NCBI GenBank assembly: GCA_043228905.1
Contig: JBHGNT010000007.1
Location: 5,518,001 to 5,582,000, forward strand
Direction of reading: 5' to 3'
DNA: 64,000 nucleotides
Origin: Azolla caroliniana
Lineage: Eukaryota; Plantae; Polypodiophyta
This document shows, piece after piece, positions 1 to 64,000 of this stretch (its first letter is position 1; each line of letters opens with the position of its first letter). Position numbers and translations under genes: made by a program. Below the pieces are notes generated by a model that saw only the letters and a program-made list of their open reading frames with translations, was not told where the DNA came from and did no database searches.

Positions 1-1039
1 TTACCATTCTATCACGGTCTCATAGATGTAAGTGCTAGAGACATTGTCCTCGATTAAGATATGCCCAAGATCTATAATAGACTGGTTTATTCTTCTTGTC
101 AAGGCAATGAACTTGAGAAATCCCCATCGAATCTTGAACCAGCATGAGGATTGAATTTGTGTCAACGGGACCACCTGATTTGGCATTGTTAGTAATGTAT
201 ATAATATGTGGTAGAATGAATAAGTATGTATCTATTTGCAGTTGGAATACCATGATATAAACCCTCACTTGTTGGCGTCATATCAACATCTGTCATTTCT
301 GTTGGTTCATCTAGTCTAGTTCATCTAGCATGCATCTTGTATTGTCTCTAGATGTGCAACCTCCATGTTGTTTTGGGCCTCCATCTTTTCTTGAATGGTT
401 AGTTCTAATATTCCATCTTACAAAACATATGCTATCATGAGCGAAGATAGAACGGATTAATTACAACTATAGTCGCAAATACATTTTTGAAAAAATAATT
501 TGAATAATACCTCTCTTCATTGGGTCTTCTTTCACCCCAATCTGAATCCATGTCAAGGAACTATAATGCCCTATTAGCCATCTATGTAAGTAAGATAGTG
601 TCTTAAAAAGACAAACATGCATGCACTAGACAAATAAGAAAAAGAAGAAAGTACATACCATGTGGAGGTTCAAGTGCATGTGTAGGTGTAGGTGCTCAAG
701 CATAGGTCGTGTTGTTTCCTCAACCCTAAATGCAAACATATGTGAAAGCCACAATAATGTAAATGCATGCAAAATCTCTCAAAATGATTGAAAACCATAA
801 ACCCTAACCATGATGCATCAATCATATGATACCGACAAACATCCTTGCACTAGACAGATAAGAAAACAAAAAAAAGTACATACAAGGTTTAGGTTAAGGT
901 ACAAATGTAGGTGGTCGATCATAGGTGGTGGATGACAAGTGCAATTTGTTTTCTTGTTTTCTTGTCCCTCTGCCTTTTCTTTACAAACTCTCCTCATACA
1001 AAGCCCCAACGGTTTGGCACATCGAGTAGGAATTGTAAG

Positions 1040-1335
1040 ACATTAGGTTGGAAGTCATGGCCGGGTTATTAAATTCTATTAGTGGATTAGAATAACTAGT
1101 CAAGTTAGTCTAGACATAGGTTGGGCTAAGAATGTCATGGCAGGATTGGCCTGTGTTAGCCAATCCAATGACCAAGCTAGTAATCTAGAGGCTTCATATG
1201 CCTGGGTTAGAAAATCATTTGGACAGGTTAGAAAAAACATGGGTCAGGTTTTGACAATGGTCGAGTTATAAACAATGGTCTAGGTTAGAAATTATGATGG
1301 CCGAGTTGGAAATTCCTACTGCTCAAGTTAGACAT
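1040..1335. repeat. Degenerate ~21-22 bp tandem array (consensus like ggtcaggttagaaa), possibly a transposon subterminal repeat
   Basis: Recurring ggttag/ggttgg/ggattag cores at about 21-22 bp spacing, followed by (CA)n(CT)n. Confidence 0.4.
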
Positions 1336-1697
1336 GACAGATGCACACACACACACACACACTCTCTCTCTCTCTCTCTAGCTCTTGGTAAAAACACACA
1401 ATTATATATTAATTGAATGTAAAATCCACTTGCTACAACACTTCTTAGTTTCCTCTACCTATCTATCGTATATAGGCAGAGGGACGTCCTATAATGTCAC
1501 TAGAAAACCTAAATATGCATTTAAGGAAATGATTCATCAAACAATGGTACATCTTGTAATTTCACCCAAATAAATCCATAATTTGGGGGAACTACGTAAC
1601 CATCGTTTTGGCATCTTCAAATTCCGACAACCTTTGAGATTCATTATCAACCACATCTCCCAAATGTTGCACATCTTTATTTCTTGTTTTTTTTATC

Positions 1698-2110
1698 GTA
1701 ATTAGCTTACCCTAATGGTAACTTGTTACACTACAAGCCTCATGACTTGGGTTGGTAGGTTGTTACACTACAAGCTCTGTGTCTTGGGTTAAAAACTCAA
1801 ATTTCTCACCTTTCTATTAGTTTATATATAGCTCTTAATTCATCAAGATTGAAGCGAATGTATCTTACCCTAATGGTAAGTTGTTGCACTACAAGCGTTG
1901 TATCTTAGGTTTGAAACCCAATTTTTTTACCTCTTTATTACTATATCTCTTAATTCACTACATGCCACAGTGGAGTATAGGAGTTGAACCAAATGTAGGA
2001 AATCTTCTTCTTTTCTTGTAATTAGCTTACCCTAATGGTAAGTTAGTTGTCTTCCAAATTTCTCACCTCTCTATTACTTTATATATATATATATATATAT
2101 CTTAAATTTA
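1698..2110 (+). repeat. Three degenerate tandem copies of a tRNA-like (SINE-like) unit
   Basis: cttaccctaatggtaa recurs near 1706, 1864 and 2026. Copies 1-2 continue with ctacaagc...cttrggtt..aaacyc (B-box-like), and all end in tctcacct..tatta...cttaa. Confidence 0.45.
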
Positions 2111-2175
2111 ACTTACTAGATGCCACAATGAAATGTAGGGGTTGAACCCATGACCTCCTACTCTCTCCTTTGCCC

Positions 2176-2690
2176 TAGGGGTTAGCAATGAGCACGGTTC
2201 AGTTTCAGTTCGGTCCGGTTTCAAGGCACTGAAACTGAACCGTTTATATAAAACAAAAACCAAACTAAAGCGTTTATGAACTCTCAAGTATTTAAACCAA
2301 ACCATTTAGGGAAAAGTTGAAACCAAACCGAACCATTTATTAAAAAAAATAAAATTTAACCATTTATGCCAAACTAATTAAATATTTAAATAAACAAAAA
2401 TACATTAAATTAAATTAGCATTTAAGTTAAATTTATTAAGTGAATAAAAGAAACTTTAAATTAAATAAATATTTAAGTTAAATTAATTAAATCAATAAAA
2501 AACCATTAAATTAATAAACTATTAAGGTTATAAAAAAAAACAGTTAACAAAAACCTATAAACCCGAGTTTTAGAACCGAACCGAACCGTTTATCAAAAAT
2601 CCAAACCAAACCAAACCATTAATTTTTTTTTGGAACCAATAAACCGTTAAAGCATGGCTTAACGGTTCGGTTCGGTTCGGTTTGACCTCC
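2176..2690. mobile_element. Non-autonomous DNA transposon remnant (hAT-type MITE) rich in aaaccgaacc/ggttcgg motifs
   Basis: Starts taggggttagcaatgagcacggttc, has an AT-rich core and clustered aaaccaaaccgaacc motifs. The same end motif occurs inverted at about 44380-44430. Confidence 0.45.
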
Positions 2691-2804
2691 TTCTTTCTCC
2701 ATTTTGGGCAGAGTGAGCTACGCCTATTTAGCACATAAGGCACCATATCTATACATATATACATTATACATCAGTACATACATGAATAGGCAACAGGTAA
2801 ATCT

Positions 2805-4940
2805 ATGGAAAGCTGTGGAAAGCAAGCTATGGCAGCAGCAACACCTGCACCACTATCAGTAGCGGCAGAAGACGAATCAGGTATTTCATCTCATGTTTCC
2901 TTTTCTTTCGCCTCTCTCTCTCTCTCTCTCTCTCTCTGTGTTTCTCTTTTGTTTGTTTGGGTTTTTTGTGGTGTTGTTTTTTTTAACCCCTTCCCTCCAT
3001 TGTTTCTTCTTGGGGAAGGAAGTAATCAGAAAAGAAAAGGTAGTGGGCTCAGAGAGAGCTCAGCTATCAAGTGAAAGAAAGATAAAGATTATGGAAATGA
3101 AGTTCCCATAGAAAGACGAAGAAGACGGAAAGGAAAAGACGATAAATTGAGTCCCATGGAGAGAAGAGAAGGACAAGGGAAGAGAATGATTGTAGGGGGT
3201 CTCTACGAAAGAGAAAGGAAGGAAGTTTAGGTTAGGAAATGGAGAACGATTTGTTACAGTGAAGATAAGTCAGGAATACATTTTCTGATAGAATCCATTT
3301 CCCTATTTTTCCTTTTTTTTCTTTTTCCTTTTATTATAATTAAGCGTTTTTTTTGGGGGGGGGGGATTTTCCTTCTTCTTTCTCTTTGAGAGGATCCGTT
3401 TCTAGATATCGTTCAATATGGTCAGTTTCATCTGTCTTCTTTCGCCTTAACAGTTTCCATATTCTCATCTTTCTCTCTTTCCCCTGGCTTGAAAATGTTA
3501 TGCATTCTTTCTGACCTTTTGCATTCTTTCTAAACCTTTTGCTTTGATCAAATTCCATTTTTTTCCTCTTGTCTTTTCTTTCTTCTTCCGTGCATTATTA
3601 AAAAATCCATTTTCTTGGCGTCCGTTCTCTTTGATTAGATCCACTGTTCTTATCTTTTTGTTTCTTCATTTGATTCTGATAGGATGTAGTGATGAAGAGC
3701 TCAATCAGACACCGCCAGAGTTCTATGATCCCAACATGGATGAGCGTGACCATGCCTGGGTCGAGCGTAAGCGCAAAGGGAGGAAATCTGATGCCTTGTT
3801 AAGCTGCCCTGCTTGCTTTACCACATTATGTCTTGATTGTCAACGGTAAACTTGTATACAATCAATATCTCACAATATTTCTGAATGCACATTATAAAAT
3901 ATTGAGTCCTTTAAGGCTTAGGGCTTTTTGTGCTCCCATGCGAATTCTTGGAGCAATTCAATGAATGCATTTTTCTTGTGATCTTCTCAACCATTTAAAA
4001 CTCTCAAGCCCAACAACATACATTAATCGATGCCTTGCATGAAAAACCTCTTCAGAATTGCAGTATGTGTAGATGCGAAGTTTACCATCTCTTACCATGT
4101 CAGCAATTACAAAGACTGACCATTTTGGTAGTGATCTCTTTCGAAATACCAATTATCTGGAGTAACTTGATACAAATTTTAATCCTCATATCCATTAAAA
4201 AAAGGCCAACTGATCATTTGAATTGGATCTCATTTTATATGTACACATTTCATTCAGGCCATGCAACGTAACCTTGCCTGATTTCAAGAGTTCCAAGAGA
4301 TCCAGTAAAAAGGATTTAAAACATAACACCACCTGAAACGTGGTTACAGATTTCCCTCAGGATGCGTATGTCTAGGATATCTTTTGAAAGTAATATATGT
4401 CTATCTTACATACAGCTCTTCCATAAATTTTTCTGTTTGCAAGATATTTACAGTTTAGGTTTAACATTGATGTCTTTTCTATGTAATTATATGTGATGGA
4501 AGAATAGGTTTTATTCTGTAGGTCTCATCTCAGTGGTATTATCTACATGAGGGTATGATTTGATGCACCATTACTTTCATTTCTACAGAACTATGCATTG
4601 TTCAATGTATTCTTTTAATTTGATGAAAAAGTATATGTAGTGTTTGATGAGAATATATCTGATTGATCGGGTTAATTTATGTGACATTAGGCATGAGAGC
4701 ATAGTGACACAGTACAGGGCGATGTTTGTGCTGAACTGCAAGATCTCGGAAGTTGAGCAAAGAACACAAAATCCTACGAGAAGAAAGCGTGGAAATTCTG
4801 CCGTAGCTAATTCCAATCAGCCAACAGGGAATTGTGACAATCTCCGACAAGTTTCATGTGCAGTTTGTGGCACAGAAGTTGCTGTCATCGATCCTGATGA
4901 AGTATATCACTTTCATAATGTTCTGCCAAGCTTTATATAG
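2805..4940 (+). CDS. EAPP: E2F-associated phosphoprotein (EAPP) homolog, 3 exons, 162 aa
   Basis: Exons 2805-2880, 3683-3845 and 4691-4940 have GT-AG introns with compatible phases (489 nt total). Protein contains FYDPNMDERDHAWV..SDALLSCPACFTTLCLDCQRHE..TQYRAMFVLNC..VSCAVCGTEVAVIDPDEVYHFHNVLPS, the Eapp_C signature. Confidence 0.92.
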
Positions 4941-6437
4941 ATAACCTCGCCAATCAACGTGTTCATTATCTAATGTAACATCTCTATACAATACTTCACC
5001 AAATGACAAAAGCAAATACACATGATCTAATATCTCTTAACCCAGTTAAGGGTTTAAGGTTTGTGAGTACACTTCTGAAAAACAAGTCATGCAAAATTCT
5101 ACTAATTCTAATCACTTACAGAGAGAATGTGTATGTGTATATATACATGTGCATTTGTGTGTGTGCGCGCGCGTACATATTACGTATACCTCTATATGTA
5201 TGAGATATTCCCTTAGGAGAGGATGTATGTATTACAATCTCCTCAGTAAAGTTTGATTCATACATTCACATTTATGCAGTTCTTTTACATGCAAATTTTT
5301 TCTTGAAGTAAATCATGGTTTATGAGTTGTGATATATCATGCTTGTACAGAATAGATAGTAAATCTTTTATGTGCTGCGGCAGGCGCTGCTATAATAGAT
5401 AATTGCTTGTATTATGATATAGATAAAATTTCCAAGGTAGTACGCAATGGATTCTCCTTTCGAGGAATTTTGTTAGTGTAACAGAGTAAGCTGCAGGTAT
5501 AGTATACAATGAATGCCTCATGCATACTGCCCTGTGTATGTGAAAATGTGTAAAACCTCAATGGAAGAAGTAGAGATTCACACTTTATATTTGAATGAAG
5601 GCGACCTTATTTTCCTAAGAACTCTTGCGCTTAAGAAATCAAGGTGTAAGTGGAATCTCCATAGAAAGCGCAAGTAGTAATCAAGGAATGCAAAGTGGAA
5701 TCTTTGTAGACAGTGTCAAGCCCCACCCCACCCCACCTCTCAATAACTATAAATAGTGTTAAGAAGCTCGCCTTGTGCCAAACTATAAATAGTTGTGTAT
5801 GTGTGGCTAGTGTTTTGCTTTTATTACTATATCTTGCTCACCTTTTTATAGTAGCCTTACTCAATTGTTAATTATATTTTCTTAAGATTTCAAAGTATCA
5901 TTTGTTTAGATTGAATGAGTTTGAGGATCCCAAATTCATATCTGTCCTTTCACAGTAAATACATTCAAATGCATTTCTAGGCAAGGATTCGCGACCTTGA
6001 ATTCCTTTTGATGTTCTTTATTAGGCTTGCATTGCAAAGACACCTAATCTAATTTTATAATGCTTCGAAGATCCAATATTCCACTACCTTCAACAAAATG
6101 GTGTGTGATCTTTGCCAAATAAATATTGACCTCATAATAAGATAATTATTGTTTTGATCTCTTCATTTATGTTTTTTGGAGGTCATATTGTAATTTGACT
6201 CGACAGTTCTATACTCTCAATACTTTGATTAGTAAATTGTCTAGACTTTTTAATGTATAGGGTACCCATCAACATTTAATAGTAGTTATCTAGACTCCTC
6301 AACATGTGGTGTACTTATCAAAGTACCATGGTCTAGTATTCGTAAAACTCTATATTTTATTTATAGATCTAAATAGTGTGGTGGTTGTTAAATACAAACA
6401 TGATGATGCAAGCAAAATGGGGAAATTTGGAAAATAT

Positions 6438-6530
6438 AATGCATGAGTCTCTTGTAGACACAAAAGTAAGTGCCAAGATACCAATGCATGGGTCTCTTGT
6501 AGACACAAAAGTAAGTGCCAAGATACCAAT
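6438..6530. repeat. 45-bp tandem duplication
   Basis: aatgcatg(a/g)gtctcttgtagacacaaaagtaagtgccaagatacc occurs twice with one mismatch. Confidence 0.9.
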
Positions 6531-8812
6531 TAGATTGATGTACTAAATATCGTACATTTTATTCTTGGTGTTGAAGCTAGAAACAACATAGGAATCATAT
6601 TTCGCAATCATATGTAAATGATTGAAACTACATCCGTTTTTTCGTGTTACATATCCTTGGATGAAAAAAATACTCTAAAGTCTTGATAGCTTCACATTTC
6701 TCTTTTTCTGCACTTCCAATTGTCTTTGAACTCTTGACTGTGGTATCGTGGCCCCCAAAATGAAAGGGCAGAAATAGATAGATGCTTTAACACGTCCATA
6801 ACATGCATTTAATTGGTTACATCAATAAAATTGAACCGGTGATGATAACCTGAATTTCCGCAAAATTATATAATATTATTGTTATGGCCATAACCTTACA
6901 CACCAAATGTACACACATTTATACCTTATGGATCAATATTAACAAACATAAGGCTCCTACCATGATTGATTTTTTGCTATCATTAGATGGCGTAGGGGTT
7001 GACGATAAAACTTTGAAAAAATTCTATATAAGTGACGCCAATAAGAAAAGAGATTTGATAATAGATATGGCATTGAAATGATCAAACACAAGTTATGGCC
7101 AATGGAGAGGAGGAAATGATGAAGCAATATTTGGCCACATTTCATGATGCCAATTAACCAAGCATTAAAGGACATTTCATCTCAGAACAATGAGTTGGTG
7201 GCAAATGTTGAGTTTGAGAATATCATAGATGTTTAGGTGCCTTGATAGGATATTCTCATGGCCTTCTCGATTTTCTTTGATATAATAATTATTTGTTTTT
7301 TTTCCAAGAAAAATACCATTGGTGGACTTGGTTTGCCAAGGACTTATAATGGGCCAAAATAGTTTTGATGATGAATACAATTGGCCAAAGAGATTTTTTT
7401 TATGTTATTTTCAAAAAAAATATAACAAACCATTTTGTCTTGTCTTTTTCAATAACAACTTGCTTCATATGATCCACTAAGTTCCATGATATTTTCAAGT
7501 AAGAGTGCTTTCTTTGGATTTAGGTGAATAGAACACGAAATGCAGCAAACAAACAATGATGATGGTCCCGAATGCTAAAGTACACAATCTATACAAGTTA
7601 TGCATGTGAATGTCAATTGCATTGGATATATTTTCAAGGTCATCAATTTGAATGTGGTAATTTAGGCCACTTTATGTAGAATACCGATAGGTGTTGGTAG
7701 GGCAGAGTTCTAATACTCTTCCTAATGATATAATTTGTTATGAGTGTAACCTCATGGTATAATGAACTATAATCCTTTAACCTTAATATTAGTGGGTGTG
7801 GGCTAGTTCAGAAGAAATGAAGGGGAAGGACAACGTCTAAGTATTTCACCATTTGACCACTTCTAGTAAGTAGTCAAGTGTGAATAAACAATGGCTTAGG
7901 GTTTGGGCATATAAAAGAACACTAGCTACCTTCATGAAGGTGACAAGAGTTGCTACATGGAGACTCTATTAGTGTGGCAAAGCTCTAGATACATATCTGT
8001 GTTCTTCCTTCAAATCCAAGTTATAATCCATGTTCATACTCGGTGGAATGGGGCATCGATCTATCTCTCGCATTCACCAAGGGTTGGGGTAGACTAGCAT
8101 ACTTTCTTCCTTATTTCTTCCTTATTTTATTTGCTTAAGATTAATTGAGATTCTTATACCATTAATAGTGTTGGGAAATGTCCCTCTGGTGGGAGGAACC
8201 GACTATTTGGGCAAGAAGTGCCGACAGTCGAAGACAAGGAGGAGCAAACTATTCGGACCGAGTGTCGATGGTTGAAGAGTCAACTGAGTGAGCCAACAGG
8301 AAGGAGATCCAACTCGAAGACACAACCGACTAATCGGACCGACCGGATGGTCGATGACCAGGCTAACTAGTCGGACCGACCAGACAATCGACACTAGAGA
8401 CGGTTGATGGCTACTTATTATTATAGATAATAATAGTAGTGATGTGTAGTAGGGGCTACATTTGTAAATAGCCCATATGATGTATGGGTATAAATACATC
8501 TAGGGCAAACGAGTAGTGTGTTGTGAGCTGAGAACTGAGTGTGTGTGAGCGTGAGAGAGAGCGGCGGCAAAGTTCAGCGAACTTGCTAAGAACCCTAAGT
8601 GGGTTATCCTCTGTGTGTGTCAGAGAAGATTGTAACCGTTTTTCTGTACTCTCTTGTGTATCGTGGAATCTCTGTTCCCGTGGTTTTCCCCGTTTAGGGG
8701 TTCCACGTAAAACTGTGTATTCATGTATTTGTTGTGTTTCTGTCTTTCCGCGATATTGTATATTCCATAATCGGTTTGTCTCACGAATAGAAGGGAGCTA
8801 ATCCCATCAAAC

Positions 8813-8824
8813 TGGTATCAGTGC
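8813..8824 (+). other. Primer-binding site (tRNA-iMet type)
   Basis: TGGTATCAGTGC immediately after the LTR end (consensus TGGTATCAGAGC). Confidence 0.85.
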
Positions 8825-10790
8825 TTGAGGTGCAAGCATGGAAGGAGGTATGAGCGGCTTCCCAGGTATGATAGTTCTAAACTCACAGAACTATGCAGAC
8901 TAGACGATAAAGATGGAGGATCTTCTCATAGTCAAAGCCCAATACGAGCCGATCGACCGAGCAGAAATACCCACGGGGGTATTAGAGTCGGAATGGAAAC
9001 TTCTTAATAGAAAGGCGGTGGCCACCATTCGACAGTGCATCGATGTAAGTATCCTTCAACATGTGGCGAACGACACAAATGCCCACGAGATGTGGCAAAA
9101 GCTATCCAATCTATACAAGAGGAAGAACACTCTAAATAAATAAAACTTCACTAATGAGAAAGATCGTACAGCTGAAATATAGAGACGGTGAGAGCATTGT
9201 CGAACACATCAACACATGCATGGGGTATGTAAATCAACTTGTTGCAACCAAGTTTCCCCTTGATGATGCGATGCAGACCATCCTACTTATGTGCACACTA
9301 TCGGATAGTTGGGAGAACGTGGTGGTTACTCTCAGCACCTCCTGTCAAGAAGAGAACTTGTCTTTGCAAGTGGTGAAGACAAGCATCCTAAATGAGGAAG
9401 CGAGAAGGAAGGACAAGAGTTTCCTGTCTCATTCAGATACAAATGTGTCACAACATTCGGACAGAGGAAGGAACCGGCAAAGGAGTCCACCAAGGAGAGA
9501 AAAGTCACATGCCAAATCTAAGACTAGAGGTAAGCTAACATGCTTTTATTGTGGAACGCCTGGACATTTCCAGAAGGACTGTTGACATCTTAAGAAGGAC
9601 GAGAGTGCCGGTAATAATGTCGAACCCAGGAAGATTCCTGATGAAAAGAGCACTTTGGCCATTGCTACGAGCAATGAAGAACTCATGTTCATTTGTGAAC
9701 ATGCAAGTGCAAATCTTGCAAGTGAAGAATGCACTTGGGTGATCGACTCTGATGCATCTTTCCATATAACTCCGTCGAGAGAGTATTTCTCGATTTACAT
9801 AGTTGGTGATCATGTGTATGTAAAGATGGGTGATAATGGAGAGTGCAAAGTAGCTGGAGTCGGAAGTGTCTGGTTGACGATGTCAACGGGGTGTCGGTTG
9901 ACTCGGAAAAATGTTCGACATGTCCCCGATATTAGATTGAATCTAATATCGACTAGAAAGATGGACGACGAAGGCTACAATGGTAGCTCCCGAAACAACA
10001 AGTGGAAGCTCTGTTGTGGAAACCTCATAATGGCCAGAGCACATAAAGAAGGCACACTATACATGATGCATGCCCGACTGTGCAAGTTGGAAGCGAATGT
10101 GGCAGCCGACTCGAGTGGAGAGTTATGGCATAAGAGGCTAGGCCACATGAGTGAGAAGGGTTTGCATCTACTAGCCGACCAGAAACTTCTACCAGAAGTA
10201 AAGGAAGTGCACCTGGAGAAGTGCGTCGACTACTTAGTTCGAAAGCAGAACATAGCAACATTCCACTCAAGAACACCAAGAAGAAGAGAAGTTCCATTGG
10301 AACTAGTACACACGGATGTGTGTTATGTGAATGGTCTGCCGCATCGAGGCGGACAGTACTTTGTGGCTTTCATCGATGACTACAGTCAAAAGTTGTGGGC
10401 TTTTGTACTAAAGTCTAAGTATCAAGATTAGTACTGTCCTTTTTCAAGGCGTTCCAAGCAAGAACCGAACAGGAGTCATGTCGGAAGCTGAAGGCTATTC
10501 GAGCCGACAATGGTGGCGAATATAAAGGGCAATTTGAGGAATACTGCAAGGCCCAGGGTATTCAAATCGAATATATTGTACCAAAGACCCCTGTGTTGAA
10601 TGGGCTTGTAGAGAGGATGAAATGAACAATCATGGAGAGAGTAAGGATCATGCTCTCTCCTGCTAAACTGTTGAAATCGTATTGGGTTGAGGCGATGTAC
10701 GCAACAGTTTACCTGATCAATAGGTCCCCCTCAGTACCACTAAAAGGTGATGTCCCACAAAGGGTGTGGACAAGAAAGGATGTCTCCTAT

Positions 10791-10896
10791 TGTTAAAGTT
10801 AGCGTGCGGAAGCATATGCCAAACCGGCTCTGCCAGATAGTAACAGTAAAGAGAAGAAGGTTTAATGGAAGCTTAACACAGAGAATAAGCATACAC

Positions 10897-10938
<42 letters not shown>

Positions 10939-11273
10939 ATAAAACTCTATTTAAAAATAACACTCTATCACTCTATACATAGAATGTGCTCAGAGAGAAC
11001 TTTTATACAAGTCCATAAAGGACTATCAGAAGTACTGACAGGTACTTCAATGCTGACACGAGCGACTGTCATTGACTCCCAAAAATATGCCTACGTACTA
11101 GGCTGGATCCGTAGGCCTCTAACGGCCTACTAGTTTCAATCCAATCCGGGTCTCCGATCCGGCGCATGGTTCCGAATATCATCCGGACACCGATTCGGTT
11201 CTCCGTTCCTGATACCGATCCGGCTCTGGCTTATTCAGCTGATCTGAATCCGGTTGAGCTTGCTCACTCAACA
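10791..11273 (-). mobile_element. Solo LTR (483 bp) nested in the copia integrase
   Basis: TGTT..AACA ends with TSD CCTAT/CCTAC. Removing it restores integrase ...KDVSY|RHLRVFG. Homologous to 43470-43880, whose PPT gives the minus orientation. Confidence 0.88.
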
Positions 11274-13513
11274 CCTACCGACACCTAAGGGTATTCGGAT
11301 GGAAGGAGATATCCTCTTAGAGAGAGAAGAGCACTGACAACATATGTCAATCAATACATCCTCTTGACTGATGACGGTGAACCTGAGTGCTATGATGAAG
11401 CCATTGCCGACAAGCACAGAGAAAGATGGTTGAGTGCAATGCAAGACGAGATGGACTCCTTGCATGAATACTACACCTACGACCTAGTAGAATTACTGAA
11501 AGGTAAGAGAGCACTCAGGAACAAATGGGTCTATAAGGTGAAGACTAGTAGAGAAGTCGATAACGCACCTAGGTATAAAACCTGCATAGTGGTGACGGGG
11601 TTCCAACAGAAAAAGGGTGTCGACTTCGATGAGATATTTGCACGTCATGAAGATGACATCCATCCAAACTGTTCTGAGCATAGCTGCCAGCACGGACCTA
11701 GAGATCGAACAGTTGGATGTCAAGACGACATTCTTGCACGGGGACCTAGATGAAGAGATCTACATGCAGTAGCTCGGAGGCTTTGAAGAGAAAGGGAAAG
11801 AGAACCTAGTATGTTGACTGAAGAAAATCTTGTATGGTCTGAAGCAAGCTCCACGCCAATGGTGCAAGAAGTTTGAATCCTTCATGACGGAACATCGGTT
11901 CCAGAAAACACAGGTTGATCATTGTGTGTTCGTCAAAAGGTACGAAAAAGGTGATTTCTTGATTCTCTTATTGTTACATATAGATGACATGTTGATTGTC
12001 GGTAAAGACACAAGGAAGATCGGGAGCTTGGAGAAAGCCCTAGGCAAATCGTTTGTCATGAAAGATCTTGGACCGGCTAAACAGATCTTAGGGATGCATG
12101 TAGTTCGAGATAGAACTAAGAAAGTGTTGTGGTTATCACAACAAAAGTATGTGACAAAGATCCTAGTCTAGAGGTTCAACATGTCAGAAGCAAAGCCGAT
12201 CAGCTCTATGTTGCTGACCAACTGCAAGTTAAATGCTAAGCAAGCCCGGGAGGGGAGAAAGAAAAGGCTGAGATGAAGAAAGTACCATATGCCTCAGTCG
12301 TCAGTAGTTTAATGTACGCTATGGTCTACACGAGACCAGACATAGCATTCGATGTGGGAACAATAAACCGATATGTGAGTAATCCAGGACGAGAACACTG
12401 GGCAACAGTGAAGTGGATACTCAGGTACTTAAAGGCACCTCAGGGGTATGCCTAAGGTATGGCATCGAAAAACCCATGCTCGAAGAGTTTACCGATACTC
12501 GAGCCAATCCACGTTAAGGTACGTGATGACCTATGTAGGGGGAGCAATGTCGTGGCAATCACGACTGCAGAGGTCTGTGGCCTTGTCGACCACATAGGCA
12601 GAATATATGGCAGATGTAGAGGCCGGCAAGGAGCTGATTTGGATGAAGAGTTTCCTCAGTGAACTCGGGATGAAGCCAGAAGAATTCTAGCTCCATTGTG
12701 ATAATCAAAGTGTCATACATCTTGCAAAGAACGTTGCATACCACTCTTAGGCCAAGCATATACAAAGGAGGTATCACTGGTTGTAGATGAAGGAGATTTT
12801 TCCCTCATGAAGATCCATACATACAACAATGGATCCGACATGCTCACGAAGAACCTACCAATGGACAAACTCAGATTTTGTCGACAGAAGACAAGACTAA
12901 CCGACTCCCACCCACTTGAGTGAAGGGGTTTGTTGGGAATATGTTCCTCCAGTGGAAGGAGCCGACTGTTGAAATGATAACGTCACTAGCTTGGCAACTA
13001 AGTGATTCATGAGTCATTAGGGCCTCAAATGGCAAACAAACAACTAGCCATTGAAAATTCCTTTCTAGACTTTCTTTGGGTATCCTATACATCCTTGCAC
13101 AAGAAGACGCAAATAAACAAGACATATGTTATAAGTTACAAAGGGAGTACATGGAATGTAAGTGGAGCTTGTTCTCCCTCGACGATGTGATGTACATGGA
13201 GGTACATTAGTGTATCTCAATATAACTATAAGGATCAACCTAAAAGTCTTTGTTCAACATTAGGGATATGTATTATGTATATTATTTTTGTGCCCCTTAT
13301 TCTTAAGGATGGGTATGAACATGTGGTTTTTCAAAGTGATGTACATGGTCAAGTCATAATGGTCAAGGCTAAAGTTATGGTTCATTGGCTTTTATGTTGA
13401 AAATTGTTGTTCAATGTACTAAACTTAATTTAGTGATGATTATATGAAACCCATAATTTTTATAATAATTTTGTCAAGTGATTTTACTATAATGTTTGTA
13501 AGGCACAATCTAT

Positions 13514-13724
13514 TATGAGTCAGCAATGGCTCAGCTCAAGCCTAAACCAAGCCGTTAAACTATTTTTAAACAGATTGGTAGTTTGGTGGTTCGATTCAAC
13601 TCGGTTCAAGCTTGAGCTTCATTAACCATCTTGGGCCCAATTTGGGCCAAACCAATTATTGAACTGGTTTTGGAACCGGTTTGGTTGAAGTTTGAAGTCA
13701 AAACCAAACCGTTGCCGATTCCTA
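13514..13724. mobile_element. hAT-type MITE, 211 bp
   Basis: Imperfect TIRs tatgagtcagcaatgg / ccgttgccgattccta. Flanks CAATCTAT / CAATCTTG match at 6 of 8, consistent with an 8-bp TSD. Confidence 0.6.
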
Positions 13725-13849
13725 CAATCTTGCTCAAAATCCATAACTCTAAACACTTAATCCATACTATAAAAAGAGAGGTTGGAGACTTGTTTACAAT
13801 ATCAATTGTTGGTTGTTCAACAAGGCCATGTAAAATGTAGTAGGTAGGA

Positions 13850-14800
13850 CATAAATTAGAATAAAAAGTACTCAAACATAAAACCTATGTAGGGACCAAT
13901 AATGGGTTGTGTAATATTTATTATAAGACAATCATTAACTTTTCAAAGGGCAAACAATGATTGCACACAATATGAGGTGCTAAGAATCCTTGCATAAATG
14001 TTTTTTCTTGTGTCTTAGTAATATATGTTAAGTGTCACATTTGTGTCTCCACTCAAATTAAGTGTTAATTAAGTATAATTGTATAAGTAATATTAATCAT
14101 TTGTGTGTCTTTGAAAGTGTCTCCTAGCACCTCGGGGTTGTACCAATGTATGTATATCTTTAATTCCTCTCCTCTCATGGGAGCTAGTTTCTTAAAATGT
14201 AACTACAGTCTCTCGTTAGTGGAGTTAATCACAATTGTTTATGGCAACATTACAAATGCACAACTAGCAATGGGATCCCTACCTCGATATAGCCACCACC
14301 TAATTGAGCCAAATACATGCATGATCAATGTTGATACTTGCGACTATCTAAGCCCCATTAATGATGGCCAAACAATAAAAGGCCTATTTAACCGTACAAT
14401 TAGCAATGTCATTTTCCATTCAAATTTATTTATTTTGGGTTTGTTTGTGACAATGAGATTGTCCCACCCGCACTCCATGTGTTATTTGTTTAGGGAGGGG
14501 CATATAAATTTTGATAGGGGGGACGTAATTTTAGATAGAAAGTACTCAAACATAAGCTCTATGTAGGGACCCAGTTATGGGTCAAGTGATACTTATTATA
14601 AGCTCTAAATGTAGGGGCCTAAGTAGAGGCAAGCAATTATTCCATGAAGTCTTGAGCAATGAGAATCTTTATATAAATATTTGTAACAAGTTTGAAGAAG
14701 GTTGAGATAAGTAAGTGTATCACTCCTATACTATTGTGTATCATCTCTACTTCCACTTAGATTAAGTGTTAATAAGTATAATTATGTATGAGAATTAAGC
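13850..14800. repeat. Two diverged ~240-bp direct repeats (about 13850-14095 and 14525-14800), probably old LTR remnants
   Basis: Shared aagtactcaaacataa..ctatgtagggacc..ttattataag..attaagtgttaat(t)aagtataatt. The second copy is preceded by the purine tract gatagggggga. Confidence 0.45.
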
Positions 14801-15596
14801 AACTCGAAATGATTCCTTCCTCATATTCAACGTTTTACTAGTAACTATGGTATTTCCTTCCTCATATTCAACATTTTAGTAGTAACTATGGCATTTCTCA
14901 TGCATTTATATGCAGCAAAAGGTGGCATGTGACCAACTGTTGTTAAATAGATGCAATGTTTTGGTGGTGCCCATCCCCACAAATGATGCATTGTTGGATA
15001 TACAAGTTATCTTGTCACATGCTATTTAGGATCTTGTGATGTCTAATTATCAATTGCCTTGTTTAGAAACTACATAATCATAATTCATGTTAATCCCATT
15101 AACTCTTCATTTGGGTTACCAACCTTCAAGCTCGATTAAATGTGATCTACTATGAGTTTGATGGCAACTTCACATTGATCCACAAGTAGCGATTTTAAAA
15201 ATATTTGAGAGATCGTGCAATCTTGCTTGGAGAAGTGAGATAGGCACTATGAATGTCTTTTGTATTCAATAATTCATGTGAAGGTTGGCTAGGTTTTGGA
15301 ACAAGGCAATGTTTGTTGCCACTTAGATTACCGAATTAGTGTTCATGTTTCATCCTCACAAAGTTTGATTTAGATTACCAAATTAGATGTTGAGTGCCAT
15401 CCTTGAAAAAATGTAATTGGAACTCCTAAGCTTGTTTTTTTGCTACTCAACTCAAAGTGGTACAAACAATAATGATGTTTTCATCATTTTTGCCATTTCT
15501 ACCATATGGATGAAGAAACCATCTCATTGATTAGTTCTCCCACTAATGTATACATTATGGAAGAACGAGTCAATGCTAGGAATGATTTGTCTTTCG

Positions 15597-15990
15597 TAGT
15601 GTAATATTTGCAACCTAAAGCATTTAGGGGGAGTAGATGTATATGGTCACTCAAAGATTCAATTTCTTAAAAAGGTATAAATATCGAAACTCAACCATCT
15701 AGTGTAATATTTGCAACCTAAAGCATTTAGGGGGAGTATATGTATATGGTCACTCAAAGATTCAATTTCTTAAAAAGGTATAAATATCGAAACTCAACCA
15801 TCTAGAAGGTATATGAACCTAGTTCACATGGTTTTGAATGTGATGATCTTCCTACATAGCATAAAACAACATCAAAGATTCAACTTCTTAAAAAGGTATA
15901 AATGTCGGAACTCAACCATCTAGAAGGTATATGAACTTAGTTCACATAGTTTTGAATGTGATGATCTTCCTACGTAGCATAAAACAACAT
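15597..15990. repeat. Overlapping tandem duplications (periods about 103 and 118 bp)
   Basis: tagtgtaatatttgcaacc.. at 15597 and 15700; tcaaagattcaa..aaaacaacat at about 15754 and 15872. Confidence 0.85.
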
Positions 15991-18900
15991 TTTACACAAT
16001 TATCAAGCCAAGCTTCATCATTTAATTGAATTCAGACTTGGGCATTCTTTTCCATCTGAGTGAAAATAACCTCTCCTGGTAAAGACTTACGGTGTTGTTT
16101 GCAATCTAATGATTGCTACTTGACCAATCTCAATCATCTTTTCCATGTGAAAACTAAGTGTTGAACCGTATTACAAAATTAAGCATTTAAATGCCCAAGA
16201 AACAAGCCATTGTGGAGCATCAATCCTTGTTTTAATGTGGACATCTGATCTTTATCTCAAAACTACATATTTTGTCATCAATAATGAGCTTGCCTACATC
16301 TCTCGTGACATTTCGTAACAATGGAAAATTGGTTATTCAATAACAAGAATTTGTTACTCACCAAGCACACCAATTAAAAGCATTTTAGTGAAAATAATAA
16401 TAACACTTAGGAGTGGCCTCTTTTAGCATCTCCCAAAGTTTCTTGTATCAAGAGTACTTTTTGCATGTAGTAAAGTAATCTTGAAATTTATTAGGTATCA
16501 AGTACATATAGTGACACAATAAGTTAAATAACACTTCACCGAATTAATGACATGCTTAAACAATTTGTTGATTACTTAATCATTATTTAGAATTACCATG
16601 GTAGACTTATACAGAAAAAATATAATCCATGAGATTAAAGATGTAATGTAAGGACCATCATTTGATACTTACCATAATTTTGATGGGCACATTTCACCAA
16701 TTTGATAATGTTGTGGTTCAAAACATACTTCATTTGCAACGAGAATAAAACATTGTTCACATGAGATGACAACTAATAGGTCACCCTTTGAAGTCATGTT
16801 AACCCATCTTCATTGCATGAATAGTCATCATAGTCATTTCGAGAAAACTTGATAAAGCAGAAAATATTATTTTAAGGAACCCAAACTATTTAAAAGTGTA
16901 ATAAGTGATGTTTTGGCACTTTGGTAATTGATGAGTTTATCACATTACATTGCATGGATATATGTCAATCAACGTGAGAGACTTGATGACTTAAATCAAC
17001 TTTTAAAGGACTTGCTAATTCTAAACCACATGATAACATGACCTTGACTTTCCTCTCAACCATCCAATATCTACTCATATTTCCTCATACCCTATCTCTT
17101 TTCCTACGTTTCACACATGGGGCGACATACTGACCCCTACATCTTTGTATCAATGTATGCTTGACACGTTTAGACTTAGTCCTCACAGAGTTAATGTAGG
17201 AAAACAAAATGGTACTATGAACAAATCACATCATATGAAATTTCTTTAGAAATTTTGAGTTTTGAAACAATAACCTAGACTATGGGAATGATCAATCAGT
17301 GATATAGTGTTGAGGATAAAGTGGCATACATTATCATGTCAATATATTAGCAACCATACATCACCAAAAGAGCCACTATTAGCGTTCCTAGTCTCAATTT
17401 CATAAAATTCTATTAAAAATCAAAGTTAGAATCAAGAGAAGAAAGGCAAGAATGCATGATGTTACAAGCATGACCATATAATATCCCGTGACCGTGGTAA
17501 GATTGTACTGTAGTATTTTATACATGTGGATAAAGTACTACGGTACAATCTTACCACGGGATATTATATGGGCATGCCCGTAACACATGACATCGCAAAA
17601 TGGAATTGCAGCATGATACAAATAGGTCAAGGTTCAATAACAACCACAAGAATGGGAAGAATGAGTGAGGTGGCTGAAGGAAAATTTTGGCCGTGTAGGT
17701 AAAGAGAGGCAAGAGAATGTGTGATATTAATTTCAACTATTCCTTAACCATTTGAAATGATGGTATTGTGCAACTCTCATATGTCAATTGTCTTTTTACA
17801 ACTTGTTGTGTACAATATATCAACACGTGATGATATATGGGAGTTATACCGAAAATAGATTACCATGCATCCACACACAAAAAATGTAAACGACATCAAC
17901 ATATACCAATGATCTCTTATTGAGAAAACTAGTGGGCATGTTGAAACTTTGAGCCAAGTTTTATCGAGCCCAAACTATCAAAAGATGTTGAACCTCTTTA
18001 ACCAAAATTTGTCCAGCTCTACCTATGAGCCTATTGACATCTTTAACCTCAAATCCAAAAAGTGCTAACCTGAAAATCTAAGCCTATGAACTACTTCAAC
18101 CTCTAAATTAATGACATTGTTGGGGATTTTGAATGTGGTCCAAGGTATGATGTTGTATCAAGCCGCATAGAAAAGAGGTCATCCCAAATATCTTAAGTTT
18201 ATCAAGTATGTATGTCAAAATCAATTCGGGATGGGTTAGTCATTCATATGGTACAAATGAGGTTATATGATGAGTATTATCGACCATAGACCTATTTGAT
18301 GCGACAAAAGGCTTCAAATATTGAATGAGTGCAAGAGATTAGGCTAGCAAAATGATGACAAATTGCATTGTTCCCACAAGAAATTAGGATGTCAGTTTTT
18401 TCACTTCGTCAATGCATGCACATTAACAATTTAGTTTCTTAGAATGTAACTTGTTTCAACATCATAAGAAGGCTCGAGCGCATACACATTGACTTGTTTC
18501 ATGTAATCCCCTTATTTGATGCTTATAGATGTTTTAGCTTGATATTCATCTATACCATTCACATGTAGAGACTTGCACTTTGTCCACAAGGGTTTGTATT
18601 TGTACATTGTTTATCCATATTAGCTTGTGCACACATATATGTACACTAAAAATATAGCTTCAAATAATTTCATATTTAGACACTAGAAAGAAGTTAGGTT
18701 CACATTTATCAATTGGTTCATGAGTCCATAGCATTATATTATGGCTACGCATGTTGTGCATACACATCATAACAATACAGTATACTACCCATGTGGCACT
18801 TAATTGATATTCCATAGACTCGAATAGACATATAAAAGTAGAACATAAAAATATCTACATTTTCTAGAAAATGCATAACTATAATATCATGATATTAACA

Positions 18901-21900
18901 AATGACACATGAATGTATTGTCCAACTTTCATATAGCTCAAGCAACGTTAGAAATCCACATTACATGGGGCTTTTTAAGGACCGCATGCTCATCTTCATT
19001 TCTTCGTCACCACCATCCTAATTAATCTCATATAATGCAAAAGATATGTCATTATCTTTGTTTTATATATCTGGCACTTTTATACAATTTCATTATCTTT
19101 ATTTTGTGTGTTGTGCTTTACATGTTGCCCCACTAGAAAGTGCAAGAATTCTACGTATGATGGAACTGCTCAATTTAAATGCATTATTATTGTGACCATT
19201 AAGATTGGTAAATAATATTGTCAAAAAACTTCTTAATATATTTGTTATAAGTCTCGACTCTCCCATGCTTGAAATTCTACATGTTCTTGTTGGGGTTCTT
19301 GTTTGGTGAGGCTAGATGATCATTTATTGATGTTTAGAAATCGGTGTGTTTTCATCGTAAATGTGACATTGGTTTTCATGGAATTAGGTGCTCCGGATGT
19401 CTTGATCTTTCAACATTGATAATAACATACAAAAGAACATGACACACTAAGTTAATCTAAAGGTAATCTAGATTTGGAATTGCATTGGGAGACACTCACG
19501 ATGACAATGGATTTTATATATTCATGGCATGCCAATATGAGGATAGGCTCTCTTCCAAGTCTCAAATTGCACTACTTAAGTGCATGACTCCACGTTCACA
19601 TCATTGCAATCATTGTAATGTGCTTACAACTACTAGAGTAAGAACTATTTTCTCTTCCATGTGCCCTTCCCATGCTAAATGGTAAATTTTGCAACAAAGA
19701 ACTCCACCGCCTCAAGGAATCATTGAAGCACTCCTCCTAAATTGGTGGTGGTGGTGGTGATCATGAGACAAAAGAAGCTTCATTTTCAAGTGATTTCCCA
19801 CGATGTGCACTAGTGGGGCCAAAAGCTAAAACATGGAAAGATAGGGACAAGAATATATTGAATTCGGAAAAGATGATGTGACAGTGTTATAAAAGACATA
19901 CAATTATAAATCAATATATCTTTCCATGCTTCAGTATTTCCACATAAATTTCCACATAAATAAACATAAGAGACAATCCTAATGTACATGCAAATAGAGT
20001 TTAGCAGATAATTGCAAGAAGTTACATGCATGTGGTAGCCCCGGCCCTACCCATGTGCCACACAAACTTTTGTATTGATAAAAGGAAAATGATGTATAAA
20101 CTTTACAAGGTTCATATGTAAAAAACATATGGCTTTTTTGCATACACATCACATAAAGAAGGAATAATAAAGTGCTTGAAAACAAACTCTAAAGTAGGAG
20201 ACAAAGAGCCACAAATGTGAAGGCATACATGGACTATATCAAGCTAAGAGCATTTTAAAGGAAAGCATGCTTACGCTCTTGTTGTTCCTTTATTTGAAGA
20301 CTGAAGGGGCCTATAAATTTGCTAGTTATTCTCATTTTCAGGCATGGTCGACTATGTCCTCGTCCCAAATTCTATCGTTCTACTTTATAATTATGTGGAT
20401 GGTGTATTGTTTCCCTTTTCTTTTTCTATAATTTTCAAGGTAGAATGGAAGTCACCCGAAATCCATCGTTCCGCTTGCTTTATAATTATGGTGGTGTGTT
20501 GCTTCCCTTTTCCATAATTTTCAAACTCGGATGGGATGATATTAGAACCCACTCAACTTTAAACTTTTCATGAAAAAGTGAGAGGAAAGAGTGCATGGTG
20601 GGTCAGGTCTTTGATGAGAGTGTGTATATATTAACGCACGTGTTTGTGGGGAAAGATGTTCATCAAGGGTTTTTGAGAGAAAAAACACAAGTCCCATCGA
20701 CACGTCGAGAAATAACTAATACACAAGATTCATAGAAAGGCCATTTATGTATTTATTAGACCTAGATTGGTAGCTCTTTTATCCTTCATGGATGGTTTTA
20801 AATTAAGCTTCACTATGGGTAGGTCCACTATAAGTGGGATATATACTAAGCATCTATTGATCGACAAGTAATATTTCCACATTGGGATTTTCACAAAGAG
20901 AAGGAAAAGTATGTCAGGAATACATTTGACATGGCTGATTTGTAGGGTCATTTGCTAATCCTAAAACCCAAATGTATTTATATTTGTTCCATGGGCACAT
21001 CTAGAGCATTCACGAGACCCACAATTGATACGACCAAATGTACTTATGGTTGTCAAGACTGCAATTTTCGCAAAGGCTAGTTGACAATTTTAAAGATAGT
21101 CCTTTGACATGTGACATGAGGGGATATGTGTAGTAAATCCTCTTCATTTCACATACATACACTTGTAACCCATACAAACAAAGTGTGTCTATGCTACAAC
21201 TTCCAAATAGAAATGAACATAAACAATAATAGTCCTACATCTAGTAGGGGGTTCCCACTAGGTGGGATTCAACATCCCTAATATGAGCAATATTTTCTTC
21301 CTACATAAATATTAGTCAACATTCTCATTGACTTCACCAAAAAGGTCAAAAAGCACAAGGGAACATGTACCTAACACAACCCTATGGAGTTTACATGTAG
21401 GGGCAAGGTTGACCCATACAGATTGGAACACTCAAGCTTCATTTGAGATGAGTTGAATGTTTGTGATTCTCTTCGAATCTCGACTTAGAGTATTGAAATC
21501 TCAACATTTATTCTAAATGTAGGGTTCTCAATGGCAAAGTATCAAGATGATATATGGAAATCCATTCGACATGTCATGTAAAGAGGTGAAAATATCATTA
21601 ACAAAATGAGCAAAGGGAGATTAGACAAATAAATATGAGTATGCAAGTCCCAAGGTTTGAATACGACGGGGGGGGGGGGGGGGGGGGGGGGTGGATAGAC
21701 TAAGGTTTGTTGAAGAAGATCTATGACTTGATCTAAGATATGAAGCTAACGTGTTACATTTGAAATTCATAAGACATCTTCGAGCACATAGTTTATAGGC
21801 CATGTGAGATATTTTTTTACCACAAGAAGATTGCCATCTTTTTCACTCCATTGTGAAATAATAATGAATATTGTGGGAGTTGAAACATCGACAAAATAAG

Positions 21901-23259
21901 GCACGATGAGATTCAAAAAGTGACAACAAATTCTTTGCACTTTACACATGTAGAAAGGAATCTCTTTTTCTATGTAAAATATAATGAAGCAATCTAACAA
22001 CGCAAAACAAAACACTAAGCTTGTAATAATTTTGTGGGAGGTACAAACATGGCACTCAAACTAGATTGCTACAATATTTGTGCTAAGTTGTGATGTATGA
22101 TTGCCACATACTCATTCATAACATGTGGTCGAAGTTCGAATTAGAAAAGATGAATTGGCTAGGAGGGGTAGCGATAAGGTGCAATAAATTTTAAAGGAAA
22201 TTTGTATCATGCTCTTAAGTGTGTTGCGGGCATTTTGTTTTGGTAGGCATTGGTATTTTATCTCTCCCATGAAATGCATCACTTCCCATTACAATACACA
22301 TGATGTCATAGGTGACACAAATTTAAGAGAGCAGCGAGTTATTGTTTGGGTTTAGGTCGAAATTCTAGACATGATAGAATCCAACACTCATCTTGGTCTT
22401 TCAAATTTTTTTGTTTTAAAATTGATAAGAATCACAACATTCAGAGGAATGGTTGTCTTGATGTCGAGCGAGGGATCCACTAGAAGACCAACTACATCAA
22501 CATGAACATAGTGTACATGAAAATTAATGTGAGGTCACCCCATCAACACATTATGTGTGCCACATAAACATGTGGTATGTCATGGGTTGCTAACAAGTAC
22601 ACCATAATACTTGTTACGTAGGTCAACTCTATTTGGGATGTGGCCCATTGAAGACGATTCTCTTGGTTTGTTAATATAATCACACTCTCTTAGGTTTTTA
22701 TCATGAAGAATGGTTGTGTAAACTACTTCTTGGAATAAAAGTATCACCTCATAGCTACTTCTTCGAATAAAAGCTAACTTGTTGCGCACGTGAGACAAGT
22801 TATGTGTCCACAATGCGGGATAGTAGTTTGAAATACTCTCAAGTTTCTATTTTTCCAAGATGATAGTCTAACTTCTTTGTTGGAACATTTATCTCCTCAC
22901 ATCTTGCCACATTACTAATGTGTAGAAGACAAAGAAACATGCATTAGCGAAGGCAATTCGCACAAGCAAAAACTAGATCAATTGATGAACTTAATATGAG
23001 AAAAACAACATTCTTCTGTGGGCGTGGGGGGGGGGTAGGGGAGGGGACACCTCAACATCCTACAAGAGAGGGTACATGGCGAGATGCACTTCAAGCAAAG
23101 TCGACGAGATAAGCACAAATCAATCTATTGATGCAAACTAATGTGAACACACTAGGGAAGGGGAACGTCTGGGGAGGGGGTAGAAGTAGACAAGCTTGAA
23201 GAAGAAGAAGAAGAAGAAGACAAACACCAAAACTTGAAAGGTGACCCGAAGAATATGCC

Positions 23260-23321
<62 letters not shown>

Positions 23322-25071
23322 TGGGGTACAAATAATGTGTGGGGTCCTCAAGGTGTAATGGACCTTCATTTTTATTATTTACCACGAGGAGCATGAGAAT
23401 CTAAGGAATTGAGGGGAGATATGATGATTCCATCCAATCTTTGATTGAGGATGCCACAAAAAAAATCAAAAGAAAGGAAGCTTTTGGGTGGGTATTCCTC
23501 TCACCTCTGACTCTTCTTCTAAGTGTTCCATATACATATGTATCTCTACATCTACATATATTCAGAAGTAACAAAAATTGGAGTGTAAAGAGAGCAACCC
23601 ACCACCTCCTCCACACCCAAAGAAGACTATATCTACATACATACATATATGTACATAACTAGCTTTTCCTCTTTTTTGCCTTTTGCCTTTTGCTTTTTGT
23701 TCCCTCCCTCACACCCTTACTTGTCTTTTTTCTTCTTTCTTTTCTTCTTTTCTTTAAGAAAAATTTCTCCTTTCTTTGTTTTTCTCTTTAAACTTAAAAC
23801 TTTTGGCTTACTTTAATTTTTGTTTCACTATGGTGTCTTTTTCTTCTTTTCTTCTTCTTCTTCTTCTACTCCTTTTTCTTCTTTTGTTGGCCTTTTGTCC
23901 TCAATTGCGGGACCCACCATGGATACTATTAGTATTATTATTTAATAGCTAATAGTCCAAAAATATAAATAAAGAAGAATATGGGGGCCCTCTGCTAATC
24001 CATGGACTTCTATCTAAATCCTCCACTAAGCACACACATCCATGATACCCTGTGAAAAGTTTAATCCACCACAGTACCTCCACTACTAAAATCCTACAAA
24101 TAGCAAAGACAACACCAAAGGCACTCAAACACTCATAAATGATAGTAAATTTATTATGAAAAAAGGAAGAGATTAATACCAAAGTATGATCCAAAATGGG
24201 AATAATGCTTAAGAACATTAAAAAAAGAGAGAAAAGAATATAGGTGAGATCTATTTGTTAATTAAAGATGATTAAATATAGGCATAAATAAATGCTGGCC
24301 AAAGGGTTGGCTTATTATAAAAAGAGATGAAAAAAAAAAACAAAGTACAAAAAAGGAGGAAAAAAAAAAACTTATTAAGTGAGTGTGTGATTGGAATTAA
24401 AGAAAACAAATCTAAAGAAGAAGAAGAAGAAGAAGAAGAAGAAGAAGAAGAAAAGGGAAAGCTTTTGAGTTTATTCTTTTATGTTTATTTTGTTCTTTTG
24501 TCTACATATGATTAATTGTTAATATATATATATATATATAATATTATTGTGATGATTATTTCTTATTTCCTAGGGGAGTAAACTAGTAAAGAAAGGGGGG
24601 AGAGAGAGAGAGAGAGAGAGTAAAATTGTATGAAATTATGAATTTGACCATTTCCTTGCTATAGCACTAACTGAATATATGTTGTATATGTGCCATGTGG
24701 GGTGGATGGGGTGGGGTCTGTGGGGTTTCCATGGCCATGCCACGCCATGCAATACAAAGGTCATGCCATGCCCTTCTTCTCCCTCAAATAATAGACCCCC
24801 CCCCCCCCCCCCCGGGGGCACCCTACCATGACCCATACCATGACCCATAACCAATAGAGTCCATAGCCATAGCCATAGCCATAGAGCTATACCCCTCCCA
24901 TTGGACCCTCCTCTTCCTCTTCCTCTTCCTGCACTTTGCTTCTTCCCTCCCTTTTCTTTCTCATTTCTCTCTTTCTCTTTCTCTTTTTCTCTTTCTCTTC
25001 TAGACTGATGAGATCTCTCTCTCTCTCTTTCCTTCCTTCCTCTATACAAACCCCCAATCCCCCTACTGTTA

Positions 25072-27180
25072 ATGGAGGTTTCAGAGCACCGCCACCACCA
25101 TAGCCACCGCCATCATGACGCCGCCGCCACCGCCACCGCTAATGTCAGCGCCGCCGCCACTAACAACAACATCAGTATAATGACCTCCTCCATCTCCGCC
25201 TCCACCTCCTCCGCTGCCGCCTCTACCACCCCTCACCATCACCATCAAACCCATCAAACCTCTAACAGCCTCACTATCGACGCCTCGCTCGCCATCGCCA
25301 TACCTAACCCTAGCGCCACCACTAGCCACCACCACCACCACAACCACAACAACAACAACAACAACAACAACTTCCATAGTAGTAGCAGTAATAGTAGCAA
25401 CCATATCCCTGTGCTTGGCTTCATTACCACCACCACCACCGCTAACTCTCCTTCCGCCGCCGCCGCCGCCACCTTGAATCATGATCTGCTCAGCCATGAC
25501 CTGCTGCTCTCCAATGGCAACCCCGGCGGCGGCGGCGGCATCGCCAACTCCAGGTTGCTGACCAATGCCAACACCACCTCTACCTTGGCCAAGGCCTCCT
25601 CCTCCGCCTCCGCCTCTGCCTCCGCCTCCGCCAATCCTGCGTCGGCCCCGCCCAAGCGTAGCTCCACCAAGGACCGCCACACCAAGGTGGACGGGCGCGG
25701 CCGCCGCATCCGCATGCCCGCCGCCTGCGCCGCCCGCATCTTCCAGCTCACCCGCGAGCTCGGCCACAAGTCGGACGGCGAGACGGTGGAGTGGCTGCTC
25801 CACCACGCCGAGCACGCCGTCATCGCCGCCACCGGCACCGGCACCATCCCGGCCTCCTTCCAGACCTCCGGCGGCTCCATGCGATCCACCTCCTCCAGCC
25901 TCTCCGCCCCGCTGCACACCCGGATCATCAATAACCTGCTCCCGCCTCTCCATCCCGCCTTCCCAACCAATCACCTGCTCACCCACGCCTCCGCCGCCGG
26001 ATCCGGCTCGCTCGGCGCGTTGTCGGTTCTGGGCGGCCGATCCGATCACCACGCCAATATGGCCGCGGCGGCGGCGATGCAGGAGAGATCATCGGCACGC
26101 ACTGCCGCCGCCGACTTGTCGTCGACGCCGTCCTGGGATCAGATGCAGCAGGCCGGCCGATCGGTGGCCTTATCCATAGGGGGTGGCGACCACCATCAGC
26201 AGCAGCAGCTCCACAGCATGTCGCTAGGGCAAGCGCTGCAGGAGCCTATCATGCCGCGATCTTCCGGCAGCTTCCAGCAGCAGCACCACCATGACAGTGC
26301 GCTGAACATGGGCGGCGGCGGCGGCGGAGGAGGAGGAGATCCCAATCCAGGAGACGGCATGGGCCGCGATCATTCGAGCGCCGCCGCTGCCGCCACTGTC
26401 TCGGAGTCGAGGAAGAGATCGCGGGGATCTAGCGCTAACAACAGCAGCCTGAGCGTGGTGAAGGAGGATCCACAGGCTCAGCACGGCCATGGGGAGCCCA
26501 CCCGATCGTTGCTTCCGCCCAGCGTAAACATGTCCGCCACCGCCAGCGCGTCCAGATCCTCCCCGCTCACTCACAGTACTCACGCGGCGGCGGCGGCGAC
26601 GACGACGACCTCAAATCTGATGCCCATGTGGGCGGTGGGCCCAGCTGGTACCCCGGCCAATCTCAACGCGGGTCTCGTGCCGGTGCCACCAGCCTTCTGG
26701 ATGCTCCCGGTGGCCGCGGGCGGGTCCGGCACGTCGGGGCCGGGGTCAAATATGTACCCGGGAGTGTCTCACCTCCACGGGGCGATGCCGATGGGCGTGG
26801 CAGGGGGTCCCATATCCTCCGCCCACGAGCCAATTTGGACGTTCCCGACCTCGGCAGGCGGGGTCCCAAACGGGGCCGTGTATCGGATGGCCACAGGAGC
26901 GGGGCCGGGCCCCGATTCGGAGGCAGATAACAGCAACAATCCATCAGCAACGGCAATGGCAGGTGTGAACACGGCGATGGTGCCGATAATGCCGGGACCG
27001 GGGGCAGGTGTCACGTTCATGCACCGGCTGGGGGGGATGGGGTATCATCCTCATCATCACGAAATGCCGGGTCCGGCTGCTGCGTATGGGCACATGGTGT
27101 CGGGCGGGGGTGTCGTGCTACCATCCATGGTGTCGGGGCTAGGCCTAGACACTTGGGTATGCTTGCATCTTTCAATATGA
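25072..27180 (+). CDS. TCP: Class I (PCF-type) TCP transcription factor, 702 aa as read; true C-terminus probably in another frame ending at 27329
   Basis: TCP domain [67 protein letters not shown] with the class I signature. Also PMWAV, AFWMLPV and IWTFP motifs, long His/Ala/Asn/Gly runs, and a GC-rich island. Confidence 0.95.
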
Positions 27181-28388
27181 ATAATGCATATAACAGCAAT
27201 AACAATAATAGGTCACAGAATTCATCTGCCACCGCTACCACTACCACTGCATCTGGTGGAGGAGGAGCAGGTGGATCAGGTGGAGGAGGAGGATCAAATC
27301 AAGACCCATCATCAGGCAGCCCTCAATAAATTTGGATAAATTTGTATACTAAGAATAGGATAGAGATCAAAAAATGGATGAATTTACTACTAGAGGATGA
27401 ATTATTATTTTTTTGAAGGGGGGGGGGGGGGTGGGTGGGGGGGGCTCACAACTACCATTACCACCATCACAAAATCAAATCTAAGTACTAATTCTTTTTT
27501 AATCTCTGTCATCTTCCCCCTTCCCTCTTTTGATCTCCCCCCACTCTAATCTGTCTTTGTATCACTAGCATTCAATTATTGCTATTCCCATTGTATTTAT
27601 GAGATAATAATACCTAATTCTTATAACATTTATATATATATATATATATATATTAAATTTTATAGATATAGATATATCATATACATAATTATATTCACTT
27701 TGAGCCCTTCAAAATTGTTTGTCAAGTGATCAAATCACTCACATTCTTCACAATAACTCTTGCAAATTTTATCCGATGCGAACTATATGCTGCTATTTCT
27801 TTCTTTATAACATGCTCTTTCTTTCTGTTCCTTTTTTTTGCATCACTCTAATGTCTCTCTCTGTGCCTCTTATTCTGTTAATCTAGTCTCCACCTGTTTG
27901 CTAATCCCATCTCGTTGTGATCAATCTACTTAATCGATTCTTCCATGGCAATCTATTTCAATGATTGGTCAGGATTGATTTCTGGTATATGCTAATCTAT
28001 CACCACGATCTCTCAGGATTGGTTTCTGGTGTTTTGTAATCCCTAAGATTCATTACATATAAGCTAGAATGGAATGGAGTGGAGGCGATTAAATTTAGTG
28101 AAGCTAATAAGCAGCACCACTAAATTTAGGGATGGATCAAGTGATTCTCACTCACTCACTCATTCATTCGTTCAGTCATTATTAGAGGGAGATAGGTGTG
28201 TGTGTGAGAGAGCTCGCTATAGACACCCCACCATCACCACCGCTAGAATTGGCCACCATCACCAGAATGCATAAATGACGTAGAGAAAGAGACCTTGTGA
28301 ATAATAATTAAAAGGGGTGTTTGTGTGTGTAATATGAGTAGATAGATAGATAGGTAGTAGGGCCAATCTAAAATGGTGGGTCAAAAGT

Positions 28389-28433
<45 letters not shown>

Positions 28434-28498
28434 GTCTTTTGGCTTTTCTAAGAGACAAGAGAGAAAATGAAGAGAGAGATGAAGGCTTTTGGGTCTTC

Positions 28499-28555
<57 letters not shown>

Positions 28556-30309
28556 TTGGGTCTTCTAAAGTAATCCAATCCCATGGGATCTAAAAAGAGA
28601 TGGATGTGTTTGTGTATGTATGTTGGGTGTGTGTTTGATCGGTATCTATAGAAGAGGAAGGGTGGAGGGGAATCCTTTTTGCTTTTGTGTGGTTAGTCGG
28701 AATCTCGTGACCAATCCCACAGGGCCCGACAAATCTAGCGAGAGAAAAGGTGTTACTCTTTCTATGAAGCAAGGTATTGAGTAGATTCGGGATGTGATGT
28801 CTCGCTTGGGAAATTCGCCCGCCCCTCCATCCTATGGTTTGTCTACTTGCTCTTCGTAATTAGGTGTTGGATTCTGGACGCAATGCATGCCCGAAAGTGG
28901 TCAATCTCGCCCCCGTGCATCCTATCTAATTAATATTCGCTTCTTGGAGTAACGATGATTCAAGAAACAAGGCTATCTTTGCTCATGTCAACGCATCCTA
29001 AAGTCCCTATGAGGAGGAGCCCTCCATCTGGTCCATCAACTCTTCCTTTGTGGGCATTACACGAATCTTTATCCAAACATTTGCACTTGATGTGGTGCAT
29101 CAACTCTCCCTTTGTGGTCATTACATGAGTCTTTATCCAAGCATCTAATTGCTATTTTGTTTGTTGTGTAGTTCGGGGTGTCTCATTCTTCTAAGAGAGA
29201 AAGAATGCCTTTCTTTTGTTATATAACATTCTTCGATACATTACCTTTGCCCCCGAAAAGCCTCTTTGTTCGGCTATGTCCTGAATTTCTCCTGTATTTG
29301 GAGGAAACATATATATTTTTGTCCATTGTCTTTCTCTTTCGCATCCACATGGCATTCAATGCCTAGTTCTAAGGGTATCTACAATTGGCAATGTTTCTTA
29401 TTATTGATTATTTAATCAAATAAAAAAATAGATATTCAAAAATAACATATCATTTTATGGATAGGCATTGACCACATATTGTTTAATTTAGTTGTTTTTA
29501 GTTATTATAAAAATAACCCTTCTATGAACCGTATGTGTTTTATATTTATAACATTGCTAAGATTAGCCTTTTGTTTTTGTTTTATCACTTGTCCCTTGAG
29601 TAACATTATTGTTATTCAGATCTCAAATTCAAAAACGAATGCTTGTTATTTTCCATTGACCCTTGGATGGCATGTGATCGCTAAATGTAGGGCCTCTTCG
29701 GAAATCTAACAGCCGCACATGATGTCTGATTGATATCGGATCTCATTTTTATCATCGCTCCATAATTTCCACCATGTGGCAATGTGTTGTCATTTCATAC
29801 TCTTTCAATGTTTATGATGCTTTGGACTACACCCTCAATGTCGTGGACTTTCGGGATAGTCATTCGTTTGTCAAGAATTCATTAACTTAAATCATAATTA
29901 ACAAGATCTCAAATTATATCAACTTCGAGAGTGTGACACAACCTCTCCAAGACAATCATCCTCATTAATAGGTTGTCCACAAACCCTAGTTGAGATGATT
30001 CCAAGCAGCCAATCCTCTTAATTTTGCCCTTAACTCATCAATTTTGCTGGTCATCCCACTGTAAGCCACTCATCCTTCAGAAAAAAAGCCCAACACCAAC
30101 ATTGTTTAAGAAGCCACCTACTCCTTTTGCATTAACTGCAAACACTTTGACAGATCCATTTTTCTTGTAGTGCAATCAACATTTGGCTAGTGGCTCAAAT
30201 ATTTCTTCAGGCACATCTCCTAGTTCTAAAAATATGTTGTAAAACGAATCAAGGACAACCTAACTTTGCATTTGGCAAGTATGGAATAAAGTTCTTTCTT
30301 TATTCCTAA

Positions 30310-30790
30310 TGATCAATGTTGGTTGCTTGTTCTCATGGGGAGCAACGGTGTGGGGAATTTTACACTCTAGCTTGATGTTGTATGAGGCAGACGATATACA
30401 AGAGGCCATGAAGGTACATAACAGAATATTGATATCTGTTAGTCCGTTTTAGCAACCTCGAAAGCATGTGCGATCTGTCTAGGTCTGGAGAACTGTGACT
30501 ACGATAACATTATGGGTATTATGGAAATGTAGATGTAGTCGACTTTACGATGCAACAACGCTTGGTCTTTCAGAGGTATTGCTTGAGATATGGGAAACAT
30601 TGTTGACAGTAGTTCGTGGGCAATATGATAACATGTATGGTTCTCTAGAAAATATTCATAAAAGAAGGATGAAGCTTCTTCACTTATGGAGGAAGGTGCC
30701 TCTCTTTGTAGTGACAAATCAAAGACCTCAATGGAACTATCAACTTCCATGGACCCTTTCTTGATATAAAAACCAACATGTTAATGTAGT
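30310..30790 (+). mobile_element. 5'-truncated LINE (L1-like ORF2 C-terminal remnant)
   Basis: LWVLWKCRC..EIWETLL resembles the WxxWxxR motif at the end of plant L1 ORF2; an A-rich stretch follows the stop. Confidence 0.5.
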
Positions 30791-31999
30791 GTATTAAGGT
30801 TCAACATCCGTGTATAAGTTGTTTTTGTAAGGACAGGTTTATATGTACATACATTGTCTTTTATTCTACTTTGTAAGCCTAGGGGCAGATAACTTTTACT
30901 TGTACTTTTTCAATCTAAAACCCAATCTTTTATGGACTTCATATAATCAAATATATTTTCACTCTTACAATAAATAGTGTTACAATTGTTTATTTTAACA
31001 TGGTATCCTAACGGTGTTGTCTTGATTCTTGAAGTACCTTCCTACTATCTAGACATCATAACACACTTACCCAATCAACACATGGGCAACCAAAAAATGT
31101 CTCGAAAAGGTATAGTAAGAAATGGTTCACACTAGCATTCCCCATTCCCCTTGATGCACTTTACATGAACCAATCACATCAATTGATTTCATTGGGATTT
31201 AGTTCCTCTTTTATAGAGTGAACTCTCCATCATCTAGTTGCCCAAACTCTAACATAATCACACACATATTTCTCTAACTATTTGTGAATTATGATTAGGT
31301 GATCTCTTCCTCTCATGTCCTAAATAACGTTAATAGCTAAGAAGCTAATTTGTGCCTAAATGGGGTGTAATCATTAGTTGACTACATGTAAAAGCACATG
31401 CAAATGAGCAAACGTCTCAATTAGTTGAAGGGAGACATAAAACATGTATAAAAAAGGTTATGTTAGGCTTTTTGTTAAGTTGAATTGAGCTTACTTCAAA
31501 GGGCCCAACAAGACTCATATACCTTGGAGTGTTGCACTTCTAAGGGTCATTTACAAGTGTCACTTTGCATTGAGTGGAACCTCCCTACATATGAGGTTAG
31601 TATACTCAGCTCGGTATGGAGTGCATAACCATGCTTGAAGTTGGTTGCAAAGAGTTTCCACCAACTAGGTGTTTGACATATCTTCTAGCACAATAAGACC
31701 TTCTGTGAAGGTTGAGGTATTGCCGAAAATGTTGTGTATCCACCATTAAGGTAGTGTCTTCATTCTAAGCTGGCCACACAATCAAAAATTCGTCAAGGTT
31801 TTTGAGCCTTACATAGTCCTTGACTTCATAGTTTTCCATTGCCCACTGATACTTAAATTGGGATGACCACTTTGGGAATATCCTATACACAAACTTCCAA
31901 CCTTCATTACGTTGTCGTGAAGGATTCTGGCCATAGAGAGAAACGGAGCCAAAGGCGTGTGAACGGGTGTGTGCACGGACACACACAAAAATTAAGTCT

Positions 32000-32251
32000 T
32001 TATGTACAAACATATGTAAATAACATAGAACTAGAAAGTACTAGGGAGTAGAATTTAATAGGTACTTCAAGTCCCGCACAGATAGATAGGAATACGAGGA
32101 TTTGATGTGAGGAAATCGGGGAAAATCTTTGTAAGGAAGGTTGACATTCATCACGGTGTAACGGCCTCCCCTTGTGCCATAATAGGGGAGGCTTGAGCCT
32201 GTTTGAGGGATCCACGATTTGGAGGACGAAGTGTTGTCGATTTGAGTGCCG

Positions 32252-32299
<48 letters not shown>

Positions 32300-32845
32300 C
32301 TCTGTACTGATTGGAGGAAGAAGGTGAAGCCTCTGCTCGCGCAGGAAGCCCGTGAGCTCCCGACTAGAGGTTCATCATTCTGTTTCTGAGTGTGTGTGCG
32401 TGTCTTGAGAGCGCGTCGTTCTGACACCGGCCGAGTCCGGTTGTATTTCTTCCTTGTTTAATCCATTTCGTCTTCATTGTATCCATTCGCTCAAGTCTCT
32501 GTGTTGAGTATGCATCTCCATCCTACGTTCGTTTGCCACTCGTGTTTACCCGAGTCTTGAGCCCGTGTGCTCGTTGCTTGTTATCCAACGACCGGTCAAG
32601 AACAATACACAACTCTAAACCCGTGCGCTCACTGACCGGCATCCGGGAATCGATCCTAACTGGATACGTGGCCGGACATTGATCCGGCGAAGATATCTGA
32701 ATGTCGATCAGGACAACCTTCCTGCTCTCACCTTCCGACTCCTTGGTCCAAGTCCCGGTGATCCCACCCCATTTATAGACATTCACCTGGAATATTGCGA
32801 CAACGTGGTTTATCACTCCGAATAAATAGATTAAATCATTGCACA
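32000..32845. mobile_element. Probable LTR fragment (boundaries uncertain)
   Basis: GC-richer non-coding block with a (CT)n tract, ending aataaatagattaaatcattgcaca. No TSD identified. Confidence 0.3.
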
Positions 32846-33382
32846 ACCCATGTCAAAAATGGAGTCGCATCCCCTTTTGGTTCATTTGCCACATATTCAT
32901 GAAGACTTTATCAACCTCCAAAATCAAAGCTCTCCTTTCTTCTTCCAATGGTTTTGGCTTCCATTCTTGAAAGTTGTGTTCAGTTACACCAACCTTGGGT
33001 AGCACACGGTGGCAACACTGGTGTCCTCTTCCTCTTCACATCTCTACTCTGTTGTATCTTTGGGCCCGACTTCACCCTGTTTTGCTCCTGCACACTCAAG
33101 GCCTTTTTCTTGCATTTTGTTTGTTGGTCTTGAGTTTGATTTGTAACTTCTAACTTGCAACCTTCTCTCTCTACCTTAGTTCTTGTTGCTACTTCTTTGG
33201 TTAGGTTGCCACATCTACCTACAAAATTAGACAGGTTATGCCACATGCTTCATCTACATTTTGTCGCCAGTGATTCATACCATTTAGTCTTTGCAACATC
33301 AACAAAAATGAACATAATCCACCAAACAATGTGAATGGAGCCCCTTGATTGAGTAATTGGCCTTTTCCCCAATGGTGCCCCC

Positions 33383-33770
33383 TGTCATAGACATGATGCG
33401 ACGATGGAATGTAGGGGGTTGAACCCATGACCTCCTCATCTTATTGGGCAACCTTACCAATTGAGCTACATCCATCTATGCACCGATGTATACGATTCAA
33501 TTTATTACATTGTATATTAATCACTAGAAGTTTCCTAGCTTTCATGCATCCTCGTGAATTTTCTAGAATATTCCTAGTTTCATGTATACCTCCACATTAT
33601 TGTATAAATACTTGGGTATACCTTGATTACAATCAAGGTGAACAACACCAGTTACGGAAGCATAAATTCAGTTCTTGTTCTCTTGTCTATTTTCTCTCTC
33701 TTTTCTTGTTCTGTTGTCTATGCTCTCTCTCTCTCTCTTAATAATTTGCCTCGTCTACTCGTCCGTGACA
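33383..33770 (+). mobile_element. Solo LTR (388 bp) with an antisense tRNA-like module at its 5' end
   Basis: TGTCA..TGACA ends with TSD CCCCC (33378-33382 and 33771-33775). TATAAATA near 33604 and (CT)n near the 3' end. Same layout as the chromovirus LTR at 61010-61427. Confidence 0.82.
33405..33474 (-). promoter_or_regulatory. tRNA-like sequence (Pol III A- and B-box) inside an LTR
   Basis: Minus strand reads TGGATGTAGCTCAATTGGTAAGG..GAGGTCATGGGTTCAACCCCCTACATTCCA. D-arm/A-box and T-arm/B-box are recognisable with complementary ends; the anticodon arm is degenerate. Confidence 0.7.
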
Positions 33771-33827
33771 CCCCCTTATTTAGCCTTTTTCTAGACGATT
33801 GCCCAGTTTGCTTGGCCTCTTACCTAT

Positions 33828-36651
33828 TGAGATTGAATCTCAGATATGTGAGAAAGACCAACTCGGATATAGTACACAATAACTTGGAAAACAGAAAACA
33901 ACACAGTACACGAAATACACAGAGTTTTATGTGGAAACCCTAAACGGGAAAACCACGGGAACAAAGATTCCCCTATACAAATAGAGAATACAAGAGGAGA
34001 TTAGAATACAACACTCTCTGTATAGAGTGTTGTTACTGTACGAGATGTATAGAGAGTAGAGTGTGATGAGCGAGGGTGCGTATGTGTAGATGTGCACAAG
34101 TGTAATTTTGAGTGTGAGTAAATATGTATGTGAACACATGCACATGTGTGCGCATGTGGACGAATATGAGGAGCTGTGAGTGAGTGATAAGTGTGAATGG
34201 CCAAGGGGGCTTGCACCCCTGTGTATCTACCCTTTTGTAACTATTTAACCCCTTATGGGGAAGGAATGAATATATGAATAGTTCTCTCCCTCTCTCTCTC
34301 TTGTCATCTCTCTTTCTCTCTCTTCCTTCTCTCTCACGTTGAACCATGTGTGCATGTGTTCACATACGTATTGACTCACACTCACAATTACACTTGTGCA
34401 CATCTACACATACACACCAACAACATTATAGCATTCGACCCTCGCTCATCACACTCTACTCTCCGTACATCTCCTACGGTAACAAGTGTATCAACCACAC
34501 AGGTCTCTTGGCGTCTAAGCTCACTTAGCTATGGCACTGCTCACTCTCTCTCTCTCTCTCAACACACAGCACTTCGCTATGTTCTCCTTTTTGTTCTACT
34601 ACTGCGCCACACATAATACTATGTTTTGCCCAAAGTGTAAATTTTGTACTTATACACTTTATGGGCTATTTACAATTGTAGTTCCTACTACTATCACTCC
34701 TATTATTAGAGTAATAATAATGGCAGTTAAACGGTCGACTGGTCGACTAGCCAACGCCTGTGTCAATTGTCCAGTTGGCCCAACTAGTCAGCCTTATCGT
34801 CGACCATCCGGTCCGCCTGACTAGTCGGTCATGTCTTCGACTTGGATCACTTCCTATACTATCGACTCCCCTTTGTCATCGACTCTCGACTCTCTGTTCG
34901 ACCAGTCGGCTACTCCTTGTCTTTCAAGACTGTCGGTTCTCAATCTGACCAGTTCGCTCCTCCTTGTCTTCAATTGTCGGTTCTCAGTCCGATCGGTCGG
35001 CTCCTCCCAACAAACTCCCCCTTCACTGCTATGGGTGGAGTTGGTTAGCCCTGTCCTCTGTCGACAGACTCTGAGTCTGTCCATCAGTAGGTTATTTGTC
35101 AACATGTCGAATCCATTGTTGCCAATATGGATCTTCACCAGGATAAACTCTCCTTCTTCCACTTTCTCCCGCAACCAGTGATACCTCCTATATATATGTT
35201 TGGTCGAAGAGTGGTACGCAACATTCTTGGCTAGATGTATGGCGCTCTAGCTATCACAATGAAGCAAGAACTCCCTTTGCTTCATTCCCAACTCACTAAA
35301 AAAGTTTCTCAACCAAATCAGCTCTTTGTCGGCCTCTACCGTTGCTATATACTCTGCCTCTGTGATCGAGAAGGCCACAAACTTTTGCAGTCGTTATTGC
35401 CACAACACTACTCCCCTTGAATAGGTCATCACGTACCCTGAAGTGGATCGATTTGAGTTTATATCCCCCGACATGTCCGAGTCAGTAAACCCTTCAAGCA
35501 TAGGTTTTACAACACCATACCTTAGGCATACCCTTGAGGTACCTTTCAAGTACCTGTGTATCCACTTCACCACTGCCCAGTGTTCTCGTCTTGGATTACT
35601 CATATATTGGCTTACTGCTCCCACAACAAATGTTATGTATGGTCTTTTGCAGACCATAACATATATTAAACCGTCGACGGCCGAGGCATATGGTACTTTC
35701 CTCATCTCACCCTTTTCTTTCTCTCCTCTAGGGCATTGCTTAACACTCATCTTGCAATTTGTCGGCAACATAGAGCCGAACGGCTTCGCTTCTAACATGT
35801 TGAATCTCTCCAAGATCTTTGTCACATATTTCTCTTGTGACAACCACACCACCGTCTTCGTTCTATCTCGAACTATGTGCATCCCCAAGATCTATTTAGC
35901 TGGTCCAAGACCTTTAATGGTAAACGACTTGCCTAAAGCTTTCTTCAAGCTCACGATCTTATTTGTGTCTTGTCCGACTATCAACATGTCATCCACATAT
36001 AATAAGAGAATTAAGAAGTCACCTTCATCGTAGCTCTTTACGAATACACAATGATCAACCTATGTTTTCTGGAACTTATGTTCCACCATGAAGGACTCAA
36101 ACTTCTTGTACCATTGGCGTGGAGCTTGTTTTAGACCATACAAACTTTTCTTCAGTCGAGGCACCAGGTTCTCTTTCCCTTTCTCCACTGTCAAAGCCTT
36201 CAGGTTGCTGCATGTAGATCTCTTCATCCAACTCCCCGTGCAAGAATGTTGTTTTGACATCCAACTGTTCGATCTCCAGATCCATACTAGCAGTTGCAGC
36301 TATGCTCAGAGCAGTTTGGATGGATGTCATCTTTACAACTGGTGCGAATATCTCGTCGAAGTCGACACCCTTTTTCCGCTGAAACCCCTTCACCACAATG
36401 CGGGCTTTATATCTAGGTGTGTTGTCGACTTCTCTAGTCTTCACCTCGTAGACCCATTTATTTCAGAGTGCTCTCTTACCTTTCAGTAACTCTACCAGGT
36501 CGTAGGTGTAATTCTCGTGCAAGGAGTCCATCACATGTTGCATTGTGCTCAACCACTACTCCTTGTGCTTGTCGGTAATGGCTTCATCATAGCACTCAAG
36601 TTTACCTTCATCAGTCAAGAGGATGTATTAACTGGCATATGTCGTCGGTGC
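33828..36651 (-). mobile_element. 5'-truncated copia remnant, same family as 8169-12967 (RT, RNase H, PPT, 3' LTR)
   Basis: RT/RNase H fragments closely resemble 11330-12930. PPT gtgaagggggag precedes the LTR start at 35012. The LTR (about 33828-35012) matches the reverse complement of 8169-8809, e.g. ttcccgtggttttcccgtttagggtttccac. The left boundary is approximate. Confidence 0.85.
34031..34484. mobile_element. 454-bp insertion with TGTTAC..GTAACA ends, ~120-bp inverted terminal arms and a 5-bp TSD (foldback solo LTR or TIR element)
   Basis: TSD AGTGT at 34026-34030 and 34485-34489. Arm 34031-34148 matches the reverse complement of 34345-34484 apart from scattered substitutions and one ~22-bp indel. 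Confidence 0.8.
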
Positions 36652-36659
36652 AAAGCAAG

Positions 36660-36730
<71 letters not shown>

Positions 36731-39349
36731 ATCTCACTTTCTTGTTCTTGAGTCAACGATGTTGAGCAAAGATGCTTTTGCTATTTCTCACACTCACGCG
36801 AATTCCATCTCCAAAACTCATGCGTCAAGTTCTATCCCATTCTCTAATTCACACCCTCTCCCACTCTTTGGCTATTGTGCACTCATTGCAAGAAAAATGT
36901 CAAGTAAGAGGAAAAAAATTAGGACCAAATTAATAAATAAGTCCCATTAACTACAAGAAAACATAACTCATAAAATAATACAATTGTCAAATTAATCATG
37001 ACAAAACTTTAGATGATGCCCACTAATGTGATAATTACTTGTCTTTATCCGATGTTCAATTATCATTTTCCTCTCTTGAGTGTTTTGCTTGATCTGGTTG
37101 GATCTAGAACATTGGAACACCAATTCGTGCTTATTATTCAACCTCACTGAGGTTGTCACTACAATGAATTTCTAAAATGTGTAAAAGGAAAAAAATTAGG
37201 AATTTTGATTAGGGATTAATAAAATTATAGTTACTAGGGTTTAGTGAAAAATGAAGTGTTTTATAAAGTGCGCTCACCATCGAGGATTTGGCGTGGGTTG
37301 CATAGTTTTCAAATATTTATAGCCTTGGATATGGCTAGAATTTGCCCATAATCTTTCATCTACGATAAAAAAAAAACATTAATTAAGACTCCTTAAACAT
37401 ATGTATATGCTTTCACTTTTCCTTGACACACAAATATACACTTACGAAATGAGCCTTGAACCCTTTTATGTTGCCTCTTCCTATGTGGGAGTTAGCATGG
37501 CCCATGCGCACACACAAACCGTAATGACCTTCTATTTTATGATTAAAACTCTCGTAATTAATGATATTGCAATTTATTAGCAGGAAATAACATGATAAAT
37601 AATTGAGGAAACATACATTTTGTTATGGGAATTTCACATTTAATCCCTCTTGTTTAAATGGCCTCATGACCCTTTTTTTAGATTTTGCAATCCTCTTGTT
37701 ATACAACGAAAACATGTGTTAGATTGGTTCTTATACTTTTATCTCATGTACAAAAGATTCAGATTCATTGACACGAACACTATCTCCACTTTCATGTTGT
37801 ATACCACCCCCAATTATCTCCGAACAAAACGATTTAATGGTGGATGCATCATATGCAAACTTTCAAGAGATGCAAGATTACCTGAAAGAGAGGATAATAT
37901 GTTGGTGGTTTTTATGTCAAGGCACGACCAACCGATCATGAATTCAAGTTCATGAGCATGAGTATCAAAATGGAGTAGACCTAAATGCACCATCACCACA
38001 TCTACATGGGGGTTGGCCTTTGGTAAATAATTATATTGTGTTATGGTTTCATAAGTCTAGGTTAATTGACATAATGTTGCCTATAGGTACATGTAGAAAT
38101 ATCTAAGATAATGATGATGAGGAAAGTTTCGATTAAATCTTTTGTGGTCATGGTAGAAGCTCACAATCAAGGCAAGTGCTCCAAGAATGGAACAAAACTT
38201 ATAGTTACATTGCGTGCTTGCTTGTCACATAACACATACATTGGCTACATGGCGTTAAACTCTTTAGTTTTGCCTCTTATGCCTTCTTCTCTTGCTATAA
38301 ACCTACATCCTTGGTACTAATGTCAATATGATGGTCGAGTAGTGAAATGTATGGTAGATTCTTAACATGTCATCTAATTATCTATAAGGTAAACATCATG
38401 CCATTTAGTTCATGTCAAGTCGGGTTATCCTTACATTGTCTAGTGCAAATTTAACCGCATTTGAAAAATTGGAAGTTGGCCTAGTAACGTTTTGCTCAAC
38501 CCTCAGCCTAGCCCTCCACCAAAATTTACATGTAAGAAGTTTGAGTGGGTCAACATCCACAATATTGTAATAAAGGGAGAAAACAAGGGTTGTGAAGCCA
38601 TTTGGTAAATCAAATAATCACTAGCTATAATACTAGGTGGCACGAAGCCAACGAATAATTTTGGCTTCCCATCCATGTTGGGCTACGAGCTATGCCTAAA
38701 TGCATGACAAAACGCACATCCACATACACTAATAAAAAAATTGATAAGGTATATTATATGTGGAAGGAACCTTGATGGTAGAAGGTTCTTATACATTACA
38801 CATTGTGTGGCACATCTCAGAGGCACTAACTCAAAACCAAGAATGGTCTCAAGGCAACACCAAATTTCTACTTAAATCCCAAATTAACTATTTATGTGGA
38901 CCCCATCGCATAAGACATCTCTTTCCCCTAAATGAACAATGAACATAAACCCTTAATCATTGGAATTGTAAAAAAGTCCACTAGCTATTCAAAGTTCGCC
39001 AAAGGGATATTATTTCTCCAAACTTATAACAAAACAATCTTGTAGGAATCAATCATGTGCAAATTAACACCTACACCAAACAATGCACTTTTCAATATGC
39101 CATCAAAAATTACCACTAGCTATCCAAAGATGGTCAAAGGAAATCGCACATCACCAAGTACAACAAAACAATCTATTAGGGATCAATCATGTGCAAATTG
39201 ACTCTACCAATACCCTACGATGCACTTTCAACATGCCACCAATTTAGAGAGTTGTGGGATTATGCAGTTCAAAGTTGCCTCACAAGTGTGTTAGTGTCAA
39301 TTAGCACCGATTTTCCACCCTTCTATCAACAATTATATATTATCACAAC

Positions 39350-39565
39350 CTGTTAGCGAATCATGGATAGCTTCCTTCCGATGAATCATTAACTCAATGA
39401 GTCATCAATAGCTTTCTTGAAATGAATCATTAATATCCTTTTAGGAATGAATCAATAACAATCACCTAGCGATGAATCTATAGCAACCAATCATTGATAG
39501 GTTTCTAGAACCAAAAACATCGATAGCTTTCTAGAAATGAATCATCGATAGCTTCCTAGAGATCA
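39350..39565. repeat. Degenerate tandem array (gatagcttyct..aatgaatca)
   Basis: Motifs atgaatca and atagctt recur at irregular spacing of roughly 25-45 bp. Confidence 0.5.
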
Positions 39566-40142
39566 ATCATGCTTAATTGTTGGCAATGATTTATTTTTAT
39601 CTTAGAAGATGTTAATATATCTTTTTTTCTTCTCCTTTCAAGAACTGAACAAAATACAAAACAAAAATTGAAATGAACATTGATCACACTAGCAATGATA
39701 GATAGCAGACCTATAGTAAAAAAATGGGAAGAGAATGTTGGTTTCGTATTATTACACATTTGACAAAGAGATTATTTTAAGGAATGGCATGGCCATTAGC
39801 ATGCAAGCTTCCAAGAGTGGCAAACCCCATCAACCACAAACCATATCATCCACAACAGGAGGGTATGAGCCACGATAGATTCAAGGGGCTTGTACTCACT
39901 ACTTTCTTAACAAATGGAACGATGAAAAAAATAAGGTCTAAAATTTCCCATGTCTTCAATACTTCTAAGAGTGGCAAGCATTCAAGAAACCCTGATTAAT
40001 AGAGTACATTACCTTAAATGCTACGCACATATTTACATCCATATGACGCCATTCCACTTGCATATACATCATCACATTGCCATATCCAAGCCTCCCTTTT
40101 TCCTCAAAAATAAAACAAGTCCTAACCCATCAAACTACCACA

Positions 40143-42635
40143 TTATTTCCCTTTGCTTTCTTCATTTGTTATTAATTTCAGTAATGTTTGTTGGACTCTG
40201 ACATCACGATCTATCGTCACAATCAAATCAAGTAGTTTCCGTGCTTCTTGTAATTTGCCTCCTTTGCATAATCCTTGAATCAAGGTTGAATATGTTACAA
40301 GGCTTGGTTTAAGTCCTTTCCTCACGAGATCTCTAAATGTGGAAATTGCTAGATCATATCTATCTATCCAAAAATAGCCTTCTATTAACTGAGTATAAGT
40401 CACAAGATCAGGATTACATCCCTCCCTGCCCATGCTTTGCATTAATTCTAAGGCCTTGTCGATGAAGCCACCTTTACACAGACCTTTCATGACCACGTTA
40501 TATGTTACAATATCAGGAATATGTCCACTCTCAACCATCAATTGGAAAGAGTAAATTGCATCACTGCTCCGGCCAGACGTGAAAAGCTCATCTATCAATG
40601 TGCTGAATACATGGTTACTTAGTTTATAGCCCTTAGTCCTCATCTCATTAAGGAGATTCAAGGCATGATCAAACATTCCTTGTTTGCATAACCAGCTTAT
40701 AACCGTAGAATAAACCCCAACGTTCCGTTTCTTGTCACTTTGCAGCAGTCCTTTGAGGGTAGAAAGAGCCTTATCGCGACATCCTGACTGCAAAAAGCCT
40801 AGTATGAACACTTTACATGTAACAGTATTTGGAGTGCAACCTTCTTCCACCATTCTCTCAAAAAACAAGAGAGCTTCGTTTGTTCTATTTACTCTAAGTA
40901 GCCCACTTAGTATCGTATTGTGAGTCATAACATCGATGGAATAGCCCTTCTCTCGGAACTTATCATACATGGCAAGTGCAGCATCTGCTCTTTCAAGCTT
41001 GAACAATGCATCAAGCATCTTGTTAGGCATTTTCGTTTGAGGATCAAAACCCTTACCTCTCATTTCATCCAAAACTTTGATAGCATCATCCATCTGGCCA
41101 TTCTTTATGAGCCCATTTATAAGGATATCATAAGTAAGCCCATTAGCATCACAACCTTGATTCCGCATTTCAGAGAGTATAGAAGTAGCTCTTTCAGGTT
41201 GACCCACCTTAAAGGAACATTCAATCACTGCATTAAAAGCCCTAATACTTGGTCCAAAGCCTGTTGTTGAGAGATCTTCCAAAAGTTCAAATGCCTCATC
41301 TATCTTTTCTTCATTGCATAACCACTTGATCACAATATTATAGGTCACAATAGTAAGAAGCCCCCTCTCCTTCATCAGTTTGAAAATTAAGATTGCTGTC
41401 GTAGCTCTCCCTTCCTTGAAAAGCGCATGGATCAAAGTATTGCAAAGTTTGCTATCAGGATCCAACCCAGCAGTAACCATAGTCTTAAAGAATGCTACTG
41501 ATTCATCAAGCTTTCGAAGCCTACAAAACCCATAGATCAATATCCTGAATGTTACCACATTAGCGAAACAACGCAGGTGAAGCATCTCCTTTAGAGTTTC
41601 CATTGCTTTGTCATCTTTTCCATCTTTGAGGTATCCATCCATAAAAGCATGATAAATGTAGCGATTTGGAGGGCAATTCCTCTCTTGCAAGCAAATTGTA
41701 AGTTTCCTAGCTCTTTTAAAATCGCCACTTCTACAAAGAGCAGTAACCAAAGTAGCAGCAGTCATACTATCGGGGATACAACCACTTTCCAGCATCTGAG
41801 AGAATGCCGAGAAAGCACTGGTAAGCCTCTTTGCATTCACCAAAACACTTATATACTCTCGATAAGTCATTGAGGTGGGTCTACATCCATGATCTTCCAT
41901 AGCATGAAAAGTTTTGATTGCTTCAGGAACAAGATTTGCCATGCCGTAGCTTCTTATAAGCACATTGAAAGGGATGTCATTCAAAGGTATGCCTTCATTA
42001 TTCATGTTTTGGATCATTTTCTGTATGGATTTGAAATCGTGTGCTTCTCCAAGAAGCTTGATAAGAGCATTGTATGTGTGTTGATCATGTGCAAAGTACT
42101 TTTTCTCTCTTATCCATTCAAAAAGACGAAGGCCTAAATTTGGGTTAGATATTGATTGAAGAATCTCAATGAGGTTCGAGGAACCCATATGCGACGAGAA
42201 GAGCTCTGCGAGAGACAATTCAAGACTATAGCTCCATACCTCGTTCTCTTTAAGACGGGAAAGAACTTCAAAGAGCTTTTCCGGCAGCATATCTTGATTA
42301 TATTGTGCATTTCTTGGTGATGGCACTGATGGTGGTAGTGATGATGATATGTATGGTGATGATGGTGGTATGCTAGATGATGATGTTATGTTTGACAACG
42401 ATGATATGCTTGATGATAACGGTGATGATGAAATGCTTAAAGACAGCTTGTTTGATGCTGTCAATGTGATTCCATGGCCTAATTTCTTAATATTGCAAAC
42501 AGAGATGGAAGATAAAGGGAAGCTTTTCTGTGAAGGCAGCAAAGGGGAAGTTACCTGGGTGGAGCTATGCAGCGATGGAGATGAAGATGGAGGAGCAAAG
42601 GATGAAGAGAAGTCTGTACGACTGTGGAGTAACAT
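40143..42635 (-). CDS. P-class pentatricopeptide repeat protein, 830 aa, probably organelle-targeted
   Basis: Single intronless ORF with a Ser/Pro-rich N-terminal extension. About 17-18 tandem 35-aa repeats by length (TYNALIKLLG, PDIVTYNVVMKGLCKGG, PSLVTYSTLIQGLCKGGK). No E/DYW domain. Confidence 0.95.
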   Translation of the reverse strand: MLLHSRTDFSSSFAPPSSSPSLHSSTQVTSPLLPSQKSFPLSSISVCNIKKLGHGITLTASNKLSLSISSSPLSSSISSLSNITSSSSIPPSSPYISSSLPPSVPSPRNAQYNQDMLPEKLFEVLSRLKENEVWSYSLELSLAELFSSHMGSSNLIEILQSISNPNLGLRLFEWIREKKYFAHDQHTYNALIKLLGEAHDFKSIQKMIQNMNNEGIPLNDIPFNVLIRSYGMANLVPEAIKTFHAMEDHGCRPTSMTYREYISVLVNAKRLTSAFSAFSQMLESGCIPDSMTAATLVTALCRSGDFKRARKLTICLQERNCPPNRYIYHAFMDGYLKDGKDDKAMETLKEMLHLRCFANVVTFRILIYGFCRLRKLDESVAFFKTMVTAGLDPDSKLCNTLIHALFKEGRATTAILIFKLMKERGLLTIVTYNIVIKWLCNEEKIDEAFELLEDLSTTGFGPSIRAFNAVIECSFKVGQPERATSILSEMRNQGCDANGLTYDILINGLIKNGQMDDAIKVLDEMRGKGFDPQTKMPNKMLDALFKLERADAALAMYDKFREKGYSIDVMTHNTILSGLLRVNRTNEALLFFERMVEEGCTPNTVTCKVFILGFLQSGCRDKALSTLKGLLQSDKKRNVGVYSTVISWLCKQGMFDHALNLLNEMRTKGYKLSNHVFSTLIDELFTSGRSSDAIYSFQLMVESGHIPDIVTYNVVMKGLCKGGFIDKALELMQSMGREGCNPDLVTYTQLIEGYFWIDRYDLAISTFRDLVRKGLKPSLVTYSTLIQGLCKGGKLQEARKLLDLIVTIDRDVRVQQTLLKLITNEESKGK

Positions 42636-42676
42636 CTCTGAGTTGTACCCCTAGGTGCTCTTTCTCTTTCTTTCAA

Positions 42677-42990
42677 GGATTGAGCTCTCCTCCCCTGTTT
42701 CCAAAGGGTCTTCTTCCTCTGTCTTCATCTCGAGGGTTTTAAGCTCTGTTTTGAAATAGGTTTCGGAAATTTCCACTAAATACCCCTCTCTCTTCTTCCT
42801 TTCTTCAAAATTCCCAGAAATACCCCTGGGATTGGGGATTGAGCTCTCCTCCCCTGTTTCCCAAAGGGTGTTCTTCCTCTGTCTTCATCTCCAGGGTTTT
42901 ATGCTTTGTTTTGAAATAGGTTTCAGGAAAATTCCACTAAATACCCCTCTCTCTTCTTTCTTTCTTCAAAATTCCTTGAAAAATACCCCT
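42677..42990. repeat. ~159-bp tandem duplication in the PPR 5' UTR/promoter region
   Basis: ggattgagctctcctcccctgtttcc..aaatacccct starts at 42677 and again at 42836. Confidence 0.9.
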
Positions 42991-43469
42991 ACATATAGGT
43001 AGCTAGATAGATCTGTAACACCCTGCATTCGTAACAATAACTTACCTCTTATTGCTTTTGAAGGTGGATCCATTGCTTCGATAGCACTCTGGTCCACGCA
43101 AACTAGTTGATAAATTTCTGAAAGGTATCGAGTAAAAACACATGTTTTTTATATAGTTAGGTAGGTAGGTATGATAGATTTTGTTGGTAGTCATCAAAGG
43201 CCAAACCGACTAGCCATACTGTAACTTCCTTCATGCCATCTTATGGCTCTCTTCTACAACTCATTAGTTTTGTATGTAGCTCAGTTTTATACTTCTCACC
43301 TCGCTAGTAGCGATGGCACACTCCTTGAACTGATCAATTCTCGTTTGATGTTTAGCAATGCGACATCCTTCACAATAACTGTTTGCTTATCATCCATTAC
43401 CCGAATGGTGAGATCCTTTGATTGTTATATGAGCTTGAGTCCAACCTTCGTCATTTCGATAGTTGGGTT

Positions 43470-43893
43470 TGTAAATATAAAAACGATAGCGTGCAAAAGC
43501 TAAGATAACCGGCTCGTTTGGATAGCAACAGACCATAGAAAGTAGAGATGAAGGTTTAATGGAAACATTAACACACATACTCGAGAGAGAGAGAGGGAAC
43601 CAAACTTGATTTCAAAAATAATACTCTATACATACAATGTCCTATAGAACACTTTTTATACAAGTCCTCAAAAGGACTAACAGAAGTACTAACGTGTATT
43701 TCAATGCTCATACGAGCAACTAATACAAACTCCAAGAAATATGCCTATGTACTAGGCTAGGACTGTAGGCCTCTAACGGACGATCGGTTCACACTATTCT
43801 GGAGTATGATCCAGTTCTTCAGTTTTCGGATATCGATACGACTCCTTGATCCAGATCCGATTGAGCTTGTCCGCTCAACACTCCCCCTCAAGC
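43470..43893 (-). mobile_element. 3' LTR plus PPT of a copia-type element (same family as solo LTR 10791-11273)
   Basis: Minus strand reads gcttgagggggag (PPT) then TGTTGAGCGG at 43880. Shared blocks include ttttatacaagtcc..aaaggacta..cagaagtact and aatatgcctaygtactaggct. Confidence 0.8.
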
Positions 43894-44299
43894 TCAACTT
43901 GAGGTTGGATCGTTGTTCTATGTCCGTCGGTCCTCTTATCTGGCTTTATTGGAAGGAAGTTATCCATGATTCGTTAACAAGTTGTGATAACAAGTGTATA
44001 ATTACTTTATAAAGTGTAATTTTTTGGACATAGGGGTAGTTTGGTAAATTTGGAACTTCAAGGAGCATTCTGGTAAATAGACGAACTTCCAAGGGTATCC
44101 TAGTACTTTTCCCTAAATTTTATATACATTATAAGTAGTGTCTCCTTTTGATGTATGATTATCAAATTTATGATAAGTATGATGACCAAATTTATGACAG
44201 GTATGATGACCAAATTTATAATAAGTGTGATGTGATAACCAAATTTATGATTATTTTATCACACAAATTCATAATATGTATGATAATCAATATCTCTAA

Positions 44300-44436
44300 A
44301 AAATGGTTTGGTTTGGTTCTAAATTTTCCATGGTTTGGTTTTTATTATAAATAAATGGTTTGGTTTGGTTTGGTTTCAAGGCCAAGAAACCAAATTGAAC
44401 CGAAACCGAATCGGGCCCATTGCTAACCACCACCCT
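44300..44436. mobile_element. End fragment of an hAT-type MITE related to 2176-2690
   Basis: ggtttggtttgg arrays ending aaccgaaaccgaatcgggcccattgctaacc, the reverse complement of the 2176 end motif. Confidence 0.4.
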
Positions 44437-46320
44437 GGCATCAAGTCGTACCTAGTAGTAGGTACTAGCGTGCTCGTTATAAGGGTTTGTTCACCACACA
44501 ATCACAGTCTCAACATAGTCAAAATGATGTGCTAATGCGGGTAGCTAAGTCACATATTTATAGCCAAACCTAAGGCCCCAAGCAAGTTCACACTTGGCCC
44601 GTATGGGTTGTCTCAATTCCTAGGATTAAAAGTAATTAACCCTTCTTTACACTCTTGATTAACCCTTATGCTTTAGACCATAGTTTTAACCATATAGATC
44701 ATACGTGCATTTTTTTTTAGAATGTTTCAATCATTCGAGTATGGTAAATACCATACTTTTGTATTCATTATTTATTATAAGGTAAATTTTTTTTAAGGTA
44801 AGAAAGTTAAGGTAAAAAGTGTAAAAAAAAAAACATAAGAATGTTTTGATAAAATACGCATTCGTTTGCCAATGCATTCAAGTATATTACATACTATGCT
44901 TTAGATCATAATTGAATGCACCACCCCGAGAGTGGATGACTGTTTTAGAGCATGTGTTGTGTTCAATACATCGAGTGATGAAGAGGCAAGCATAATCGAA
45001 GCTTGCATGATCTAGGACAACGAGAATGAGGCCTCCACGGTTGAAGACATAGCCACAAACAACGATGCCAAGTCGGAGGTGGCTATGGACAACACGACAA
45101 AGGAAGATGACAAATGGGTCAAGATATCCTCCCCATTAGTTCTAGAGACTTAGGCAATTGTGTCCGAGAACCAATGTAAGACCCAAGTGATAGAAGGTGG
45201 CGGCGAGGAAACGAAGGTCGAAGCTTATGTGTACAACAAAAAGGCCTAGTGAAGCATGATGGTGCATGTCAAGGGCCAAGCGGGACAAGTGAACCCGAGG
45301 GGTGTTCCCCAAGATGTGATTACGATATCCAACTCGAAGGAGGACAATATCACGAAGATTGAAGAACCAATGGTCAACTCTAACGCAAGAGTATACCATA
45401 AAAGAGGGCAAAACAAGAAACATGCAATGAGGTTGTCTAAGGACCTAAATGTGAGTATGTGCCTGAAAAATGGGCTACAAGGAGTACTCAACATTGATGT
45501 TCGGATGGAACCTAACAAAGGAAAGCACGTATCGTCAAAAGAAGGAAGGCTAAAGGATGATCGGAACGAGGGCGGCACATGCATGGTGCACGATGGACTA
45601 TGCTCAGGCAAAGCGGACGAGGCCATGACAACCAGCAATGGTGGTGCAAGGTGTGGGCAAACAATATGGTGGATCAGCCGTTGGGGTGGCTAACTGTTGG
45701 GACTACCCGTTGTGAATGGGTTGTCCCAACCCAAGGCGGCACCTTCTTTGGAGCTGGGACTAGGACTGGCCTCCTTAGTGAGTCCCAGTTCAAATTGGGA
45801 CAACCTAGGGACACCACAAATTTCTGAAAAGCACGAACAATAGAATAGAAAGCAACAGTGTGAAGGTCTACTAAGCCACAATAAAGAAAATGGGGAGTTT
45901 CTCACCGTCTCATGGCCATCATTTAAGATTTCAAAACATCTTAAGAAGATGAAGACCAATTGTATCATACAAAAATGTGCATGCTCAATTATTGTACCCA
46001 AGATACAATAAAGAGTTCAAAAAAATGCTTAGAATACTGAAGGAATAAGAATAAAGAATACATTACTGGTATATGCAATTCACATATTTCTCCATATCTT
46101 TGGATAAGATCTGGGGTATGGTAGTAGTAATATACAAGGAATAAAAAAAAGTCTTTGTGCCTCTACATCATGGGGATGGTGGGGATGAGAGAGAGATACA
46201 TAGATATATTATTAACATCCACCAAGACACCGATATGATCTGTAGAATGGAGCTGAGCCTTTGGGTTGGATCAAAGTTAAGTTCTCTCAACTTTTGTCAC
46301 TTCAAAAAGTCACAGATTCC

Positions 46321-49300
46321 TCAGGACTCTGTCTGATCATATGTTTCAATTGCCTTAATGCAATCCATAATCGATCCTTTCTTTGACATGGCATCCATCA
46401 AAGCTTCATGAACTTCACTCTTGTTCTTCAAAAGTGAACCAGCAAAAAGCACCTGTAGAGGATGAGCACAAGCCAACCAAATCAGGGTGAATTATCTCAG
46501 GCATTAGTAAGGTCAATATTCATACTTCACGGTATCAGATGGTGTGCTCATCTCTTTTGAGATTTGACTACAATTTTAAATCATTCAATAATGAGTTTTG
46601 ATATCTGATGTTTTAGAAGCTAGAGCAGTGGCTCGAGTAACCAAAAGGGAGCTAATAAAAAGAATATTTAAATGTATGCAGAAACTAAAGGTCTTTCCTA
46701 ACGCAATTGCAAGAGGGTTCAATCCTTGTTAAGGTCACTGAGAGTAAACAACAAGTTGATATTAACGCTTCTTATAGCAGAGAACCATAACCTAAAAGTA
46801 GCTGAGTTACAATCACAGGTGCAGCTCCAGATTCTTGATCAAGATATTTGAACCAAACTGAGTTTTTCTCAAATAGATAGCATTCATATGACCACTGAGG
46901 AAAAACTGTACTTAGGAATATTCAGTTGACCTAGAAACTATTATACATTTTAACATTAAAAAGGGCTCATTTAGCCACTTCAACTCAAACCCTTGAAATG
47001 CTAAAATATACAACCCAGCATCAACTCTACCAAGTCAAACGTGTTGGATCTAAGATGTTAAATGTTCAAAATGATCTTGGGGGCTCATTTAGCCACTTCA
47101 ACTCAAACCCTTGAAATGCAAAAATATATACAACTCGGCATCAACTCTGCCTAGTCAAAATTGTTGGATCTAAGATGTTAAATGTTCAAAATGATCTTGG
47201 AAGTGATTAAATTCAAATAACTGGATAAAATTTTAACCAGCTCACCGCCCATCTGGTAAGATTCTGTTGTTGCTCACTGCTCAGTTGTGGCTTGGTTCTA
47301 TTAATAAGTCTCTGTAATGAAGCATCTTAAACAATCAATTACCTTTCACATTATGGTTCAAATTCAAAGACTACGAGGTTAATTACCTGAAGAGAGAATA
47401 AATCAGCTGATTGGCCCGTAACTTTATCATATTTTAAACCTTCAGCTGCAATGCCAGCCATAGCAACAACTGCAAACCTGTCAAATGGTTAAATAGCCTA
47501 AGTCCATTGACATAGGATAGAGTGGCAAATGGGGCATGAGTATTTATTTACCTATCCAAATCTTTACTGTCCAGTTTACCCTCATAAATGCGTTTCTGTA
47601 CCTTTTCATCAATAAGGTTTACATTCTCCTTCCCAATGTCTAGAGAATACCCCACTATCGGTACACCAAGCAAGTAGGCAACTGAAAATGAGGTAAAATT
47701 CTTGTGTCATCACCAATGCAGAAATATCATGCTATTGACCATAATTAGATTCATGCAAAAGTTTCCATAATAAACTAAATTTTAAGAAATAAACACACGC
47801 TGGCATTATAATAAGCATTACATACAAACTTTAAAAGCTGAAATGGTTTACACATGACATTACCCAAAAAATGAGCTGCCTCGTGTCTAAGTACACGATC
47901 CTGGTAATCCTCAAAGAGTGATGAGAAGCTCCCAATAGCCACCTGCAATAGACTGCCATAGAATTGTGAAGGTACAGAGTTTGCCAAGCAATCAATATAT
48001 AGAGCATCAAACTTCTAGAAAGAGCATTGAAACTACCCTGGTGCAATGCTCCCCACCGCTAGAACCACCAAGGATATGCTTCCAATAAGATACGGTACAA
48101 AGAATCCCCAATCCTGGAATTAACTACCAAACTACCTTAAACTTTCTGCTTGAAAAGAAACAGTTGCATCGAGATATCTAGTGTTTACCCCAGGCAGCTG
48201 ACTCGTAAGTACACCCAGAAATCCTGTAGTTCCAACCACTGTGAACAGAAAAGCTGCCTGTATGACTCAATAATGAGCACAAGCATTTTCAGCTATTTGT
48301 ATCCGGGAGATTTGCATCCAAGATTTTGCAGTTTACACATAACTCACATCAAGGCTTTTGCAGTTTAAATAAATAACTCACTAGCTTACATCATCTCTCA
48401 CACTTGGTACACCAAGTTTTTCAGCATTCTTGATGCCTAGATTTGTCAGCTCACGGACAAATGTCTGAACTCAAAAAGTAAGAAAACATTAGAAACAGTG
48501 CTAACTTGAATATTTCAAGAAAAACAGGGGATCTCTAGAGTGTTTAAATGATCTACTGAGGGTTTGGTTCAATGTTGTTCCCTACCACAAGAATGTGCAT
48601 CAGAAATAGCACATATCTAAACATCATTTATTTCATAAAAAGAAAGTCCAAGAAGGAAGAAAAAACTGACTGTACGGCGTGAAACATAAGGTTGTGAGTT
48701 CCATAATTTTGCCCATCCAGCTTGACGCAATTGCTCCATGGCTTCCATTACAGAATCTCCATCTTTCTGTTAAGATCAAGATATTGCTATTATGAATAAA
48801 TGTGCAACTAAATTTCAATTTAAATTGCAGTAAAAATCCAGATCCTTTTCCTGTAGAAATTTGAGGGTTCTAAGTTTAAATTAAACCCACAATATTATTT
48901 TCCAGTCAACAGACATGTCTATAGCAAAACTCTCACAATCAATCTCTCCATATGTGGTACATGTGTAGTTAAGAAGGAAGATACAAGCATGATCAGACAC
49001 CATGGTATCATCCTCCTATTTTAAGGACCGTTTTGTAAGCATGCAATATTGAGGAATTTGTAGGTAATTACATATTATAAGAATACATAGATGTTAAATA
49101 ATTGCAAGAAAATCATATGCATGAAGTCACAGAGATGTCTCAACTACAGACACTATATCAATTACATAAAGATGAAATAAAAAATAAAGAGAACAACTGA
49201 AACTTAGAAAAGAACAGACCCAACAGAAGGAAAAAATAACAATGACATATAAGAAAACTGAGATAAGACTGCACCACTTCTTTCTGTTAAGAGTTTGATA

Positions 49301-52300
49301 TCCAAATATATTAGAACACCAATACAATATATGACTAGAAAAGAAAAAGTTACTTTATTGATCAAATTTCAACATGCATACATACATCCATAGTCAAAGC
49401 TGTGAATTATCATAAAATGGGGGGCTTCTATAAGAGATTGTGATTGGTAGTTCCACCTGTTGACAAGTTTCAGCAGTGCTAAAAATTTATTTCAGTTTAA
49501 ATCATTTGAACATATCATCCAATGTCAGCAAGGTATGGATGTGGTAACAGTCCAAAATCAATCCAATCAGAGACTATCAAGATTTATGTAGTCTAAATTT
49601 TCAAAAAACATAATACATGATTACATATTACTATTGTAATGGTTCACTGTAATACATATTCAAGTTCATTGTAAGTTACCACTTGTATAGCATAACATGA
49701 GAAAGAAAGAAACATATATTAACATCTTTTAAAAGGCCAAAGTGGCCTATAAAACCAAACAAGAGATTACATCGTGAGTGTTGTCAGAACCATATTTCTG
49801 GCACTTAACCCAAGGTATATATCTAGCATCCAACACTATGTTTGGCCAAACAACCACTCCACCCAGATGATAGGTCTATCTCTTGCTTAATTGTATAGTT
49901 TTGTGTTTGTAACATGCTCCTCAAGGTGGCACATCACATTTCATGGTTATAGGAATCAGTGCAGAAGCAAAACATACCACTAATCAAGAAATCTAGCCCA
50001 TTGATAAACAGCCACTCACTTCTCATGACATTACCCACAAGAATTCAACCATTGGCACCAATGCTTTCTTCTTTCTTGACCGCAAAGCACACAATCCTAA
50101 CGTGGATTAAAGATCCAACCATTCTAGCGAAGAAAAGAGCATACTGAACTAATCAAAACCTCCATATACATTCGTGTACATTACCAAGAGAAACCAGCAT
50201 TCGTAGGACCATAGGGTTTCCTTTACTTCCCTTCAACCATTTTTTGATGCAACAACCCCAACTTGTCCAATAGAATCTGTTGGGAATAAAGGGCCATCGT
50301 GCCTTTTATTAGTGCACGAGTGTGAACGCACTTGTAGCACACTTGACTTGTATATACATAATATCTAAAAACCAAAAAAGAGGTACACTCTTTGTACCCA
50401 AGACAGTGTGCATTTCCCTCTCACTCAGACTCTCTCCCTCTCTGTTTTTTACCTAAACCCTAATCCTCGTGCTGCCTTCAAACTGGTATCAGAGCTGAGT
50501 TTAGGGTTTTCTGCAGAGCAGATTTAAGGTTTTCTGCAGAGCTGAGTTTAGGGTTTTCTGCAGAGCAGAGTTTAGGGTTTTCTGCAGAGCAGAGTTTAGG
50601 GTTTTCTGCAGAGCAGAGTTTAGGGTTTTCTGCAGAGCAGAGTTTAAGGTTTTTTGCAGTGCAAAGTTTAGGGTTTTTTGCAGAGCAGAGTTTAGGGTTT
50701 TCTGCAAAGCAGGTCACGTTTTCTGCAAAGCAGGTTTGGTCCTCCGTTTGGGCTAAGAAATCATGACTAGCAACAGTGACAGTAGCCACCTTATGCACAT
50801 CAAGAAGCTTGAGGGTGCACATAACTTTGCGGTTTGGAAAAAGCAGTGCTACAACATCCTGCTGCAGAAGAAGCATGCAAAGCCTATTAAAGTCAAAGGG
50901 GTAAAGCCTACAGATATGGACGAAGATGATTGGCAAGAGTTGAACAAGCTTGCATGCTCAAATATTGAGTTGTCGATTTCTAATGCCTTGCTATTTAATA
51001 TTGAAGGTTTGGATTGTGCCTATTCTATATGGACTAGACTAGAGGAACTGTATGCCCAGAAGACGGCAGCAAGCAAAGTTTATTGGCTTAAAAAACTTAT
51101 GGATTTGCGTTGACAGAGGGCACACCCATGTCAACTCACCTGAGTGTGTTCAATTCCATTTTCAGCCAGCTGGTTGCCTTGAAATTCATCATTGATGATG
51201 AGTTTAAGGCCACGTTTTTACTTTGCACCTTGCCAGAAAGTTGGGATACTTTCAAGACTGCTATGAGCAATTCAAATGCGATGCTTCTTTATGCCGATGT
51301 AGAGAGTTCTCTACTAATGGAAGAGTTGAGTTGGCAAAATAATGCATCCAATAAGTCCTCTAGTGCATTGCATATGAGGGGTAGGTTACAACAAAGAGGC
51401 AAATCTGATAGTTATGGCCGTAGTAAATCACGTGGTAAAGATGTAGAATGCCATCACTGTGGCAAAAAAGGTCACTTTAAACGTGATTGTTTCAAATGGA
51501 AGAAAGAGAAAGGAAAAGGCAAGAAGATAGATGGTTGCATAGAAGAAAAGAGAGACATTCAACCGAGGAAAGGCATTGCAGATACGAATAGTGACATGCA
51601 CACTTGGTTACTCGATTCCGTGCTTCTTTCACGTCACCCCTCATCGTGAGTGGTTTTCAGATTACACAGGGGGTCGACATGGTGTTGTCCATCTTGGGGA
51701 CAACTATGCATGTGAAATCGCAAGTATTGGCACTGTGCAATTACAGTTTCAACGTGGTTCTGCTTTCACACTTCAGCATGTACGGCATGTACCTCAGGTC
51801 AAGAAGAGCTTGATTAGCACAGGACAGCTAGATGACGATGGATTTCACACCACCTTTGGTGATGGGAAATGGAAGATTTGTAAGGGATCTAGAGTTATTG
51901 CCAAGGGTAGTAAAAGTGATACTTTGTATCCTCTCCATGTATCTAGTGTGAGTGACCATGTCGTTGCCATAACCGAGCAGCCTAGTGTTTCTTTGTGGCA
52001 TGGGTGGCTGGGACACATGAGTGAAACTGGTATGAAAGTATTGTCTCGTTTGGGTTACTTACCATGTCTTCGTTATGCTGATTTTGAACATTGTGATCAT
52101 TGCATTTATGGTAAACATGTACAAACATCTCATAAAAAATCTCTTTCGCTGAAGTCATCCCCGCTTGAGTTAGTACATTCACATGTTTGTCAGATGCCAG
52201 GGCTATCATTAGGGGGAAAGAAATACTTAGTCACTTTTGTCGATGATGCTACACGGAAGGTATGGGTTTACCCTATTCATAGCAAGGATGAAGTGCTCAA

Positions 52301-55300
52301 CAAATTTCGAACATTTTTGGCATTAGTTGAGAATCAAATTGATAAGACACTTAAGTGTCTTTGGTCTAACAATGGTGGGGAATATGTGTCCAAGACCTTT
52401 CAAGCATTTTGTGACAGCAAAGGGATAAAGAGGGAACTCATTGCCCCTTATAATCCACCCCAAATTGGAGTTGCAGAGTGTATGAATCGGACCATTCAAG
52501 ATAAGGTCCGTACTATGCTGTATCATGCTGCGTTACCCCATGGTTTTTGGGCAGAGGCTGTTATGACAGCTGTTCACTTGATTAATCGGTTACCTAACAG
52601 GTCTTTGGGAGGGGGAATACCCCAAGAAGCGTGGTCGGGCAAGCCACCTTCATATGCTCACTTGAGAGTGTTTGGCTGTGAGGCTTTTGTGCACATTCGT
52701 AAAGAAGAATGCAACAAACTTGAGCCAAAGTCCTGCAAATGTATTTTCTTAGGATACGGTGACAAGGGTGAAATGGGGTATAGATTGTGGGATCCCGAGA
52801 AAAGAAAAATAGTACGCAGCAATGATGTTATCTTCCGGGAAAATCGCATGCATAAACAACCCGAAAAGACCGAGGAAGTACGGAGGGTTGTATTCCGAGA
52901 AGAAATACCTTTTAGACAGAAAAATGTGCCCACTGTACAGCAGCAAACACCTGCTGTAAACTTACCTGCAAATGCAGAAAATGAGGTTGGAAATGATCAG
53001 CCAGCCTTTGCCAATAATGATGAGCCACCAAATGTGCAGGAATGGCTAGAACAGCAAGCTGTTAATGCTGATTTGCAGGCTGAAATGCCTGGACAGCAAG
53101 TTGAAAATGATGATTTGCAGGCTCAACAGCTACCAAACAATGAGCATTGGGTTAGGAGATCGTCTAGAGTTACTAGAAGGCCTGACAGATTTGTTCCTGA
53201 TGCAAACAGTGTGGCTGATTATATCATGGTAACTGATTGTGGCGAACCGACTTGCTTCAAGGAAGCAATGGACAGACAGGACAATAAGAAATGGTATAAA
53301 GCCATGTTTTCAGAGATGGAATCTCTTGAAAAAAATGACACTTGGGATTTGGTGCAGTTGCCTAAAGGGCAGAAAACACTTCCATGCAAATGGGTTTATA
53401 AAATGAAGGTCATTTCTAATTCCTCGCCAAAGTACAAAGCAAGATTGGTTGCAAAAGGATACAAGCAGGAATATGGAGTTGATTTTGATGAGATCTTCTC
53501 ACCTGTAGTCAAGATGACTACATTAAGAATCATTTTGGGCTTAGTTGCAACTGAAGATATGGAGCTCATACAGATGGATGTGAAGACCGCCTTTTTACAT
53601 GGCGATCTACATGAAGACATATATATGCAGCAGCCTGAAGGTTTTGTGGCTAAAGGCAAAGAGAAGATGGTTTGTAAGCTCAAAAGGAGTTTGTATGGGT
53701 TGAAACAAGCACCAAGAGAATGGTATCATAAATTTGATGCATTTATGCAGTCTCAAGGTTTTCGTACAAGTCAAGTGGACCACTGCTTGCACACGAAGAA
53801 GGCAGGAGATGGTAGCCTGATTATCTTGGTTTTGTATGTTGATGATATGTTGATTGCTGGCAAGGATATTCATGCCTTGGATTCATTGAAGCAAAGCCTT
53901 CATGGAAGCTTTGATATGAAGGATCTTGGTGATTCAAATCACATCCTTGGCATGCGAATACTCCGAAACCGGTCGAAAGGGGTACTCTTTCTATCTCAGC
54001 AGGAGTATATCTCTAAGGTTTTGCAATGTTTCAATATGGAGGGGGGGGAACAATTGGGGTTCCATTACCTCCATATTTGAAACTCAGTGCAGAAGACAGC
54101 CCTACATCTGATGCTGAGAAGGCTGAAATGACTAAGGTTCCATATGCTTCTGCCGTTGGCAGTTTGATATATGCGATGGTTTCTACACGCCCTGATATTG
54201 CTTTTGAAATGGGAGTGGTTAGTAGGTACATGGCAAATCCCGGCAAAAAGCATTGGGAAGCGGTGAAAGGTATTATGAGATACCTCAAAGGCACAAAGGA
54301 CTTGGGCATTTGCTTTGGAAAGCAAAAGGCATCTGTCGTTGGTTTTACGGATGGGAACTATGCTGGTCACACAGACTGCAGGAAGTCTACTTCTGGGTAT
54401 GTGTTTACTTTCACAGGAGGAGCGGTCTCTTGGATCTCCAGACTACAAAAGTGTGTTGCATTGTCTACTACAGAGGCAGAGTATGTTGCTGCCACTGAGG
54501 CGTGCAAAGAGGCTTTATGGCTTTCATATCTAGTGAGAGATCTTGGCATTACAGAGTTACCTATTCTTCATTGTGACAGCCAGAGTGCTATCATGCTAGC
54601 TCGGAATCCCGTCTTTCATGCAAAGACGAAGCACATAGAGGTGAAGTATCACTTCATCAGAGATGTACTTGACAGCAAGAACATTGAGCTTGTCAAAGTA
54701 CATACAAATAATAATCCTGCAGATCTTCTCACGAAGGGTCTTCCAGCTGAGCGATTTGCTCATTGCCGACAGATGATGGGAGTTGGATAGATGTATGTAT
54801 GCAGTTCAGCTTTGTACATACTTGGACTTAGCTCACTTTTTTTTTGTTTTTTTTTTCTCACGGCACATTGCCTTTAGGTGGGAGGTTGTTGGGAATAAAA
54901 GGCCATCGTGCCTTTTATTAGTGCACGAGTGTGAACGCACTCGTAGCACACTTTTGACGTGTATATACATAATATCTAAAAACCAAAAAAGAGGTACACT
55001 CTTCGTACCCAAGACAGTGTGCATCTCTCTCTCTCACTCAGACTCTCTCCCTCTCTGTTTTTGACATAAACCCTAATCCCCGTGCTGCCTTCAGAATCTT
55101 AATCCAATTTTGATCCAAACACCTACAACAATAAACTTGCAATAAATTTGAATCATCTTTGAATGATTGGTTTCTATTGATACACTACTCAGTTTCTCGA
55201 TTCATAAGAGACCTTTGATCTCGACGATTGCATGCATGATATGGGGCAAAGCATCAATGCCTCATTATTTAATTCAGGTGGAGATGGAAGCAGTTCCAAA

Positions 55301-58300
55301 AATAACTAAAGTATTATTCCAATAAATGACCAGTATCCAACAGCTTCGAGATCCCCCTAAGTAAAGGTACTCAGAGTTAGCAGTTATGTCATTAAAACTT
55401 GTTGAACATGGAGATAATTGTTGTTGGTATGCTAAAATGCAACAATGGTTCGAATCTAATGGCATAAGCATAAATGCACTACCCCCATTCCAAAATAGCT
55501 TGGATTATTCCAATTTGAACATGACCCAAATGAAAATGGATAGATGATCTGAACTGATATCATGAAATTGGAAACACAAAGAACATGAATCAAAATCAGC
55601 CAAATATAAAAGCATGTAAGGTATGCAGGGAAGGGCTAGTAGAGGATGAGTATCACTTGCTTTTTAAATGCTCTGCATAAAGTGCACGTCATGAAAGCTA
55701 TGATGATATATTAAGAGGGGGTGATGACTTGAGTGTCACACTAAAGAGAATGCCTAGAAGGTTGCTCTCATATGCGTATGCTTTACTCACACATCGAGAT
55801 TGGGTGCTTCGAAGTATGAATATCCCTTTTTAGGAAGGAGACACACATCAAGAAAACTTTTGTACTTAGGTACCATGGGTCAATAATGGCCTCTCTATGG
55901 ACGCTAAAAATATCTATATCTTGGTAGGAAGACAATCCATCATAAGGCACAAATTTTACACATCAAAGGATGGATTATTAAGTAAGCTTTCTTGTCTGAA
56001 TATACATCTCACATTCGTTGCATAGTGTGATAGGGCAGTTGTAGACGTCTTCACATCATTTAGAGATTGAGTTAGGCAGATATGCACATACAACTCTAGA
56101 AGAAAGAATTTGCCAATTGTGTATCCAGGGGGGATAATATGTTTGCCACTATACTGTTTTTTATGAAATAAGAGGGAGATACCATTGCCTCTTTTAACCA
56201 AGGTTTTGCCCCACTATGCAAGGTAATGGAATATGAGAGCGAACAATACTCAGGATTGTTCTTGCTAGAATTCAAGAGACACAAAGAGTAGTAGTTGGAC
56301 AACACAAGTTCATCCACAAGAACAATCACAACTTTCTATATCCCTACCACTCCTAATCATGTTACGAGTCAATCAAGGGTTACACAAGTGGACTCCCGAC
56401 AATGACACTACAAAAGGATTACAATAGATTAGGCAGCAATTTATCCCACAACCTCATAACCCTTGTCATTTGAAAAATAAAGGGCATTATCACTCTCCAT
56501 CAATCTCATCACCCTTGTCATCTGACAAATAAAGGCCATTATCTCTCAACATAAAAAATACTTCCCTTGGTTCATAGATCTTACCATTTTGGGTCAATCC
56601 ATCTACGCGACCTCGCACATGATGTGATTCCTCGTAAGAAGTATTACGGGAGAAAGCTGGATCTTTCGCACTTGAAGGTTTTCGGCACCATTGCATACGT
56701 GAATGTACCCAATGAGAATCAAAGAAAGCTTGATCTGAAGTCAAAGAAGATGATCCTCACCGACTACTCACTTGAGCAAAAGTGTCAAAAGTGTTATAAC
56801 CCTACCACTCAGTAATCGCAAATAAGCCAAGATGTGGTATTTGATGAAGAGACATCACGGTATAGCCCAGCACTAGTGACCCCCGCCATGCCTGAGACAC
56901 GCGGATCTGCTGCAAATCCCGAGAGAGAAGAAGAGAAGCTGAGATCCATTATAGGTAGAGACCCAATATAGAGTCTGCCCTCACTCTGGCTGACCGAACC
57001 CCAAGTATCGTCAAGCAATCAGAGTGTTGCACACCATGAAGAAACCTTTGACGTGGTGTCAGCTCAGTGGTACACCTCACCTCAAAGTGACTGAAAGGGC
57101 AAGACCCTGGAGCACGAAGCCATGAGCATAGCCTTGGATGACAACTCCGATAAGTCAACCTGATCGATCAACAGCGAGTATGGTGTGCCTGTAATGAGGA
57201 CATCGGGAGTAAAGAAAGCCCTGAAGGTGGGAAATGAAAAATTCCGTGAATCAAGCCGATAGAAGAACTTGACATTAAGGTTCAGAAGAACCTGATAGTA
57301 TCAAATGGACGTAAAGAACATATTCCTCCAAGGCGAGCTCGAGGAGGAAGTTGACTCAACCACCCGGATTCAAATCAAGCAAACATCCACATGAAGTTTG
57401 CCAATTGAAGAAGTTGCTCTACACATTGGAGCAAGCCCCAAGAGCGTGGCATTCAAAGATCATGCTATATCTTCACAACATCAACTTCCAAATGTCAAAA
57501 TCTGACAATTCGCTGTATATATAGAACAATCCCAAAAGCCCGCTCTTCGTTGTCTTGTATTCAATAACCTTGTTGATGGTGGAGAAAGCTGTGTTGAGAC
57601 GTAGAAACTCAAAAAGCTGCTTTCAAAAAACTTTGAGATGAAGGGCCTGAATGACTTACATTATTTTCTCAGCATCGACGTCATTAGACATCCAGGCGGG
57701 TTCCTACTCTCATAATGACACTACTGTTGAATCTGCTTTACAAGTTCGGAATGACCGAGTGTAATTCCATCTCAACACCCCTGGATTGAAATATGAAGCT
57801 TCGTGTAGACTCCGGCGAAGTTTGCAAGCAAACATAGTATCGGCAAATAATTGAGAGTCTTATCTACTTGACTATCACCTGGCTAGACCTCAACTACCCG
57901 GTCGAGCTCATTAACCAGTTCACGCAACCCTGCTGCAACACTCACATGGATTGTGTTAAGCGAGTGGTACGATATCGGTGGAATTCTTGATCATGGTATC
58001 ATCTACAAGCACAAAGTGCCGCTTCAATTTGATGGGTTCACGAATGCTTATTGGGCAGATAACCCATCTGATAGGAGATCCACCTCAGGATTTTTGTTTT
58101 CACTCGACAATGGAGAGATCTCATGGAGCAGCAAGAAACAATTCATGTCGAGCACTGAGGCGGAGTATAGGGGCAAAGTTGTAGCTGCATGCAAAGCCTT
58201 ATGGCTTAAAAGACTTCAACAAACTGGTCAACAAGACAATACCAATCCACTACAACAATCTTAGTAGCAACCAGCTCGCAAAGATGAGTATCGAGACCAA

Positions 58301-59362
58301 GGAACACACGGAGAATCGGCACCAAAGATAACTGGAAGAGTATGAACAAGACCAGTATCTAATCTGACTCAACCCGGCAAGTCAGACGAAGACTTTTTGA
58401 AGCCCGGCAGATAGAGGACAAGGGATGGGGTAAGACCAGCAAGGCTTGGCACACAAAGCAAAACCTCAATTGGATAAGTCACACAAAAAACCTTGATATC
58501 TCGAGTTTTTTATTAACATTTTTTGGATTGGTAAGATTGACCTTGCATGATTGAGTTCGAGTACATAGGAGCAATGTGAAGACCACGGTCTCACAGTTTG
58601 AGCAACATTGACCTAGTCTTCAACTACACCAAGACAACCAGCTTACGAGGACACACAATTGACCTTGAGGGCATGTTGAGAATCAAGCTCAACATGTGTG
58701 AGCACATGCTTAAGGAGAAAAGCACGATGTCTTAAAAATTGTGTGAGCACACTTTATTGTAATCTGTGTGAACTATCTACTTACATGTAGAACTAGATTG
58801 TGACAACTAGTTCGTTGCCAAGTGTAAATGTGGTCAATGAATATTAGATATTCTTATGGTAGAATCGTAGTAGGGTGGATGTATATGACTAGACTCCACC
58901 AACCACATTTAATGTGGTGGTCCCTTGAAGACCTATATATAAAGCCCACATGGCCCATTGCATTTTGTCAATTAATATAGCTTTCTCTTCAGCCCATAAT
59001 TTGTCACCCTCCCTCTTGTGTATTTTTCATTTCTGGTTGTTTCCTTTCATTTCTGGCAGTTCTCTTTCATTTCTCGTTGTTTTCTTTCATTTCTGGCTGT
59101 TTTCTCCGATTCTTTCTCCTGCTCACACAGACATTACGCTTCCACATACCCCAACTCTTAAGAGTTAGCATTCTTTCATCCCCTACCAAGAAACTGGGTA
59201 TATGTCCATGAAGAGATGTTGACCATTGAGACATATGAAGGCATATTAACCTCAAGGATATGTCTTCTCTGAGATTTTGATATTATCAATGTACAACTGC
59301 ATTATACACTGCTAAAATACCCCTAAAAGATACCTTATCTATGATCTCTAATCATAGACAAA

Positions 59363-59406
<44 letters not shown>

Positions 59407-59985
59407 AATTTGTTTATAGGGAGCTGCTAACCATTTAAAAGTATATCATCAAGTTTATGCCTTTCTAGTATTTTTACACAATCCACGTGGAGATAATTAC
59501 ATGAATAGATCTGGAATGCATCCATTATTACATTCAATTGTGCAAGTCTTAGAGTCTTTGTAAATGTTTTTTTTCCGCTGTGTCTACTCTGTCTAAATAA
59601 ATAAAACTGAGGTAATGTTGCAGTTCGACCTATTCCATTTCCAGATATTCTTCCATGATAATCTCCATCATTGCTTCAGCGGTTTTTTCTCTCTATTAAA
59701 TCCATCATTTCCTTTTTATGCAAATATAGAAAGAGGGGAAAGGTTAAAAGATATATCTATATATATGTATACCTTCGAAAGGGCGTCTTGAAGGGGTAAG
59801 AAATCCACAGAGTTCTGCAGAGCTTGCTCTCCTTCCGTCGCAAAGATGCCATGGAGCCTGCGGCGGTGGTAGTGGTTATGGTGATGGTGAGAGAATCTTG
59901 TCGATACAGTAGACAAGAGGAAGGAAGCGGAAGCGGAAGAAGGGAGGGGAAGAGAGAGTAGCGGAGCAGAATGAGAGAGCGCCAT
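46321..59985 (-). CDS. Plastid FtsH/peptidase-M41-like membrane protein lacking the AAA domain (At2g21960-like), 10 exons, 345 aa
   Basis: Exons on minus: 59985-59773, 48766-48671, 48464-48390, 48257-48189, 48113-48037, 47952-47864, 47681-47552, 47477-47387, 47311-47246, 46452-46321. All introns are GT-AG and in phase (1038 nt). Transit-peptide-like exon 1, then GWAKLWNSQPYVSRRT, AAFLFTVVGTTGFL, DWGFFVPYLIG, RHEAAHFLVAYLLG (HEXXH) and AMAGIAAEGLKYDKVTGQSADL. Confidence 0.92.
46963..47200. repeat. ~118-bp tandem duplication in the last intron
   Basis: gggctcatttagccacttcaactcaaacc..aaatgatcttgg occurs twice. Confidence 0.9.
50278..55093 (+). mobile_element. Full-length Ty1/copia (Tnt1-like) retrotransposon in intron 1, with frameshifted gag-pol
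   Basis: LTRs 50278-50480 and 54887-55093, TSD GAATC/GAATC, PBS TGGTATCAGAGC at 50484, PPT aggtgggagg. Gag with CHHCGKKGHFKRDC, protease WLLDS, integrase, RT (LYVDDMLIAG) and RNase H (CDSQSAI..KHIEVKYHFIRD). Frameshifts near 51110, 51620 and 54045. Confidence 0.97.
50490..50735 (+). repeat. 24-bp tandem array (~9-10 copies) containing TTTAGGG, in the copia 5' leader
   Basis: Unit gagtttagggttttctgcagagca begins at the 3' end of the PBS and ends just before the gag ATG at 50763. Confidence 0.92.
55609..55832 (+). mobile_element. LINE 3' fragment (ORF2 CCHC zinc knuckle)
   Basis: Translates as KACKVCREGLVEDEYHLLFKCSA*...LLTHRDWVLRSMNIPF*. Confidence 0.7.
55960..56290 (+). mobile_element. Second LINE 3' fragment (RTE-X/L2-like ORF2 end)
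   Basis: Translates as ..IGQL*TSSHHLEIELGRYAHTTLEERICQLC, matching the SSHxLxIExGR..ERICxxC motif. Confidence 0.65.
56560..59170 (+). mobile_element. Heavily degenerate 5'-truncated copia (integrase C-terminus, RT, RNase H, probable 3' LTR)
   Basis: GRKLDLSHLKVFGTIAYVNVP..RKLDLKS, RT remnants, and GFTNAYWADNPSDRRSTSGF..ISWSSKKQ..SSTEAEYRG. Purine tract then TGTTGAG at 58674. LTR end approximate. Confidence 0.75.
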
Positions 59986-60229
59986 AGCTCTTCCATCTCT
60001 TCCTATGTGGCCTATAATATCAATAAAGCTAAAAAAATTCTTCACGTGGCCATGATGGATAGGATGTCCATCCATCCAATCCATCCGCTCGTGTCTATTC
60101 TGCATCAAATCATAAAGAGGGTTGGCGAAGGAATCACGGCCACAGACGGTGCAGGTCACTCAGAGGAAGGCGCGTGCGATCTGCACCGTCAAATTTCGAT
60201 AAGGAAGAACGTGCGAAAAAAAACCTGTC

Positions 60230-60800
60230 AGAGGTCGCCCTAACGTTGACCGTTGCAAGTCGCCCAACCGTTGTAGGTCACCCAACCCTGACCTTTATAG
60301 GTCGCCCAACCGTTGCAGGTCGCCCAACCAAATGTATCATTTCGACCAAAATCTTCAAATAAGCTTGATCATTACCCTTAAAACTTAGAATAACATATCA
60401 AACAGTCACAAAATCCAACCTTAAATTATTCAAAATCGACGATCTTCACCATACTTAACATAAAACAAATAATCATCTTAAAACATAAAAGTTAAAAGTT
60501 AAAAAACATAAAACTTAAAAAACATAAAACTTAAAATAGAGATCAACTTATAACATACTTGAAACATGAATCAAAATATGACATACTTGAAACATAAATC
60601 TACATACGACATATTTGAAACATAAATCAACATATGACATCCTTTGAACCTAAATCCACTTTAAACACCATAAACCCAAATCAACATGTGACATACTTGA
60701 AACAAGAAATTGAAAACATAAATCAACATATGACATACTCCCAAGTGCACTCATAAATCAACATAAATCCACTTTAAACATTGTAAACCCAAATTCACTA
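60230..60800. repeat. Short degenerate repeat arrays upstream of the M41-like gene
   Basis: ggtcgcccaacc repeats at about 60230-60330 and gacatacttgaaacataaatcaacata repeats at about 60550-60790. Confidence 0.55.
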
Positions 60801-61009
60801 GTCTGCAAAACCACTCAAGTTATGTTTATGGCTCATGGCTCATCCGGAGATGATGGCAAGGTGCAGCCACAATTCTTGCAACAATCAACATTTGAGTCCC
60901 TTGATCTAAAGGTCAAGGCATCGCATTGCAAGCATCGAATCTTCTATGTCGCACATATTGGCAACCGCCTCCTAGCTCGACTTGCGCCTCTTTGCATTTT
61001 TCCAGTGTG

Positions 61010-63209
61010 TGTCAGGGACAGTACTAAGACAGAGAAGGAATTAGTACTAAAAGAAGTATTAGTATTAAGAGAGGTGAAGAACTCTCGAGAGAAGGAAAGA
61101 GTGAGTGAGAGGGAGGGAGAGAGAGAGAGAGTGATGATAAGAAAAGATATATATTATGTGAAGAAAATGTACAGTAGCTAGGAGGCTTAAGACTGGCGTT
61201 GAACCGATTTGGTTCGAAATAATGCCTCGTGCCTCCTTTTTTAGTGTTCTAAGAAATACTCCTGAAGTTTCTAGAATGTTCCAGAGAAATCTGGAATATA
61301 CATCAATCTTCTATAATAAAAAATAAATGAAAATAATATTCTATGTATTACAATGTATAGTCTAATGGTCAAGAGCTCGACCCATGTAGTATAAGGTCAT
61401 GGGTTCGAGTCTTGTCATATCATGACACTATCCCCTCTTTAAAACGACGAGTGTAACAAGTCGTTTTGGATTGAGGACCCGGTTTGTCTGGATATTGACG
61501 ATGGAAGTCTTCAAGAAGAGCACGAGCATTGGTGACATTCTCTATCGGTTCCCAAGTACGCTCGTTGGGACTATATCCTAGCCAGTCGACTAGATAGTAG
61601 AGCTTGTTGCGAACAAGCTTGGAATCAAGGATGGCGGCAACCTCGTACTCAGGTCCATCTTCAAGCTCGATCGGGGGTGGAGGCTGTGTAATACATCCTG
61701 GGATGGTGCTTTCTTGATAGGGTTCGAGGAGAGAACTATGAAACACCGGATGTATCCGAAGTTGTGGAGGTAGATCAAGACGAAAAGCGACATCATTAAT
61801 CTTTCCGATAATACGGAAAGGACCTAATCGCCGATAATCCAACTTCTCGCATGGGCGAGTAGTCTTGATGTGTCGTCGGAGTAGCCATACCCAATCTCCA
61901 ATGTTAAAACTAGATGGGAGTCGATGACGATCCGCATAAACCTTGTGTGTTTGTTGAGCTTGTTGGAGATGAGTAGATAAATCCGCTTGTATCTTGCGTA
62001 ACCTCTCCAAACGATCCTTTGCGCAAGGATTTGTGGACACCTCTGGGGTTTCAAGTACACACTACTGGGGGTGACATCTCGTATAAGCATAAAATGGCGT
62101 AACTTTCGTGGATGCATGGATAGAGTTGTTATAGGCAAATTCGGCAAAGTGGAGAATATCTGCCTAGTCATCCTGATGATAGCTGAGAAAGCACCGTAGA
62201 TACTGCTCCAGCGTTTGATTGGTTCGTTCGGCTTGGCCGTCAGTTTGTGGGTGGTAGCCGGAGGAGAGGTTACAAGTGACCTTGAGCATGTTAAAAAGGT
62301 GCTTCCAGAATTTTGACACGAACTGGGGTCCACGGTCGCTGATGATACTATCGGGAAGTCCATGATGCCGACATACTTCACGCATGACAATTTCGGCAGT
62401 GTCTTCACTGGAGATCTCCTTAGTACATGGCAAGAAATGAGCCATCTTCGTATATCGATCGACCAACGTTAGAATCGCATTGAACCCCTTAGAGACTGGA
62501 AGATCTGTGATGAAGTCTAGAGCAATGGATTGCCACGGCTTGCTTGGAATTGGTAATGGTTCTAATAAACCATATGGATGATGCCTTGGCATTTTCGCTA
62601 TGCAGCATGTATCACAAGTCCGAACAAAATCCTCGACAAATTGTCGCATACAGGGCCACCAGAATGATCATTGTACTAAATGTAGTGTTTTAGTACTACC
62701 AAAATGCCCAGCTGTATATATGTCATGACAGTTTTGTACTACTTGAAGGCGGCAAGAACCATTAGGAACATACAAAAGTTCTTTAAATAAGAGTAATCCA
62801 TCATGGTATTTGAATTGCCGATAGTCCGTACCTGGTGGTTGCAACTGTGAACACGACGCTCGAGAGGGATCAATTTGTGCTAGTATAGCTTGGGCGAACG
62901 CATCTGTCTTCAAGTCTTCGCGTATGGTATCGATAACGCAGGAATCCATGGGCATGTCAAAGATCTTTGTTGCTTGTAGTCGTGCCGGTCCCAAGATGAC
63001 TTGTTTTTGGTTATCGAAAGCTGGCTCGCCGGGACGGGGTGCTAGGTACGAACGTCGTGATAATGCATTGGCCTTCCCTTGGTGCTTCCCCGGACGATAT
63101 GTGATTTTGAAGTCGAAACGCGCGAGGAAGTGGGCCCACCGAGCTTGACGTCGATTCAACACACGAGCATCCTGAAAGTAGGCAAGGTTCTTGTGGTCAC
63201 TAAATACGG
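61010..63209 (-). mobile_element. Ty3/gypsy chromovirus (Tcn1-like) 3' half: RNase H end, integrase, chromodomain, PPT, 3' LTR
   Basis: [18 protein letters not shown], integrase HHCC and ISDRGPQF..HPQTDGQAERTNQ, GPF motif, and chromodomain EYEVAAILDS..YYLVDWLGY..ERTWEP. PPT aaagaggggatag. LTR 61427-61010 with TGTCA..TGACA ends. Contains stops and frameshifts and is interrupted at 63210. Confidence 0.92.
61351..61422 (+). promoter_or_regulatory. tRNA-like sequence (A/B boxes) at the 5' end of the chromovirus LTR, antisense to the element
   Basis: TAGTCTAATGGTCAAGA..AGGTCATGGGTTCGAGTCTTGT; shares AGGTCATGGGTTC with 33405-33474. Confidence 0.7.
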
Positions 63210-64000
63210 TGTCGTAGTGTATTTTGTACACTACGTGAAAAACTTATAAAGTACCAATTTAATAAATATGAATAAATAGTAGAAAATATTAAAATTTATA
63301 TAACATACATAGGGCAAGATTCGAACCTTGCACCTCCATGTTACACTAGCATTACACTAGCATTTCATTCATATCAAAAAACATAGATGTCCCACGTAGA
63401 AAGGTAAGTTCACGTAGGATAAACTTTAGTTAAAAGAAAAACGCATGCTAAAAGAAAAAGTTACGCATGCACATCTAGCGTGCATGAACACTATAGTTGA
63501 TAAAAAACGCACAAGTTAGAAAAAGCATGATCACTTTAGATAAAGCATATAGTCTATCTATAGGAAAAGCATGGAGTCTATAGTTAGAGAAAAAAAGAAG
63601 AAGCATGGATTCCTAAGACTCCCTCATCACTACATAAGGATGGGGAGCACAATGTAATAGGTGTGTGAAATATTTGGAAATTGGATATATTTCCGAAAAC
63701 ACCAACCGATTAATATAATTGTGGGATTCACGAAAATAATATAATCTATACTTGTGGGATTCACAAGTTTCGTATATCTTTCTTTCAATCTAAATACATA
63801 TTCTTATCTAAATATTGATTAATTGAATACAATACACTTGTGGGATTCACGAAATTTCTATCTCTCTTTCTAATAATCCATTCATTACTAGCCTCATCTC
63901 ATATTCTTCTTTCTCCTAGTCCAAAACCTCAGTGGTTCCCACCCGACTCACACAAACGATCCGGAGCCGAACGGCACAACACATTTGGTGAACCCGACGT
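63210..64000 (+). mobile_element. 5' LTR (about 63210-63983) and tRNA-Trp PBS of an element nested in the chromovirus
   Basis: The chromovirus coding sequence stops abruptly at TGTCGTAG (63210). The LTR ends ..CAACACA and is followed by TGGTGAACCCGACGT at 63986-64000, complementary to the plant tRNA-Trp 3' end. Confidence 0.78.

Follow-up and report, generated by a model that had tools for sequence, protein, structure and literature searches.

An antisense tRNA-type A box/B box pair in the LTRs of Tcn1-like chromoviruses, traced from a 64-kb window of Azolla caroliniana

The window, meaning the whole 64,000-nt stretch of DNA that was analysed, covers positions 5,518,001 to 5,582,000 of contig JBHGNT010000007.1 (assembly GCA_043228905.1) of Azolla caroliniana. 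It contains host genes for a TCP transcription factor in which long homopolymer tracts occur (25012–27180) and for a PPR protein (40143–42650) whose flowering-plant matches reach only 24–29% identity, as well as a conserved-looking exon at 3493–3849. Copia-type elements or fragments lie at 8300–12900, 34760–36650, and 50278–55061, and a palindromic repeat at 34075–34418. Two chromovirus-related LTRs, at 33383–33770 and 61010–61427, are the subject of this study.

The first is a solo LTR of 388 bp from a chromovirus-related family, running from TGTCA to TGACA and flanked by the target-site duplication CCCCC at 33378–33382 and 33771–33775. A contig of run X7 links 33377 directly to 33771, consistent with an empty site, and together with the ends and the duplication it bears out the solo LTR proposed in the preliminary description. 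The plus strand is taken as sense because of a Pol II TATA box at 33603–33610 and a CT-rich end. Upstream of the TATA box is a heat-shock-element-like GAA/TTC array (33556–33573), recognised by a general consensus without a control. The motif CAACACCAG at 33643–33651 comes after the self-primer at the R start in the clade and in SM-Tcn1. This motif places the solo LTR in the clade, as does its TATA-R stretch, which is identical at 44 of 53 nt to an LTR (locus L066) found behind a polypurine tract (PPT) and a chromodomain remnant. The primer-binding site (PBS) predicted for the solo LTR's family was found in 0/88 loci. Genes lie ~6–7 kb away on either side, and the surroundings are not obviously heterochromatin.

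The U3 of the solo LTR contains a tRNA-derived module at 33404–33474, on the minus strand and directed out of the LTR. Its A box TAGCTCAATTGG (33457–33468) is 31 nt from the B box GGTTCAACCC (33416–33425), with the variable-loop relic AGGTC, conserved clade-wide, at 33429–33433. All three parts are on the minus strand, as had been claimed. A profile made without the solo LTR still detects this module with an E of 2e-6.

The second LTR is the 3' LTR of a minus-strand, 5'-truncated, Tcn1-like chromovirus, which belongs to a very high-copy family and has Pfam matches to SH3_Tf2-1, Chromo, and rve. The element has disrupted RNase H and integrase reading frames (62164–63243), an integrase C-terminus with an SH3-like domain and chromodomain (61420–62061), and a PPT (61428–61439) adjoining the LTR, giving the gypsy order with a C-terminal chromodomain. 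The aromatic cage positions of this chromodomain are Y, W, and Y and align with the HP1 family, an alignment made for the window element only. The R start of the LTR (61199–61209, minus strand) is complementary to the family's PBS and represents a self-primer. At the start of the LTR, on the plus strand and thus antisense to the element, are an A box TAGTCTAATGG (61358–61368) and, 33 nt from it, a B box GGTTCGAGTC (61402–61411), so the recurrence of the antisense layout claimed for this LTR is confirmed. The two window LTRs belong to different families, and the longest exact match shared within their modules is 13 nt. The 61-kb family was found in 6040 contigs of run X2, with a depth over the module equal to that of the rest of the LTR, and common variants in its A box sit at tolerated positions among the 40 of 104 variants listed. 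Six contigs of the possible RNA run X21 match this LTR, which carries no weight on expression.

Two further structures were seen at this LTR. A long hairpin at 61345–61427, in which the former anticodon arm pairs with the T arm, folds with z of -3.3 and -4.8 on the two strands and is not clade-wide. An inverted repeat at the transcription start (61199–61220, and also in L029, L031, L039, and L052) creates B-box-like words on both strands; it could be a self-priming hairpin or a second TFIIIC-like site. A looser third copy of the module had been claimed at 63311–63362 in the same orientation, and neither part of this claim holds. The site is an isolated B-box/T-arm hairpin (63313–63336, minus strand) outside any LTR and away from an LTR start, lacking an A box, with a profile E of 0.19 and a relative orientation opposite to that of the adjoining chromovirus.

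Relatives were fetched with an integrase-chromodomain protein query, which is blind to the module. The best 80 of 143 were kept, giving 77 distinct loci at 48–94% identity; all of these plant loci come from one assembly series, in which high-coverage contigs represent many collapsed copies. Each of the long high-coverage loci examined (11/11) has a CCHC gag frame and a pol of 1183–1234 aa. The PBS matches the R start of the element's own LTR at 15 of 16 sites, 12 of those over 12 nt, as scored in the relatives; the window copies show no PBS of their own. These PBS/R-start pairs fall into four covarying types, whose changes are not tracked by the U3 box. In several loci (L004, L009, L012–L017, L031, L039, L069) the self-primer complement is 12 nt long and starts mostly 26–27 nt below the TATA box. 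Judged by these features, the carriers are Tcn1-like chromoviruses that are autonomous and self-priming and combine a Pol II TATA box with an HP1-type chromodomain.

This assignment agrees with the accessible text of Neumann 2019 (PMC6317226), which gives self-priming and aromatic-cage traits for Tcn1. The carriers share with the Tcn1 clade a group I chromodomain with an aromatic cage and a self-priming PBS (PMC2864245, PMC6317226, PMC3350952, as far as available), in addition to a TGTCA...TGACA LTR of 415–490 bp, CAACRCCAG at R, and gag and pol in two frames. Their pol stretches and layout resemble those of SM-Tcn1 in the available part of supplement S3 of PMC2864245, a likeness judged by eye without formal phylogeny. 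In the same supplement the SM-Tcn1 PBS can, by eye, pair over 12 nt with the R start of the same element; the accessible text of PMC2864245 reports no evidence of self-priming, while Neumann 2019 predicts self-priming for most Tcn1. The carriers differ in their Pol III boxes, which the accessible passages of PMC2864245, PMC6317226, and PMC3350952 do not mention, and by eye the U3 of the SM-Tcn1 LTR, as available, contains tandem repeats but lacks the module.

Some contigs (L009, L012–L017, L031, L039) have a 3' LTR followed immediately by a PBS and gag, reflecting either tandem arrays that share LTRs or a collapsed assembly. Records labelled as bacterial genomes or MAGs (L078–L088) also contain chromovirus sequences, most likely through eukaryotic contamination. 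Among viral contigs, a protein search found no relative, and 34 pattern matches had no retrotransposon homology.

The LTR start could be mapped in 69 of the 77 loci, and adding two second elements and the two window LTRs brought the total to 73 LTRs. The 67 that reach at least 110 nt group into 29 clusters when 75% identity is required. The counts exclude 8 unmapped and 6 short rows, although L010, L063, and L067 among them are profile-positive for the module. The pair test sought, within the first 125 nt, a B box of the general consensus GGTTCRANNC with no more than one mismatch and an ARTGG core 30–36 nt upstream. The antisense pair was found in 21/29 cluster representatives and 55/67 LTRs, against 0/29 clusters and one of 67 LTRs for the sense-strand pair. 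In the following 125 nt the antisense pair was found in 0/26 and the sense pair in 1/26, and 300 shuffles of the test gave a mean of 0.27 and a maximum of 2. Since the ARTGG core and the search interval of the test were picked after the LTRs had been inspected, independent checks of the test matter. Positions unused for selection agree with the tRNA layout, with T8 in 17/21, a purine at 9 in 21/21, a pyrimidine at 11 in 20/21, G46 in 20/21, and T47 in 21/21, counted on an alignment (also used for the stem counts below) in which the solo LTR row sat one base off. The spacing from A to B box is 32 (4) or 33 nt (11) in 15/15 clusters with an exact A core within the tested interval; five other exact A cores are scattered. 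For comparison, two genuine tRNA genes in L036 have a spacing of 33. G10 of the textbook A box is retained in just 6/21, so the promoter may be weak.

Of the eight clusters that fail the pair test, four have a low-coverage single copy as their representative, and in several a deletion, duplication, or break is seen. The 50 nt upstream of the A box are 66–90% AT in all 21 positive clusters, and beyond this stretch many families have GAA/TTC arrays and then the TATA box. The arrays resemble heat-shock elements in 13/29 clusters, by a general consensus without a control and with several clusters too short to show them; the clade may be heat inducible. The module is absent, by eye, from the SM-Tcn1 LTR and was not found in 11 distant loci (32–54% identity, five with a visible LTR start). 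It therefore marks a sub-clade, and Tcn1-type elements can live without it. The preliminary description had argued against a chance SINE insertion, and this is upheld by the recurrence of the pair across clusters, by boxes conserved far above the spacer, by the presence of the module in most family members, and by the absence, by eye, of a target-site duplication and tail of the module's own.

Change rates were estimated by parsimony on a tree of 28 integrase ends from the 35 high-coverage loci, with seven near-duplicates dropped and L074 partly out of frame. Fixed B-box positions changed 1.14 times per site, the A box 1.86, the variable loop 2.6, and the spacer 6.25, compared with 6.19 for 31 fourfold-degenerate sites and 1.65 for second codon positions on the same tree. 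These rates indicate that the boxes are held about as tightly as second codon positions while the spacer drifts neutrally, and the boxes are thus conserved above background, changing ~3–5 times more slowly than the spacer and the fourfold sites. The letters that vary are exactly the positions left free in the promoter consensus (10, 12, 57, 59, 60). No change was counted at G46 and T47 of the variable loop, a constancy that the textbook promoter consensus leaves unaccounted for. Mean identity is 0.88 in the boxes, a figure inflated by row selection, and 0.41 in the spacer. Both boxes are exact in 24/35 high-coverage (multi-copy) contigs versus 6/28 low-coverage (single-copy) contigs, and among 63 LTRs the B-box CpG occurs 28 times in the tolerated CA form and three times in the box-breaking TG form; the rows in both counts are kin and not independent, and the CpG count has no strand-bias control. 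With good confidence, the LTR site is a selected Pol III-type element.

What is conserved is a promoter layout and not a tRNA. A tRNA gene was considered for the solo module and rejected: ARAGORN found no tRNA there, with a lowered threshold giving noise, an Rfam scan of the whole 64-kb window returned no tRNA, and on a 141-nt piece containing the module the tRNA model scored 11.6 bits with an E of 8, below the cut-off of 29. The module folds with a z of -1.3. Across the aligned modules, stems in register are paired in 40% (acceptor), 42% (anticodon), 60% (D), and 65% (T) of cells against 40% by chance, and sliding the cloverleaf by one column pairs equally well (50.1% vs 50.3%). RNAalifold predicted no pair on the aligned modules. 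A conserved cloverleaf was rejected on these grounds. A weak covariation score, matched or exceeded in 3/500 shuffles, may reflect a remnant or kinship. No conserved terminator was found downstream of the module in 18 clusters, where a T4 run lies within the LTR in 8, is absent within 400 nt in 4, and a T5 run occurs within 100 nt in 1. The tRNA-like module with pairing ends that had been described therefore stands as to its promoter layout but not its tRNA fold, and the expected conservation of boxes and stems holds for the boxes alone. Without covarying stems, the module is a promoter relic rather than a tRNA-like RNA, and as neither cloverleaf nor terminator is conserved, selection acts on the DNA boxes and not on a tRNA.

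Until now, Pol III boxes in LTRs have been described as the promoter of tiny non-autonomous elements. The preliminary description had cited Cassandra as precedent; Pol III promoters in LTRs are indeed known, but on the available sources the closest case is not Cassandra but Helenus (TRIMp3; Kojima 2024, PMC10886601). As described in the accessible text, Helenus likewise has a tRNA-derived LTR sequence with conserved boxes A and B in a mostly non-functional tRNA, solo LTRs with 5-bp duplications, and a proposed origin by SINE insertion into an LTR (PMC10886601). It differs in being a short, non-autonomous TRIM under about 1.3 kb without coding capacity, whereas the carriers here encode gag-pol, as seen in the long high-coverage loci (the internal part of the solo family is unseen). 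In the LTRs given in the available supplement passage, Selaginella Helenus-1_SMo among them, the Helenus boxes are sense and are considered to drive the RNA of the element itself, whereas the boxes here are antisense and directed away from the element. The Helenus PBS is tRNA-primed as described, in contrast to a PBS complementary to the element's own LTR. In the same accessible text, Kojima 2024 expects Pol II to serve the autonomous partners of Helenus and remarks in passing that tRNA-like pieces occur in "not a few" Repbase LTRs, in a study limited to elements under 1 kb (PMC10886601).

Cassandra and Ajax, in the available descriptions, are non-autonomous and have a 5S rRNA-derived (type 1) promoter that drives the genomic RNA (PMC10886601, PMC7215508), unlike the antisense tRNA (type 2) layout in autonomous elements seen here; Rfam scans of the window and of the 141-nt piece gave no 5S rRNA match. 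Tj1 and Ty3 share the link of Tf1-like self-priming elements to the Pol III machinery, but insert beside Pol III genes and are not described as box carriers in the accessible part of PMC4600332. The available text of PMC3601003 mentions neither polymerase III nor a B box. A search of the accessible full-text literature, which did not extend to subscription papers and Repbase notes and in which most hits were judged from their search entries, returned no account of autonomous plant chromoviruses with antisense A/B boxes in their LTRs. The antisense tRNA-type box pair across a sub-clade of predicted autonomous Tcn1-like chromoviruses thus appears to be new.

How chromoviruses stay expressible inside heterochromatin is an open question, and an outward-facing, selected pair in autonomous Pol II elements needs an explanation other than an element promoter. 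In their antisense orientation the boxes cannot drive the genomic RNA, which is served by a TATA box of its own and depends on a precise 5' end for self-priming. Box letters and spacing are selected without a selected RNA fold or end, which suggests a DNA site for TFIIIC. Barrier activity of tDNAs is documented in yeasts and animals; a literature search found none for plant LTRs. We tentatively propose, with almost an even chance of being right, that the pair at the outer U3 edge binds TFIIIC and TFIIIB and serves as a chromatin boundary behind which the Pol II promoter of the LTR stays open in heterochromatin. An ancestor in this plant sub-clade would have captured a tRNA gene or SINE head. 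TFIIIC on the B and A boxes would place TFIIIB on the AT-rich sequence that separates the module from the enhancer/TATA region. New copies are likely directed into H3K9-methylated chromatin by the chromodomain, so copies with a boundary at the flank-facing edge would be favoured there, staying expressible and thus being those that replicate. Any Pol III RNA would leave over the LTR edge as a by-product.

Parallels exist in the accessible parts of the literature. In yeast, TFIIIC cannot bind without the B-box cytosine, and Pol III complexes serve as barriers and insulators and dampen Pol II (PMC4228148), while the group I chromodomain of MAGGY binds H3K9me2/3 (PMC3350952). The proposed boundary resembles the yeast tDNA/TFIIIC boundaries in having a B box with an invariant C56 as key determinant and in its proposed product-independent role (PMC4228148, as available). 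The yeast boundaries are, however, experimentally shown host loci, whereas here a mobile element would carry the putative boundary. The LTR pair allows a sharp test on one invariant B-box base, and of whether tDNA-type insulation works in plants.

The boxes may instead form a working Pol III promoter, with antisense RNA or local damping tuning element expression or copy number. The 3' LTR would then read across the PPT into the chromodomain coding region and the 5' LTR into the flank. Both boxes persist at the tRNA spacing, more than a site relying on the B box alone would require, an AT-rich platform lies upstream, and yeast Pol III complexes repress nearby Pol II promoters (PMC4228148, accessible text). 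However, the terminator counts above reveal no conserved end and the transcript's sequence and fold are unconserved, making this reading rather unlikely. Another possibility is that the conserved letters work at the level of the genomic RNA, where U3 in its sense form would pair with the invariant D-, variable, and T-loops of host tRNAs or with the element's own 5' end to aid packaging or strand transfer. Analogies are the bipartite PBS of Ty3 and the tRNA-like motif in the HIV-1 U3. U3 does lie in the genomic RNA beside the PPT, the variable loop and T loop make a near-contiguous conserved stretch, and several families have a B-box-like self-primer. Against these points, the clade self-primes, the U3 box does not follow the four PBS types, and the letters vary where the promoter consensus is free, while rigid spacing better suits a DNA-binding factor. 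We consider pairing in the RNA improbable; a bipartite tRNA PBS as such is weakened by self-priming.

TFIIIB on old LTRs might also serve as a landing pad, drawing further copies of the same element, or of a different Pol III-targeting one, to safe nested sites. Tj1, a self-priming relative of Tf1, inserts upstream of tRNA genes according to the accessible text of PMC4600332. Nevertheless, among 19 off-position profile hits and 18 listed LTR ends, a small short-read sample, no element end falls at a fixed distance upstream of a module, and neither window copy is inserted beside a module or tRNA gene, leaving this idea only a slim chance. Barely less improbable is that the module is a functionless passenger, as a SINE or tRNA relic, or a look-alike site for a Pol II factor. 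The closeness of the solo module to a high-copy non-LTR repeat and the 8/29 clusters that fail the pair test fit such a reading. Nonetheless, slowly changing boxes and their identity relative to the spacer (the box value being inflated as stated) speak against a passenger, and two separate boxes at tRNA spacing are improbable for an unrelated factor. The neutral passenger reading is largely refuted.

If the boundary proposal were correct, the lineage would pair its heterochromatin-seeking chromodomain with a portable tRNA-gene insulator, and each insertion and each solo LTR would plant a TFIIIC/TFIIIB boundary. Given the very high copy numbers observed, these LTRs would be a main source of the host's Pol III factor sites and chromatin borders, with LTRs and non-LTR repeats exchanging tRNA heads, an extension that we regard as doubtful. 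A non-LTR repeat at 1700–2161 of the window carries tRNA-like heads on both strands, and its minus-strand head (2119–2159) matches the solo module at 90% identity across 42 nt. The solo module scores better against this repeat, which is also present in L037, than against any LTR cluster. Either the solo family renewed its module from the repeat or the repeat took the module from the LTR, and exchange with a SINE/MITE-like element may have taken place in this family. Read-contig depth shows an excess over the solo module, which is by itself no proof of a SINE as the TATA-R stretch shows a similar excess.

Genuine tRNA genes were also encountered. In L036, two convergent genes (Asn, 553–626, and Thr, 832–905) lie beside an element fragment; tRNA-gene targeting was rejected as an explanation, the junction being an internal break and not an LTR end. 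In the non-LTR repeat, at 1700–2161 and at 300–540 of L037, two convergent tRNA-like heads with an A-B spacing of 31–32 surround an AT/CT-rich spacer. The repeat is partly tandem in the window, has CT microsatellite flanks in L037, and is apparently high copy; it is possibly a microsatellite-associated MITE or a pair of SINE heads.
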